Below, piece after piece: positions 1 to 38,797 of a DNA stretch of 38,797 nt. How positions within the stretch are numbered: the stretch's first letter is position 1; the number at the start of each line of letters is the position of its first letter. The translations under genes and the position numbers were made by a program. The notes below the pieces were generated by a model. That model was not told the DNA's origin, did not search any database, and was given only the letters and a program-made list of their open reading frames with translations. Source of the DNA: Candidatus Micrarchaeota archaeon (GTDB taxonomy: Archaea > Micrarchaeota > Micrarchaeia > Micrarchaeales > CABMGC01); contig JAJYXO010000005.1 in NCBI GenBank assembly GCA_021801765.1, forward strand, positions 1 to 38,797. Direction: 5' to 3'.

Positions 1-53
1 GAAGATTTCATAACAACATGTCCTCTGCCGAAATTGTCGTCGCAAATTCAGTT

Positions 54-128
54 TGCTCCCATCGGGATTTGAACCCGAGTTTCGAGAGTGAGAGTCTCGC
101 GTCCTTGACCGGGCTAGACAATGGGAGC
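54..128 (-). tRNA. tRNA-Glu (anticodon CUC), 75 nt, CCA not encoded
   Basis: The reverse complement folds by hand into a cloverleaf. Acceptor GCTCCCA/TGGGAGC, D stem GTCT/GGAC, anticodon stem CGAGA/TCTCG with loop CTCTCAC (CTC at 34-36), T arm TCGGG-TTCAAAT-CCCGA, discriminator A. Confidence 0.9.
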
Positions 129-162
129 CAGAAAGGATTTATTACTTCATTAATAAAGTATT

Positions 163-1383
163 ATGGTTATTATGCTTTGCGATAAATACGCACCGACCAC
201 CCTGAATGGCATTGTGGGCAACAAGGCGGCAATAGATAAGATATCGGAGTTTGGCCTAAAAGTTCAGGGAGGAGAGAGAACAAAGCCCCTGATAATCTAC
301 GGGCCTACCGGAGTGGGTAAGACTGCTGCAGCATATGCCCTCTCGTACAGCTACAGCTTCGAGATAATAGAGCTCAGCGCAAGCGATTACAGGAATGCAG
401 AAAGATTGAAGAAGATAGTTATACCTGCGACCAGGAACAGGGGGCTATTCAATAGTAAAGTACTGATACTCTTCGACGAAATAGATGACCTATCTAAAAA
501 ATTTGATTCAGGCGCAGAGGCTGCCATAATGGATATAATAAAGAATTCTAGGCAGCCTATAATCTTCACTGCTGCTGATTACTGGGACAGGAGCATAAGC
601 TTCATGAGAGGCAGCGCCGACCCAGTTGAATTCAAGAAAGTAGGACAGGCAGAGGTAATTGCGCTTCTTGAGAAGATAGTGAAGCAGGAAGGAATCAGCC
701 TTGAGAGGAAGGTGATCGAGCTTATAGCCAGGAGGTGCAACGGGGATGTAAGGGGAGCTATAAATGATCTTGAGGCTATGGCAGGCTCAGAGCCTGAGCT
801 GATAGAAAGACTTGGTGTAAGAGATGCAAAGATAGAGGTCTTCGGTGTGCTTGATAAAATCTTCTCCTGCAACGATTTTGACCTTTCCAGAAATGCGCTG
901 ATGAGGAGCGACCTTGACCTTGAGATGATAGTCAACTGGATGGAAGAGAACATAACAAAGAGGTATAGGAGAAAGGAGGAGATAAGCTCTGCATATGAGC
1001 AAGTGGCCAACGCAACCAGGTTCCTTAACAAGGCATCCAGGACTAACTATTATGGCTATCTAAGATATGTGCAAGTCTTCCTCTCCGCTGGCATCTCCCT
1101 ATCCAATATGGGCGGCCTTACAATGCTTAGCAGGTACTCGTTCCCGTCTACAATAAGATATCTCAGCAGCACCAAATCCGACAGGGCGGCGGCATCTGAG
1201 ATCGCATCGAAGCTCTCCGCGCAACTTCACACGAATAAGAAGAGGATTGTGAGCGAATATATCCCTATAATAAAGGCTATGCTCAAGAAGGAGGCAGCAG
1301 AGGTAGGAAATGAAAGGGCCATAGAAGAGGCCGAAGCTGCATTTGGGCTCTATGAAAAGGAAGCTGAATCACTCCTTAGCTGA
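163..1383 (+). CDS. rfcL: Replication factor C large subunit (AAA+ clamp loader)
   Basis: Walker A GPTGVGKT and Walker B LILFDEIDD. The 406 aa length and the helical C-terminal half fit the archaeal RFC large subunit. The small subunit is separate, at 32507..33478. Confidence 0.85.
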   Translation: MVIMLCDKYAPTTLNGIVGNKAAIDKISEFGLKVQGGERTKPLIIYGPTGVGKTAAAYALSYSYSFEIIELSASDYRNAERLKKIVIPATRNRGLFNSKVLILFDEIDDLSKKFDSGAEAAIMDIIKNSRQPIIFTAADYWDRSISFMRGSADPVEFKKVGQAEVIALLEKIVKQEGISLERKVIELIARRCNGDVRGAINDLEAMAGSEPELIERLGVRDAKIEVFGVLDKIFSCNDFDLSRNALMRSDLDLEMIVNWMEENITKRYRRKEEISSAYEQVANATRFLNKASRTNYYGYLRYVQVFLSAGISLSNMGGLTMLSRYSFPSTIRYLSSTKSDRAAASEIASKLSAQLHTNKKRIVSEYIPIIKAMLKKEAAEVGNERAIEEAEAAFGLYEKEAESLLS

Positions 1384-1413
1384 TCGCAGTTTGCCAAATG
1401 ATGAAAAGAAGCG

Positions 1414-1779
1414 TCAATCCTGCTGCGTCTTCACTCCTGTGAAGGATTCAACCATCTTCTCGTAGCGCTCCAAAGACTTAACTATCTCCTTAAGCTTCGG
1501 GTTTATATTATATCCAAGGTCGTATCCTCTTTCAGTCCTTATGTGAGTCGGCTGCAATATGTTCAGATTCATGGAAAGGTTCCTAAGCGTCAGAATCAGC
1601 GTTTTTCGCGTGAAACTCTTTCCAAGCATTGTGTACAGCTCCCGCGTTGTGCGTGGGGATTTTACCATAAGCAGCTTAAGAACAGCATAGTTAGGTTTGC
1701 TCAGAAGTTTCCTTATCATCCATATACCGTCTTCCTCTTTTTGCCTTGCCACGTTCGCACCCATTATTACTGTATACAA
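1414..1779 (-). CDS. Small winged-helix-like DNA-binding protein (tentative)
   Basis: 121 aa. The segment PRTTRELYTMLGKSFTRKTLILTLRNL reads like the HTH plus wing of a MarR/ArsR-type fold. It is divergent from the pilus locus. Assignment is by pattern only. Confidence 0.45.
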   Translation of the reverse strand: MYTVIMGANVARQKEEDGIWMIRKLLSKPNYAVLKLLMVKSPRTTRELYTMLGKSFTRKTLILTLRNLSMNLNILQPTHIRTERGYDLGYNINPKLKEIVKSLERYEKMVESFTGVKTQQD

Positions 1780-1847
1780 ACGAGGGCAAATCTTATAAAT
1801 GTATATTTAAGGCAACGTTCCTGCATTCGCGGAACTGAACTGCTGGA

Positions 1848-1890
1848 AAGATATAAAAACCCTTTGTTATATTATAATATATATTATTTA
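1848..1890 (+). promoter_or_regulatory. AT-rich TATA-like region upstream of the pilus ATPase gene
   Basis: aaagatataaaaac and ttatattataatatatatt lie 23-65 nt upstream of the ATG at 1913, in a 133-nt divergent intergenic region. Confidence 0.3.
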
Positions 1891-1912
1891 CTTAAGTAAA
1901 TAAATTGATACT

Positions 1913-3364
1913 ATGATAAACATAAAAGGAGCCTTTGTCCCTTTCCTGGGAGCAGTTATAAGAGGAGAAAAGCCTCAGCAGAGGGGAAGCGCGCTCAGTT
2001 TTACCCTCTCAGGCGCATGGGCCGGAGAGATAGTAGAAGAGAGAGGCGGCAGAATCAGCAGGCGCATCAGCAAGTCCAGAGGCGAATACTTTTACATCCT
2101 TGGAGAGGAACTCTCCGCCGCGGATAAAAAGCTTGCTGAGATGGCCAAGGCTGATCTAATCGATTTCGCATCTGCGGCCCCCGAAGAGATTGGCCTTGAA
2201 ACGGCATTCAACTATTCTTATGGGAAGCTTGCCGGCAATGCCAAAGCGGAGATGCTAGCCTATCTGATCTCTCACGATACAGTCGGGAACGGGCCGTTGG
2301 GCATCCTTCTGGAGGATAAAGCAGTGATAGAAGAGATAGAAGTGAGCACACCTACCGGGCCAATATCCGTCTACACCTCCAATTACGGCAGATGCCGCAC
2401 AAACATATCCTTTACAGGAGAAGAGGCTTTTAGGCACACAATCAACAAATTCATATACGAACAAGACAAAGAGCTTAACGACGCCAGCCCTGTAATCGAT
2501 GTCCAGGTCAACGAGGCAAGAGTCCATGCACAAGTTAAGCCATACGCATCTAGCGGCGCAGCCGCATCGATAAGGATAGGAGGAGGAAAGGAAATAGGGA
2601 TAAAAGCAATGCTCAGCGGCAGATCCCTCGATGCGAATATCCTTGCGTATCTGTCGATGGCTGTGGAAGCAAGAATGAATATGGTTGTTGCAGGTGCTCC
2701 GGCAAGCGGTAAAACCACGCTTCTCTCCCTCATAGGATCTTTCATATCAAAGCAAAGCAAACTTGTGGTGATAGAAGAAGATATCAACGAATTGAGATTT
2801 GAAGAGCCAGTGATGAATGTCACTTCCCTATATGGATCTAGGTTCGGGAACGTAAACCCGTCCGAACAGGTAATAAATGCCCTGAGGTTAAGGCCTGATA
2901 GGATAATAATCGGCGAGATACGTGGCAGAGAAGCCAGTGAATTGTTCTCTGGAGCTAACCTCGGAATCCCATTTATAACCACGATGCATAGCAACGAAGA
3001 GAATTTAGCAATAATAAAGAGGCTCATTTCAAAGCCTATGTCGGTGGAGGCAAGATCAATGAGCATGTTAGACCTTGCAGTCTACATGCGGCAGTCGGGG
3101 GTGCGTAGCAGAATAGTCTCCAGCATAAAAGAATACCTATGGTTCAGCAGAGCTGAAACCGAGGCAGGGATGGATCTTGGAGAAGGGGAATCCGTGGAAG
3201 AGAAAACAGTAGCCAAGGATGGGGTAATGCCTCCAGAATGCATAGGTGACTCTAAGGTAATCACATGCTATGCGAAGTTTGCTGCGATAACTTATAAGTC
3301 TGCATTGAGGGAACTCAGGAGGAGGGCTGCAGAGTATGGAAAATACACATTGCCTGAGGGATAA
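1913..3364 (+). CDS. Type II/IV secretion-family ATPase (archaeal PilB/FlaI-like pilus assembly ATPase)
   Basis: Walker A GAPASGKTT, Asp box VVIEEDINEL, Walker B RIIIGEIRGREA and His box TTMHSN give the full VirB11/GspE/FlaI signature. Confidence 0.9.
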   Translation: MINIKGAFVPFLGAVIRGEKPQQRGSALSFTLSGAWAGEIVEERGGRISRRISKSRGEYFYILGEELSAADKKLAEMAKADLIDFASAAPEEIGLETAFNYSYGKLAGNAKAEMLAYLISHDTVGNGPLGILLEDKAVIEEIEVSTPTGPISVYTSNYGRCRTNISFTGEEAFRHTINKFIYEQDKELNDASPVIDVQVNEARVHAQVKPYASSGAAASIRIGGGKEIGIKAMLSGRSLDANILAYLSMAVEARMNMVVAGAPASGKTTLLSLIGSFISKQSKLVVIEEDINELRFEEPVMNVTSLYGSRFGNVNPSEQVINALRLRPDRIIIGEIRGREASELFSGANLGIPFITTMHSNEENLAIIKRLISKPMSVEARSMSMLDLAVYMRQSGVRSRIVSSIKEYLWFSRAETEAGMDLGEGESVEEKTVAKDGVMPPECIGDSKVITCYAKFAAITYKSALRELRRRAAEYGKYTLPEG

Positions 3365-3366
3365 AC

Positions 3367-4047
3367 ATGGTGCTAAAAACTGTAACAGAAGCGGCATGGA
3401 TTTTTATATTTGCAGCAGCTATCTGCTCTGCACTCTTCTATGCAGATGGAGGCTCAGCTTCAATCTATCTCCTCCTTCCCGCATCGATAATCTTTGTAGC
3501 AACAGTCCACGGCCTTATGCAACACTTCCGTATCTTATATTCAAAGCATGCACGAGAGGAGGAGCTCGCCAAAGCCCTCAGGCTATTCATGTACTGCACT
3601 TCGCGCGGCATGCCTACAATAAAAGCCATTGAAAAAATACAATCTGAAGCTAGCTACAGTGCCACAGTCTCCTTGCTGCGCAGGGCATCTAAAAGAATGA
3701 AAATGGGCGAAGGTCTAGGCGAAGCGATAGAGCGCGCAGGCTTTTCCTGCCAGGATTTTTTGGTCAAAGCCCTGAAAGCAAAGCCACTTGCGGAGGCGCT
3801 AGAGGAGCATGAAAGGAGAAGAAAGGAGAGATTATTGCATATTAAAGAATCTTCCGGAATGAGAGCCACAATGAGCATGTTTGTATCTACTATAATGCCA
3901 TCGTTTATTATCTTCGCATATGTGGGTGGCAATGTTGCCTACAGCGAGAGAACAGGGATTCTGCCATTCTCACTAGGCATCTGCCTGATGCTTCCTGCAA
4001 TATACGCCATATGCGCTTCAATGCTGCGAAGGGGATTATTTGAATAA
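3367..4047 (+). CDS. Half-size pilus platform protein (T2SSF/TadB-TadC/FlaJ-like), copy 1
   Basis: 226 aa with N-terminal TM helices, a helical soluble core of about 120 aa (EELAKALRLF...RGMPTIKAIEKI...MGEGLGEAIERAG) matching the T2SSF pattern, and C-terminal TM helices. It starts 2 nt after the ATPase stop. Confidence 0.6.
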   Translation: MVLKTVTEAAWIFIFAAAICSALFYADGGSASIYLLLPASIIFVATVHGLMQHFRILYSKHAREEELAKALRLFMYCTSRGMPTIKAIEKIQSEASYSATVSLLRRASKRMKMGEGLGEAIERAGFSCQDFLVKALKAKPLAEALEEHERRRKERLLHIKESSGMRATMSMFVSTIMPSFIIFAYVGGNVAYSERTGILPFSLGICLMLPAIYAICASMLRRGLFE

Positions 4048-4771
4048 AATCATTATGGCATTTATCGTCGTGTGTGAATTGCTTATCCTTCTTGCGGTAA
4101 TCTACGGGATACCCTATGCTGCTGTAGCAGCATTGGCGCTTGGCTCAATGCACTTTTTCTTTTTTAAGACATATAATCAAAGGAAGGCAGAGATTGGGGC
4201 CGCGCTGGATAGCATTATAGCAGATTACACCAAAGGACGCTCTGCGGTCAGAGCAGCGCTGCACTCTACAATTCCTGAGCTCCGCGAAGTTGCAAGGACC
4301 TATATGCTTGGCGATTTTCTCTGCGAAGAAGAGGCAAAGCAGCATAGCCACATCGATGAGCTGAAGAATATGCTATCCTACGGCATTGTTTCCGGAAGGG
4401 ATATATGCGAGAGCCTGAAGATGATGAAAGGCAGGCTGGAATACGAGGCCGGAGTGCTAAGCGCAATCAAGGAGCATGCAGGCAGCATGGAGCTCCTCGC
4501 TTATGTTGGAGTAGTCTTTTTTGTGCCCTTGTTCGGTGGAATAAGCGCGAGCATAATGGGCAGCCTCACTACGATGGGCGGGGGAGGAGTCCAAGCCGGG
4601 GGGTTTACGCTGATAATCCTTATATACGTCACCTTTATTCTTTGCATAACATCCTCTCTTGCGAAACCTGAAGCAGGAATGCTGGAAAAGGCCTACGCCA
4701 TAGCTCCTGCGCTTCTGATATCATCTTCAATACTTTTCAGCCTGCCTCCATTCATGAATGGCATTTTATAG
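4040..4771 (+). CDS. Half-size pilus platform protein (T2SSF-like), copy 2
   Basis: 243 aa with the same architecture: N-terminal TM, helical core (GRSAVRAALHSTIPELREVA...SGRDICESLKMMKGRLE), C-terminal TM helices. It overlaps copy 1 by 8 nt. Confidence 0.55.
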   Translation: MNKIIMAFIVVCELLILLAVIYGIPYAAVAALALGSMHFFFFKTYNQRKAEIGAALDSIIADYTKGRSAVRAALHSTIPELREVARTYMLGDFLCEEEAKQHSHIDELKNMLSYGIVSGRDICESLKMMKGRLEYEAGVLSAIKEHAGSMELLAYVGVVFFVPLFGGISASIMGSLTTMGGGGVQAGGFTLIILIYVTFILCITSSLAKPEAGMLEKAYAIAPALLISSSILFSLPPFMNGIL

Positions 4772-4780
4772 GTGTAAAAA

Positions 4781-5053
4781 ATGGAAATGGAAAAACTCTT
4801 ATGGAAAATGTACAGTATGCTGCCTGCAGAGGCAAAGGCATTCCTTGCTCTGGCAAAAAGCAAAAAGGCCCAGGGGTCTCTGGAGTATATAATGATGGTG
4901 GCAGCTGCAAGCATAGTGATAGTTGTAGCGCTTGCCATGGTAGTGAAACTGAAAGGAGCCGTTATAAGCCATGTTTCTATAAACGGCACAAACGACAGCA
5001 TCTCCCAGGCCATATCCGGCGAGCTTGGGTCTCTCTCAAACACAATAGGGTGA
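4781..5053 (+). CDS. Pilin-like protein with class III (type IV pilin-like) signal peptide
   Basis: KKA-QGSLEYIMMVAAASIVIVVALAMVV has basic residues, then Q-x-S-x-E, then a hydrophobic helix. The leader is unusually long, so the true start may be an internal Met (codon 10 or 13). Confidence 0.7.
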   Translation: MEMEKLLWKMYSMLPAEAKAFLALAKSKKAQGSLEYIMMVAAASIVIVVALAMVVKLKGAVISHVSINGTNDSISQAISGELGSLSNTIG

Positions 5054-5445
5054 GTCGAATAAGACTGAAAGGCCAAATGTCATTAGAGTTCCTGCTCTAT
5101 TCTGCAGTCGCAGGCATAGCAATCGCGCTGTCTATCTATATGCTTGCCAGAACCGGAGGGGAGCTTTCAAGGGCCGTAGGAGCCTATATGGTTGGCAGGT
5201 TCTTCTCAGAGGCAAGCGCCGCTGCAGAATCCAGCGGTCAGTTTTACGCGTACCTCCCGCCTGGAATATGCAACTCCACAATCAATGGAAGCGAAGTAAG
5301 CACTGCATATGGGGATTTCTACATTCCTGGCAGGATTGAAATAAACAACAGATCTTTATGCCCTGACAAGATGTTCGCTTCGTTTGAAATAACATATAAC
5401 GATGCATCTGGCTCTGAAGAGGTGGTAAGACGCTTGTCCAGGTAA
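5050..5445 (+). CDS. Pilin-like protein with class III signal peptide (GTG start proposed)
   Basis: Only the 3' part of track ORF 4801..5445 looks real. A GTG at 5050, overlapping the previous TGA as GTGA, gives MSRIRLKG-QMSLEFLLYSAVAGIAIALSIYML. The alternative ATG at 5077 would leave no charged leader. Confidence 0.65.
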   Translation: MSRIRLKGQMSLEFLLYSAVAGIAIALSIYMLARTGGELSRAVGAYMVGRFFSEASAAAESSGQFYAYLPPGICNSTINGSEVSTAYGDFYIPGRIEINNRSLCPDKMFASFEITYNDASGSEEVVRRLSR

Positions 5446-5456
5446 GCGCAGAGGTA

Positions 5457-5627
5457 ATGGTAAGCATGGCTGTCTCATTATTGCTCGCTCTTGCATGCTC
5501 TATCCTCATAGCGCACATGTATCTGCTTGGCAGCTCCAGCTTGAATAGGATGCAATCCCTATATTCCAACTCGTATCTTTACTTCAAAGAGATGCTCGGC
5601 GCATGCAGCTGCCTCGAAGGCGTTTAA
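5457..5627 (+). CDS. Small hydrophobic-N-terminus protein (56 aa), possible minor pilin-like subunit
   Basis: Not in the track because it is under 60 aa. The ATG at 5457 is preceded by gaggt. The product is MVSMAVSLLLALACSILIAHMYLLGSS..., and its TAA ends at 5627, directly abutting the next start at 5628. Confidence 0.45.
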   Translation: MVSMAVSLLLALACSILIAHMYLLGSSSLNRMQSLYSNSYLYFKEMLGACSCLEGV

Positions 5628-5960
5628 TTGATGATCTCTGTTGATATGATAATCGCAGTGCCGCTGGTTGCCATAGCAATAACCTTAATCGCAGGAAGCT
5701 ATTATAGCGTACAGGCTTATACTGTCTCTGCTGCAGGATACGATGCGCATATAGAGGCAGCTTACGCTGCTTCCCAGGCAATAGAAACTGCGCTTTTATC
5801 AGCAGGCTATCCTTCGGAAATGGAAGCAACCGAGATCGCAAAGCCTTACGGCCTGCAGGCGCAGCTGCTGCCATTTTCCTACAATTTTTCTTGTGGATAC
5901 ATGGAAGCATGCCGTACTGCAACCATAGGGGGTAAGGAATATATACTGGCGGTGAAATGA
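5628..5960 (+). CDS. Pilin-like/membrane-anchored protein (N-terminal hydrophobic helix, no clear Q-x-S-x-E)
   Basis: MMISVDMIIAVPLVAIAITLIAG... Start is TTG at 5628 or ATG at 5631. It is translationally coupled on both sides, with an ATGA overlap with the next gene. Confidence 0.55.
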   Translation: MMISVDMIIAVPLVAIAITLIAGSYYSVQAYTVSAAGYDAHIEAAYAASQAIETALLSAGYPSEMEATEIAKPYGLQAQLLPFSYNFSCGYMEACRTATIGGKEYILAVK

Positions 5961-7246
5961 AGATAAAAACCCAGTCAAGCTTGGAGTTCTTGCTGATACT
6001 ATCTGCCATATCTGCATTAAGCCTTGCCGCGCTATCAATCTATGGGAAAGAAGTTGCTTATGGCAAGGATGCTGCATCCCTTATATTCAATGGAATAAAC
6101 TCTTCGCAAATCAACTATTCCACTACCTACCCTGACAACCCTGGAGTATCCATATATGTGCCAATAAATTCAAGCGCATACATGAAGAACAGAATGCAGA
6201 TAATTGCATATGGATGTGAAAGCGGATCTGCATCAGCGCACCTGAGCTCTACATCTATGGTATTTTCCGAAAATGCAATATCTGCAAAAGTCAATGGCAT
6301 CAGCATAATTGGGGATTACTTTGAGCCATTGTCAGTAGGAAACGGAGAGTTGAATGTTTCATACGCAATAAATTGCACAAACAAGAATCTCACCGGATCA
6401 GAGTCTTTTTCCACATATTCACGCGCCAACTCTACTTCCGAATCTGCCCCATTGTCATTTTATATGACGGATAGAAACGAATCTGAGCGCTACCCTATGG
6501 AAACTGGGGCTCTTTTATCCGCAAGCCAATTCAACCACTGCACCTATGTGAATTTCTTCGGGAACCCCTATGGGGTTGGACCTCAATGCGGCACCCCTGA
6601 TGCATGGGACTTTCGCGCATCAACGCAGCACTGCTATCAGGTTTATGTCTATACGATCACATATTGCGTAGTGCCAGAAGATTCAGGGTATAATCTCAGT
6701 TCTGTGGAGATTGGCAATGCCACTTATATCTACTATTTCACCATGCACATCAACTCTGGATATGGGGATCTGCTCTCGAGCATTTCCAGCAGCTCAAGGA
6801 ACTCTGAAGTCACTCTAAACGGCAGCAATGTGGGAAATGCCTCGGTATCCGATGTCTTTTCACAAATGCAACCTCTCTACACTGAGTTCATATCAAAAGA
6901 CACCTCCTACGCAAGCATAAACAGCTCTGCATACGAAATGTATTCTGAGGATAAAAATGGCCTATATTCTGAGCTTGGCTTCTACAATTCCACGCAGGTC
7001 TCATACGATACGGTTTCGCAGGAGGATGCTGCAGTCTCAGCATACCTGGCTTCAGTTCGCAGCTTGATAGGAAGCAATGGAAGCGTAGGCGCGGGTTGCG
7101 CCATATATAATGATACATACACATGCAAACCCAACCTGCCTTTTGAGTATGTAATAAACGTGACATTAAGCAAGGGCCTCGGGATTGGCAACGAGACCCT
7201 CTCTTACGAAGGCTCAATAGTCAACATAAAGGAGGCGAGCAATTGA
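5957..7246 (+). CDS. Large pilin-like protein with class III signal peptide and a sequon-rich extracellular domain (candidate adhesin or tip subunit)
   Basis: The N-terminus is MKIKT-QSSLEFLLILSAISALSLAALSIY. My manual count finds about 18 N-x-S/T sequons in 429 aa, plus several Cys residues. Confidence 0.75.
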   Translation: MKIKTQSSLEFLLILSAISALSLAALSIYGKEVAYGKDAASLIFNGINSSQINYSTTYPDNPGVSIYVPINSSAYMKNRMQIIAYGCESGSASAHLSSTSMVFSENAISAKVNGISIIGDYFEPLSVGNGELNVSYAINCTNKNLTGSESFSTYSRANSTSESAPLSFYMTDRNESERYPMETGALLSASQFNHCTYVNFFGNPYGVGPQCGTPDAWDFRASTQHCYQVYVYTITYCVVPEDSGYNLSSVEIGNATYIYYFTMHINSGYGDLLSSISSSSRNSEVTLNGSNVGNASVSDVFSQMQPLYTEFISKDTSYASINSSAYEMYSEDKNGLYSELGFYNSTQVSYDTVSQEDAAVSAYLASVRSLIGSNGSVGAGCAIYNDTYTCKPNLPFEYVINVTLSKGLGIGNETLSYEGSIVNIKEASN

Positions 7247-7608
7247 AGGCCCAATTTGCTATTTTAGAGGCAATGGTAGCACTTGCAGTTGCCATCTCTG
7301 TAACAATCTTCTGCATAAATGCAATAAGCAGCGAAGGCAGGTCATCTGCAATCTCTGAAACCCAGCTTCGCTTATCAGCAGCAGAGTATGATTTTATAAG
7401 AGGGATCTACGGCAATGAGAGCATGGGCACATGCATAAAATCTTACCTCTCTGGCAATACTGGCTGCATGATCAAATATAAAATGTATTATAAGAGAGTC
7501 TATGGCCTTGGCAGTTTCCGCATTATCGGAGAAAATGGCTCTGGAAACGGGGAGATTCGCTGCTTTCCATATACTAATTATACCGAAATATGCATACTTG
7601 CTGGGTGA
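7243..7608 (+). CDS. Pilin-like protein with class III-like signal peptide
   Basis: A TTG start at 7243 has ggagg 8 nt upstream and overlaps the previous TGA. The N-terminus is MKA-QFAILEAMVALAVAISVTIF. Confidence 0.65.
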   Translation: MKAQFAILEAMVALAVAISVTIFCINAISSEGRSSAISETQLRLSAAEYDFIRGIYGNESMGTCIKSYLSGNTGCMIKYKMYYKRVYGLGSFRIIGENGSGNGEIRCFPYTNYTEICILAG

Positions 7609-7900
7609 TATTATCGCTCTTTATGGAATTGCGCTTATCTTTATATCCCTTGCAGCTGCAATCTCTGTATCTTTTGTGACCCACGAAGCCTACTACCTGC
7701 GCGGGATAAGGCAGGAAGAGTATGGGGAAGCATCAGCAATGTTTGTAAGTTCATTTGCAACTGCATCTTCAGCACAGGGAATCAGCGCCGGCTACGCAGC
7801 ATTTGTTGCTTCTTACGACAGGCTCAACCTGAGCGAAGGGCTGCAGGGATATGAAATCTATGACCCTGCCAGCGGAACATTTGTGATAGGCAGGAGATGA
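7598..7900 (+). CDS. Small protein with N-terminal hydrophobic helix (start uncertain)
   Basis: The track ORF 7502..7900 overlaps the previous gene by 107 nt. A TTG at 7598 would give LLGDIIALYGIALIFISLAAAISVSFV... with only an 11-nt overlap. Starts at ATG 7502 or 7535 cannot be excluded. Confidence 0.45.
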   Translation: MLGDIIALYGIALIFISLAAAISVSFVTHEAYYLRGIRQEEYGEASAMFVSSFATASSAQGISAGYAAFVASYDRLNLSEGLQGYEIYDPASGTFVIGRR

Positions 7901-7960
7901 TGCAAATAGGCAGGTTATTAAATTTTCAGGCATTAAAATAATAAGATTACCTGTGAGCAT

Positions 7961-8197
7961 ATGATAAGCGCAATAGTTACATCGCTCGATGAGCAAAGGC
8001 TCCTTGTTACGCCTTCAGAGAACGTCGAACTTCAGAATCTTTTGGGCAAAAAAGCACAATATCTGGACAAGACAGGAAAGGCATGGCCTGGAGTTGTGAC
8101 AGAGATAGAGGACCCGTTTCTAGTAATAAAATTTGAACCTTTCCCGACGGGCATAGGGCAAGGCCAGATAGTAGACATAATCGACGAACAAGAGTAA
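7961..8197 (+). CDS. Small beta-barrel-like protein, Gar1-like (tentative)
   Basis: 78 aa. LGKKAQYLDKTGKAWPGVVTEIEDPFLVIKFEP...GQGQIVDII loosely follows the archaeal Gar1 pattern (xGKxIGxVxDxxGPxxxPYxxVK). This is a weak call. Confidence 0.3.
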   Translation: MISAIVTSLDEQRLLVTPSENVELQNLLGKKAQYLDKTGKAWPGVVTEIEDPFLVIKFEPFPTGIGQGQIVDIIDEQE

Positions 8198-8201
8198 GGC
8201 G

Positions 8202-8960
8202 TCAGGCCTGCATCCTGCTCCTTATTATCCTGTCAAGCTTGCTTCCGAATTTCTCCTTTCTCCCGAATCTAACTACTCTGAGCTCCTTATCGGAGAGCCG
8301 CACGCGGAACCTGTCTCCCTTCCCAAGCACTCCGAGCTCCTTTCCATCGTATTTCAGCTTCCCTCTGTACTTAGCCACTTCTACCTCCAGCCTCTTTTTT
8401 GAATCCACTACTATCGGGTTCCTGTAAGGGCCGTCTACGTTCAGGAATGTAATGCAGAAGACATCAGGGCTTAGTATTATGGGCCCTCCTGCGGATTTGT
8501 TATACGCTGTAGATCCAACAAGGCCTGTTACCAGCATTCCATCACCGCTCATCACATAAGGATATATCTCATATCTTATATTCTTCTCTATTTCGTATAT
8601 CCTGAAGCTTACTTCCTCAAGGGCGTTGTTAAGCACTATCTCATTTATCGCGTAGTGCTTCTTTCCCTTGTACTCCACCTCTATCTTATTGCCAAGCTTC
8701 TCTATGGAATACCTTTTTTCCTTCAGGCTATCTACCATGTATCCGATCTCTTCAAGGCTGAGGTCTGCGTAATAGCCTATGCTGCTCTCATCTCCGCTTC
8801 TTATCGGGAGTATGGGACCGTCGAATTCCCTCGCGGCACGTATAAATGTTCCATCGCCCCCCACCGCTACGCATATTTCCCCTTTCCTGACCACGTCGAA
8901 TTCAGAGTAAAGCCTCTTTAGCTCAGGATAATCTCTCTTCTTTATCAGTGTTATCTTCAT
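8202..8960 (-). CDS. nadK: NAD kinase
   Basis: GGDGT motif (VAVGGDGTFIRAA), NE motif (AINEIVL) and GDGMLVTGLVGSTAYNKSAGGPI. I place the start at MKITLIKK (8960), 5 nt after the E3 stop. The track's 43-aa N-terminal extension overlaps the E3 gene. Confidence 0.9.
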   Translation of the reverse strand: MKITLIKKRDYPELKRLYSEFDVVRKGEICVAVGGDGTFIRAAREFDGPILPIRSGDESSIGYYADLSLEEIGYMVDSLKEKRYSIEKLGNKIEVEYKGKKHYAINEIVLNNALEEVSFRIYEIEKNIRYEIYPYVMSGDGMLVTGLVGSTAYNKSAGGPIILSPDVFCITFLNVDGPYRNPIVVDSKKRLEVEVAKYRGKLKYDGKELGVLGKGDRFRVRLSDKELRVVRFGRKEKFGSKLDRIIRSRMQA

Positions 8961-8964
8961 TTTG

Positions 8965-10341
8965 TCATTCCTTGCCTGACATTTTTCCGTAAAAGAAATG
9001 CACCGGTCTTCCCAATGCAGCCTCTGCGGCTTCCTGCATGAGCTCCCCGAATGTAGGGTGCGGATGAATGGTATCTGCAATGTCTTCAATTGATGCGCCC
9101 ATCTCTATGGCCAGAGCAGCCTCGGATATTAGTGCGTTGGCGTCTTCCGAAACTATCTCCACTCCCCTGACTATTCCATCTTCGTCTATGGCTATCTTGA
9201 TGAATCCTTCTGTCTTGCCTAATGCCACTGCCCTGCCAAGCCCGCTCAGCGGAAACTTCGTCACCTTTATTCCTTCTCCTTCCAACTCACCTGCCATAGC
9301 CATTTCAGGGTCTGAGAATATAACTGATGGTATAACCACATTGTCGAAAGCAGAGTTTATCCCAGACGCTACCTCAGCAGATATCACTCCCTGCCTTATC
9401 GATTTGTGTGCAAGCATCGGCTGGCCTATAACGTCGCCTACTGCAAGTATATTCTCATCGTCTGTCCTCAGCGATCCATCCACCTTTACAAATCCTTTGC
9501 TATCAAGCTTCACCTTGGTCTTCTCCAGGCCAAGGCCTTCGGTGTAAGGAGAGAGGCCCACTGCTACAACCAGCTTCTCTGCAGCCACAGACTCACCATT
9601 ATCCAATGAGAGCGACCCTGCTGCATATGAGGCAGGCTCAACGCCTATGTGTATCTCCACTCCAAGCTCCTTCATCCGCTTCTTAACCAGCGCAACTGCA
9701 TCCTTGTCGAACTTCGAGAGGACATCCGATCTTGCTATAATGTGGACTTTGCATCCTAGCTTAGCATAAAGCGTCGCCGTCTCAACAGCCACATATCCTG
9801 CGCCTATTATGGCCATGTTTGCCGGGATATAATCCAATGAGAGCGCCTGCTTATAATCGATTATATCTCCTCCGAATTCAAAGCCTTTCAGGCTGACAGG
9901 CTCCGAGCCTGTGGCTATTATCGCCTTCTTGAATGTTATCTCTGTTCCATCAGTCAGCATCAACCTCTCAGACGAAGCGAATGACGCCTCGCCTTTTATC
10001 ACCTCCACGCCATTTAATTTGCAGAGGGATCCTACTCCGCTCTCAAGCTTCTCTGATACGCTCATCCTCCATGCATGCATCTTCTTTGCATCCATAGAGA
10101 GTTTTCCTGAAATGCCGAATGCATCTGCATGCTGGGCGCTGTAAAAGAGATCTGCAATATGTATCAGCGTCTTGGAAGGTATGCAGGCATAATTGAGGCA
10201 GTGGCCTCCAAGCTTCTCTTTTTCTACAAGCACTACGCTCATCCCCAGCTGCGAAGCCCTTATTGCAGCTACATATCCTCCAACCCCTCCGCCTATTACT
10301 ACCAGATCTGCATTCTCCGGTAGTGACCCTACTACTCCCAT
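8965..10341 (-). CDS. lpdA: Dihydrolipoamide dehydrogenase (E3)
   Basis: FAD-binding GGGVGGYVAAIRASQLG, redox-active disulfide GGHCLNYACIPSK, and the interface domain HPHPTFGE. Confidence 0.95.
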   Translation of the reverse strand: MGVVGSLPENADLVVIGGGVGGYVAAIRASQLGMSVVLVEKEKLGGHCLNYACIPSKTLIHIADLFYSAQHADAFGISGKLSMDAKKMHAWRMSVSEKLESGVGSLCKLNGVEVIKGEASFASSERLMLTDGTEITFKKAIIATGSEPVSLKGFEFGGDIIDYKQALSLDYIPANMAIIGAGYVAVETATLYAKLGCKVHIIARSDVLSKFDKDAVALVKKRMKELGVEIHIGVEPASYAAGSLSLDNGESVAAEKLVVAVGLSPYTEGLGLEKTKVKLDSKGFVKVDGSLRTDDENILAVGDVIGQPMLAHKSIRQGVISAEVASGINSAFDNVVIPSVIFSDPEMAMAGELEGEGIKVTKFPLSGLGRAVALGKTEGFIKIAIDEDGIVRGVEIVSEDANALISEAALAIEMGASIEDIADTIHPHPTFGELMQEAAEAALGRPVHFFYGKMSGKE

Positions 10342-10342
10342 C

Positions 10343-11611
10343 TTATCCCAGCATCTCGAGGAAGTTTGGATCCTCGATGTACCTTATTACTGCGTTGCAG
10401 AAGAGCACTGCATCTGCCCCGTCAACTACGCGGTGGTCAAATGTCAGCGAAAGAGGCAGTATCTTACCTACTTTTACCATATCGCCCTGCACTACAGGCA
10501 TCTCCCTTACCAGGTGCACTCCAAGTATTGCTACCTCGGGATAGTTTATCATAGGCACAGAAAGGAACCCTCCTCCTAAACTGCCGATATTAGTTATAGT
10601 GAATGTGGAATCTCTCATCTCTTCTATGCTTATGGTCTGGTTCCTGACCTTGTCTCCAAGTTCCCTCACTTCCTTTGCTATCTGGCTGATGCTCTTCCTG
10701 TCGGCGTTCTTGATTACTATGACCTTCAGGCCATCAGGCGCCTCAGCTGCTAACCCTATGTTATAGTATTTCTTTTGTATTATCTCTCCCTTCTCATGGT
10801 CATAGCTCGCGTTGAATCTCGGGTACTCTTTCAGCGCCTCCACCACGGCTTTTATGATGAACGGTAGGAATGTGAGCTTTATGCCAAGCTTCTGCATCTT
10901 CTCCTTCTCTTTCTGCACCATTGAACTTAGGGATGTCGCATTTGCAATGTCCATATGCGACGCGCGCGGTATGGTCCAGGATAGCTCCATGTTCTTCGCT
11001 ATGGCTTTCCTTGTCTGCGAGAGAGGTATCCTCTCTATCTCCCCCGCGTGTTTCTCTTCAGTTACTTCTGAGAACTTAGGCATTGCAGAAGGATGTCCTG
11101 ATTTCATCGCATATGACCTTACATCGTTCTCCAGCACTCTTCCACTTGGCCCAGTTCCTGTTACTATTGATATGTCAATGTTGAGTTCTCTTGCGAGTTT
11201 ACGCACCGAAGGAGTTGCAAGCACTTCCTTTTGCTGTGTGGCTGATGCAGCAGCCTCAGGTTTTGAAGCTCTCTGAGTTTCAGGAGCTATGCCTGCAGCA
11301 ACGGCGTTTAGCTGAGATGCTGGCTGCTGTTTTTGAACAGCCTGTGGCGCTCCAGCCGCAGAGAGCTCCGCGGGTTCCCCGACGTATGCAAGCAAGTCCC
11401 CTACCTTGACGTTCTGATCCTCCTTGATTAGCAGTTTTATCGTTCCGGATATAGGCGATGGCACATTAACAACCGCCTTGTCAGTCTCTATCTGCGCAAG
11501 AGATTGGTCCTCCTTCACAGTATCGCCGTCCTTCACAAGCCATTTGTGCAGATGGCCTTCTGTTATTCCTTCCCCGATATCAACAAATTTTATCTCCTTC
11601 ATTCTTACCAC
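10343..11611 (-). CDS. Dihydrolipoamide acyltransferase (E2) with a single lipoyl domain
   Basis: Lipoyl-lysine motif IETDKAVV, an Ala/Pro linker, the E3-binding domain PSVRKLARELNIDISIVTGTGPSGRV, and the catalytic DHRVVDGA. Confidence 0.95.
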   Translation of the reverse strand: MVRMKEIKFVDIGEGITEGHLHKWLVKDGDTVKEDQSLAQIETDKAVVNVPSPISGTIKLLIKEDQNVKVGDLLAYVGEPAELSAAGAPQAVQKQQPASQLNAVAAGIAPETQRASKPEAAASATQQKEVLATPSVRKLARELNIDISIVTGTGPSGRVLENDVRSYAMKSGHPSAMPKFSEVTEEKHAGEIERIPLSQTRKAIAKNMELSWTIPRASHMDIANATSLSSMVQKEKEKMQKLGIKLTFLPFIIKAVVEALKEYPRFNASYDHEKGEIIQKKYYNIGLAAEAPDGLKVIVIKNADRKSISQIAKEVRELGDKVRNQTISIEEMRDSTFTITNIGSLGGGFLSVPMINYPEVAILGVHLVREMPVVQGDMVKVGKILPLSLTFDHRVVDGADAVLFCNAVIRYIEDPNFLEMLG

Positions 11612-12576
11612 TACTGGCCCAGTACCTTGTCTATGGCCTTTGATATTTTAATTTCATTTGGCAGATAGTATTTCTCGTATCCTGGAAACGGGTATGGGAA
11701 ACTGTCGGATCCTACCCTGACAACAGGCGCCTGAAGTTCGTATATGGCCTTGTCAGCTATCCTTGCAGCTATCTCTGCACCTACGCCAAAGCTTAGCGGC
11801 GCTTCGTGGACTATTACCACCTTGCCTGTCTTTTTTACGCTGGCTATTATTGTCTCCTCGTCAAGCGGGGAGATAGTCCTTACGTCTATTATATCCGCAT
11901 CGAGCTTTCTCTTTTCAACAATATCGCTCACAGGCTTTACCATAGTGCCGTAGGTTATTATTGTTATTGCATTCCCCTCCCTTATCTTGCTTGCCTTGCC
12001 TATTTCCACTTCGTACATCTCATCTGGTATCTCTTGCCTGAATAGCCTGTACAGCTTAGTAGGCTCAAGAAAGAGCACAGGGTCTTCCATCCTAGATGCC
12101 TTGATTAGCAGCCCTTTTGCATCATACGGGTTCGAAGGCTCTACTATAACTAATCCCCCTATATTTGCATATACTGCTTCGGGGCTCTCAGAATGATGCT
12201 CCAGCGTCCTTACCCCGCCGCTCACCGGAGTCCTTATTACCATAGGCACCTTAAAGCGGGATCTGCTCCTTGATCTATATCTTGCAGCATGGTTTACTAT
12301 CTGGCTAAATCCAAGGTACATGAACCCTGCAAACTGTATCTCTGGTATAGGATGCAGGCCGGCAAGCGCCATGCCCACTGCGCTTCCGATTATCCCAGAC
12401 TCTCCCAGTGGTGTATCTATTACCCTTGACTCGCCGAACTTATCCAGCAGGCCTTCAGTAACGCGGAAGACGCCACCGTCCTTTCCTATATCTTCTCCAA
12501 GCAGTACAGCATTCTTGTTCTCCTTCATTATTAGCTCTAGCGCATTGTTTATCGCTGCGACCATATTTGCTTGCAT
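11611..12576 (-). CDS. 2-oxoacid dehydrogenase E1 component, beta subunit
   Basis: 321 aa with transketolase-like pyrimidine-binding and C-terminal domains (GEDIGKDGGVFRVT..., DTPLGESGIIG...). It sits between E1alpha and E2. Confidence 0.9.
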   Translation of the reverse strand: MQANMVAAINNALELIMKENKNAVLLGEDIGKDGGVFRVTEGLLDKFGESRVIDTPLGESGIIGSAVGMALAGLHPIPEIQFAGFMYLGFSQIVNHAARYRSRSRSRFKVPMVIRTPVSGGVRTLEHHSESPEAVYANIGGLVIVEPSNPYDAKGLLIKASRMEDPVLFLEPTKLYRLFRQEIPDEMYEVEIGKASKIREGNAITIITYGTMVKPVSDIVEKRKLDADIIDVRTISPLDEETIIASVKKTGKVVIVHEAPLSFGVGAEIAARIADKAIYELQAPVVRVGSDSFPYPFPGYEKYYLPNEIKISKAIDKVLGQ

Positions 12577-12578
12577 TC

Positions 12579-13535
12579 CTATCCCTGCCAGAAATCAGAT
12601 GCCTTTGATTCTTCTAGCTCCGCGGAGAGTATCTCAGGCATAAAGCTGTATACATTGGTGAACATGCTCGTAGGGTCTGGTTTGAAGCTCTCTGCTTTCT
12701 CCACCCAGCTGTCTATAATCTTAGAGTTGCCCTCTTCAATCTCCTTATCAATTGCATCGCTGAGCAATCCTTTGCCTTCCAGATATGCCTTTACCCTGAG
12801 TATCGGGTCCTTCTTTGCCCACGCAGCTGTCTCCTCGTCGCTCCTGTATTTGGTTGGATCGTCAGATGTGGTATGCATGCCCATCCTATATGTCACGCAT
12901 TCTATAAGCGTAGGTCCGTCCCTTGCATTTGATATGGCTTCTCTAGTTGCTTTGTAGACTGCTACGACATCGTTGCCATCCACCTGCACGCCATTTATCC
13001 CAGCTGCGAAGGCTTTCTGCGCTAGCGTCTCAGCAGCGCTCTGTTTCTTCCTCGGCATTGAGATCGCCCACTGATTGTTCTGTATAATAGCTACGAGAGG
13101 CGCTTTCCAGACTCCTGCGAGATTGAGCGCTTCTGCAAAATCTCCCTCTGAAGTTCCTCCATCTCCAACATAAGCCACTACTGCAGAGTCGCTGCCTTTG
13201 TACTTCTGAGCATATGCAATCCCTGCAGCATGCGGCATCTGTGTGGAGACAGGCACTGCCATTGGCATGCCTCTAACATTCTCAGGCACTACGTTTCCTT
13301 CTTCGTATCCTATCCAGTAGAGCAGATAGAGATCCATTGGAAATCCTCGCGTCAAATATACTCCAGACTGCCTGAATGCAGGGACAAATATATCATTCGG
13401 CCTCATTGCAGAGGCTGAGCCTACCTGCGCAGCCTCTTCTCCAAATCCAGGCGCAAATGTCGCTGTCCTTCCCTGCCTCTGCAGGCTGAGTATCTTGTTG
13501 TCATAAGCCCTGGTTAGAACCATAAGCTTATACAT
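12579..13535 (-). CDS. 2-oxoacid dehydrogenase E1 component, alpha subunit (true start probably upstream, non-canonical)
   Basis: TPP motif GDGGTSEGDF...NN is present. The frame stays open upstream to 13682 and encodes an E1alpha-like N-terminus (ISYIQVIDEKGDVDSSLFPKDLKDEKIFE), but that stretch has no in-frame ATG, GTG or TTG. Confidence 0.9.
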   Translation of the reverse strand: MYKLMVLTRAYDNKILSLQRQGRTATFAPGFGEEAAQVGSASAMRPNDIFVPAFRQSGVYLTRGFPMDLYLLYWIGYEEGNVVPENVRGMPMAVPVSTQMPHAAGIAYAQKYKGSDSAVVAYVGDGGTSEGDFAEALNLAGVWKAPLVAIIQNNQWAISMPRKKQSAAETLAQKAFAAGINGVQVDGNDVVAVYKATREAISNARDGPTLIECVTYRMGMHTTSDDPTKYRSDEETAAWAKKDPILRVKAYLEGKGLLSDAIDKEIEEGNSKIIDSWVEKAESFKPDPTSMFTNVYSFMPEILSAELEESKASDFWQG

Positions 13536-13823
13536 CTCAAATATCTTCTCATCCTTCAGATCTTTTGGAAAAAGGGAACTGTCTACATCTCCCTTCTCAT
13601 CTATGACTTGGATATAACTTATTTTGCCGTTAAATGCTTCTGCGTGCAGCCCAACACCTATTTTACATATACTATAATTCTTTTATAGATTAGCACATTG
13701 CACCAATACTGGCCTAACATTTTTGACGCATTGAAAATAGCTACGTTATGCGGTGTTTTCTGAAAAACTGCAGAGAAGATATTAAAATGTTTACAGAGAT
13801 AAGATCCGTAGAGGGGAGATACA

Positions 13824-14579
13824 ATGGCAATAGCAGAACGCATGCAGCTTGGAGAAGGAAGGCACAAGGGCATATCCGATATCGCCCAACTTAGCAGAAA
13901 GGACATAATCTCGGACCTTGAGCGAGTTATAAGTGCGGAGTTGAGAAAGCTCCCAATAGGTGCACAAATCAGCGGCAGACTCGACGAATATATCTCCAGG
14001 CGGCTAGGCATATCTCAGATTGCGGTATGCTCGGAGAGAAAGAGGCTATCTGAAAAATACAATACCGACGCGCTGCTTTATGCATTCCACGAGGAATATG
14101 GCCTGTCATATGAAAGCATGATTGACGCAGCTTATATGCCTGCGCTCAACCATCTCGCCGAATACGTGAAACGCGACAAAGAGCTGATAAGCATAATGCG
14201 CGAAACAAGACAGCGGGGTATTTCTATCGCGGTGCTTTCAAACAGCAACTCAAAAGTTGCTGAGGCAATGCTAGATTCCATGGGAATATATGGCATGTTC
14301 GATGCCGTAGTAACAGTTGAATCATTCGGCGGTGCGCTGCGGCCAAAACCTTATGCAGAAGCATACTTGCTGGCTCTCAGAAAGATAGGCGCAGAGAACC
14401 CGCATAACGCTATATTTATAGATGACAAGGAATCCAATCTCGTCGAACCCAAGAGGTTAGGCATGACTACGATGCTTGCAGACACATCAGATGGCAAAGT
14501 TGCAACAGAGGCAGATTACATTGTAAAGGATTTTGCCGAATTGCTGCGATCTCTGAATTGCGCTGCGTTGCTCTGTTGA
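13824..14579 (+). CDS. HAD-superfamily-like protein with an atypical N-terminus
   Basis: HAD motif II (IAVLSNSN), motif III (RPKP) and motif IV (IFIDDKESN) are present. No DxDxT nucleophile motif is visible in the first 75 aa. Confidence 0.65.
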   Translation: MAIAERMQLGEGRHKGISDIAQLSRKDIISDLERVISAELRKLPIGAQISGRLDEYISRRLGISQIAVCSERKRLSEKYNTDALLYAFHEEYGLSYESMIDAAYMPALNHLAEYVKRDKELISIMRETRQRGISIAVLSNSNSKVAEAMLDSMGIYGMFDAVVTVESFGGALRPKPYAEAYLLALRKIGAENPHNAIFIDDKESNLVEPKRLGMTTMLADTSDGKVATEADYIVKDFAELLRSLNCAALLC

Positions 14580-14585
14580 CCTCTT

Positions 14586-16454
14586 TCAATGCATCCTGAT
14601 GGCATTCAGTATCACTGAGACATCTATCATCTCTTGGATCACTGCGCCTACTGCTGGGGGTATGCTACCTGACACAGCGGCAATAACCATCAGTACAATG
14701 CTGGCTCCAAGGCCAAAGTAGATGCTCTGCTTCGCTATCCTGAGCATGCGCTTGCCTATTCTTATCGCGTCTGCTATCTTGGTAACATCGTCTACTAAGA
14801 GCACTACATCTGCTGCCTCGGCGGATATCCCAGTTCCATGCGCTCCCATTGCAACTCCTACTGTGGCAGTTGCAAGTGCAGGCGCATCATTTATTCCATC
14901 TCCTACCATTATCGTACTTATGCCTCTCTTCGTCTCGTTTCCAACTATAGATACTTTATCCTTAGGCAAAAGGCTTGTCTTATAATTCTTTATTCCTGCA
15001 GCATCTGCTATAACCCTGGCATTCGCGAGGTTGTCTCCTGTAAGCATGGTGATGTTGCTTATGCCCATTGAGCCAAGGTCCTTAATCATTCCCTGCACCC
15101 CTTTTCTTAACTGGTCATGCATCATTATTATGCCCTCTAAATTCCCGCCTATGAATATGTAAGTGCAGAGCCTTCCTTCGGCATTCGCTCTGCCTATTAA
15201 TTCATCGTACTCTTTTGGGAAATCCTTTCCGTATACTGCTTCGTAAAGCTTTCTAGAACCAACCAGGATGCGCCTGCCCTTGATGTACCCTTCAACCCCT
15301 CTGGAAGGATGCTCTTTGAACTTAGACGGAGATTCAAGCTTAAGCGACTCCTGCTTTGCCTTCTGCACCACTGAGCTCGCAAAAGGATGCGCTGAGAGCT
15401 GCTCCACCGAGGCGCCAATGCGAAGCAGCTCCAGTTTCTTGTACTTGCCAGTAGGTATCACATTCGCTACCGAAGGCGTGCCATAAGTTAGCGTACCTGT
15501 CTTGTCGAAAAAGATGGACCTTGCATTTGCGATCTGCTCTATTGCCGCGCCGCTTTTTACTATTATACTCTCGTTAGCCGCCTTGTTTACGCCTGCTATC
15601 ACAGCTATTGGCACTGCTATTATCAACGGGCACGGAGTGGCTACAACTAGAACTGAAAGCACTGTAACTATCTTTCCTGTTATCAGATATCCTGCTCCTG
15701 CCAGCACCAATGTAATCGGGGTAAAGTAGATTGCGTATTTGTCTGCAAGCCTCTGTATGCCTGGTTTCCTCCTCTGAGCCTGCTTTACTATCTCCACAAT
15801 TTTTTCATACTCACTCTCCTTGCTTATCCTATTGGTTATTATCTCGAATGTTCCTGAGACATTTACGCTTCCGCTCAGCACCTTATCTCCCTTCCTTTTT
15901 GTTTTTGGCACAGGCTCTCCTGTGAGGGCAGACTCATCCACATATCCTTCATCGCTGATCACTGTTCCATCTACGGGTATGAGGTCGCCGCTACGTATCA
16001 CCAGAATGTCGCCTACTGCAACTTTTTTAACATCTATTTCCTCTATAGAGTCTCCGCTTTTCCTCCTGGCTAACTTGGGTGCTCTTTCCATCAGGCCTTT
16101 CAAGGAGATAGATGCCCTCTTGAAACCATAATCTTCAAGCGCCTCTCCGCCTGACTGCATTATGACTATTATAACTCCTGCAAAGCTCTGCCCAAGGAGT
16201 ATTGCAATAACTATTGCAAGCGTGGCTATTATATCCGAAGTAAAATTCTTTTTTAGCACTTTCCTTATTGTTTCAAAGATCAGCGGTGCGCCGCCTAGCA
16301 CCAGCGCAACGAACCATATCACATTCGCATACGCATGAAAGCCAAGAAGCAGTATAATTATCCCTGAGAAAAGCGCAGCAGCCGAAGCGAAAGGTATTGG
16401 ATATGTCTTCATCAACTTCCAATTCCATTTCATTCCTCTCTGCGCTGCAGCCAT
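14586..16454 (-). CDS. P1B-type heavy-metal-translocating P-type ATPase (PCP transmembrane motif, no N-terminal metal-binding domain)
   Basis: TGEP (LTGEPVP), phosphorylation site DKTGTLT, MLTGDN, hinge GDGINDAPAL, and the TM motif ATPCPLIIAVP. At 622 aa it has no CxxC HMA domain. Confidence 0.9.
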   Translation of the reverse strand: MAAAQRGMKWNWKLMKTYPIPFASAAALFSGIIILLLGFHAYANVIWFVALVLGGAPLIFETIRKVLKKNFTSDIIATLAIVIAILLGQSFAGVIIVIMQSGGEALEDYGFKRASISLKGLMERAPKLARRKSGDSIEEIDVKKVAVGDILVIRSGDLIPVDGTVISDEGYVDESALTGEPVPKTKRKGDKVLSGSVNVSGTFEIITNRISKESEYEKIVEIVKQAQRRKPGIQRLADKYAIYFTPITLVLAGAGYLITGKIVTVLSVLVVATPCPLIIAVPIAVIAGVNKAANESIIVKSGAAIEQIANARSIFFDKTGTLTYGTPSVANVIPTGKYKKLELLRIGASVEQLSAHPFASSVVQKAKQESLKLESPSKFKEHPSRGVEGYIKGRRILVGSRKLYEAVYGKDFPKEYDELIGRANAEGRLCTYIFIGGNLEGIIMMHDQLRKGVQGMIKDLGSMGISNITMLTGDNLANARVIADAAGIKNYKTSLLPKDKVSIVGNETKRGISTIMVGDGINDAPALATATVGVAMGAHGTGISAEAADVVLLVDDVTKIADAIRIGKRMLRIAKQSIYFGLGASIVLMVIAAVSGSIPPAVGAVIQEMIDVSVILNAIRMH

Positions 16455-16549
16455 CTAAATACCATTATTGATAAGGGCATAAGCAGCTATAAACAATTCG
16501 CAACCCGCAAGATATGATTCGGATGCTTGGCATTTGCATCTAGTCGCTT

Positions 16550-17452
16550 TCACGGTGGGTTGTAGCTGTCTATCCATCCACTTGTAAACGAGATATCTGC
16601 TGGTATTACGTTGTTTCCGTTTCCAGAGTAGTCGTTTGCATTGCCATTGAGGGGCCACCAACCAACAAGGTTCTGCAGATCTATCGGTACTCCTCCGATT
16701 CCTTCCTGATAGATGGTATTTACTGAAGGCCAATCTAATGTATTATTATATTCCTGTACATTAGAGATACTCCCTTGAAAGAATCTATTACCGCAGCATT
16801 GCTGATAGCCAAAAATATTAAAGATCGGTGCTCCGTTATCCGGCGCAGCAGTAGATGCTGGGAACAATTCCCTCTGATTGTTCACATATATCGCTATGCT
16901 AGTAGAACTAATGGAGTAGCCTACAAAATTCCACCTGCCCAATTGCACTTGTAAGTTGCTATCGAAGTTAGTTTCCCCATTCCATACTACTACATTACCA
17001 TCTGTCATTAATGCTATCTGAAATGCGCCGCAATATGGCGAGTCTCCCCCGCATGAAAGTTGGTTACCGTCAAACTCAGATATAACTTGAAAATTACTAG
17101 ACCCAAAACTAGTGGGATATATCCACTGGAAATTGGAGAATGGAAACGCATAAATGCCATTTCCATATGCATAACTGCTCTGCCCGTTTAATTGTCCAAC
17201 ATATTTGGGCACTTCATTGTTGCAGACTCCAAGCAGGTTTATGTCGTATGAGGTCCCCGCGCCATTTGGCCGGAAAACCTGGCAGCTTCCTGGGTTAGCC
17301 TTTGGAGCGAAGTAGAGAGGATTGAAGACTCCGAGGTAGGCAAGAGCGCCTAGGACAACTGCTACAATCAGTATCGACCAGCCGTAGGTCATCAGGTACT
17401 CCATTGCAGATTGAAGCCTTGGATCATTACCTGACAAGGTATCATCTACCAT
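16550..17452 (-). CDS. Class III signal peptide protein fused to a LamG/concanavalin-like domain (paralog 1)
   Basis: N-terminus PRL-QSAMEYLMTYGWSILIVAVVLGAL. The centre follows a LamG-like pattern (LNGQSSYAYGNG..., W..VGYS...IYVNN, F.GSISNVQEYNNTL). The C-terminus carries WWPLNGNANDYSGNGNN. Confidence 0.75.
   Translation of the reverse strand: MVDDTLSGNDPRLQSAMEYLMTYGWSILIVAVVLGALAYLGVFNPLYFAPKANPGSCQVFRPNGAGTSYDINLLGVCNNEVPKYVGQLNGQSSYAYGNGIYAFPFSNFQWIYPTSFGSSNFQVISEFDGNQLSCGGDSPYCGAFQIALMTDGNVVVWNGETNFDSNLQVQLGRWNFVGYSISSTSIAIYVNNQRELFPASTAAPDNGAPIFNIFGYQQCCGNRFFQGSISNVQEYNNTLDWPSVNTIYQEGIGGVPIDLQNLVGWWPLNGNANDYSGNGNNVIPADISFTSGWIDSYNPP
16553..16735 (-). repeat. Conserved 3' block shared with 25857..26040
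   Basis: It includes an identical 33-mer, atctatcggtactcctccgattccttcctgata, at 16679-16711 and 25983-26015. The encoded C-termini are nearly identical. Confidence 0.75.
17201..17413 (-). repeat. Conserved 5' block shared with 26553..26765
   Basis: A manual alignment of about 193 nt (17221-17413 against 26573-26765) shows about 19 mismatches, roughly 90% identity. The block covers the signal peptide and the first 70 mature residues. Confidence 0.8.
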
Positions 17453-17501
17453 AAGGCGACGTAAAGGGCTAAAAATCTTATCAGAGATGCTCTATCTAAA
17501 T

Positions 17502-18125
17502 CTACTCTGCTTTTGCAAGCCTCTTCTTAACATGCTTAAGTGCAGAGAACATATCCCTATCTATCTCTTCAAGCCTCATGGATATGTACTTAGACTGGGC
17601 ATTGAAGCTGGGTATCAGTATGTAATCAAGCGCGTTGACTCTCCTCTTGGTCTTCTCTACTTCAATCACGAGTCTCCTCAGGCCCTGCTCCCTCTTCGCT
17701 ATGTCTACAACTGCGTCTACTGCCTCGTTGAAGGAATTATTTATATCCTCAACAGCTATGCTTGTGGAGATAAGGTTGAAGTTCACGCTGTTCTTCTTTC
17801 CTTCCCGCATCGCCTCAGGAATTCTGACCCCCATGATGTTTCGCACAGACATAATCACGGATTCTGTTTCCTTTACATTGTAGGCTACATCTTCCAGCTC
17901 AAAGTTGCCTACATATGTGGAAGCTGTAATTACGACTTTGTAAGATCGCTGCATCACTGCGTTCAGATAGTCTCTGCTCTTGCCCGACTGCTTTAGCAGC
18001 TTCATGAACTCAAGCACAAGGGCCTCCTGCTTCTTTTTCAGTATCCCATAGCCTTTCCTCGCAGTGCGTATCCTCCTCTTGGTCGAGATCAGGTTTATCC
18101 TTGTCGGGCTTGGTCTCTGCTGCAT
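17502..18125 (-). CDS. atpD: A-type ATP synthase subunit D
   Basis: PTRINLISTKRRIRTARKGYGILKKKQEAL is the typical V/A-type D subunit N-terminus. It is the last gene of the operon. Confidence 0.9.
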   Translation of the reverse strand: MQQRPSPTRINLISTKRRIRTARKGYGILKKKQEALVLEFMKLLKQSGKSRDYLNAVMQRSYKVVITASTYVGNFELEDVAYNVKETESVIMSVRNIMGVRIPEAMREGKKNSVNFNLISTSIAVEDINNSFNEAVDAVVDIAKREQGLRRLVIEVEKTKRRVNALDYILIPSFNAQSKYISMRLEEIDRDMFSALKHVKKRLAKAE

Positions 18126-18126
18126 G

Positions 18127-19506
18127 TCACTTCCTCTGGTAATACTTCTTTACGTACTCCTCCTTTATCCTTGTCAGTTCATCCTCAGGGAGCATAGAGA
18201 GAAGTTTCCATCCTATTGTCAGCGTCTCCTCTATTGTTCTGCTTTCGTTGAATCCCTGCTTTATGAATTCGTTCTCGAATTGTTCGCCAAATGCGAGGTA
18301 TCTCCTGTCGCTCTCGCTAAGCGCCTCTGCACCTACTATGGAGCTGAGGCTCCTCGCCTCAAGTGCGCGTGAGTATGCACCATATAGCTGATCTGCCACT
18401 CCTCTATGGTCTTCCCTGGTCTTCCCCTTGCCTATCCCGAAATTCATGAGCCTCGAGAGTGAGCCTGTTGGATTTATCGGAGGATATATGCCTTTGTTGC
18501 TCATGCCTCTGTCCAGGAACATCTGACCCTCTGTTATGTATCCTGTCAGGTCTATTATCGGATGCGTTACGTCATCGCTAGGCATAGTCTCTATGCTTAG
18601 CTGCGTTATGCTTCCCTTCTTCCCTTTTATTATTCCCGCCCTCTCGAAGATGCTTGCAAGATCCGTGTACATGTATCCTGGGTATCCTCTCCTACCTGGC
18701 ACCTCTTCCCTGGCGCTGGAGAGCTCCCTCAGCGCCTCGCAGTAGTTCGTCATATCGTCAAGTATGACTAGCACGTGCATGTTCTTCTCAAATGCAAGGT
18801 ACTCTGCAGTTGTCAGCGCAAGCCTTGGGGTGAGTATCCTCTCTATGCTTGGATCCCCTGCCAAGTTTATGAACGCGACAGTCCTTTTCAGTGCACCTGT
18901 CTTCCTAAACTCCCTCACGAAGTAGTCAGAATCGTCATAGGTTATGCCTATTCCTGCAAATACAACTGCAAAATCCTCGCTCATATCCTTGACGCGCGCC
19001 TGCCTTGTGATCTGCGCTGCAAGTTCGTTATGTGGAAGCCCCGATCCTGAGAATATCGGAAGCTTCTGCCCCCTGACAAGCGTGTTAAGCCCGTCTATGG
19101 TCGAGATTCCAGTCTCTATGAAATCACTTGGCATCCCTCTTGCCGCAGGGTTTATTGGCTCTCCGTTTATGTCCATCCTCTTCGAATAAGGAACCTCCCT
19201 GCCGCCATCTATAGGTCGACCTTGCCCATCAAAGATCCTGCCTAGCATCTCCTCGCTTACGCCTGCCTTAAAAGTCTCTCCGAGGAAACTCACCGACGTA
19301 TCGCTAACATTTATTCCGTTTGTGGGTCCGAAAACCTGGACTACGGCATGCTTATCGCTTGTATCCAGCACCTGCCCCAGCCTCTCTTCTCCGTCCTTCA
19401 TCTTTATCCTGACTATCTCGTTATACGCAGCATTGCCTACCCTGCCTACTACAACCAGCGGGCCTGCAACGCTCTCTATTGTTTCATATTCTATCTCAAA
19501 CTCCAT
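18127..19506 (-). CDS. atpB: A-type ATP synthase subunit B
   Basis: High-confidence B-subunit pattern (GPLVVV..., [27 protein letters not shown]). I place the start at MEFEIEY (19506), with aggtga 5 nt upstream. The track's 12-aa extension overlaps the end of atpA. Confidence 0.95.
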
Positions 19507-19516
19507 GATATCACCT

Positions 19517-21307
19517 CTACTTCTTACCCTGCTTCGCTTCAATCGGAGCCTCTTCAGCCTTTACAAGCTCCGCAGTTTCTCTATCTATGCTATCGTTTAT
19601 TCTCTTTGCAACGCTTTCTATCTCCTTTTCCTCAACTCCTTTCATCCTCGAAATTTCAGCTTTCACTTTCATGCTGCTTATGTTATCAGAAGGCACCCCC
19701 TTTAATACTGCCTCTGTAGCAGCATCTGCAAAATGCATTATCGTCCTTAGCATCAGGCTCTGCTTTTTCATGCTCGAAAATGCATCTATTTCATCGAAGG
19801 CACTCTGCCTGAGGAAATCTTCCCTCAGCATCCTGCCTATTGTGAGAAGCACACGCTCTGAGTCCGGTAGCGCATCCTCACCTACCAGCTGCACTATATC
19901 CTTAAGCTCAGCCTCCCTCTGCAAGAGCTTCATGGCCCTCGCCCTGTCCTCTACGAAATTTTCGTTTACATTTTTTACATACCACCCCTTCAACGCTTCG
20001 TGGTATAAAGAGTAGCTGTTCAGCCAGTTTATGGATGGGAAGTGTCTGGCGCCTGCCAGCGATGCATCGAGAGCCCAGAAAACCTTTGCTACCCGCAGCG
20101 TTCCCTGCGTCACCGGTTCTGAGATATCCCCTCCAGTGGGCGAGACTGCGCCTATCAGCGTTACAGACCCTGTCTTCCCGCTCAAAGCTTCAACTCTTCC
20201 GCTCCTTTCGTAATATTCTGCAAGCCTCTTTGGCAGATAGGCAGGGTAGCCCTCCTCCCCGGGCATCTCTTCGAGCCTTGCTGAGATCTCTCTCATGGCC
20301 TCCGCCCACCTTGATGTTGAATCTGCCATGACTGCCACTCCATATCCCATATCTCTGAAATATTCTGCGATTGTTATTCCAGTGTATATGCTGGCTTCCC
20401 TTGCTGCAACAGGCATATTGCTTGTATTGGCAATCAGCACTGTTCTCTGCATGAGCGGTTTGCCGGTATAAGGATCCTTCAGTTCCGGAAACTCAGTGAG
20501 CACGTCAGTCATCTCATTTCCGCGCTCGCCGCATCCGACATATATGACTATATCTGCATTTGACCATTTCGCAAGGGACTGCTGCAGAACAGTCTTACCG
20601 CTGCCGAAAGGACCTGGCACTGCTGCAGTTCCGCCTTTGGCAACAGGGAAGAATGTATCTACTACCCTCTGGCCTGTCACCAGCGGTTCATCAGATGCGA
20701 ACTTCCTCCTGAACTTCGCAGGAGATCTTACCGGCCTCTTCTGCATCATCTGCACTTCAATCTCCTTTCCCTTATGTTCTATTCTTGCTACCGTATCAAT
20801 TATAGTGAAACTGCCTTTCTTTATCTCCTTTATCTTTCCGTCTACACCTGAAGGCACCATTATGTAATGCTTTATAATCTCCGTCTCCTGTACATATCCC
20901 AGTATTGCGCCTTCACTTACGTGTTCTCCTTTCTTCGCAGTAGGGTTGAATATCCATTTCTTCCTCCTATCAAGCGGCGTTGCGCTTATGCCTTTGCCTA
21001 TGAAAGAGCCGCTCTTCCTAATCAGCTCTTCAAGAGGCCTCTGTATTCCATCATATATCTTTGTAAGTATCCCCGGTCCTAACTCTACGGATAGCTGCGC
21101 TGCGGTAGAGACTACGGGTTCTCCTGGCCTTATCCCTGTTGTGTCCTCGTAGACCTGTATTATCGCGTTCTCTCCCTTCAACTGTATTATCTCGCCGACG
21201 AGCTCCGATCTTCCTACCTTCACTACGTCGTACATCCTGCTGCCAAGCATATCCTTCGCTATCACCAGCGGTCCCGATATTCTACTAATAGATCCCATTT
21301 TATGCAC
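19517..21307 (-). CDS. atpA: A-type ATP synthase catalytic subunit A
   Basis: Walker A GPFGSGKT and the non-homologous-region length typical of A subunits. At 596 aa it has no intein. Confidence 0.95.
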
Positions 21308-21647
21308 CTATCTTCTCTATATCTATGCCTATCGCCCTCATTACGAGCTTCCTTAATGTATCCGGCCTGAACTCTTCTCTGTACTCCGGAACTTCAACGA
21401 ACATAGGCAACAGGCTGCTTTCAACAGCATGCCTTATTTTCTTGTCCTTCAGTCCCTTTGAGACTGTTGACGTTATCACAATTATCCCTATGTCATCTGC
21501 ATCAAGCAGCTTCCTTATCGCATCTTCTGCATCCTCTACGTTCTCCGCGGAGAAGGCGTCTCTAACTCCTGCTAGCTTGAAACCCAGCGCTAGCTCGGCA
21601 TTGCCAACTACTGCTACTCTGTACTTCCTTTCTAGATCTCCGACCAT
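21300..21647 (-). CDS. atpF: A-type ATP synthase subunit F
   Basis: 115 aa. [18 protein letters not shown] is the F-subunit signature. It overlaps atpA by 8 nt. Confidence 0.85.
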
Positions 21648-22693
21648 GTTATCAGCTTAGAGGTTTCATCCTTCGACAATCCATATATCTTGCTCTTCAC
21701 CAGTATCCTGAGAGCGAAAATTTCCGTCTCCTTAAGATAGACGTAGGCTAGCAGGGCGCTGAAGGATAGCACCGCATGCCTAAGCATCTTAAGGCTCTTG
21801 TTGAATAGCTGGTTCCGCATCGCTATCTCAAACAGTATCAGTTGCTTACTCTCTCTGTATTGCTCTTCAGCCTGTTTCAGATCAAAGGATCCTGCCTTTG
21901 AGGCGATTGCAGATATATTCTCAGAATTCGAGTAGAGGTTCCTCATGGCATTCGCATCCATTCCACCTCTGGGTATAAGGCTGCCCTGTATCTCTTGGAA
22001 TGGCATCCCCCTCGCCTTGCCCCTTATGAGTATGAGCAGATTCTTCATATCTATATCCATTCGGATTATGGAAACTGCAGGATCCTTGGTTTCCAATAGC
22101 CTAGTTATGGCATTCTCGAGCATGCCGTAATATCCTAAGTCTATTGCTGCTGCAGCTGCTACTGCGTCTCCGCTGCTCTCATAAGCCTTTATTGCATCAG
22201 CCATAATGCGCGAGTAAGGAGCGTTTTTCTCCAGCCTTCTTAGCATCTCGACCACGCTGCTCTCTCTCATTGTCTCCTTTATTGCGGCTGCATTGTACCT
22301 GCCGTAATCAACCACATACTGCGCTATCGCTTCGTAAGGCAAGCCCCTTTCCTTGGCCTCTATTGCGAGCTTAACATTGCTGAGCTCCAACTTCCCAGTA
22401 AGGCTCCTTATTATTGCCCTATCCTCCTTAGGCGTAATCTCCACAAGCCTGCCGAGCCTTTCCGCCATATTTCTGCTAAGCGCGAAATCTATCATGGAGT
22501 TGCGTATGTCCACCCCTCCGAACTCTGTTAGCGCCTTTCCGTAATCAGTCTGGATAAGAAGGGAAATTACTGCACCTCTGTCAGGCGCTGCAACAATCGC
22601 TTGCATCGCCTGTCTCCCAAGCAGTTTGGCTTCCATGGCCTTAACTCTGGTATTCGAGTAACCATACCTTAATGCTTTTCCATATATTCCCAT
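21632..22693 (-). CDS. atpC: A-type ATP synthase subunit C
   Basis: A 353-aa helical protein in the conserved position between E and F. It overlaps atpF by 16 nt. Confidence 0.8.
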   Translation of the reverse strand: MGIYGKALRYGYSNTRVKAMEAKLLGRQAMQAIVAAPDRGAVISLLIQTDYGKALTEFGGVDIRNSMIDFALSRNMAERLGRLVEITPKEDRAIIRSLTGKLELSNVKLAIEAKERGLPYEAIAQYVVDYGRYNAAAIKETMRESSVVEMLRRLEKNAPYSRIMADAIKAYESSGDAVAAAAAIDLGYYGMLENAITRLLETKDPAVSIIRMDIDMKNLLILIRGKARGMPFQEIQGSLIPRGGMDANAMRNLYSNSENISAIASKAGSFDLKQAEEQYRESKQLILFEIAMRNQLFNKSLKMLRHAVLSFSALLAYVYLKETEIFALRILVKSKIYGLSKDETSKLITWSEI

Positions 22694-22697
22694 CAGC

Positions 22698-23252
22698 TCA
22701 CTTGAAAAGCGCCTTGGATATGGCGCTCCTTATCCTCCCTGCATTACTCTCTACCACTCCTTCAGGACTCAGGGCAAGCCTTATCTTCCTGTCTCCAGAG
22801 AAGAGAACCGCTCCATCGATGTTGGCGTAGTTTACGTTTTTTAGGCCTTTCACCAGTGCGGCGTATCTCTTGTTTACCTCTGCGAAGACCTCTCCGCTTT
22901 CAGAAATCTCATTGAATCTTGCCAATGCTCTCTTAATTATCGCAGGCATATACTTTTCCGCTATTTCCTTCATGGCCTCTTTCTTTGCTGTGCTCATCTC
23001 TTTCTCTACTGCTTCTTCCATAGCTGAATTGACTATCCTTGCAGCCTCTACCTCTGCCTCAGCCTCCTTCTCACCGAGCAGCAGCCGAGCTCCCTCCTTC
23101 GCCTCCTCGCGGGCTTTGGAGATTCTTTCTGCGGCCGCTTTTCTTGCTTCCTCAAGTACCCTTTCTACCTCCTTCTCTGTCTCTCTGCTTATCCTCGCAG
23201 CCCCTGACCTGGCTTCGTGCTCTATGCTCTCCTTAATCTCTGGTAGTGCCAT
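22698..23252 (-). CDS. atpE: A-type ATP synthase subunit E (peripheral stalk)
   Basis: 184 aa with an Ala/Glu/Lys-rich coiled-coil N-terminus and a globular C-terminus. The operon position fits. Confidence 0.8.
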   Translation of the reverse strand: MALPEIKESIEHEARSGAARISRETEKEVERVLEEARKAAAERISKAREEAKEGARLLLGEKEAEAEVEAARIVNSAMEEAVEKEMSTAKKEAMKEIAEKYMPAIIKRALARFNEISESGEVFAEVNKRYAALVKGLKNVNYANIDGAVLFSGDRKIRLALSPEGVVESNAGRIRSAISKALFK

Positions 23253-23264
23253 TGATTCTCCACC

Positions 23265-23507
23265 TTATACAAATCCTGCACCCAGCATTATCAACACAGC
23301 CACCACGAAGCCAAAGATCATTAGCGTTTCAGGGAGCACAAGAAAGAGCAATACCCTTCCCATCTCCTCTGGTTTCTCAGCTATCAAACCTATGCCCGCG
23401 CTGCCTATTCCTGCTTGCGCTATGCCAGTAGCTATTGCGCCACCTAGTATGGCAATCCCAGCTCCTATCGCCGCAACCGCGGCGCCCAATGTTATGCTTG
23501 CTACCAT
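23265..23507 (-). CDS. atpK: A-type ATP synthase proteolipid subunit K (c)
   Basis: An 80-aa two-helix hairpin with a Gly/Ala-rich helix 1 and the conserved carboxylate in helix 2 (LVLPETLMIFG). Confidence 0.9.
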   Translation of the reverse strand: MVASITLGAAVAAIGAGIAILGGAIATGIAQAGIGSAGIGLIAEKPEEMGRVLLFLVLPETLMIFGFVVAVLIMLGAGFV

Positions 23508-23515
23508 TTTTTCAC

Positions 23516-25372
23516 CTATTCTTTAGTATAAACCCTCTTGTAAGAGAAAGGCCTGAACTTGATTCCTCCGCCTTCGTAAAACTTTGTAAAGAACTCAACG
23601 AAGTTTAGCCTTATACCCTGCAAGATGCCCTCGAATATCGAGACTATCATATTAAGGAAATGTAATATCATAAACGGTATCAGCAGCACTATGAAGACCA
23701 GCGGCCCGCCGTTTAGCGTAGGAGTAAATGCCTTGTCTATAAGAAATGCTATCATAACGCTCGAAAGCCCAAATCCCATTATCCTGGTGTAGCTGAGTAT
23801 GTGCGTAAGGAGGTTAGGCACCTCCCCTGCCTCGCTTCCGCTGAGCGCCATCGTCGCAACAAATGAGATTATGGCTGCAATGCCGCACGCTTCTGTGAGC
23901 ACTGGCCCGAATGCATTGAAGAGCCCTCCTCCTATTGCAATAAAGCCTGAAAGTATAAGAATTATGGAAGTTATTTTGCTTGCGGCTGCCTTCATATGCC
24001 CTCTTCTGTATTTATTAACAAATCCGAACGCAAGTCCTGCTGTCACCTGTGCAATGCCGAATATGACTGTAATGTACAATATCGTAGTTATGTTGGTTGT
24101 CCAGTTGAGTATGCTTAGGCTTGTGAAGTATTGGTTGATTCCCAGACCGAGGTACTGGTTGGTTATAAAACCAAATACAATAGCTGCTATGGAGCTTATC
24201 TGCCATATGCTTGCTGCGTTATACACTAATCCTTCAGGGTTAGTTCGCCTCTTTATCCATATGGTAAAGAGGAAGGAGATTATTCCATATCCTACGTCCG
24301 ATATCATCAAGCCATAGAATATTGGGAACGAGATTATGAATATCCATGTTGGATCTATCTCATCGCTTCTTGGCAGCGAGAAGAATTCAACCATATAATC
24401 AAAAGGTCTAAGGAGCTTAGGCCTCGAGATCAATGTGGGCGCTAACTCATCGCCGCTGCCCATATCTTCGATATAATGCCTCTCTCCTATCTCCTTTCTA
24501 ATCGAATGCCTCAGTTCGTGCATCCTCTTCTTCGGCACCCATCCTTCAACTACAAAGAGCATCTCTGTCTTCTTGAACATCTCCCTTATGCTGCCCCTCT
24601 CTTCCTCTATCTGGAGCATCTCCTTCATGTTGGATAGCTTCGAGTAATATTTCTCACTCAGCGCGGAGAGTCTCTCCCGGAGCTTCTCTGCCTCTTTTCT
24701 ATTCTCTTCCTTCATTGATCTTACATTCTTCAGCATCTTTTCTGGCGTTCCTTCTACATATGCGCTCCTGAAATCGAACTCCTTGAGCTTGTGGTTTCTT
24801 GCGAATTCATCTATGTTCTCTTCAGGGCCGCTTGCTATCAGCGCAACGCCATTTCCCTTTGTGCCATAGAACGAGATTTTTGCCTTATGCGCTGCATTTT
24901 TAAGGTCTGCCTTGAGCTTCTCAGATTCATCAAGATCCACCTCGAATCCCCTTATGCTTATGTGTTTAGTATTAAGCTTTGAGAAATCTATGCCGCTCTC
25001 CATGAAAGAGAGGGCTATCCTCTCGGCATAGGAGAGCAGCCTCTCTCCTTCTCCTATCTCCCTAATTTTCTCGTTTGCATTGTATATCTCATCTATAGCC
25101 CCTAGCTCTTTTGCTTCTGCTATTAGTTGTTCCATTGGCATATGTTTCTCTGGCTTAATCTCTTTTTTTTCCAGTAGGTTCAGCGCGCCGCCTACCCTTA
25201 CAATTAGTTCAGAAAGCTCGCCTACGTATTCCGGAGCAGCATCGTTTCCGAGGTCAAGTTTGCTCTTCCTCATGTCGAGCATGCCAAACCTGTGCAGCGC
25301 AGTAACGACTCTATCTTTATCCTTCCCAAGACAAACGAGCCTTACCTTCTGCATAGGCTCAGTTCTTAACAT
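23516..25372 (-). CDS. atpI: A-type ATP synthase subunit I (a)
   Basis: 618 aa with a cytoplasmic coiled-coil N-terminal half and a polytopic membrane C-terminal half. The operon position fits. Confidence 0.9.
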   Translation of the reverse strand: MLRTEPMQKVRLVCLGKDKDRVVTALHRFGMLDMRKSKLDLGNDAAPEYVGELSELIVRVGGALNLLEKKEIKPEKHMPMEQLIAEAKELGAIDEIYNANEKIREIGEGERLLSYAERIALSFMESGIDFSKLNTKHISIRGFEVDLDESEKLKADLKNAAHKAKISFYGTKGNGVALIASGPEENIDEFARNHKLKEFDFRSAYVEGTPEKMLKNVRSMKEENRKEAEKLRERLSALSEKYYSKLSNMKEMLQIEEERGSIREMFKKTEMLFVVEGWVPKKRMHELRHSIRKEIGERHYIEDMGSGDELAPTLISRPKLLRPFDYMVEFFSLPRSDEIDPTWIFIISFPIFYGLMISDVGYGIISFLFTIWIKRRTNPEGLVYNAASIWQISSIAAIVFGFITNQYLGLGINQYFTSLSILNWTTNITTILYITVIFGIAQVTAGLAFGFVNKYRRGHMKAAASKITSIILILSGFIAIGGGLFNAFGPVLTEACGIAAIISFVATMALSGSEAGEVPNLLTHILSYTRIMGFGLSSVMIAFLIDKAFTPTLNGGPLVFIVLLIPFMILHFLNMIVSIFEGILQGIRLNFVEFFTKFYEGGGIKFRPFSYKRVYTKE

Positions 25373-25373
25373 T

Positions 25374-25697
25374 CTATATACCTATAATATCTTTTACTAC
25401 TTTCTTGACGACGTTAGAGAGCTCCACCTTGCCTAGCCTTCTGGATCTCAGTTTTGATGCTGCTTTCTCAGCATCGGAGATTATCTTCTTCCTGGAATCC
25501 GCAGCGTCTTTCTCAGCTTTTTCAATAGCTTCCTTTCTGATTTCTACGGCTTTTGATTCTGCATCAGCTATAATCTCCCTTGCCTTCTCCTGGGCCTTAC
25601 CAATTGAAGAGATTTTTGCATTATTTGCTTTATCAAGAAGGAGGTCGGCCTTCTTTTCCGCTTCCTGTAATTCCCTTATCGGGTCAGGCTTCTCCAT
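25374..25697 (-). CDS. atpH: A-type ATP synthase subunit H (peripheral stalk)
   Basis: A 107-aa highly charged coiled coil (AEKKADLLLDKA...AREIIADAESKA). It is the first gene of the operon. Confidence 0.7.
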   Translation of the reverse strand: MEKPDPIRELQEAEKKADLLLDKANNAKISSIGKAQEKAREIIADAESKAVEIRKEAIEKAEKDAADSRKKIISDAEKAASKLRSRRLGKVELSNVVKKVVKDIIGI

Positions 25698-25803
25698 AAC
25701 TCATCCCTTAAATTTAAACTGGGACTCACGACGCAAAAAAGTACAACGCTATTAGTTTAAAAGAGCATATTTATAAGCTTTATTGTAAAAGGCATGCAAC
25801 TCA

Positions 25804-25831
25804 TGCATATGATCTGCAGATCATTTATGCA
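25804..25831. promoter_or_regulatory. Near-perfect 28-nt inverted repeat containing the perfect 16-nt palindrome ATGATCTGCAGATCAT (25809-25824)
   Basis: The sequence is tgcatatgatctgcagatcatttatgca. It lies between the stop of the upstream LamG-pilin gene (25854) and the ATP synthase promoter region. Confidence 0.5.
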
Positions 25832-25853
25832 AATAAACTCTGCATAGATGGTG

Positions 25854-26786
25854 TCATGGTGCACTATAACCACTCATCCAACTATTTGCAAACAAGATGT
25901 TTGTAGGCACGCCATTGTTCCCGTTTCCTGAATAATCGTTTGCGTTTCCATTCAGCGGCCACCAGCCTACAAGGTTATGCAAATCTATCGGTACTCCTCC
26001 GATTCCTTCCTGATAAAGTGCATTTACGGAAGGATAGTCCAAAGAGGAATTATACATCTGCATATCAGCTATGCTAACTGCTGAATATCCTCCTTCTCCT
26101 CCTCCTACCACGAAGTTTCCAGTACCAGCGGTTGCAGGGCCGTTTGCCACGCCTGAGCTAAACTGAAGAAGATTCGAATACCCAAGGCTAGAATAACCGA
26201 CGTAGTAATCTGCGCTGCCTGCTGCATAGTTATAAGTAAAGCATGCAAAAACCCATTTGCCTTGCAAATCAGCATAGGAGAAGTAATCACTTGAAGCTGT
26301 AGCTATGTTTCCACCTCCCTGATTCCATACGGTAAATCCTTCTATGCCTCCCCCCTGATCCATTGTATATTCCCAAGAATTGCCATTGCTAGGAGATAAC
26401 TCGCCTTTAATCATCGGGCCAGCATAACCTGTGTAGGAGTTTACCCTATACCACATGCAGAACGTCATTGCGCCATTTGCTCCAGCTTCAGGACTAAGCA
26501 TTGCGCCATTCCCGAAGTTAACCAGCGAATCCTTCCCATTGAATGTCGCAGCATACTTGGGTATCTCGTTGCTGCAGACTCCAAGAAGGTTTATGTCATA
26601 TGAGGTTCCAGCGCCGTTTGGCCGGAAAACCTGGCAGCTTCCTGGATTTGCCTTCGGAGCGAAATAAAGAGGATTGAAGACTCCAAGATAGGCGAGCGCG
26701 CCTAGGACAACTGCTACAACCAGTATGGACCATCCGTAGGTCATCAGGTACTCCATCGCTGATTGGGATCTTCGGCAATATGGCAT
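25854..26786 (-). CDS. Class III signal peptide protein fused to a LamG/concanavalin-like domain (paralog 2)
   Basis: N-terminus RRS-QSAMEYLMTYGWSILVVAVVLGAL. The centre is LamG-like (FNGKDSLVNFGNG, MTFCMWYRV, WVFACFTYN, SIADMQMYNSSL). The C-terminus carries WWPLNGNANDYSGNGNNG. Confidence 0.75.
   Translation of the reverse strand: MPYCRRSQSAMEYLMTYGWSILVVAVVLGALAYLGVFNPLYFAPKANPGSCQVFRPNGAGTSYDINLLGVCSNEIPKYAATFNGKDSLVNFGNGAMLSPEAGANGAMTFCMWYRVNSYTGYAGPMIKGELSPSNGNSWEYTMDQGGGIEGFTVWNQGGGNIATASSDYFSYADLQGKWVFACFTYNYAAGSADYYVGYSSLGYSNLLQFSSGVANGPATAGTGNFVVGGGEGGYSAVSIADMQMYNSSLDYPSVNALYQEGIGGVPIDLHNLVGWWPLNGNANDYSGNGNNGVPTNILFANSWMSGYSAP
25857..26040 (-). repeat. Conserved 3' block shared with 16553..16735
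   Basis: See the partner feature. The blocks share an identical 33-mer. Confidence 0.75.
26553..26765 (-). repeat. Conserved 5' block shared with 17201..17413
   Basis: See the partner feature. About 90% nt identity by manual alignment. Confidence 0.8.
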
Positions 26787-26806
26787 GATAATACTAGATA
26801 TGGCAA

Positions 26807-26819
26807 GCTTTATAAAATC
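26807..26819 (-). promoter_or_regulatory. TATA-box-like element for LamG-pilin paralog 2
   Basis: On the minus strand, gattttataaagc is centred about 27 nt upstream of the ATG at 26786. This is compatible with a leaderless or short-leader transcript. Confidence 0.35.
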
Positions 26820-27019
26820 ATAATTGGAAAACCTCTGAATTTAAATAGCTGGATGAAAGCGAATGCAACAACAAAAGAAATACGGATACTTACATGGCAA
26901 TAAACTTGTTTATCTTGAAACACAGCCTTCAGCCGTTGGAGAAGTTACAACTATACTTAGACTTGCATATGCGATCTTTGTAACTGCAAGAACCTGGGCT
27001 TAAAACCCGCAGAAAGACC

Positions 27020-27496
27020 TCATCTTATGAATCTGCCGCTCTTTTTTCCGCTAATAGCTTCACGGACAGAGTGCCTCTTTATGACAAGCGCTTTTATCTT
27101 TTCTATGTCAGCACCGCTTTCCGTAGCTATCTTCCCTGCCTGCCTTATCTTATTTGCATAATGGTTGTATGCATAAATTGCTGCGGATAGCGCGTCTCTC
27201 TCATGCACGTTAATTCCAATGTCTTTTGCTATTTTCCTCTTCTCCTTTACAAAAATATCGTCTTCAGGAGAGTGCACTGCAGCATCGAATATTGCCGCGA
27301 GTTTTAAAACCGTCTCGTTAGCATGGTGCTTGTCCGTAGCTACAACTACAGGTGTGCCTACTTTCGATATTGATTCCACTAACCATCCTATGCCTGCAGA
27401 TCGCATGCTGCATGTGTGCACTACATTTCCATCAAGGTCCAGGCACACTACCGCAGAGGTTTTGCCAGTATCTATACCTACTATTATATACATCAA
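27020..27496 (-). CDS. RNase H-fold nuclease-like protein (DUF460/COG2433-like N-terminal domain only)
   Basis: IIVGIDTGKTSAVVCLDLDG...TPVVVATDKHHANETVLKLAAIFDAAVHSP matches, from memory, the N-terminal RuvC/YqgF-like module of archaeal DUF460 proteins. It is only 158 aa. Confidence 0.5.
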   Translation of the reverse strand: MMYIIVGIDTGKTSAVVCLDLDGNVVHTCSMRSAGIGWLVESISKVGTPVVVATDKHHANETVLKLAAIFDAAVHSPEDDIFVKEKRKIAKDIGINVHERDALSAAIYAYNHYANKIRQAGKIATESGADIEKIKALVIKRHSVREAISGKKSGRFIR

Positions 27497-27499
27497 CCA

Positions 27500-28546
27500 T
27501 CAGCAGATTGAACTATTCGCATAGCAGACCGATGATATCGCTGTCTGCGGTATCGAAAGATACTTACAATCTGTTATGACTGATGGGGTAGACGTCACAT
27601 TGTAATAGCTGGCCAGCACCGCTTGCCTGTTTATTGGCGTACCTGCCGAAGAAATACAGCTATCCATCGCGCTCATATTCAAGCCAGAAGCTACAGCCAG
27701 CGCATCAAGCTCTGAAGGTGACATGTACGCATTTACATATGTGCTGTTCACCTCTTTGACGAATGCATTGAAACCGCTTTGATGCGAAGCGCAATAAAGA
27801 TACTTGCCAAAGGCGAGTGTTCCATTAAGGCCATTGTTGTTTGCGATCTCCCCTGATGACTGGGTGTAAAGTATTTCCAGGGATGCATTCACCTTTCCTT
27901 TAAACCTGCTTTCTATTCCTATCAGTTTCTGTAGGCTGCTAATCGATCCAGGCGCGTACGGGTCTATAAACCAATAGATTGGCAAAATGCCATTTGATTC
28001 GCAAGAGACTTTGCCTCCGCCTACCAGTATCACACCTTCTGAAACAGCGTAATTGCTGGATAGTTTCACAGGTTTCACTGTTTCTATTGATGTTGCAGAT
28101 TCGTTTAAATTGCTATCATTTATCAGCATGGAGAAATCAACCGTGGAATTCGAATCGAAGCTGTCCTTAACAGGTACGCTGACGTACCAATTGCCAGTTT
28201 GCGGCATGAACGTGGCGTTCATCTTGCTGACCTCTGCAAGATAAGGCAGAAGAGACAGGGACGTATTCAGGTAGTTGTAACTTGCAAGAAGCCTTTCTGC
28301 GTATAGCTTTATATCTGTGGCATTGTGTACGGGTTTTGCGCACATTCCATTGTATGCATAAGTGCAATTTAATGTTGCATTCTGCTGCACTGCTATTCTT
28401 ATTGGTCCATTGTACGATATGGCTATCAGGAGAGCTACAAGTATAACTATCAACGCAAGCATCGCCACATGCGCATTGTCCAGGCCTCCAAATCTCCCAA
28501 GAGGCATCACCAATATCTTCGGTTCCTTACCTTTTCTTGCTTTCAT
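27500..28546 (-). CDS. Membrane-anchored extracellular protein with a C-terminal DsbA/thioredoxin-like domain lacking CxxC
   Basis: I place the start at MKARKGKEPK (28546), because the track's 18-aa extension is tRNA sequence. It has an N-terminal TM anchor and about 14 N-x-S/T sequons. The C-terminal half follows the DsbA-family pattern, with YAPGS where CPxC is expected. Confidence 0.55.
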   Translation of the reverse strand: MKARKGKEPKILVMPLGRFGGLDNAHVAMLALIVILVALLIAISYNGPIRIAVQQNATLNCTYAYNGMCAKPVHNATDIKLYAERLLASYNYLNTSLSLLPYLAEVSKMNATFMPQTGNWYVSVPVKDSFDSNSTVDFSMLINDSNLNESATSIETVKPVKLSSNYAVSEGVILVGGGKVSCESNGILPIYWFIDPYAPGSISSLQKLIGIESRFKGKVNASLEILYTQSSGEIANNNGLNGTLAFGKYLYCASHQSGFNAFVKEVNSTYVNAYMSPSELDALAVASGLNMSAMDSCISSAGTPINRQAVLASYYNVTSTPSVITDCKYLSIPQTAISSVCYANSSIC

Positions 28547-28557
28547 ACGATCATCTT

Positions 28558-28670
28558 CGGGTCCGGCGGGATTTTCATATCCTTTAACGGTACATACCAT
28601 TAAAAGGCTTTTGAACCCGCGGCCATTACCTTAGGACGGTATTGCTCTGTCCAAGCTGAGCTACGGACCC
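28558..28670 (-). tRNA. tRNA-Arg (anticodon CCU) with a 38-nt intron in the T-loop
   Basis: Hand fold: acceptor GGGTCCG/CGGACCC, D stem GCTC/GAGC, anticodon arm ATACC-GTCCTAA-GGTAA, variable loop TGGCC. The T stem GCGGG...CCCGC is interrupted: TTCAAA, then an insert containing an 11-bp hairpin, then AT. The mature length would be 75 nt. Confidence 0.8.
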
Positions 28671-28673
28671 CTG

Positions 28674-30494
28674 TCACATCCTTTCAGATGCTTCAATACC
28701 TAATAGATTGAGCATATTATTTATTATTTGCTTCGTAGCCATGACGATGGCAACCCTAGCATTTTTCGAATCTCCCCCTGTAATCACTGGCAATGTCTCG
28801 TAAAATCTGCTGAACGCCGAAGAGATCTCCAGCAGGTACTCTGCTATGACATTTGGTTTAAGTTCAATGCATGCTTTCTTCACTATTTCATCCGCATTGC
28901 CTATCAGTTTCAGGAGCTCAAAATCTGCTCCCCTGGTTATCTTGGAATAATCTATCTTCTCTAGTTCTACGCCTCCTGTTCGGTCCAATATCCCAGATGC
29001 TCTTGCATACATGTACATGCAGTAGGCACCGCTGCTTGCATTTAGGTCCAAGGCCCTCTCCCATTCAAATGTAACCTTCTTCAAAGGATCTATCCTTAGA
29101 AATTCGAATTTTATCGCTGCTATGGCAACTTTCTCAGCAGCACCTTCTACACCTGCCCTCTTCCCTGCTTTGCTGCTCTGCTCAACTAGCTTGTCCACTC
29201 GCTTGCGCGTTTCATAGAACAGATCATCCGCAGTATAGTTTACTTCTTCACCTAGCCATTCTCCTTTCCTTCCGCTAAGCGATCCCTCCTTCAATTCTAT
29301 CTCTCCGTACGCAAGGTGCATTATGCTCCCACTCTCAGCCCCTATAGCCATCAGCGCTTCGCCTAGCATATTCTGGTTCAGGCTCTGCGCTGAACCTATG
29401 ACATTTATTATTCTCTTGGCGCCTCCAAACTTCATATATTCCCCATTGTCAGATGACGCGTAGGCGATACTGCCATCCGGCTGGGTTATAAACTTCCTGT
29501 ACTTAAATTTCTCATTTATCAATCCTAACTTCCACATGTGAAATGCTATGTCTTTCGCTAAATACGTCGGAACTCCATTGCTTCTTACAAGTACTTTGCC
29601 CTCTCCAATATCCAGCACAACGCAGTCGCTATATTTTCCTTCCGAAGGTCGTTTCAGCATTCCATTTTTATCCAGCATTGCCATAGCTTTTTTGAAAAGT
29701 CCGCTTTTAAGTATGTCACTCTCGAACATCAGGACGTCATGCTGCACGCCGTAGAGGAATGCGGTCTGGTACTGCGCCATTACGCAGTCCTCTGCAATCT
29801 TCCTCACCTCCAGATTCTCCCTGCTTCCATTCTCCTCCATCTTCTTAAGTATTGCATTTACCTTCTCTTCGGCGTTTGAGTTTTCTATCTCCTTGCTTAT
29901 CTTCGCATATCTTTCCCCTAAAAAGAGATCATACTTCTCCTCCGGTGGTTTGCCGACATTGCCATAAAGCAAAACTGCCATCTGCAGTCCCATATCGTCT
30001 ATATAATCCTCCCTTTCAACGCTGTATGAGCAAAAGGAGAAGATTTTTGAGAGCGAGTCCCCCAGAAGCGCATTTCTGAGATGTCCAATAAGCCATGGCT
30101 TGTTTGGGTTTACGCTAGGATACTCTATTATAACCTTCTCCGATTTTCCGATTTCTGCGCTGCCATAAGAACTTCCCTTTCCAACTACCTCGGCTACGAC
30201 CTCTCTTCCATATATGGTCTCATCTATTGATGCGTTTATGTAGCCTCCAGAAGTTTCGATTCCAGATATGGGGCTTTTAGCCTTAATCTTTTCAGCTATC
30301 TTCGAAGCTACATCTGATGGCTTCATGCGCAGCCTGCCAGCAATGCGCAGTGCTATTGAGGAGCTTATATCTGCATGGCCTACTGCAGGGAATACCACAG
30401 AACGCTCGATATCTATCTCGTTTATTTCTATACCTGAAAAAGCCTCCTTAACGCCTTCAATAATAATCTTGCAGAATACCTCTCTGATTTTCAT
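28674..30494 (-). CDS. argS: Arginyl-tRNA synthetase
   Basis: Class I HIGH region PNKPWLIGHLRNALLGD, an Arg-tRNA synthetase N-domain, and a DALR-like anticodon-binding C-terminus ending in M. Confidence 0.95.
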   Translation of the reverse strand: MKIREVFCKIIIEGVKEAFSGIEINEIDIERSVVFPAVGHADISSSIALRIAGRLRMKPSDVASKIAEKIKAKSPISGIETSGGYINASIDETIYGREVVAEVVGKGSSYGSAEIGKSEKVIIEYPSVNPNKPWLIGHLRNALLGDSLSKIFSFCSYSVEREDYIDDMGLQMAVLLYGNVGKPPEEKYDLFLGERYAKISKEIENSNAEEKVNAILKKMEENGSRENLEVRKIAEDCVMAQYQTAFLYGVQHDVLMFESDILKSGLFKKAMAMLDKNGMLKRPSEGKYSDCVVLDIGEGKVLVRSNGVPTYLAKDIAFHMWKLGLINEKFKYRKFITQPDGSIAYASSDNGEYMKFGGAKRIINVIGSAQSLNQNMLGEALMAIGAESGSIMHLAYGEIELKEGSLSGRKGEWLGEEVNYTADDLFYETRKRVDKLVEQSSKAGKRAGVEGAAEKVAIAAIKFEFLRIDPLKKVTFEWERALDLNASSGAYCMYMYARASGILDRTGGVELEKIDYSKITRGADFELLKLIGNADEIVKKACIELKPNVIAEYLLEISSAFSRFYETLPVITGGDSKNARVAIVMATKQIINNMLNLLGIEASERM

Positions 30495-30498
30495 TCCC

Positions 30499-31740
30499 TC
30501 ATCTCTTCAATATTTTTGTTATTGCCTTCCTGATAATCTTTGCATCCTTCTTCCTAGTGTAAACCCTCGAATCGTGAAGTGCCTTCTTGCCTATCATCCT
30601 AAGCACTAGTGCGCTGGATTCTATCAACGGTATCAATCTTCCCTCCTTTCTTATATAAATCTTCGTCTCCTTTTCCTCGTCTATAAGCGCCAGCGTACGC
30701 AGCGTTGTAGGGAAAATCCATTCCATGCTTATACCTGCCTCCTCCTCAATCCTCTCAGCAAGCTTTCCATTCTTCTCAAGTTCCATTATCGCAGCAGCCT
30801 CTTGAGATTCTCCATTTTCCATCGCAGCAGTGGCTGAGTATGCCAGTGCAAGAGGCTCTCTTCGTAGGAACATCCTGGCAAGATATCCAGCGGTGCCTTT
30901 CCCTGATTCTGAATAGCTTTTCATAGCAGAATAAACTGCATCGTCTGTATATCCGCATATACTCTCTTCATCTGAATTCATAAGCTCCTTAGGGTGCATT
31001 ATTGCCCCATCGCTTACCATGAGATTATATATTCTCTGAAGCATAAGGCCGAACGCTATAACTGCCTTGTGGTGCACTACTGACCGGTATAGATGGTACC
31101 TACCTAACAGGAAACTCTCAACTGGCGCTTCGTCCTTCTCGAATATTATCCTTCCTTTTTCAAATGTGAGTATCCTCATCAGGCTTGCCACGCTTATCCT
31201 GCCGTACGGAACACCGGTGTTGTACGAATCCCTCAGCAAATAGTCTGACTTATCTGCATCTATTGCTGAAGATATCAACAGGCCATACGCATCCCCCTTT
31301 CCCCCCGATATCATATCAGTTATCTCTCTGCTGCTGAAAGTTCCAAGGCGTTCGGAGAAGAATCTGCTTATAATGCTAGATCCTAGCTTCTCGTGGCTTA
31401 CGCCCCCCATCTTCTCTTCTATCTCATGCTCCAAGGTATGGGAGAATGGATAATGTCCTATGTCATGCATCAGCGCTGCAAGCCTCAGCTTCTGTAAATC
31501 ATCGTCATCCATATCGGCCTTTACAGCGTTCCTTGCGAACTGATCAATCATAAACATTGTGCCTAAACTATGCGCGAATCTTGTATGGGTTGCTCCGGGA
31601 TATACCATATCCGCCTGCCCAAGCTGTTTTATCCTCCTGAGCCTCTGGAAGAGTCCTGTATCTATCACCCTGAGCTCCTGCTTGGTAACCCCTATATATC
31701 CATGAACATTGTCGAATAACTGCTTCTCCATCTTCAGCAT
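30499..31740 (-). CDS. HD-domain phosphohydrolase (COG1078, dNTP triphosphohydrolase-like)
   Basis: TRFAHSLGT, ALMHDIGHYPFSH and DADKSDYLLRDSYNTGV. Confidence 0.85.
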   Translation of the reverse strand: MLKMEKQLFDNVHGYIGVTKQELRVIDTGLFQRLRRIKQLGQADMVYPGATHTRFAHSLGTMFMIDQFARNAVKADMDDDDLQKLRLAALMHDIGHYPFSHTLEHEIEEKMGGVSHEKLGSSIISRFFSERLGTFSSREITDMISGGKGDAYGLLISSAIDADKSDYLLRDSYNTGVPYGRISVASLMRILTFEKGRIIFEKDEAPVESFLLGRYHLYRSVVHHKAVIAFGLMLQRIYNLMVSDGAIMHPKELMNSDEESICGYTDDAVYSAMKSYSESGKGTAGYLARMFLRREPLALAYSATAAMENGESQEAAAIMELEKNGKLAERIEEEAGISMEWIFPTTLRTLALIDEEKETKIYIRKEGRLIPLIESSALVLRMIGKKALHDSRVYTRKKDAKIIRKAITKILKR

Positions 31741-31888
31741 GAAAAGGAATACGCACGGTTAGCTCTTAATCTTTTCTATTTTATATTCTTTCGCGGCATG
31801 CGAATGCAGCATATAGGCGTTGCCGATACCTATAAGTATCTGGAAAGCTACTACAATACAATACAAATCTTCATTCGCAGAATCGGCA

Positions 31889-32116
31889 ATGAAAATTCAT
31901 ATTCAAAGTGATGAAATGCAGAAGTTTCCACTTCCAGATGTACGCTTTGAAAGAGGAAAGATAACAGTAAGGGGATTACTGGTCAGAGAGTTAAGAGGCG
32001 CAATGCGTGGATTGGACAGCAGTATATTGAGTAAAAAAGTTGCAAATCTAACAGACTATGACAAGGCTGCCATCGCATTCGAAATTATAACCGCTTGCGC
32101 AAAAAGGGAAGAATAA
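31889..32116 (+). CDS. Hypothetical protein (75 aa from the ATG; the track uses an upstream TTG at 31820)
   Basis: An ORF with no recognisable motifs. The start choice is uncertain. Confidence 0.35.
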   Translation: MKIHIQSDEMQKFPLPDVRFERGKITVRGLLVRELRGAMRGLDSSILSKKVANLTDYDKAAIAFEIITACAKREE

Positions 32117-32122
32117 CCTATG

Positions 32123-32506
32123 TCATTTCCTTATTAGGGAAGAGAGATTTATGGCCTCGACATTCGCGTAAAGCCTTATTAGCTTCTTGTTTCCTGCATC
32201 ATTTGCAGGCAAAAGGCTATCTGTGCTTCTAAGCCACAGAAGGCCTTTCTCCACATTCCCGGAGGACGCTATAGGTCCGTCCAATTCCAACTTGGTTATA
32301 TCTACGAAGAGCGTTACTCTCTCTGCTGTACGATAATAGCCTATGGCATCAGCTATTGCTGCATCGTCTATCAGTGCAGAAAGCTCTTTGCCTATAGAGC
32401 TGCCGCTCTTCTTCTTGAAATCTGATATGGCCTTGCTGACTCTTCTGCTTGCGCTGTAAATGCCACCTGCGTTATCCTTTGTTCTGACTGTAGCCATCTT
32501 GTTCAC
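32123..32506 (-). CDS. Hypothetical protein directly abutting rfcS
   Basis: 127 aa with no motif I recognise. Its start codon immediately follows the rfcS stop with a 0-nt gap, so co-translation is likely. Confidence 0.55.
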   Translation of the reverse strand: MNKMATVRTKDNAGGIYSASRRVSKAISDFKKKSGSSIGKELSALIDDAAIADAIGYYRTAERVTLFVDITKLELDGPIASSGNVEKGLLWLRSTDSLLPANDAGNKKLIRLYANVEAINLSSLIRK

Positions 32507-33478
32507 TTAATGCTTTATTCCAGCTCCGATAATCCCAAATTTCGCCAGCATTGCTTCAAGTTGTATTCTTTCGTTGGCGCCTTCTACAAGTCTGAAATTG
32601 TACTCACCTAACTCGCTTATCATACCCAGCTTCAGCCTCTGGTCAACTTCAAGCGAAAGCGCTTCTCTATAGCATTGCACCAGTATATCTTCACCGCTCA
32701 TTCCGTAAACTAGTATAAGGGTGTTAAGCTCGTTTCTTGCCTTGTCAAAATCCCCTGAGAGCGCATATCTCAGCATCGCTGCTATTTCTTTAGGCCTGGC
32801 CCTAGCAGCTATGTCATATATCCCACTCTCTGTTATATGGCTGTTGAGCATCGCAGCTCCTTGCAGAACATTAGTTAGTTTCCTGAGATCCCCTTCTGAG
32901 ACATAGAGCAACGCTTCTTCTGCCTTCTCATCGATCTTGAGCCCTTCCCCAGCTTCTATCCTCTTTATATACGCATGCATATCCTCGCCTGTGAGCGGCT
33001 TGAACCTGAAGACTATGCATCTGCTCTGTATCGGCTCTATTATTTTGCTGGAATAATTCGCGCTGAGTATAAACCTAGTTGTAGCTGAATACTTTTCCAT
33101 CGTCCTTCTTAATGCGTGCTGGGCTTCGGCAGTCAGGGCATCTGCCTCATCTAGGAAGATAATCTTTACCAATCCCCCTGTTATTGGAAGAGTTCGCGCA
33201 AACTCCTTCACTTTCCCCCTTATTGTATCTATTCCTCTGGAATCAGATGCGTTCATTTCGAGGAATGCTTCCCCAATTCTATCTGCATAGAGTTCCCTGG
33301 CCATTGCTATAGCGCTTGTGGTTTTTCCTACTCCTGCAGGCCCGGCGAAGATCATGCTAGGAAAGCTCTTCGCCTTAACAAATGCCTTAAGCCTATCCAC
33401 TATAACCCTCTGCCCTATTACGTCGTCAAGTTTAGATGGCCTGTATTTCTCTGTCCACGATAAATCCGCTATGTTCAA
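32507..33478 (-). CDS. rfcS: Replication factor C small subunit
   Basis: Walker A GPAGVGKTT, Walker B IIFLDEADALT, the SRC motif QSRCIVFRF, and RFC box VIII-like GDLRK. Confidence 0.95.
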   Translation of the reverse strand: MNIADLSWTEKYRPSKLDDVIGQRVIVDRLKAFVKAKSFPSMIFAGPAGVGKTTSAIAMARELYADRIGEAFLEMNASDSRGIDTIRGKVKEFARTLPITGGLVKIIFLDEADALTAEAQHALRRTMEKYSATTRFILSANYSSKIIEPIQSRCIVFRFKPLTGEDMHAYIKRIEAGEGLKIDEKAEEALLYVSEGDLRKLTNVLQGAAMLNSHITESGIYDIAARARPKEIAAMLRYALSGDFDKARNELNTLILVYGMSGEDILVQCYREALSLEVDQRLKLGMISELGEYNFRLVEGANERIQLEAMLAKFGIIGAGIKH

Positions 33479-33684
33479 AGTAGCACCAAGTACCGGTATG
33501 GTACCATTAATATTATTATTGTGGCAAAATTATAAAATAAGTCTGTTGGGGTCTCCATTTGACATTCTGCTTTAACCTCCAGCCAGACATGCACAAACCT
33601 TAACCCTCCAAACGGCATCCGTTGGCAATTGTCTAATCCCTTATAAAGCGTATATATCTTAAAAGCAATCATTATAGCGTTAAA

Positions 33685-34395
33685 ATGCTAACCCTGAAGA
33701 TGACTAGGAGGCCGGCGCATGCGGATGCTCCAGAATTCAAGGCACTATTGAGGGCAGGTGCCGAAAGATGGGAGAACATCGGGTTCAAGAATGGTAGACA
33801 TGGCCTGGCCATCATACATGGCCTATTCGCTAGCCGCTGCGGAGAGGACACAGCGCAATGGCGTAAGGATCAAGAAGCCAGGCGCATTGGCAGTGAAATT
33901 GAGTCTGTAAAATACACCAATCCACTTATAGATCCTGAAGGATTCACCGCACGGCCAGTGATATCTTGTTCGCTATTCTGGATAGGCAGCGGCCATTCCG
34001 AATGGACCTTTGCAAGGTCAAACGGTGTGGCTCTGATACTGGATGTACCTGTCTACAATATAATCACTGCTGCTCCGGGTGACATTGGAACTGCAGCAAG
34101 AAGCAACTTGGAATATCTCCGGCCGCTGCCAAAACCTTCCGAGCTCCTGCCTCACACGAACGGCGAGTTCGCCAGTAAATACGGCATAATTTCCAACCAC
34201 ACGCTTTATAATGAGATAGTCGTAACGGGTCACAATTCAGCGACAGGCACTACCATCAAAATAGCAGGAGGCATGGTAATCGAGCCGCAGGTGCAGAGTC
34301 ATACAAACCTTGAACTTGTAAACGGAATAACGAGCTTCTGCGAAAGGCTCGGCCTTCCTTTAATCAGCGTGCCTGGCAGTTATTATAAATACTGA
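33685..34395 (+). CDS. Hypothetical protein (orphan; weak PARP/ART-like motif)
   Basis: A 236-aa ORF with no confident family. It contains IIHG (aa 43-46), WTFA (107-110) and LYNEIVV (174-180). Confidence 0.5.
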   Translation: MLTLKMTRRPAHADAPEFKALLRAGAERWENIGFKNGRHGLAIIHGLFASRCGEDTAQWRKDQEARRIGSEIESVKYTNPLIDPEGFTARPVISCSLFWIGSGHSEWTFARSNGVALILDVPVYNIITAAPGDIGTAARSNLEYLRPLPKPSELLPHTNGEFASKYGIISNHTLYNEIVVTGHNSATGTTIKIAGGMVIEPQVQSHTNLELVNGITSFCERLGLPLISVPGSYYKY

Positions 34396-34408
34396 ATTGT
34401 CATCCGTA

Positions 34409-34481
34409 TAGCCTCGCCCAGATTCGAACTGGGGTTACCGGGTTCAGAGCCCGATGTCCTTGACCACTAGACTACGAGGCT
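34409..34481 (-). tRNA. tRNA-Gln (anticodon CUG), 73 nt
   Basis: Hand fold: acceptor AGCCTCG/CGAGGCT (A1-U72), D stem GTCT/GGAC, anticodon arm TCGGG-CTCTGAA-CCCGG, T arm CCCAG-TTCGAAT-CTGGG, discriminator A. Confidence 0.9.
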
Positions 34482-34560
34482 GTGAAAAGCTAATTTTTAT
34501 ATACCTATTCAGCATAAATAATTATAATAAGCCTTCCAAAAAACTTCATCGGTAATTATA

Positions 34561-35289
34561 TTGAGTTCATATAGAATCCAGATATCAGTCTCTGAAGAGA
34601 TCAAAGACATGCTAATTGCAGATGCAGCACTTACAATCGCATTTGCAATGATAATGCCTTCAATAATGCAATATCTTGGCCTGCCAGCAATTGGGAATGG
34701 AACATGGCTGGTGAGCACCTTATACTACATGCCCATAGCCTTAGTAGCTGCATCAATATCATTTATACTCCATGAGTATATGCATAAAAGAACCGCGCAG
34801 CACTTCGGGGCAGTTGCAGCATTTAGAAGATCCGATATGGGGATAATAATAACTCTTGTATCTGGCTTCATTGGATTCCTCATGGCCTTGCCTGGCGCCA
34901 CTGTGATATATACAAATTCGTTCACGCGAAGAGAAAACGGGTATGTATCATTGGCAGGACCGCTGACCAACTTTGCCATATTCGGAATCGTCGCAATAAT
35001 TTCCTTATTCATACACTCAGGAAATGCATACGTTCAGAATGCCGTTTTCGCAATAATGTTCATATCCATGTGGATAGCATTCGTAAATATGCTGCCTATA
35101 TATCCATTAGACGGCAGCAAGATACTGCACTGGAATAAACTTGTCTACGGAACTGTCCTGATCGCAACGATAGCCGTGCTTTTCCTGCTAGTGCCTGCGC
35201 TATCCCTCATCATATCGATAGGCATAGTGCTTGTGATGGCAACAATAATGTCATTTTTCGCAAGGAATATTGTTTTCAGGGGCCTCTGA
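34561..35289 (+). CDS. M50-family (site-2 protease-like) membrane metalloprotease
   Basis: HExxH within a TM helix (HEYMHKRTAQHFG) and the second motif NMLPIYPLDGSKIL. The protein is polytopic. The start is TTG. Confidence 0.85.
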   Translation: MSSYRIQISVSEEIKDMLIADAALTIAFAMIMPSIMQYLGLPAIGNGTWLVSTLYYMPIALVAASISFILHEYMHKRTAQHFGAVAAFRRSDMGIIITLVSGFIGFLMALPGATVIYTNSFTRRENGYVSLAGPLTNFAIFGIVAIISLFIHSGNAYVQNAVFAIMFISMWIAFVNMLPIYPLDGSKILHWNKLVYGTVLIATIAVLFLLVPALSLIISIGIVLVMATIMSFFARNIVFRGL

Positions 35290-35292
35290 TAC

Positions 35293-38094
35293 TTAAGAGA
35301 CGTCCATGCTAGGCTTGAGCGGCATTGCTCTGCCGGCTCTCTGCGATTTTGACTCCCCTTCCTTTTCAACTTCAACCTTGGCGCCAATGTTTTCTTCAAG
35401 GAATACCGTGGACTCTGAAAGGAGCAAAAACTCCTCCTCCTGCACCATTGGAACTTCTTTTAGCTCATTCATGTGTTTCGAGAGCAGTGCAGCGTATTTG
35501 GCCCCCTTTTCTTTCAAATTGTCAGGCAGGCTCTCTATGGCCTTCTTCATATCCTTCTCCCTTGCCATGGCTCCTTGAAGATCTCTTTTCCAGTCTTCAG
35601 CAACTATAATTCTGATTGAACGCGCCTTCTTTTCCCCCTTCTTCTCCATGAGTCCGATGATTTGCTTTGCGTCTGCTATCACAGAGTCCAGTATTTCCTC
35701 ACCTTCCTCTGCCTTCTCGCTTATCATGCTAATATCTGCAGAAGGCCACTTCTCAGTGGAAGAGAAGGTATCGTTTCCAAGCCTATGCCACAGTTCCTCT
35801 GAGATATGCGGCGCAATTGGCTGCATCATTAGCGTTATCCCTGAAAGGTAGTCCCTTACAGTGATCGCATTGGATCCTCCCCTTGCGAAATATCTTTTTA
35901 GTTCTATTACAGTGCTATAAAGCAAGTTTGTAGACGCATTTCTGAGCTCAAGTTTCTCCATTGCACCTGTCACATCTCTTATCTTTCTGTTGAGCTTCGA
36001 ATAGAGCCAGTAATCCATGTGCGTAAGTTCCTTTGCCTCCAGCTTCTCTAGCTTCCCAGTTACCTCAAACAGGTACTCAAACCTCTCCTTAACGCCGTTT
36101 ACTGCCTTGTCGCTGAACTCGGAGTCGCTAAAGAGGTCCGCTCCAGCCACGACAGTGAATCTGAGAGGATCTACTCCGTATTTCTCCAGCCCATCGGTAA
36201 GAGGTACTATGTTGCCAAGGCTCTTGCTCATCTTCTCCCCTTCGCTAAGCACTGTGCCGTTTACGACAATCTGCTTTGGCCAGCTATCCTTGCTAAATAT
36301 CGCAGCATGGTTGAACATATACATAGTCAAATGGTTGAATATCAGCTCCGGGGCAGAGTGCCTGGAAGTATTCGTATACCAGTATGAGAAAGAGTCCCTG
36401 CATTTCCTTACTACCCCAAAATCCACGCCTGTGCTCTTAGATACGGATTCTGCGTCGCCTCTTCCTAGCATCACGTAATCGAAAAATTCTCCAGTGAGCT
36501 TCTCAGGATCTACATCCCTTATCAGGTTAGATATTGTATAGAACGACATGTATATTGTAGAATCTGAAAGCGACTCTATTATGTGCGATTTTTCATACGG
36601 AAATCTGGTGCCAAGGCCCTGTGCCCTCTCCGCAGCTCTCAAGTTTATCCAATCCAGTGCTGACAGGAATGCGCTTCTGCTTTTCTCCGGGAGCACATTA
36701 GCCCCACTGAGAACCTCTTTTGCAAGCTTCTTCCACCCAGCGTCGCCATAATTGATGAACCATTGCCCATCAACCATCTTAACCACTACCTTAGAGCCGC
36801 ATCTGCAGTATACCTGGCTTTCATTTGCCAGCTCATAGATCTCAATTGCATCGCCTGATTTGATCAAATCTCCCTTTATCTTCTCCTTAGCATCGGCCAC
36901 CTTCATTCCCCTAAATCCTTCAACATCCATTATGCCGAAATGGAATTCATCTTTGTACTCCAGCTTTGTGGCCTCCTCAAGAGCATTCTCATCGTAGGAA
37001 AGTGCTCCTGCCATCTTAATGTATTCCAGTGCAGGGATATCGCCTCCTATCTTTCCCGGTGGCATGCTGAGCACCTTTATGGGAACTATACTTGAAGTAT
37101 CATATCCTTCCATTTCCAACTTTTCTATTGCTGCATAATCAAATGGGGCATGGGCTGGAACGCTCATTACCAATCCTGTGCCCACGTCGTCCTTCACAGA
37201 GAAGCCAGGAAGCACTGGTATTACTGCTTTTGTTACTGGGTTTATGCACTTCTTTGCAAGGAGATCATTTCCATGCACTTCCCTCTCTTCATCTATCTGC
37301 ATCTGGAATAACAAAGTTTGAATGCTTCCCTTCGATACGTAGTATTTCCCTTCCTGCCCCGCTATTCTGCAGAGTGCATATCTGGAATCCTGGTTTACAA
37401 AGAGGTTTGTAACTCCTGATATTGTCTCTGGCCTGTACGTTGCACATATAAGATATGCATCTTCGCCGTCAACCTTGAACTTCACAGCTGTCTCTGTCTC
37501 TATCTCGGGTTCTACGTCGTGCTTTGTATCATGCATGCCTACCGCATTGTTTTCGTTAGGGCACCATCCTACCGCGTGCTTTCCCTTGATGAGGTATCCT
37601 TTCTTGTTTAATATATCAAACTGCCATTCTATCAGCTTGCTGAAATTTGCGTCTATTGAGACAAATTTCCTTCTCCAATCTATGCTGTACCCTGCAAGGT
37701 GCATTCCCTTCTCTATCTCTCCTACAAAATAATTGGCTATGTAAAGCGGATCAGTCATCTTCGCTATTTCTTCATCCGGTATGTGGAACATGCGCAGCTC
37801 CTTCTTCAGCTCCTCATCTCCATTTCTTATCCTCTTTGCAAATGCTAGCACCGGAGTGCCTGTCGCATGGAAAGCCATAGGATATAGAACATTTAATCCG
37901 TGCATCCTCTTGTATCTTGCAAGGACATCTGCGGTGCCATAGGTTCTTAGGTGCCCTATGTGCTGCGGCCCATTGACATATGGGAATGCAGCTGTGACCA
38001 TGTACTGTTTTTTATTGCTTATCTCCCCTTCGAATATTTTCGCATCTGCCCACGCCTTCTGCCACTTACTCTCAATTGCCTTGTAATCTATCAT
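35293..38094 (-). CDS. leuS: Leucyl-tRNA synthetase (archaeal type)
   Basis: HIGH region PYVNGPQHIGHLRTY, KMSKS (EKMSKSLGN), and a CP1 editing insertion. 933 aa. Confidence 0.95.
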   Translation of the reverse strand: MIDYKAIESKWQKAWADAKIFEGEISNKKQYMVTAAFPYVNGPQHIGHLRTYGTADVLARYKRMHGLNVLYPMAFHATGTPVLAFAKRIRNGDEELKKELRMFHIPDEEIAKMTDPLYIANYFVGEIEKGMHLAGYSIDWRRKFVSIDANFSKLIEWQFDILNKKGYLIKGKHAVGWCPNENNAVGMHDTKHDVEPEIETETAVKFKVDGEDAYLICATYRPETISGVTNLFVNQDSRYALCRIAGQEGKYYVSKGSIQTLLFQMQIDEEREVHGNDLLAKKCINPVTKAVIPVLPGFSVKDDVGTGLVMSVPAHAPFDYAAIEKLEMEGYDTSSIVPIKVLSMPPGKIGGDIPALEYIKMAGALSYDENALEEATKLEYKDEFHFGIMDVEGFRGMKVADAKEKIKGDLIKSGDAIEIYELANESQVYCRCGSKVVVKMVDGQWFINYGDAGWKKLAKEVLSGANVLPEKSRSAFLSALDWINLRAAERAQGLGTRFPYEKSHIIESLSDSTIYMSFYTISNLIRDVDPEKLTGEFFDYVMLGRGDAESVSKSTGVDFGVVRKCRDSFSYWYTNTSRHSAPELIFNHLTMYMFNHAAIFSKDSWPKQIVVNGTVLSEGEKMSKSLGNIVPLTDGLEKYGVDPLRFTVVAGADLFSDSEFSDKAVNGVKERFEYLFEVTGKLEKLEAKELTHMDYWLYSKLNRKIRDVTGAMEKLELRNASTNLLYSTVIELKRYFARGGSNAITVRDYLSGITLMMQPIAPHISEELWHRLGNDTFSSTEKWPSADISMISEKAEEGEEILDSVIADAKQIIGLMEKKGEKKARSIRIIVAEDWKRDLQGAMAREKDMKKAIESLPDNLKEKGAKYAALLSKHMNELKEVPMVQEEEFLLLSESTVFLEENIGAKVEVEKEGESKSQRAGRAMPLKPSMDVS

Positions 38095-38221
38095 AGTTGC
38101 ACAATTCTATTTCTAATGTCTATTATTAAAGCTTACCGATTCTGTCGCCTTTCCTATGCGTTTGGCAATGTTCTTATATTTATACGCTACAGATTCCTTA
38201 GTTTAACAAAGTGAGCGGGAA

Positions 38222-38246
38222 ATCCCACACGCTTTAGCGGTGGGAT
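38222..38246 (+). promoter_or_regulatory. Imperfect hairpin, candidate IS200/IS605 left-end TnpA recognition structure
   Basis: ATCCCAC-a-CGC-ttta-GCG-GTGGGAT gives 10 bp with one bulged A. It lies about 40 nt upstream of tnpA. Confidence 0.55.
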
Positions 38247-38287
38247 GAAAGCGAACCGCAGTTGCAGTAATATGTAGATAAGTATAT

Positions 38288-38710
38288 ATGGGAGTATGCT
38301 CATATATTAGTATGCCTAAAGGATACAATGCCTCTGAAACAAGTGTTCATTTCATTGGCTATCATTTCGTCTGGTGCCCGAAATATAGAAGAAAGGTGTT
38401 GGTTGGTAAAGTGGAACAACGACTAAAGGAACTGATAAAGGAAAAGGCAGAACGCTTAGAATGCAAGATCCTTGCGCTTGAAGTCATGCCAGATCATGTT
38501 CATCTCTTCATAGAAGGCAAACCGCTCCAAACACCGAACTACATAATCGGACAGATAAAAGGATACACCTCTCATCAACTAAGGGAAGAGTTTGCAGATT
38601 TGCGGCTAAGACTTCCTACCCTATGGACAAGAAGTTATTTTGTTTCGACGCATGAACATATTTCAGATAAACTGATAGAAAAATACATTTCAGAACAAAA
38701 GGGAATGTAA
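38288..38710 (+). CDS. tnpA: IS200/IS605-family Y1 (HUH) transposase TnpA
   Basis: YHFVWCPKYRRKVL, the HUH motif MPDHVHLFIE, and the catalytic-Tyr region LWTRSYFVST. The start may be the internal Met at 38312. Confidence 0.9.
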   Translation: MGVCSYISMPKGYNASETSVHFIGYHFVWCPKYRRKVLVGKVEQRLKELIKEKAERLECKILALEVMPDHVHLFIEGKPLQTPNYIIGQIKGYTSHQLREEFADLRLRLPTLWTRSYFVSTHEHISDKLIEKYISEQKGM

Positions 38711-38797
38711 TGGAATTGAGAAGAGCTTATAAATTCAGGATTTATCCTGATGCAAAACGGCAGTCAGAGATAGAATTGCAGCTTACACAGATCGGAA
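38710..38797 (+). CDS. tnpB: TnpB (IS605 OrfB, RNA-guided nuclease family), N-terminal 29 codons only
   Basis: The ATG overlaps the tnpA TAA (TAATG). MELRRAYKFRIYPDAKRQSEIELQLTQIG matches the characteristic TnpB N-terminus (YKFRIYP). Confidence 0.7.
   Translation, partial: MELRRAYKFRIYPDAKRQSEIELQLTQIG

What the first reader, a model, noticed from the sequence alone, without database searches (positions are those of the whole stretch)
1913..7900. Ten-gene type IV pilus-like locus with an unusually large set of pilin-like subunits
One secretion ATPase, two platform-like proteins and seven small or medium proteins with N-terminal hydrophobic helices are packed with spacings from -11 to +11 nt. 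There are four start/stop overlaps and one 0-nt junction. Four proteins carry the archaeal class III signal pattern (basic residues, then Q at +1, S at +3, E at +5): A-QGSLEY, G-QMSLEF, T-QSSLEF and A-QFAILE. It is not an archaellum locus, because it has no FlaB-type flagellins and no FlaC-H accessory genes. No A24 prepilin peptidase lies in the window. One major-pilin candidate, several minor-pilin-like proteins and a 429-aa glycoprotein suggest a tip-decorated adhesive filament. If the genome is a small-celled episymbiont, this would be a candidate host-attachment apparatus. I cannot assign it to a named archaeal pilus class (Aap, Ups, Epd and others) from sequence alone.
Basis: partly seen in the sequence, partly recalled or inferred. 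Interest (0 to 1): 0.7.

Follow-up and report, generated by a model that had tools for sequence, protein, structure and literature searches.

The report
Conserved Micrarchaeota type IV pilus operon
This is a real ten-gene operon for building a type IV pilus in a tiny DPANN archaeon (Micrarchaeota); the same operon is present across the phylum and already appears in published genome tables, so it is a sound but largely ordinary finding.

Summary
Window 1913-7900 carries ten tightly packed + strand genes: one secretion ATPase, two half-size TadC/T2SSF platform proteins and seven proteins with N-terminal hydrophobic helices.

The window comes from a Micrarchaeota MAG. The same gene order was recovered in most of the 80 Micrarchaeota loci fetched, including cultivated Ca. 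Micrarchaeum harzensis A_DKE (Micr_00422-00431). Golyshina 2017 lists a matching architecture in Mia14.

Ortholog alignments show Q+1 class III signals in five families (g4, g5, g6, g8, g9), not four.
- g4 is a Flp-like major pilin of about 60 aa (Pfam PF04021).
- g8 is a lineage-restricted, cysteine- and sequon-rich protein of about 430 aa.
- g7 and g10 are conserved membrane-anchored proteins that mostly lack a standard leader.

The ATPase is closest to AfGspE (Makarova clade 2, arCOG01817), not FlaI or CpaF. It is not an archaellum. The prepilin peptidase is encoded elsewhere, as in A_DKE.

New here: a very conserved small gene transcribed divergently upstream, and a conserved palindrome (TTTACTTAAGTAAA) at the inferred transcription start. 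Together they suggest a dedicated repressor and operator.

Host attachment is plausible but untested. The A_DKE orthologs are only weakly transcribed in co-culture.

Verdict: new member of a known kind, moderate to low interest.

The parts
1414..1764 (-). Small conserved protein ('up', about 108-116 aa), transcribed divergently from the operon. It is a candidate winged-helix DNA-binding regulator.
   Evidence: tblastn hits in 76 of 83 loci, always about 120-480 nt upstream of the ATPase on the opposite strand, at 55-91% identity. It is the best-conserved protein of the neighbourhood. Mean column identity is 71%. HTH evidence is weak: HVO_A0114 in 10 of 34 members, HTH_20 in 6 of 34, best E 0.016. 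The AF2 single-sequence model has pLDDT 58.6 and Foldseek gave no significant match. The A_DKE ortholog is Micr_00421, annotated 'hypothetical', TPM 3.9.
1846..1859 (+). BRE/TATA-like promoter element GAAAGATATAAAAA for the operon.
   Evidence: Read directly from the sequence. Similar GAAAG[GA]TATA[AT]A elements lie about 40-44 nt before the palindrome start in many related loci. Its role as a promoter is inferred from the archaeal TATA-to-start spacing of about 26-27 nt.
1887..1900 (.). Perfect 14-bp palindrome TTTACTTAAGTAAA, ending 12 nt upstream of the ATPase ATG. It is a candidate operator at about +5 to +20 of the inferred transcript.
   Evidence: It is the only match in the window at up to 2 mismatches. 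The exact 10-mer TACTTAAGTA occurs once in each of 23 loci, always just upstream of the ATPase. A match to TTACTTAAGTAA with up to 2 mismatches is found in 49 of 74 up-g1 intergenic regions (18.4 kb), against 29 matches in the remaining 1.137 Mb, an enrichment of about 100-fold. It is conserved whether non-coding (window group) or read as codons 2-6, MFYLSK, of the ATPase ORF. The RNA hairpin is weak: -4.7 kcal/mol, z -1.1.
1913..3364 (+). g1: pilus assembly ATPase (PilB/GspE/FlaI superfamily).
   Evidence: Pfam T2SSE 5e-19. The Walker A motif GAPASGKTT and other motif residues are invariant among 21 orthologs. Best PDB relative is AfGspE 2OAP (E 5e-31; family profile 183 bits), ahead of CpaF (137) and FlaI (122). 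More than 1000 homologs were found; of those that carry a source name, all are Micrarchaeota, and the best is 53% identical.
3367..4047 (+). g2: first half-size TadC/FlaJ-type platform protein.
   Evidence: Pfam T2SSF 3.3e-6. Polytopic by hydropathy. Present in 63 loci.
4040..4771 (+). g3: second half-size TadC/FlaJ-type platform protein.
   Evidence: The window copy has no Pfam hit, but 10 of 33 orthologs hit T2SSF (best 5e-6). The g2-family versus g3-family profile comparison gives 95.4% probability, E 1.7e-8. In locus L001 g2 and g3 are one 440-aa ORF.
4781..5053 (+). g4: major-pilin candidate. It has a leader of about 30 aa and a mature part of about 60 aa beginning QGSLEYIMM.
   Evidence: Pfam Class_IIIsignal PF04021 matches the window copy and all 46 orthologs scanned. 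Q31, S33, E35 and Y36 are invariant, and the VNGTNxS sequons are conserved. It is the best-conserved operon protein, at 39-79% identity. The A_DKE ortholog Micr_00425 is arCOG04026 pilin and KEGG K02651 Flp/PilA, and has the highest TPM in the operon.
5050..5445 (+). g5: minor pilin-like protein (131 aa), ...LKG-QMSLEF.
   Evidence: Orthologs in 69 loci share M[KR][AG]-Q[LMI]S[LF]E[FLM] followed by a hydrophobic helix.
5439..5627 (+). g6: very small pilin-like protein. The conserved pilin N-terminus QVSAEVM starts at 5439, but the first canonical start codon is ATG 5457.
   Evidence: Positional orthologs (55-75 aa) begin M[KR]x-Q[IVLM]S[LF]E and end with a CxC motif, which the window copy retains as CSC. 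In the window no ATG, GTG or TTG lies between the in-frame stop 5415-5417 and the Q codon at 5439. The three source assemblies are identical here.
5628..5960 (+). g7: conserved N-terminally anchored protein (110 aa) with the motif xIS[LM]D[LM]xxAxP.
   Evidence: tblastn hits in 19 loci and motif or position matches in 33. About half of the orthologs have a [KR][GA] leader and the rest, including the window copy, start at the hydrophobic segment. There is no Pfam TadE hit.
5957..7246 (+). g8: large pilin-like surface protein (429 aa), MKIKT-QSSLEF, rich in Cys and sequons.
   Evidence: Orthologs are 413-444 aa with invariant Q6, E10, F11, C195, C211, C226, C237 and G293. It has 18 N-x-S/T sequons, 4.2 per 100 aa against about 0.5 in cytoplasmic proteins of the window. 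HMMER against 1.84 billion representatives finds only 162 hits, most of them full length. The AF2 model is poor (pLDDT 47), showing an N-terminal helix followed mostly by beta strands.
7243..7608 (+). g9: minor pilin-like protein (121 aa), LKA-QFAILE.
   Evidence: Orthologs share M[KR][AL]-Q[FL]A[TF][IF]E, with E at +6, and are seen directly after g8 in nearly all loci.
7598..7900 (+). g10: conserved N-terminally anchored protein (about 100 aa) with no basic leader.
   Evidence: Positional orthologs of 72-116 aa in 34 loci begin M[SG][FA][YF]G[LIM] followed by a TM helix; the window copy begins MLGDIIALYGIAL. It is not related to g7 (hhalign 7.8%).
16550..17452 (-). LamG (concanavalin-like) protein with a class III signal, RL-QSAMEYLMTYGW. 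It is a possible pilus-associated lectin encoded outside the operon.
   Evidence: Pfam Laminin_G_3 5.6e-10. N-terminus and motif scan. Golyshina 2017 notes LamG proteins linked to T4P loci in Mia14.
25854..26786 (-). Paralog of the LamG protein, with the same class III N-terminus (RRS-QSAMEYLMTYGW) and the same C-terminal block.
   Evidence: Translation and motif scan. It has no Pfam hit of its own.

Best explanation
This is the Micrarchaeota copy of a phylum-wide operon that assembles a type IV pilus.

Shown by homology:
- g1 is the hexameric-family assembly ATPase.
- g2 and g3 are the two halves of a split TadC/FlaJ-type membrane platform.
- g4 is a Flp-like minimal pilin of Pfam family PF04021, with glutamine at +1.
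- g5, g6, g8 and g9 belong to families with the same Q+1 class III signal.

Inferred mechanism:
- A prepilin peptidase encoded elsewhere in the genome cuts after [KR][AG]. In A_DKE this is an EppA/FlaK-type enzyme.
- The ATPase and platform then extract the mature subunits from the membrane and polymerise g4 into the fibre.
- The low-abundance pilin-like proteins g5, g6, g8 and g9 prime assembly and sit at the tip. The large, disulfide- and glycan-rich g8 would be the exposed cap.
- g7 and g10 are membrane-anchored accessory proteins.

Inferred regulation: transcription starts about 27 nt after the TATA box at 1851-1858. It is probably gated by the divergently encoded small protein (1414-1764) binding the palindrome at 1887-1900.

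Inferred role: attachment to surfaces, biofilm matrix or the Thermoplasmatales host, possibly together with the LamG proteins that carry class III signals elsewhere in the window.
For: - Component identities.
- Conserved ten-gene order with the divergent upstream gene in the related Micrarchaeota loci long enough to show it, including A_DKE.
- Class III motifs conserved at family level.
- g4 is the most conserved and, in A_DKE, the most transcribed operon gene.
- g8 has constant length, invariant cysteines and about eight-fold sequon enrichment.
- The prepilin peptidase is in trans in relatives: A_DKE Micr_00634, arCOG02300 EppA/PulO, and Mia14_0570.
- The palindrome is about 100-fold enriched at this position and is conserved in both coding and non-coding contexts.
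- In A_DKE the regulator has TPM 3.9 while the operon genes have 0.08-0.45.
Against: - No filament, processing event or binding event has been observed for this system in any organism.
- In the A_DKE co-culture the orthologs are transcribed below typical housekeeping genes (0.08-0.45 against about 0.5-1.5 TPM) and below the second, CpaF-type pilus system (1.6-2.5 TPM). This operon may therefore not be the main surface filament under those conditions.
- The DNA-binding nature of the upstream protein rests on weak HTH hits only. Its model was low-confidence and Foldseek found nothing.
- g6 in this window lacks a canonical start before its pilin N-terminus.
- g7 and g10 lack standard leaders, so 'seven pilins' overstates the count.
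- g8 could not be modelled, so its placement as a tip or cap rests on analogy only.
Confidence: 0.82

Rival explanations
1. The machine builds only a short pseudopilus. This would act as a piston or scaffold to export or display other class III-signal surface proteins, such as the LamG proteins. That would make it like the Sulfolobus bindosome system or a type II secretion pseudopilus, not a long adhesive fibre.
For: - Two LamG-type proteins with class III signals are encoded outside the operon.
- The ratio of minor-type subunits to the single major pilin is high.
- Transcript levels of the A_DKE orthologs are low.
- NCBIfam gives a weak hit to the bindosome ATPase BasE.
Against: - g4 has the features of a fibre-forming Flp-like pilin and is the most strongly conserved subunit.
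- The BasE score is far below its cutoff (64 against 1000 bits).
- No substrate-binding proteins are linked to the locus.
Confidence: 0.12
2. The pilus serves DNA or cytoplasmic exchange with the host (a Ups- or competence-like role), not adhesion as such.
For: Golyshina 2017 speculates that the type IV pili of Mia14 could mediate DNA exchange with Cuniculiplasma, given extensive lateral transfer.
Against: - The operon and its flanks in the window contain no DNA-binding, translocase or nuclease gene.
- The published idea is speculation without data.
Confidence: 0.06
3. The locus is largely silent or decaying in this genome, and several of the small ORFs are not functional.
For: - g6 has lost a canonical start codon before its conserved N-terminus.
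- g7 lacks a leader.
- The A_DKE orthologs have low TPM.
- Public gene callers skip g6 and g9.
Against: - All ten reading frames are intact and their order, sizes and motifs are conserved across genomes whose ATPases share only 37-53% identity.
- Three assemblies of this population differ by only 1-4 bases from the window over 6.5 kb, with no frame disruptions.
Confidence: 0.05
4. It is a reduced archaellum (motility) locus.
For: Some public annotations call the ATPase orthologs 'FlaI'.
Against: - There is no archaellin domain and no FlaF, FlaG, FlaH, FlaC/D/E or FlaX.
- The FlaI equivalog scores 134 bits against a cutoff of 550.
- The ATPase is closer to AfGspE and CpaF than to FlaI.
- Golyshina 2017 reports no archaellum genes in Mia14.
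Confidence: 0.01

Closest known systems
Ca. Micrarchaeum harzensis A_DKE Micr_00421-00431 (Krause et al. 2022, Suppl. Data S5), and the Mia14 system MIA14_0252-0260 (Golyshina et al. 2017)
   Same: Orthologous operon. The order and sizes match: divergent small gene, ATPase (about 509 aa, arCOG01817), two platform halves of about 250-270 aa, a 68-aa Flp/PilA-like pilin, then proteins of 126, 70, 120, 442, 127 and 106 aa. The Mia14 table lists an ATPase, TadC, a 'component', several class III pilins, a class III 'component' and another pilin.
   Different: - Protein identity to A_DKE is only 27-59%.
- The window ATPase starts downstream of the palindrome, whereas many relatives read through it.
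- The window g6 lacks a canonical start.
- Neither paper characterises the system experimentally, and in A_DKE eight of the eleven genes are annotated 'hypothetical'.
Euryarchaeal clade 2 type IV pili of Makarova, Koonin and Albers 2016 (arCOG01817 ATPases such as AfGspE and the Haloferax volcanii PilB3/PilB4 loci)
   Same: - The ATPase is closest to AfGspE, which that paper places in clade 2, arCOG01817.
- The locus often has two tadC genes.
- It has its own pilin set.
- It has one large (250-550 aa), beta-rich, class III 'minor pilin', arCOG02911, comparable in size and role to g8.
   Different: - The pilins here are of the PF04021 Q+1 type, not the PilA (arCOG02416) type. The A_DKE major pilin is arCOG04026.
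- g8 shows no detectable homology outside its own narrow family.
- No FleN/MinD gene is in the locus.
- Makarova's genome set did not include Micrarchaeota.
Methanococcus maripaludis Epd pili (Makarova clade 1)
   Same: - Pilins of the Class_IIIsignal (PF04021, formerly DUF361) family with Q at +1.
- A very small major pilin of about 70 aa.
- Two TadC-like platform genes.
- At least five minor pilin-like proteins.
- An EppA-type peptidase in relatives. That EppA is specific for Q+1 pilins is my own knowledge of Szabo et al. 2007 and was not checked here.
   Different: - The ATPase is not of the clade 1, CpaF-like arCOG01819 type. Micrarchaeota carry a separate arCOG01819 system (Micr_00442-445, MIA14_0170-0177).
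- There are no DUF2341 adhesins, no EppA and no FleN in the operon.
Bacterial Tad/Flp pilus (CpaF/TadA, TadB, TadC, Flp, TadE/F)
   Same: - The platform is split into two T2SSF proteins.
- The mature pilin is about 60 aa with E at +5 and Y at +6.
- KEGG assigns the A_DKE ortholog to Flp/PilA K02651.
- CpaF is the second-best solved relative of the ATPase.
   Different: - TIGR03819 scores 138 bits against a cutoff of 373.
- There is no Pfam Flp_Fap or TadE hit.
- There are no secretin or outer-membrane parts.
- The residue at +1 is Q after [KR][AG], not the Flp G/XXXXEY site.

Membership tests
Type IV filament (T4P-like) assembly system | PilB/GspE/FlaI-superfamily ATPase with intact nucleotide-binding motifs | tested here: met
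   Pfam T2SSE 5e-19. GAPASGKTT and other motif residues are invariant in 21 orthologs. PDB relatives are AfGspE, CpaF and FlaI.
Type IV filament (T4P-like) assembly system | Polytopic T2SSF/TadC/FlaJ platform protein adjacent to the ATPase | tested here: met
   g2 hits T2SSF at 3e-6. For the g3 family, 10 of 33 members hit T2SSF, and hhalign against g2 gives 95.4%.
Type IV filament (T4P-like) assembly system | Subunits with a class III (prepilin) signal: short basic leader, small residue at -1, then a hydrophobic helix | tested here: met
   g4, g5, g8 and g9 show it in the window. The g6 family shows it in orthologs. All 46 g4 orthologs hit PF04021.
Type IV filament (T4P-like) assembly system | A24-family prepilin peptidase in the genome | tested here: inconclusive
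   None was found among the window ORFs scanned. The rest of this genome was not available. Relatives encode one in trans: A_DKE Micr_00634 (arCOG02300) and Mia14_0570.
Archaellum | FlaA/FlaB archaellins (PF01917) | tested here: not met
   None of the seven subunits hits an archaellin domain.
Archaellum | FlaI equivalog plus the FlaH, FlaF, FlaG and FlaC/D/E or FlaX accessory genes | tested here: not met
   The NCBIfam FlaI model scores 134 bits against a cutoff of 550. No accessory domains are in or beside the operon.
Makarova clade 2 (euryarchaeal, arCOG01817) T4P | ATPase groups with arCOG01817 clade 2 members | tested here: met
   The best solved relative is AfGspE (111 bits single sequence, 183 bits profile), ahead of CpaF and FlaI. 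AfGspE is labelled clade 2, arCOG01817. The A_DKE ortholog is annotated arCOG01817. This rests on score ranking and published annotation, not a full phylogeny.
Makarova clade 2 (euryarchaeal, arCOG01817) T4P | arCOG02911 large beta-rich minor pilin and a PilA-family major pilin | tested here: inconclusive
   g8 fits in size, signal and predicted beta content. No arCOG profiles were available, and HMMER finds only a narrow family. The major pilin ortholog is arCOG04026, not the PilA arCOG02416.
Epd pili (Makarova clade 1) | PF04021 Q+1 pilins and two TadC genes | tested here: met
Epd pili (Makarova clade 1) | Clade 1 (arCOG01819, CpaF-like) ATPase, with DUF2341 adhesins, EppA and FleN in the locus | tested here: not met
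   The ortholog is arCOG01817, and a separate arCOG01819 system exists in A_DKE and Mia14. The operon has no DUF2341, A24 or MinD domains.
Bacterial Tad/Flp pilus | TadA/CpaF equivalog ATPase, Flp_Fap pilin and TadE/F pseudopilins | tested here: not met
   TIGR03819 scores 138 bits against a cutoff of 373. There is no Flp_Fap hit in g4 or its 46 orthologs and no TadE hit in the 31 g7-family members scanned. Only the E5-Y6 motif and a KEGG K02651 call on the A_DKE ortholog resemble Flp.

The most novel reading that the evidence does not exclude
The operon may be a phylum-wide pilus that is normally repressed. Its switch would be the divergently encoded, highly conserved protein of about 108 aa, acting on a palindromic operator placed at the transcription start. 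In many species that operator doubles as codons 2-6 of the ATPase. Once de-repressed, for example on host contact, the cell would build a Flp-like glycosylated fibre capped by a Micrarchaeota-specific, disulfide-rich protein of about 430 aa that recognises the Thermoplasmatales host. That would make it the conserved attachment organelle of this DPANN lineage.
Probability: 0.2. Interest if true: 0.6.

Novelty: new member of a known kind. Interest (0 to 1): 0.35.

Why it matters
Micrarchaeota depend on physical contact with Thermoplasmatales hosts, and the molecules that make that contact are unknown. This operon is one of two pilus systems conserved across the phylum, and nobody has characterised it experimentally. 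This analysis adds several things:
- corrected gene models for the small subunits that gene callers miss or truncate;
- a family-level definition of each component;
- evidence that the large subunit is lineage-specific;
- a concrete, testable regulator-operator pair.

These give direct handles for work in the two cultivated systems (A_DKE and Mia14): antibodies to the g4 ortholog, gel-shift assays with Micr_00421, and transcription start mapping. In itself, a type IV pilus locus in a DPANN genome is expected and has been noted in published genome papers.

Tried and rejected
- **g8 structure.** AlphaFold2 could use only a 5-sequence alignment, because only window proteins and word-index hits may be submitted. 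It gave pLDDT 47. I did not run a fold search on it because matches would be meaningless.
- **g8 word-index searches.** A single-sequence search and a search with a 47-sequence profile returned only 4-5 proteins. The exhaustive HMMER search was needed to size the family.
- **Upstream protein.** Sequence and profile searches of the PDB gave nothing significant. Pfam gave only weak HTH hits. The single-sequence AF2 model (pLDDT 58.6) had no Foldseek match at E <= 0.001. The winged-helix assignment therefore stays a weak inference.
- **g7 as a TadE-like pseudopilin.** I proposed this because the spacing between the acidic residue and the proline looked similar. It is rejected: none of the 31 family members scanned hits TadE.
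- **g7 and g10 as paralogs.** Rejected (hhalign 7.8%).
- **The palindrome as an RNA hairpin or known RNA.** The fold is weak (-4.7 kcal/mol, z -1.1), and Rfam finds only a tRNA at 54-128.
- **The palindrome as merely the coding sequence of an N-terminal peptide.** Rejected. It is kept in lineages where it is non-coding, and its variants are not confined to synonymous sites.
- **Prepilin peptidase in the window.** Not found. The presenilin-type SPP gene upstream in the source contig is family A22, not A24.

Full report
**Observation**

The region 1913-7900 holds ten consecutive + strand ORFs.
- Spacings are +2, -8, +9, -4, +11, 0, -4, -4 and -11 nt. The stated range and the 0-nt junction are right, but there are five overlaps rather than four.
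- Pfam identifies g1 as a T2SSE ATPase (5e-19) and g2 as a T2SSF platform protein (3e-6). It finds a Class_IIIsignal match in g4 (1e-4). The other seven have no hit in the window copy.
- Each of g4-g10 has a single N-terminal hydrophobic segment.
- The four quoted Q+1 motifs are present.
- No A24 peptidase was found among the window ORFs scanned.

**Origin**

The ATPase sequence is found identically on contigs of two Micrarchaeota MAGs (GCA_027355525 and GCA_027355485) and in a Logan assembly. Its homologs number more than a thousand. Of the best 120 listed, those that carry a source name are Micrarchaeota, and the closest outside this population is 53% identical. A scan of one genome per species returned 80 related loci. 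Nearly all are titled Micrarchaeota, and they include the complete genome of cultivated Ca. Micrarchaeum strain A_DKE.

**The genes are real and the operon is phylum-wide**

tblastn of the window proteins against these loci recovers the same order throughout: a divergent upstream gene, then g1, g2, g3, g4, g5, (g6), g7, g8, g9, (g10). Where tblastn was too insensitive (g6, g10 and often g7), ORFs of the right size and with family-specific N-termini sit at the expected positions.

Public gene calls for the source contigs skip g6 and g9. They also start g5 at ATG 5077, which deletes its signal.

**Components**

*ATPase (g1).* It has invariant Walker A and other motif residues. Its best solved relative is Archaeoglobus fulgidus GspE (2OAP), ahead of CpaF and FlaI, both by single sequence and by family profile. 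It reaches no NCBIfam equivalog cutoff.

*Platform (g2 and g3).* These are two halves of a TadC/FlaJ-type platform.
- The g3 family matches the g2 family by profile comparison (95.4%, E 1.7e-8).
- Ten of 33 g3 orthologs hit T2SSF directly.
- In one locus the two are fused into one ORF.

*Major pilin (g4).*
- It is the best-conserved operon protein, at 39-79% identity.
- All 46 orthologs scanned hit PF04021.
- The leader is long (about 20-35 aa) and itself conserved.
- The mature part is only about 60 aa. It starts with an almost invariant Q[GS]SLEYIMM and carries conserved VNGTNxS sequons.

*Minor pilin-like proteins with Q+1 signals.* g5, g8 and g9 have short M[KR]x leaders followed by Q. The g6 family (55-75 aa) has the same signal plus a C-terminal CxC motif.

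*g6 in this window.* The conserved QVSAEVM codons lie upstream of the first canonical start, and no ATG, GTG or TTG lies between them and the preceding stop. This is identical in three assemblies. The codon at the expected start position is ACG. My inference is either an ATG-to-ACG change that now forces initiation at ATG 5457, or non-canonical initiation.

*g7 and g10.* These are conserved, N-terminally anchored proteins. About half of the g7 orthologs, and all g10 orthologs, lack a basic leader. I would not call them pilins without further evidence.

*Large subunit (g8).*
- Its length is remarkably constant (413-444 aa), with invariant Q6, E10 and F11 and four invariant cysteines.
- It has 18 sequons, about eight times the density of cytoplasmic proteins in the window.
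- It belongs to a family of only 162 representatives among 1.84 billion, most of them full length.
- It could not be modelled with confidence (pLDDT 47).

**Comparison with the literature**

Makarova, Koonin and Albers 2016 did not include Micrarchaeota. They describe clade 1 (Epd-type) and clade 2 (euryarchaeal) systems with two tadC genes, small major pilins, five or more minor pilins and large class III proteins. Their Figure S4 labels AfGspE as clade 2, arCOG01817.

Golyshina et al. 2017 report two type IV pilus systems in the Micrarchaeon Mia14.
- One is a CpaF-type system (MIA14_0170-0177).
- The other is a 'euryarchaeal-type' system (MIA14_0252-0260). Its listed content matches this operon: ATPase, TadC, a component, several class III pilins, a class III component and another pilin.
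- They add that key components are shared by many Micrarchaea and that one FlaK-like peptidase is encoded elsewhere.

In Krause et al. 2022 (Supplementary Data S5), A_DKE genes Micr_00421-00431 have the lengths of the ORFs in locus L080, each one residue longer in the table.
- The ATPase is annotated arCOG01817.
- The 68-aa pilin is arCOG04026 and KEGG Flp/PilA.
- The other eight genes are 'hypothetical'.
- The EppA/PulO-type peptidase is Micr_00634.
- A second, arCOG01819 CpaF-type system is Micr_00442-445.

The locus is therefore a member of a described but experimentally uncharacterised clade with the same gene content.

**Expression evidence from the relative**

The table reports TPM in co-culture:

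| Genes | TPM |
|---|---|
| A_DKE operon genes (pilin highest) | 0.08-0.45 |
| Typical housekeeping genes in the same table | about 0.5-1.5 |
| CpaF-type system | 1.6-2.5 |
| Divergent upstream gene | 3.9 |

The small ORFs are thus transcribed, but weakly. TPM was computed over both organisms, so only comparisons within A_DKE are meaningful.

**A regulatory element not in the original finding**

The upstream gene (1414-1764, minus strand) is the most conserved protein of the neighbourhood, at 55-91% identity and 71% mean column identity. It is present next to the ATPase in 76 of 83 loci. Its sequence gives only weak HTH matches, and modelling was uninformative.

Between it and the ATPase lie a BRE/TATA-like element (1846-1859) and, 28 nt further on, a perfect palindrome TTTACTTAAGTAAA (1887-1900).
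- Matches to the palindrome core are about 100-fold enriched in this intergenic region relative to the rest of 1.1 Mb of related loci.
- In many species an ATG immediately precedes the palindrome at the spacing expected for a leaderless transcript. The ATPase ORF then begins MFYLSKRL.
- In the window lineage that ATG is ATT and a stop follows AAA, so the palindrome is non-coding, yet it is kept perfectly.
- Its variants are not confined to synonymous positions, and the RNA fold is weak.

I therefore read it as a DNA operator at the transcription start, most simply for the neighbouring protein acting as a repressor. This is an inference, consistent with the high-regulator, low-operon transcript pattern in A_DKE.

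**Function**

Assembly of a type IV filament is well supported by homology. The roles assigned within it are by analogy with bacterial T4P and T2SS priming complexes and with Makarova's models: g4 as the fibre, g5, g6, g8 and g9 as a priming or tip complex, and g7 and g10 as accessory proteins.

Adhesion to host or biofilm is the most likely role for a non-motile, host-dependent DPANN cell. Two LamG-type proteins with class III signals elsewhere in the window could be displayed by the same machinery. No experiment exists for any of this. Rival readings (a pseudopilus display system, a DNA exchange pilus, a decaying locus) are not excluded, but each has less support.

**Verdict**

The system is a new member of a known, phylum-conserved kind rather than an unusual one. 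Interest is moderate to low. The most useful new points are the corrected small-gene models, the lineage-specific large subunit and the candidate repressor-operator pair.

Noticed in passing
window 16550-17452 (-) and 25854-26786 (-): Two paralogous secreted proteins share an identical class III-type N-terminus (QSAMEYLMTYGWSIL...) and a common C-terminal block. One hits Pfam Laminin_G_3 (5.6e-10). They look like lectin domains fused to a pilin N-terminus, and one lies directly downstream of the A-type ATP synthase genes.
   Followed up: partly
window 5415-5460: The conserved pilin N-terminus of g6 (QVSAEVM) lies upstream of the first canonical start codon. The codon at the expected start position is ACG. 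The region is identical in three assemblies of this population.
   Followed up: partly
window 1880-1915 compared with loci L013, L017, L031 and others: In many related genomes the ATPase ORF starts at an ATG directly before the palindrome and reads it as MFYLSK. In the window lineage that ATG is ATT and a TAA stop follows. The ATPase has therefore lost roughly 11-14 N-terminal codons while the DNA palindrome is retained.
   Followed up: yes
window 27500-28600 (-): An unannotated 366-aa protein with one N-terminal membrane anchor, 14 N-x-S/T sequons and 9 cysteines. It has no Pfam hit and is probably another surface glycoprotein.
   Followed up: no
window 7961-8197 (+): A 78-aa soluble ORF 60 nt after g10. 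It has no Pfam hit and was found only in the three assemblies of this same population, so it is not part of the conserved operon.
   Followed up: partly
window 8202-13535 (-): An NAD kinase gene is followed by a complete 2-oxoacid dehydrogenase set: E3, E2, E1 beta and E1 alpha. The longest NAD kinase ORF overlaps the E3 gene by about 125 nt, so its true start is probably further downstream. Golyshina 2017 places such dehydrogenase genes on laterally acquired islands in Mia14.
   Followed up: no
locus L081 4349-5398 (source contig, just upstream of the window): A presenilin-type signal peptide peptidase (PF06550, family A22) lies two genes upstream of the ATPase in the source contig. It is not the A24 prepilin peptidase and is not syntenic in A_DKE.
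   Followed up: partly
window 54-128 (-): A tRNA gene (Rfam RF00005, 60 bits) at the left edge of the window, overlapping the short ORF at 18-185.
   Followed up: no
window 17502-25372 (-): An A/V-type ATP synthase gene cluster (subunits D, B, A, C, E-like and I). It occupies the middle of the window and is unrelated to the finding.
   Followed up: no

Follow-up and report, generated by a model that had tools for sequence, protein, structure and literature searches.

Two genes annotated publicly only as 'LamG domain-containing protein', here termed gene A and gene B, lie on either side of the ATP synthase operon in a 38,797-nucleotide stretch of DNA from a Candidatus Micrarchaeota archaeon (GCA_021801765.1, JAJYXO010000005.1:1-38797; hereafter the window). 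The reading preferred here, to which we assign a probability of roughly 0.65, is that A and B belong to a large family of the Micrarchaeota (DPANN) in which a type IV pilin-like part, overlooked by the annotation, is joined to a lectin core, and in which the ends of the genes have been homogenised. Judged from their sequences, the proteins are most likely displayed on pili, probably as minor or tip adhesins binding glycans or the surfaces of host archaea or of a biofilm.

Both open reading frames were found where the sequence-only reading had placed them, on the minus strand and with the nine atp genes in between (Table 1). The atp genes were identified from Pfam matches in the window, from Pfam-annotated gene calls of sibling contig L017, and from synteny in 14 relatives. 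The operon forms the context between the two paralogues and is itself outside the pilin-LamG family. The atpD stop is separated from the start of gene A by 49 nt, and the end of gene B from the start of atpH by 156 nt, while an AT-rich, TATA-like motif (TTTATAAA) is located ~26 nt 5' of the gene B ATG. The organism is present in mine-drainage metagenomes, although RNA runs of the same study showed no coverage of it, and the atp loci of the relatives were taken from Micrarchaeota MAGs.

Table 1. Features of the window, with coordinates counted from its first nucleotide.
Feature	Coordinates	Strand	Description
Type IV filament locus	1913..7900	+	T2SSE ATPase, FlaI/TadA-type (1913-3364); two T2SSF-like platform genes (3367-4771); pilin-like ORFs
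Gene A	16550..17452	-	300 aa, from ORF and translation; pilin-like leader and helix, Cys-bridged stem, LamG/ConA-like jelly roll
Gene A leader	17414..17452	-	13 codons, MVDDTLSGNDPRL; unrelated to gene B leader
Gene A constant N block	17195..17413	-	Mature residues 1 to ~73; QSAMEY, hydrophobic helix, stem with two invariant Cys
Gene A variable core	16754..17194	-	LamG jelly-roll strands; orthologue P0002/L001g, 64% identity
Gene A C block	16553..16753	-	Helix and last strands, LVGWWPLNGNANDYSGNGNN motif, tail
ATP synthase operon (A-type)	17502..25697	-	9 genes: atpH, I, K, E, C, F, A, B, D
Gene B	25854..26786	-	310 aa; architecture as in gene A
Gene B constant N block	26547..26765	-	In direct repeat D1
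Gene B variable core	26055..26546	-	Orthologues L003c (61%) and P0121 (54%); strain variant L017 with 7 clustered SNPs at 26392-26511, 6 of them synonymous
Gene B C block	25857..26054	-	Holds the exact 33-mer
Direct repeat D1	17180-17413 / 26532-26765		86% identity
Direct repeat D2	16541-16771 / 25845-26075		72% identity
Exact 33-mer	16679-16711 / 25983-26015		Identical in A and B

A pilin-like motif was recognised by eye in the two products. In gene A the residues R-L are followed by QSAME, with E at +5, and then by YLMTYGWSILIVAVVLGALAYLG, and in gene B the residues R-S are followed by QSAME, such that both display a basic residue one position before Q+1, E+5 and a hydrophobic helix in that order. 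The Pfam Class_IIIsignal model and the NCBIfam models gave no match to the N-termini of A or B; Class_IIIsignal (PF04021) does match the neighbouring pilin ORF at 4801-5445. The QSAMEYLMTYGW N-terminus was also found on other pilins that lack LamG. The leader of gene A is acidic, which is unusual in a prepilin, and its residues are present in only 5% of family members. The type IV filament locus lies ~10 kb away, its ORFs also show Q-x-S-x-E motifs, and its products could build filaments from pilins like A and B. A search of the window for a prepilin peptidase gene found none.

The proposal that the central domains are lectin-like was borne out by structure prediction, as the models of both proteins contained a two-sheet beta-sandwich jelly roll. 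For gene A, the AlphaFold model (pLDDT 77.6) comprised a helix at residues 15-39, a beta sandwich at 84-234 and a further helix at 240-249, and Foldseek retrieved pentraxin/LamG folds (E = 3e-9). The gene B model (pLDDT 68) showed a helix at 9-32 and a ConA/LamG-type jelly roll, with ConA-like lectin folds retrieved by Foldseek (E = 1e-7); the stem was poorly modelled in both (pLDDT about 50-60). Both models resembled pentraxins, LG domains, the lectin-like domains of botulinum toxin Hc, sialidase CBM40 and legume lectins. At the level of profiles, gene A matched Pfam Laminin_G_3 (PF13385) with 40 bits against a curated cut-off of 27.6. Gene B itself gave no Laminin_G_3 match in the Pfam scan; its orthologues P0121-P0123 carry PF13385. 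A profile of the family searched against the PDB found LamG/ConA-like chains with E values down to 9e-9. The length of the Foldseek alignment (~230 columns) suggests that the C block would be part of the jelly roll, and ligand binding by this LamG/ConA-like module is assumed from its predicted fold.

Alignment of A with B showed that their similarity begins exactly at the Q of QSAMEYLMTYGW, the predicted first mature residue, and that 5' of this codon the leader peptides and the upstream DNA are unrelated. The sequence-only reading had described conserved ends around a variable middle. At the N end its estimate of ~90% over ~210 nt is close to the 88.3% DNA identity measured over 213 nt, which corresponds to 68 identical residues of 71 (96%) in the protein. 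At the C end the similarity exists (76% over 177 nt, or 85% over the best 120 nt) but 'highly similar' over ~180 nt was generous, although the identical 33-mer within it is real, and further exact matches of 29, 23 and 22 nt were found. The centre is indeed barely alignable, with a core protein identity of 21-23% and a DNA identity of ~59%, the background level. The direct repeats D1 and D2 are the sole long repeats within the window.

The DNA identity of the N blocks was compared with a null model of independent codon choice (5000 simulations), for which 75.9 +/- 2.2% was expected; none of the 5000 simulations was as high as the observed value (z = 5.6), indicating more identity than protein conservation alone gives. 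The 120-nt C stretch exceeded its own codon-choice expectation with z = 3.0. Synonymous differences were nevertheless many, with pS 0.41, dS 0.60 and dN 0.022 (dN/dS ~0.04) in the N block and dS ~1.0 in the C block, and these values therefore speak against any recent exchange or gene conversion between A and B. The end-block DNA identity of the pair is mostly due to purifying selection on the protein together with an old shared origin.

The mosaic is not special to A and B and is instead the architecture of a whole family. Homologues numbered 2,828, named as LamG domain proteins of Candidatus Micrarchaeaceae or Micrarchaeota, and mean identity across the family was 75% in the N block, 29% in the core and 72% in the C block. 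At residues 251-280 of A, 80-93% of family members are identical to A. Where two N blocks were at least 95% identical (273 pairs), the cores averaged only 31% identity; among the 32 members with the A/B stem type 28 different core types are present, and 12 core types are found on two or more stem types. The source genome holds at least four copies, A and B included. Because the family is multi-copy and variable, the two objections foreseen for the sequence-only reading, uniform divergence along the genes and a single-copy, invariant family, do not apply to it, and the mosaic is real.

The histories of the blocks were compared in quartets of four genes with 2000 bootstraps, using lineages known from MAGs, in which binning or assembly errors are possible for a repeated gene family. 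In the N block A grouped with B in 2000 of 2000 bootstraps, and likewise at third codon positions (0.69 for A-B versus 0.40-0.47), and in the C block the same grouping was recovered in 1976 of 2000. In the core, by contrast, A and B each grouped with their own orthologue from another genome (2000/2000), the closest partners being P0002 for A (64%) and L003c for B (61%). The topology of a sliding quartet switched at about mature residues 73 and 221. Core orthologues at 61-64% identity come from lineages with N blocks only 65-70% identical to those of A and B, which match each other at 96%, and a lineage-specific 3-residue indel in the stem is common to all paralogues of a lineage. Since the end blocks group by genome and the cores by orthology, the ends evolve in concert, which needs recombination. 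A gene-conversion origin thus stands as far as recombination is concerned, but not as a recent event between A and B, and the cores are not freshly swapped cassettes; they are instead old orthologous groups present in other lineages.

On the preferred reading, each protein would begin with a short leader of variable sequence and a predicted prepilin-peptidase site preceding Q+1 (E at +5). A hydrophobic helix (~25 residues) and a stem (~45 residues) in which two cysteines are invariant would come next, and a LamG/ConA-like jelly-roll lectin module last. The N block may be constant for processing, membrane extraction and filament packing, and the C block because its helix and strands would complete the jelly roll, so that diversity would be carried by the core, presumably at its ligand-binding face. 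The cores would represent an old repertoire, dozens of orthologous groups older than the split of the compared lineages, while occasional gene conversion between paralogues would keep the N blocks within a lineage alike, and the C blocks to a lesser degree, after which strong purifying selection (dN/dS ~0.04) would preserve them.

A rather unlikely alternative is active cassette shuffling, in which the constant blocks serve as handles and whole cores change loci on ecological time scales. The hybrid contig L022 speaks in its favour: over 10.5 kb, ending at nt 95 of one paralogue's mature coding sequence, it is identical (100%) to contig L021, and from nt 82 on it is identical (100%) to a different paralogue, P0015, for which a sibling MAG shows a separate locus and leader. 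The parental segments overlap by only 14 nt, which is less than a simple de Bruijn chimera would need, provided that the parents are as they appear; however, L022 could be an assembly artefact. Relative to the window, gene A alleles from the public runs X9, X12 and X4 show tightly grouped substitutions, 13 within 25 nt at 17189-17213, right on the boundary between N block and core, and 5 within 10 nt at 16823-16832. The hybrid and the short patches give a hint of ongoing exchange among paralogues. Many cores also share identical end words and the constant blocks break assemblies; k=31 contigs of public runs break at the N block, where the depth of words reaches up to ~45x that of the flanks.

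Against such shuffling, the A and B cores were recovered at the single-copy depth of their flanks from mine-drainage, sediment and soil metagenomes (four studies, 2019-2022). The same A core was recovered with 0-43 differences (none in runs X1, X2 and X6; 22-23 in X9 and X12; 43 in X4), and the cores are stable from run to run. Within the window no silent cassettes, invertase or retroelement and no partial gene copies were found; all copies seen were complete, full-length ORFs with a start and a leader. An N-block dS of 0.25-0.6 also argues for rare events.

Two known arrangements for diversification do not match these genes. A target of a diversity-generating retroelement does not fit cores that differ in length and throughout their sequence, and no reverse transcriptase was found among the scanned ORFs, nor any template-like repeat. 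A layout of the pilE/pilS type, with one expression locus and promoterless partial donors, does not fit genes of which every copy seen is a complete ORF.

It is very unlikely that A and B exchange ends or cores specifically with each other by conversion, with the essential atp operon permitting only events without crossover. In favour of such an exchange are their arrangement as direct repeats with exact matches, the pairing of A with B in the end-block quartets, and the six N blocks of the A/B stem type, among which A and B are mutually closest (pS 0.41 versus 0.44-0.62). It is also sound logic that a crossover would delete the operon (17453-25853 would be lost), but there is no sign here that this has shaped the genes. 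Against it stand the synonymous divergence of both end blocks and the fact that N blocks of paralogues at other places in this genome are at least as close (pS 0.25 between two copies separated by 10 kb). The seeming joints between A and B in public contigs match over only 23 letters on one side, at a depth exceeding that of the flanks, and so come from other paralogues. Nor does the bracketing of the operon carry the meaning first given to it: not one among 14 related atp loci is flanked on both sides by a family gene, in the closest relative gene B is missing between DUF460 and atpH while the B orthologue lies in a downstream tandem array, and in L003 the B orthologue sits downstream of atpD. 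That A and B flank the operon looks incidental, a chance outcome of where the genes came to lie in this lineage, with no mechanism behind it.

Selection without recombination, that is, an old duplication with ends under purifying selection and a fast-diverging core, is the least probable account, for although the low N-block dN/dS, the substantial synonymous divergence and the family-wide conservation of the end blocks make a structural or assembly constraint certain, it conflicts with the trees (core orthologues at 61-64% and N blocks at 65-70%, with the A-B N block at 96%), with grouping by genome at third codon positions, with the indel shared by paralogues of a lineage, and with an N-block identity 5.6 sd above the codon-usage expectation.

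The preferred reading, a pilin-lectin family with homogenised ends, can be set beside several known systems. The adhesion pilins PilA1-6 of Haloferax volcanii reportedly share a conserved hydrophobic N-terminus. They resemble A and B as paralogous archaeal pilins with a near-identical N-terminal domain and a differing remainder, but are small, major-type pilins that have no lectin module or conserved C-terminal block and form a far smaller repertoire. Pilin antigenic variation in Neisseria proceeds by gene conversion between pilE and pilS. There, too, a constant N-terminal part is joined to a variable exposed part and recombination among copies is non-reciprocal; in the A/B family, however, silent cassettes are absent and each copy is a complete gene that brings its own leader, homogenisation affects the conserved parts and not the variable ones, and the synonymous divergence indicates rare events.

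Closer in plan is PilC of Streptococcus sanguinis, a modular type IV pilin composed of a pilin moiety and a ConA-like lectin module (PMC9934059, PMC8179133). By its description PilC matches the plan of A and B, a pilin-like helix and stem with a C-terminal lectin-fold module: a class III signal peptide, for which A and B have a candidate, and an N-terminal helix precede a grafted ConA-like/LamG-type lectin module, and the proposed role is that of an adhesive minor or tip pilin. The A/B family differs in being archaeal, in its short Cys-bridged stem with no recognisable pilin globular domain or Ig linker, and in being multi-copy with dozens of core types and homogenised ends. Within the same phylum, and for the same domain family, passages of the report on the micrarchaeon Mia14 describe an expansion of LamG-like jelly-roll proteins, some of whose genes are linked to type IV pilus loci and which are presumed to act in interaction with the host (Golyshina et al. 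2017, PMC5498576). Those passages make no mention of a pilin-type N-terminus, a constant/variable/constant architecture or concerted evolution of the ends.

The significance of the family is independent of the ATP synthase operon, which is a bystander. Concerted evolution that is segment-specific is seen cleanly in this archaeal gene family, in which the scaffold is homogenised per genome and the modules are inherited as orthologues. Short-read assemblies break at the constant blocks, so that in MAGs such genes are frequently incomplete, and possibly chimeric. DPANN archaea such as the Micrarchaeota live attached to host archaea, and for the recognition of those hosts the family is a concrete candidate: it looks like a large set of lectin modules carried on pili, each lineage having dozens of old core types on one shared pilin scaffold. 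There is also a slim chance that Micrarchaeota may shift lectin cores, whole or in part, between pilin loci using the constant blocks as handles, as the hybrid L022 hints; if true, this would retune the host surface that is bound, and would constitute an archaeal, DPANN-specific counterpart of pilin antigenic variation.

Similarity between gene A and gene B, the two pilin-like LamG paralogues that flank the ATP synthase operon, begins exactly at the Q of QSAMEYLMTYGW, and the leaders (MVDDTLSGNDPRL in A, MPYCRRS in B) and upstream DNA are unrelated. The N block, the constant mature start and stem, spans 213 nt and is 88.3% identical in DNA and 96% in protein. The variable lectin-like core of about 150-165 amino acids retains about 59% DNA and 21-23% protein identity, and the constant C-terminal part (C block) is 76% identical in DNA over its whole 177 nt (70% in protein, as a 69-amino acid block), rising to 85% over its best stretch of 120 nt. 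Besides these end blocks the window has no long repeats. The mosaic of conserved ends and divergent middle described in the sequence-only reading was confirmed; the C-terminal similarity was also present, with an exact 33-mer, but somewhat weaker than claimed. The N-block DNA identity lies 5.6 standard deviations above the 75.9 +/- 2.2% expected for the same two proteins under independent codon choice.

Features of the window and their coordinates
Feature	Position	Strand	Remarks
Type IV filament locus	1913-7900		two-platform-gene layout
Type IV filament ATPase, FlaI/TadA-type	1913-3364		part of filament locus
Two platform genes	3367-4047 and 4040-4771		type IV filament locus
Pilin-like ORF	4801-5445		Pfam Class_IIIsignal, 23.8 bits
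Pilin-like ORF	5957-7246		in type IV filament locus
Cluster of 7 SNPs versus L018	12397-12429		2-oxoacid dehydrogenase E1 beta gene
Gene A	16550-17452	minus	start 49 nt after atpD
Nine A-type ATP synthase genes (atpH, I, K, E, C, F, A, B, D)	17502-25697	minus	between A and B
Gene B	25854-26786	minus	end 156 nt before atpH
Exact 33-mer	16679-16711; 25983-26015		C-terminal parts of A and B
Sequon opening the C block	16750-16765; 26040-26055		YN-[T/S/N]-[S/T]-L
First topology switch	about 17195 (A); about 26547 (B)		sliding quartet
Second topology switch	about 16753 (A); about 26054 (B)		sliding quartet
Gene A allele patches (X9, X12)	17189-17213; 16823-16832		the former exactly at the N-block/core boundary
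IS200-like Y1 transposase ORF	38288-38710		window edge; Pfam Y1_Tnp, E = 8e-39

The best relatives of the two cores were found in lineages with a different stem, namely the gene L001g (protein P0002, 64%) for A, and the gene L003c (61%) and the protein P0121 (54%) for B. The pair A and B shares 96% protein and 88% DNA identity in the N block and 21% in the core protein, and L001g and L003c behave in the same way (88% and 81% against 27%). For A with L001g the N block is 68% identical in protein and 69% in DNA and the core 64%, and for B with L003c the corresponding values are 66%, 69% and 61%. A 3-residue stem indel separates the two lineages and is common to all paralogues within each. Quartet bootstraps on these four genes, prepared by resampling alignment columns, joined A to B and L001g to L003c in 2000/2000 replicates for the N block, at third codon positions too, and in 1976/2000 for the C block, whereas the core joined A to L001g and B to L003c in 2000/2000. 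A sliding quartet placed the first switch of topology at about mature residue 73 and the second at about residue 221 in A and 238 in B. Descent and selection cannot by themselves explain this conflict between ends and core: within a lineage the end blocks undergo concerted evolution, whereas the cores pass down as orthologues.

Strong purifying selection (dN/dS about 0.04) is the main keeper of the likeness between the blocks. The N blocks of A and B differ with a pS of 0.41, a dS of 0.60 and a dN of 0.022, and the best 40 codons of the C block with a pS of 0.55, a dS of about 1.0 and a dN of 0.033. For six N blocks that share this stem type, pS values lay between 0.25 and 0.62; the lowest belongs to two paralogues 10 kb apart in one genome, and 0.27 was obtained for two paralogues 2.5 kb apart on the related contig L003. 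The N blocks of A and B were each other's closest, though by a small margin only. These values indicate that homogenisation of the end blocks is occasional and, on the time scale of strains, old. The proposal of gene conversion was partly supported, in that the quartet conflict calls for recombination, but the homogenisation is old, as the dS values of 0.60 and about 1.0 attest.

It had also been proposed that the operon guards against reciprocal exchange between A and B. Such a crossover would indeed delete the operon as a matter of geometry, but nothing was found to indicate that this is relevant. Of 14 related loci anchored on AtpD, none has the operon flanked by family members on each side. 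The order ArgRS, orf27500, DUF460, atpH, atpI to atpD is kept in the related loci L003, L004 and L008, where the gap between DUF460 and atpI is about 500 nt only, with room for atpH and not for gene B. The closest relative, L003, carries its B orthologue downstream of atpD, as part of an array of four tandem pilin genes. Together with the count across the 14 loci, this position shows that the bracket is specific to the present lineage.

The mosaic extends across the family. Relatives of gene A numbered 2,828 at E <= 0.001, and for 113 of the best 120 the mean pairwise protein identity was 75% in the N block, 29% in the core and 72% in the C block. Within this set, N blocks were at least 95% identical in 273 pairs, yet mean core identity in these pairs was 31%. 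The share of members identical to A was 5% along the leader, 63-85% along the N block, 7-34% along the core and 80-93% at residues 251-280. The stem type of A and B was carried by 32 members with 28 different core types, and 12 core types occurred on more than one stem type. A metagenome scan with a 29-nt N-terminal pattern returned six loci, all of other pilin families with QSAMEYLMTYGW, and no further members with the A/B stem; a protein search with the N block alone gave just short partial proteins at contig ends, unusable for core counts.

In public metagenome runs, the N and C blocks of genes A and B are the exact points at which k=31 contigs break off. N-block bins reached a word depth of about 1000, compared with about 23 in the flanks, and many contigs of 550-750 nt combined an N-block start and a C-block end with an unrelated middle, so the blocks must be common to many genes per community. 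Samples from four studies contained the A and B cores themselves at single-copy depth. Apparent A/B deletion joints among public contigs were set aside as belonging to other paralogues, having only 23 letters on one side and a depth above that of the flanks. Contigs often end at or inside family genes (L018, L019, L022, L032), and many database members are labelled partial (P0124-P0172). The constant blocks act as repeats that break short-read assemblies, and MAGs probably undercount copies as a result.

Between the window and the strain L017 there are 25 differences in 20.9 kb, of which nine fall in gene B (binomial p = 7e-7) and none in gene A. Diversifying selection on gene B at the population level was rejected, as 7/9 of its differences are synonymous; seven are clustered in 120 nt, and the clustering and synonymy point to an imported allele tract. 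A short imported tract in the E1 beta gene, seven SNPs within 33 nt relative to the otherwise 99.8% identical contig L018, indicates that homologous recombination between strains is common in the population and not specific to pilin genes. In the public runs X9 and X12, most differences of the gene A allele from the window fall into two tight patches, the first of which replaces NEVPKYVGQL by NEIPQYVAEF. No exact donor of the substituted patch was found among the loci compared, the best having 5 mismatches in 29 nt. In the run X4 the gene A core diverges by 7.6% against about 2% in the flanks. Outside two conversion-like patches, codons 89-143 of this allele carry 11 synonymous and 0 replacement changes and codons 155-232 carry 3 and 9 (Fisher p = 3e-4). 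On these codon counts, the second half of the core may be the fast-evolving, possibly ligand-facing part.

Movement of cores between loci is hinted at by the contig L022 (k141_218528). It is 100% identical to L021 (GCA_027355525.1) over 10.5 kb that take in the 5' flank and leader of a P0012-type paralogue as well as the initial 95 nt of its mature coding sequence. From nt 82 until it ends at nt 375, L022 is 100% identical to the gene of P0015, for which a sibling MAG has a separate locus with a leader of its own (L022 10465-10896 versus L021 20100-20954 and L030 6001-6876). The parents overlap at the junction by 14 nt only; provided that both are as observed, this is less than an ordinary de Bruijn chimera would need. 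The hybrid gene must be a real recombinant or else a chimera of the assembly, and is the best hint of such movement; an active cassette-shuffling system is considered quite unlikely.

The window DNA is archaeal. Homologues of gene A and AtpD derive from Candidatus Micrarchaeota / Micrarchaeaceae MAGs, and sibling contigs with 99.8-99.9% identity to the window are present in GCA_027355525.1 and one ENA assembly. Metagenomes containing the DNA come from mine drainage, sediment, soil and tailings. The window also encodes arginyl- and leucyl-tRNA synthetases, replication factor C subunits, a 2-oxoacid dehydrogenase operon and a P-type ATPase, and its filament locus agrees in layout with 'system 1' as described in a 2026 preprint about archaeal filament machineries. 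The contig L014, labelled Candidatus Acidiferrales bacterium, bears a Micrarchaeota-type atp operon, and the family member P0086 carries the label Saccharimonadales bacterium; mis-binning of archaeal contigs probably accounts for both. In three metatranscriptomes of the same study the organism had no coverage, even over its atp genes, and only short N-block-like fragments of other family members appeared.

Pfam Laminin_G_3 matches gene A, and the family profile matched LamG/ConA-like domains of solved structures. In the AlphaFold model of A (pLDDT 77.6), an N-terminal helix at 15-39 is followed by a poorly defined stem, a beta sandwich at 84-234, a second helix at 240-249 and closing strands. 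Matches of the model to pentraxins and LG domains span about 230 columns, and on this span the C block would belong to the jelly roll. Gene B has no Pfam match; its orthologues do, and its model matches ConA-like lectin folds. A circular permutation of LamG, prompted by the resemblance of the C-terminal LVGWWPLNGNANDYSGNGNN to the usual Laminin_G_3 start, was not supported, as placing the tail before the core did not lengthen the Pfam match (profile 24-150 in both forms; 41.4 versus 40 bits).

The N-terminus shows class III (prepilin) signal features, with a short leader, Q+1, E+5 and a long hydrophobic helix, and is found also on small and large Micrarchaeota pilins that lack LamG. A 154-amino acid pilin directly follows one LamG paralogue (L021 10977-11438), and an 830-amino acid pilin with a repeat-rich C-terminus lies inside the L003 array (L003 13151-15643). 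Both open with QSAMEYL(M/L)TYGW, which is therefore the general pilin N-terminus of the group. The Pfam Class_IIIsignal model left A and B unscored, though it scores the smaller pilin-like ORF of the filament locus, so that pilin membership rests on motif, helix and context; an NCBIfam search of A and B gave nothing informative. The stem has two invariant cysteines, C56 and C76 as numbered in alignment A3 (57 and 77 in the complete gene A protein), and a conserved N-glycosylation-type sequon opens the C block. Sequon and cysteines suggest a stalk that would be extracellular, disulphide-bridged and glycosylated.

The closest described architecture is that of Streptococcus sanguinis PilC, a modular pilin with a glycan-binding, ConA-like lectin module on its pilin moiety (PMC9934059, PMC8179133). 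For the Micrarchaeon Mia14, a 2017 report (PMC5498576) describes an expansion of LamG-like jelly-roll proteins, some adjoining type IV pilus loci. Genes A and B are ordinary members of a large, partly described Micrarchaeota family of pilin-like LamG proteins, and would serve as adhesins displayed on a pilus. What we think is newly described here is the architecture, a variable leader, a constant pilin block, an old variable core and a constant closing block, together with the evidence for concerted evolution of the constant blocks within genomes.

What the first reader, a model, noticed from the sequence alone, without database searches (positions are those of the whole stretch)
28558..28670. 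tRNA-Arg(CCU) interrupted by a 38-nt intron in the T-loop (non-canonical position)
The 5' part folds normally up to the T stem GCGGG, followed by TTCAAA. The matching CCCGC and the acceptor 3' strand CGGACCC appear only 38 extra nucleotides later. The insert contains a stable 11-bp hairpin (CCTTT-t-AATGGT / ACCGTT-AAAGG, loop ATGT). TTCA/TGAA pairing brings the exon ends together, but I cannot draw a strict 3-4-3 bulge-helix-bulge motif. The exact junction is ambiguous within the A-runs, somewhere between positions 56 and 60. Standard gene callers would miss this tRNA, and the ORF track translated its 3' exon as the first 18 aa of the neighbouring protein. T-loop introns are known only from a few archaeal lineages whose splicing endonucleases have relaxed specificity, so this is also a taxonomic clue.
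Basis: partly seen in the sequence, partly recalled or inferred. Interest (0 to 1): 0.6.

Follow-up and report, generated by a model that had tools for sequence, protein, structure and literature searches.

The report
tRNA-Arg gene with T-loop intron
This is a real arginine tRNA gene interrupted by a 38-base intron in its T-loop, a kind of intron already described and shown to be cut in vitro in this group of ultrasmall acid-mine archaea (Micrarchaeota), so it is a correct but ordinary find.

Summary
On the minus strand, window 28670-28558 holds a tRNA-Arg(CCU) gene. Its T-loop carries 38 extra bases. Removing them gives a clean 75-nt cloverleaf with T-loop UUCAAAU. ARAGORN and Rfam at its gathering score both miss the unspliced gene.

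- **Splice motif:** a bulge-helix-bulge (BHB) motif of the relaxed type can be drawn. It consists of the T stem, a 4-bp helix UUCA/UGAA and a strict 3-nt 3' bulge AAU. The 5' site lies in a 4x3 internal loop.
- **Junction:** it is 59/60. This follows from the motif geometry and from 14 orthologs in which only 59/60 restores UUCAAAU.

The genome is an 828-kb Micrarchaeota (ARMAN-like) MAG. It has one three-unit epsilon2 splicing endonuclease that aligns end to end with the solved ARMAN-2 enzyme (E 3.8e-149), with all catalytic and loop residues kept. It also has an RtcB ligase.

I found 99 distinct orthologous Arg(CCU) genes from Micrarchaeota with an intron of 11-40 nt at the same site. The motif is conserved while the rest of the intron varies. 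Five orthologs have no intron.

Introns at 59/60 and their cleavage by this enzyme type were published for ARMAN-2 in 2011, so this is a new member of a known kind. No RNA data were available, so splicing itself is inferred.

The parts
28610..28670 (-). 5' exon of tRNA-Arg(CCU), tRNA positions 1-59. The anticodon CCU is at 28635-28633. The T-stem 5' strand GCGGG is followed by UUCAAA.
   Evidence: Sequence read. The spliced form is called tRNA-Arg(cct) by ARAGORN. BLAST maps mature bases 1-61 to 28670-28610.
28572..28609 (-). 38-nt intron at position 59/60: AG, the hairpin, AUA, UGAA, AA.
   Evidence: Deleting it restores T-loop UUCAAAU. Orthologs carry an intron of 11-40 nt at the same site.
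28558..28571 (-). 3' exon: U60, T-stem 3' strand CCCGC, acceptor 3' strand CGGACCC, discriminator G73. No CCA is encoded.
28612..28615 (-). Central-helix strand H (UUCA, tRNA positions 54-57). A58 and A59 follow as the first two bases of the 5' bulge or loop.
   Evidence: Paired with UGAA in the minimum-free-energy fold.
28574..28577 (-). Central-helix strand H' (UGAA, intron bases -6 to -3). It is followed by the 3-nt bulge AAU (28573-28571), which holds the 3' splice site.
   Evidence: Across orthologs this tetramer is UGAA in 67 of 99 and pairs 4/4 with UUCA in 81 of 99, against a shuffle mean of 1.8.
28581..28607 (-). Intron hairpin: 5 + 6 bp with one bulged U, loop AUGU. It is separated from the central helix by a 4x3 internal loop (AAAG / AUA).
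   Evidence: In orthologs the inner helix differs in sequence but is kept.
28677..30494 (-). Context: the argS gene (arginyl-tRNA synthetase, 606 aa). Its stop codon ends 3 nt before the tRNA.
   Evidence: Pfam PF03485, PF00750 and PF05746. It lies upstream of the tRNA in 16 of 30 related loci.
27500..28546 (-). Context: conserved 348-aa gene with no Pfam match. Its real start is most likely the ATG at 28546, 11 nt after the tRNA, not the ATG at 28600 inside the intron.
   Evidence: tblastn alignments begin at residues 1-7 in 28 of 30 loci.

Best explanation
This is a functional tRNA-Arg(CCU) gene of a Micrarchaeota (ARMAN-like) archaeon, and the only copy found in the assembly. It carries a 38-nt intron between tRNA positions 59 and 60.

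Proposed mechanism:
1. In the precursor, the T stem (GCGGG/CCCGC) stacks on a 4-bp helix formed by T-loop bases U54-A57 and the intron bases UGAA.
2. The 3' splice site sits in a strict 3-nt bulge (AA|U). The 5' splice site (A58 A59|A) sits in a 4x3 internal loop next to the intron hairpin. This is a relaxed bulge-helix-bulge motif of the hBH/BHL kind.
3. The genome's single epsilon2-type three-unit splicing endonuclease cuts after the second base at each site. It releases a 61-nt 5' exon, the 38-nt intron and a 14-nt 3' exon.
4. RtcB joins the exons, giving a 75-nt tRNA with T-loop UUCAAAU. CCA is added afterwards.

What is shown: the gene anatomy, the motif, its conservation in relatives, and the presence of the enzymes. 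What is inferred: cleavage, ligation and use of the tRNA.
For: - **Spliced product.** It is a clean tRNA-Arg(cct) cloverleaf.
- **Fold.** The minimum-free-energy fold of the precursor contains the cloverleaf arms plus the T stem, the UUCA/UGAA helix and the AAU bulge.
- **Orthologs.** Relatives in the same family and order carry the same tRNA. 5 of 30 loci have no intron and read GGGTTCAAATCCC. The others have an 11-40-nt insert at the same site.
- **Conservation of the motif.** Among 99 distinct intron-bearing orthologs, H pairs 4/4 in 81 (shuffle mean 1.8, maximum 7). An inner helix directly adjacent to H is present in 67 (shuffle mean 14, maximum 27). 50 are strict hBHBh'. The rest of the intron varies freely.
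- **Junction.** In 14 orthologs only a 59/60 junction restores UUCAAAU.
- **Endonuclease.** One ORF of 384 aa has Pfam PF02778 twice and PF01974 twice, in the order N, N, C, C. It aligns end to end with PDB 4FZ2 (E 3.8e-149). Y160, K161, K228, Y236, H251, R275, K282 and W384 are all conserved (residue roles from PMC12397907). 60 of 61 genomes searched (G000 and 60 relatives) have one such gene.
- **Ligase.** RtcB is present at 536.7 bits.
- **Precedent.** The ARMAN-2 enzyme cleaves a relaxed 59/60 intron in vitro (PMC3239211).
- **No other copy.** No other tRNA-Arg(CCU) was found in the assembly.
- **Same genome.** At least four other tRNA genes here carry T-loop inserts at the same site.
- **Independent DNA.** Metagenome contigs from three studies carry the identical intron-bearing gene.
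Against: There is no RNA evidence, so neither the splice junction nor expression has been seen. This copy does not form the strict 3-4-3 motif: its 5' site lies in a 4x3 internal loop, and no enzyme has been tested on exactly this shape. The assembly is only 77% complete, so an uninterrupted second copy cannot be excluded. tRNA-Arg(UCU) is present on contig C6 and might read AGG by wobble, so this gene need not be essential.
Confidence: 0.9

Rival explanations
1. The gene is a dead tRNA. An insertion disrupted the T-loop, the RNA is not spliced, and AGG is read by tRNA-Arg(UCU) or by a copy missing from the assembly.
For: This copy lacks a strict 5' bulge. The assembly is 77% complete. tRNA-Arg(UCU) exists on C6. 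No RNA data are available.
Against: All four arms are intact after the insert is removed. The insert lies at exactly the site used by 99 orthologs. The helix-forming UGAA and the AAU bulge are kept while the rest of the intron diverges, which is the pattern expected under selection for splicing. The enzyme type known to cut relaxed 59/60 motifs is present and has its key residues.
Confidence: 0.04
2. The intron is real but is removed at another T-loop junction (56/57, 57/58 or 58/59). In this copy those junctions give the same mature sequence.
For: The runs of A make four junctions indistinguishable by sequence in this copy. 56/57 is also a published archaeal intron position (PMC4090602).
Against: Only 59/60 places both cuts after the second base of the bulges flanking the 4-bp helix, as seen in the ARMAN-2 enzyme-RNA structure (PMC12397907). 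In 14 orthologs only 59/60 restores UUCAAAU. The mature RNA would be identical either way.
Confidence: 0.05
3. The stretch is the coding 5' end of the downstream gene (ORF start at 28600), and the tRNA likeness is chance.
For: An ATG at 28600 opens the 366-aa frame.
Against: Homologs of the downstream protein align from the ATG at 28546 onward in 28 of 30 loci. The intron sequence that would encode the extension is not conserved. The exons are 87-92% identical across genera.
Confidence: 0.01

Closest known systems
Pre-tRNA-Cys(GCA) of ARMAN-2 (Candidatus Micrarchaeum acidiphilum), which has a 13-nt intron at 59/60 (Fujishima et al. 2011, PMC3239211)
   Same: Same lineage, same intron position (59/60, T-loop), a relaxed hBH/BHL motif and the same type of endonuclease. 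That substrate was cleaved in vitro by the epsilon2 enzyme.
   Different: Different tRNA (Arg CCU rather than Cys GCA). The intron here is 38 nt and has its own 11-bp hairpin, so the 5' site lies in an internal loop, not a terminal loop. This particular substrate has not been tested.
Pre-tRNA-Pro(GGG) of ARMAN-2, which has two T-loop introns at 53/54 and 59/60 (PMC3239211)
   Same: A 59/60 intron in the same lineage. It has the strict hBHBh' form, like 50 of the 99 Arg(CCU) orthologs.
   Different: The window's gene has a single intron and a relaxed motif.
Non-canonical tRNA introns of Thermoproteales and other Crenarchaeota, cut by (alpha-beta)2 endonucleases (reviewed in PMC4090602)
   Same: Introns at 53/54, 56/57 and 59/60 and relaxed BHB motifs. 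The presence of an endonuclease with broad specificity goes together with many interrupted tRNA genes.
   Different: Different phylum and a different enzyme architecture: two subunits with a Crenarchaea-specific loop, against one three-unit chain with the ARMAN-specific loop.
ARMAN-2 epsilon2 splicing endonuclease, PDB 4FZ2 and 9W2K (PMC3488258, PMC12397907)
   Same: The genome's enzyme aligns over residues 11-384 at E 3.8e-149. The order of units is the same, and Y160, K161, Y236, H251, K282, R275 and W384 are all kept.
   Different: It is an ortholog from another genus. Its dimer state and activity have not been tested.

Membership tests
Archaeal BHB-dependent tRNA intron at a non-canonical position (59/60) | Removing the insert restores a complete canonical cloverleaf | tested here: met
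   ARAGORN calls the spliced 75-mer tRNA-Arg(cct) with T-loop UUCAAAU, the same as intron-less orthologs.
Archaeal BHB-dependent tRNA intron at a non-canonical position (59/60) | Strict hBHBh' motif: a 4-bp helix flanked by two 3-nt bulges on opposite strands, each closed by an outer helix | tested here: not met
   The 3' half is strict (UGAA, then bulge AAU, then the T stem). The 5' site lies in a 4x3 internal loop, AAAG/AUA. 50 of 99 orthologs do meet the strict form.
Archaeal BHB-dependent tRNA intron at a non-canonical position (59/60) | Relaxed motif (hBH / BHL): outer helix, 4-bp central helix and one proper 3-nt bulge, with the other splice site in a loop at the symmetric distance | tested here: met
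   The minimum-free-energy fold shows it. Cuts after the second base on each side give UUCAAA + U.
Archaeal BHB-dependent tRNA intron at a non-canonical position (59/60) | The motif is conserved in relatives while the intron sequence varies | tested here: met
   H pairs 4/4 in 81 of 99 orthologs, against a shuffle mean of 1.8. An adjacent inner helix is present in 67 of 99, against 14. Intron length ranges from 11 to 40 nt.
Archaeal BHB-dependent tRNA intron at a non-canonical position (59/60) | The host has an endonuclease type known to cut relaxed motifs, and an RNA ligase | tested here: met
   An epsilon2-type EndA and RtcB are present.
Archaeal BHB-dependent tRNA intron at a non-canonical position (59/60) | A spliced RNA is observed | not testable with these tools
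   No RNA run holds this DNA.
epsilon2-type (three-unit) archaeal splicing endonuclease | A single chain with the units alphaN, alpha and betaC | tested here: met
   Pfam N-domains fall at about residues 11-64 and 133-187, and C-domains at about 202-286 and 291-361, in one 384-aa ORF. The chain aligns full-length to 4FZ2.
epsilon2-type (three-unit) archaeal splicing endonuclease | Catalytic Tyr/His/Lys and the ARMAN-specific loop Tyr-Lys | tested here: met
   The equivalents of Y236, H251, K282, Y160 and K161 are identical in the alignment. Their roles are taken from PMC12397907.
epsilon2-type (three-unit) archaeal splicing endonuclease | Homodimer that cleaves both strict and relaxed motifs | not tested
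   This needs the protein and an assay. It was shown only for the ARMAN-2 ortholog (PMC3239211).
tRNA-Arg | An Arg anticodon in a 7-nt loop, and an A in the D-loop at the position of identity element A20 | tested here: met
   The anticodon loop is GUCCUAA and the D-loop is AGCUUGGACA; reading its A as position 20, and A20 as the identity element, rests on my own knowledge. ARAGORN assigns Arg(cct). Charging has not been tested.

The most novel reading that the evidence does not exclude
The 59/60 intron of tRNA-Arg(CCU) is an old, vertically inherited feature of the whole Micrarchaeales order. It is kept by selection rather than merely tolerated. Because the gene sits 3 nt behind argS in a conserved arrangement, splicing of the intron could couple maturation of the tRNA to expression or processing of the argS transcript. 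The natural series of 11-40-nt introns would then record how far the motif can erode before the epsilon2 enzyme fails.
Probability: 0.1. Interest if true: 0.5.

Novelty: new member of a known kind. Interest (0 to 1): 0.3.

Why it matters
Practical value: this gene is missed by ARAGORN and by Rfam at its gathering score. Without it the genome appears to lack tRNA-Arg(CCU), and the next gene gets a false 18-codon N-terminal extension. The same applies to at least four other tRNA genes in this assembly.

Biological value: it adds nothing new in kind. Introns at 59/60 in Micrarchaeota and their cleavage by the epsilon2 endonuclease were published in 2011.

The modest new point is comparative. One tRNA, Arg(CCU), carries an intron at this site in about a hundred Micrarchaeota genomes. 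Its length runs from 11 to 40 nt and the splice motif is conserved. This set could serve to study the substrate limits of the epsilon2 enzyme and the gain, decay and loss of introns.

Tried and rejected
- **RNA evidence.** No RNA holder was listed for this DNA, so the junction could not be checked in reads. Only DNA contigs could be laid.
- **Fujishima 2011 supplement.** The supplementary tRNA table is not held, so I could not check whether ARMAN-2's own Arg(CCU) intron is listed there.
- **Failed script.** My first ortholog script used the wrong offset to the anticodon and found nothing. It was corrected.
- **T-loop scan of the genome.** The scan returned several false candidates on C2, C3, C35 and at C42:19722. 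In these a normal tRNA lay inside the test sequence and did not use the splice, so I discarded them.
- **Leu(CAA) candidate.** For the candidate on C53 I could not draw a convincing 4-bp central helix at 59/60, so its junction remains open.
- **Strict 3-nt 5' bulge.** I looked for an alternative pairing in the window's copy that would give one. None exists, because the base after the bulge (G) faces an A.
- **Not attempted.** A motif-free scan of the whole genome for introns at all positions was not done. tRNAscan-SE in archaeal mode and SPLITS are not available here.
- **Literature.** A search for Micrarchaeota tRNA introns beyond the ARMAN-2 papers found nothing specific.

Full report
**1. 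What is in the sequence**

The feature lies on the minus strand. Reading from 28670 down to 28558, the parts are:
- acceptor strand GGGUCCG, then UA;
- D arm GCUC / GAGC with loop AGCUUGGACA;
- anticodon arm AUACC / GGUAA with loop GUCCUAA (anticodon CCU at 28635-28633);
- variable region UGGCC;
- T-stem strand GCGGG;
- 45 nt where 7 are expected;
- CCCGC, CGGACCC and a discriminator G.

Deleting 38 nt that begin after the 3rd, 4th, 5th or 6th T-loop base gives one and the same 75-nt sequence. ARAGORN calls it tRNA-Arg(cct) with T-loop UUCAAAU.

The unspliced gene is missed by ARAGORN, with or without its anticodon-loop intron option, and by Rfam at the gathering score. Rfam in E-value mode gives only a 22.6-bit hit that skips the T arm.

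The 27:43 position is A·A here and G·A in the orthologs and in this genome's tRNA-Arg(UCU). It is a trait of the lineage, not damage.

**2. The splice motif and the junction**

The minimum-free-energy fold of the precursor (-42.9 kcal/mol, z = -3.9) keeps all cloverleaf arms. It adds these elements:
- The T stem stacks directly on a 4-bp helix between U54-A57 (UUCA) and the intron bases UGAA.
- A 3-nt bulge AAU lies between UGAA and CCCGC.
- A 4x3 internal loop (AAAG / AUA) follows.
- The intron hairpin closes the structure.

This has the geometry of a bulge-helix-bulge motif, with each bulge lying 3' of its strand of the central helix. In the ARMAN-2 enzyme-RNA structure the cut falls between the second and third bulge bases (PMC12397907). 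Applied here, the 3' cut is AA|U and the 5' cut is A58 A59|A. This gives exons of 61 nt (28670-28610) and 14 nt (28571-28558) and an intron of 38 nt (28609-28572). The position is 59/60.

**3. Relatives**

A search of 60 related genomes with the precursor found the 5' exon at 87-92% identity in nearly all of them, with the match ending at the T-loop. Of 30 loci read out, 5 have an uninterrupted gene with GGGTTCAAATCCC. The others have an insert of 11-40 nt at the same place.

A pattern scan of one genome per prokaryote species found 104 further stretches. Almost all come from MAGs labelled Micrarchaeota, Micrarchaeia or Micrarchaeaceae. They include the cultured Candidatus Micrarchaeum sp. A_DKE and strain ARM-1.

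Among the 99 distinct intron-bearing genes:
- The four bases facing UUCA are UGAA in 67 and pair 4/4 in 81. Shuffled introns give a mean of 1.8 and at most 7.
- The 3' bulge is AAU in 78.
- An inner helix starts directly next to the central helix in 67, against a shuffle mean of 14.
- 50 are strict hBHBh'.

The inner helices differ in sequence from genus to genus but stay paired. Examples are UGCGC/GCGCA, UAAU/AUUA, UAAC/GUUA and UCGG/CCGG.

In 14 orthologs the sequence around the junction differs, so only a 59/60 junction restores UUCAAAU.

One caveat: the pattern scan required this site and an insert of 10-40 nt. It therefore says nothing about how often the intron is absent. The unbiased figure is 5 of 30 loci without an intron.

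**4. The enzymes**

The genome is 828 kb in 62 contigs, 45.5% G+C and 77% complete. It has one endonuclease gene, on contig C45, of 384 aa. Two Pfam N-terminal domains and two catalytic-type domains occur in the order N, N, C, C.

The protein aligns from residue 11 to 384 with PDB 4FZ2, the ARMAN-2 enzyme, at E 3.8e-149. Conserved residues include:
- the catalytic Y236, H251 and K282;
- the bulge-binding K228, R275 and W384;
- Y160 and K161 of the ARMAN-specific loop, which is needed for activity on both strict and relaxed substrates (roles from PMC12397907).

60 of the 61 genomes searched (G000 and 60 relatives) have one such gene. An RtcB ligase is present at 536.7 bits.

Fujishima et al. 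2011 (PMC3239211) reported that 56% of ARMAN-2 tRNA genes are interrupted. They described 59/60 introns in tRNA-Cys(GCA) and tRNA-Pro(GGG), and showed that the enzyme cuts the relaxed 59/60 substrate in vitro. Position 59/60 is also listed among known archaeal intron sites in a review (PMC4090602).

**5. Is it the working copy?**

No other tRNA-Arg(CCU) was found by ARAGORN, by the Rfam tRNA model over the whole assembly, or by BLAST with the spliced sequence. The other Arg tRNAs present are UCG (C24), GCG (C40) and UCU (C6). ARAGORN misreads the UCU gene as 'Pyl(cta)' because of an intron at the anticodon loop.

A targeted scan found further T-loop inserts at the same site in this genome:
- Ala(GGC) at C29:23912-24014 (32 nt);
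- two class-II tRNAs that each also have a second intron, at C27:12889-13015 and C42:4833-4971;
- probably Leu(CAA) at C53:5470-5567.

By my rough count, around 17-19 of about 42 recognisable tRNA genes are interrupted.

Contigs from metagenomes of three studies (mine drainage and sediment) span the whole stretch without a single difference or gap. The intron-bearing form is therefore the genomic form. No RNA run was available.

**6. Context**

The gene directly upstream is argS, and its stop codon ends 3 nt before the tRNA. The next gene most likely starts 11 nt after the tRNA, at 28546. argS is upstream in 16 of 30 related loci, and the downstream gene is conserved in 28 of 30. The tRNA is therefore probably made from a longer transcript and cut out by RNase P and RNase Z. 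This last step is inference.

I confirmed the argS identity and the synteny, but not co-transcription.

**7. Verdict**

This is a real tRNA-Arg(CCU) gene with a 38-nt intron at 59/60 and a relaxed BHB motif, in a Micrarchaeota genome with the matching epsilon2 endonuclease.

The kind is known, from this very lineage, since 2011. The gene is a new member of that kind, and the comparative series of about a hundred orthologous introns is a small addition. Splicing itself remains inferred.

Scores: confidence 0.9, interest 0.3.

Noticed in passing
window 28677-30494 (-): The arginyl-tRNA synthetase gene ends 3 nt before the tRNA-Arg(CCU) gene. argS lies upstream of this tRNA in 16 of 30 related loci, so a synthetase and one of its own tRNAs sit in a conserved tight arrangement.
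   Followed up: partly
window 27500-28600 (-): The longest ORF of the downstream gene starts at an ATG inside the tRNA intron. Homologs align from the ATG at 28546, so 18 codons are a false extension. The 348-aa protein has no Pfam match at E up to 0.001, although it is conserved next to the tRNA in 28 of 30 loci.
   Followed up: partly
G000 C29:23912-24014 (+); C27:12889-13015 (-); C42:4833-4971 (-); C53:5470-5567 (+): Four more tRNA genes in this genome have inserts in the T-loop at the 59/60 site: Ala(GGC) with 32 nt, two class-II Ser-type genes with 29 and 41 nt plus a second intron near the anticodon, and Leu(CAA) with 14 nt. For Leu(CAA) I could not draw a good central helix.
   Followed up: partly
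G000 C6:2951-3038 (-): ARAGORN labels this gene tRNA-Pyl(cta) with an intron. Read by eye, it is tRNA-Arg(UCU) with a short intron at the anticodon loop, and its body is close to that of the Arg(CCU) gene.
   Followed up: partly
loci L040, L063, L078, L091, L100 (labelled Marsarchaeota) and L069 (labelled Methanothrix sp.): Contigs from MAGs with these labels carry the Micrarchaeota-type tRNA-Arg(CCU) with its 59/60 intron. The bins are probably mislabelled or contain misplaced contigs.
   Followed up: no
window 28640-28626 (-) and orthologs L006-L034: Position 27:43 of the anticodon stem is a purine·A mismatch in this gene, in all orthologs read and in the genome's tRNA-Arg(UCU). It is a conserved oddity of Arg tRNAs in this lineage.
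   Followed up: no
window 28605-28689, metagenome runs X2, X5, X8: Summed contig depth rises 2- to 12-fold over the 5' exon only. Several contigs match the exon with 1-5 differences and then run on into unrelated sequence. This suggests that several related Micrarchaeota populations with different flanks share these samples.
   Followed up: no
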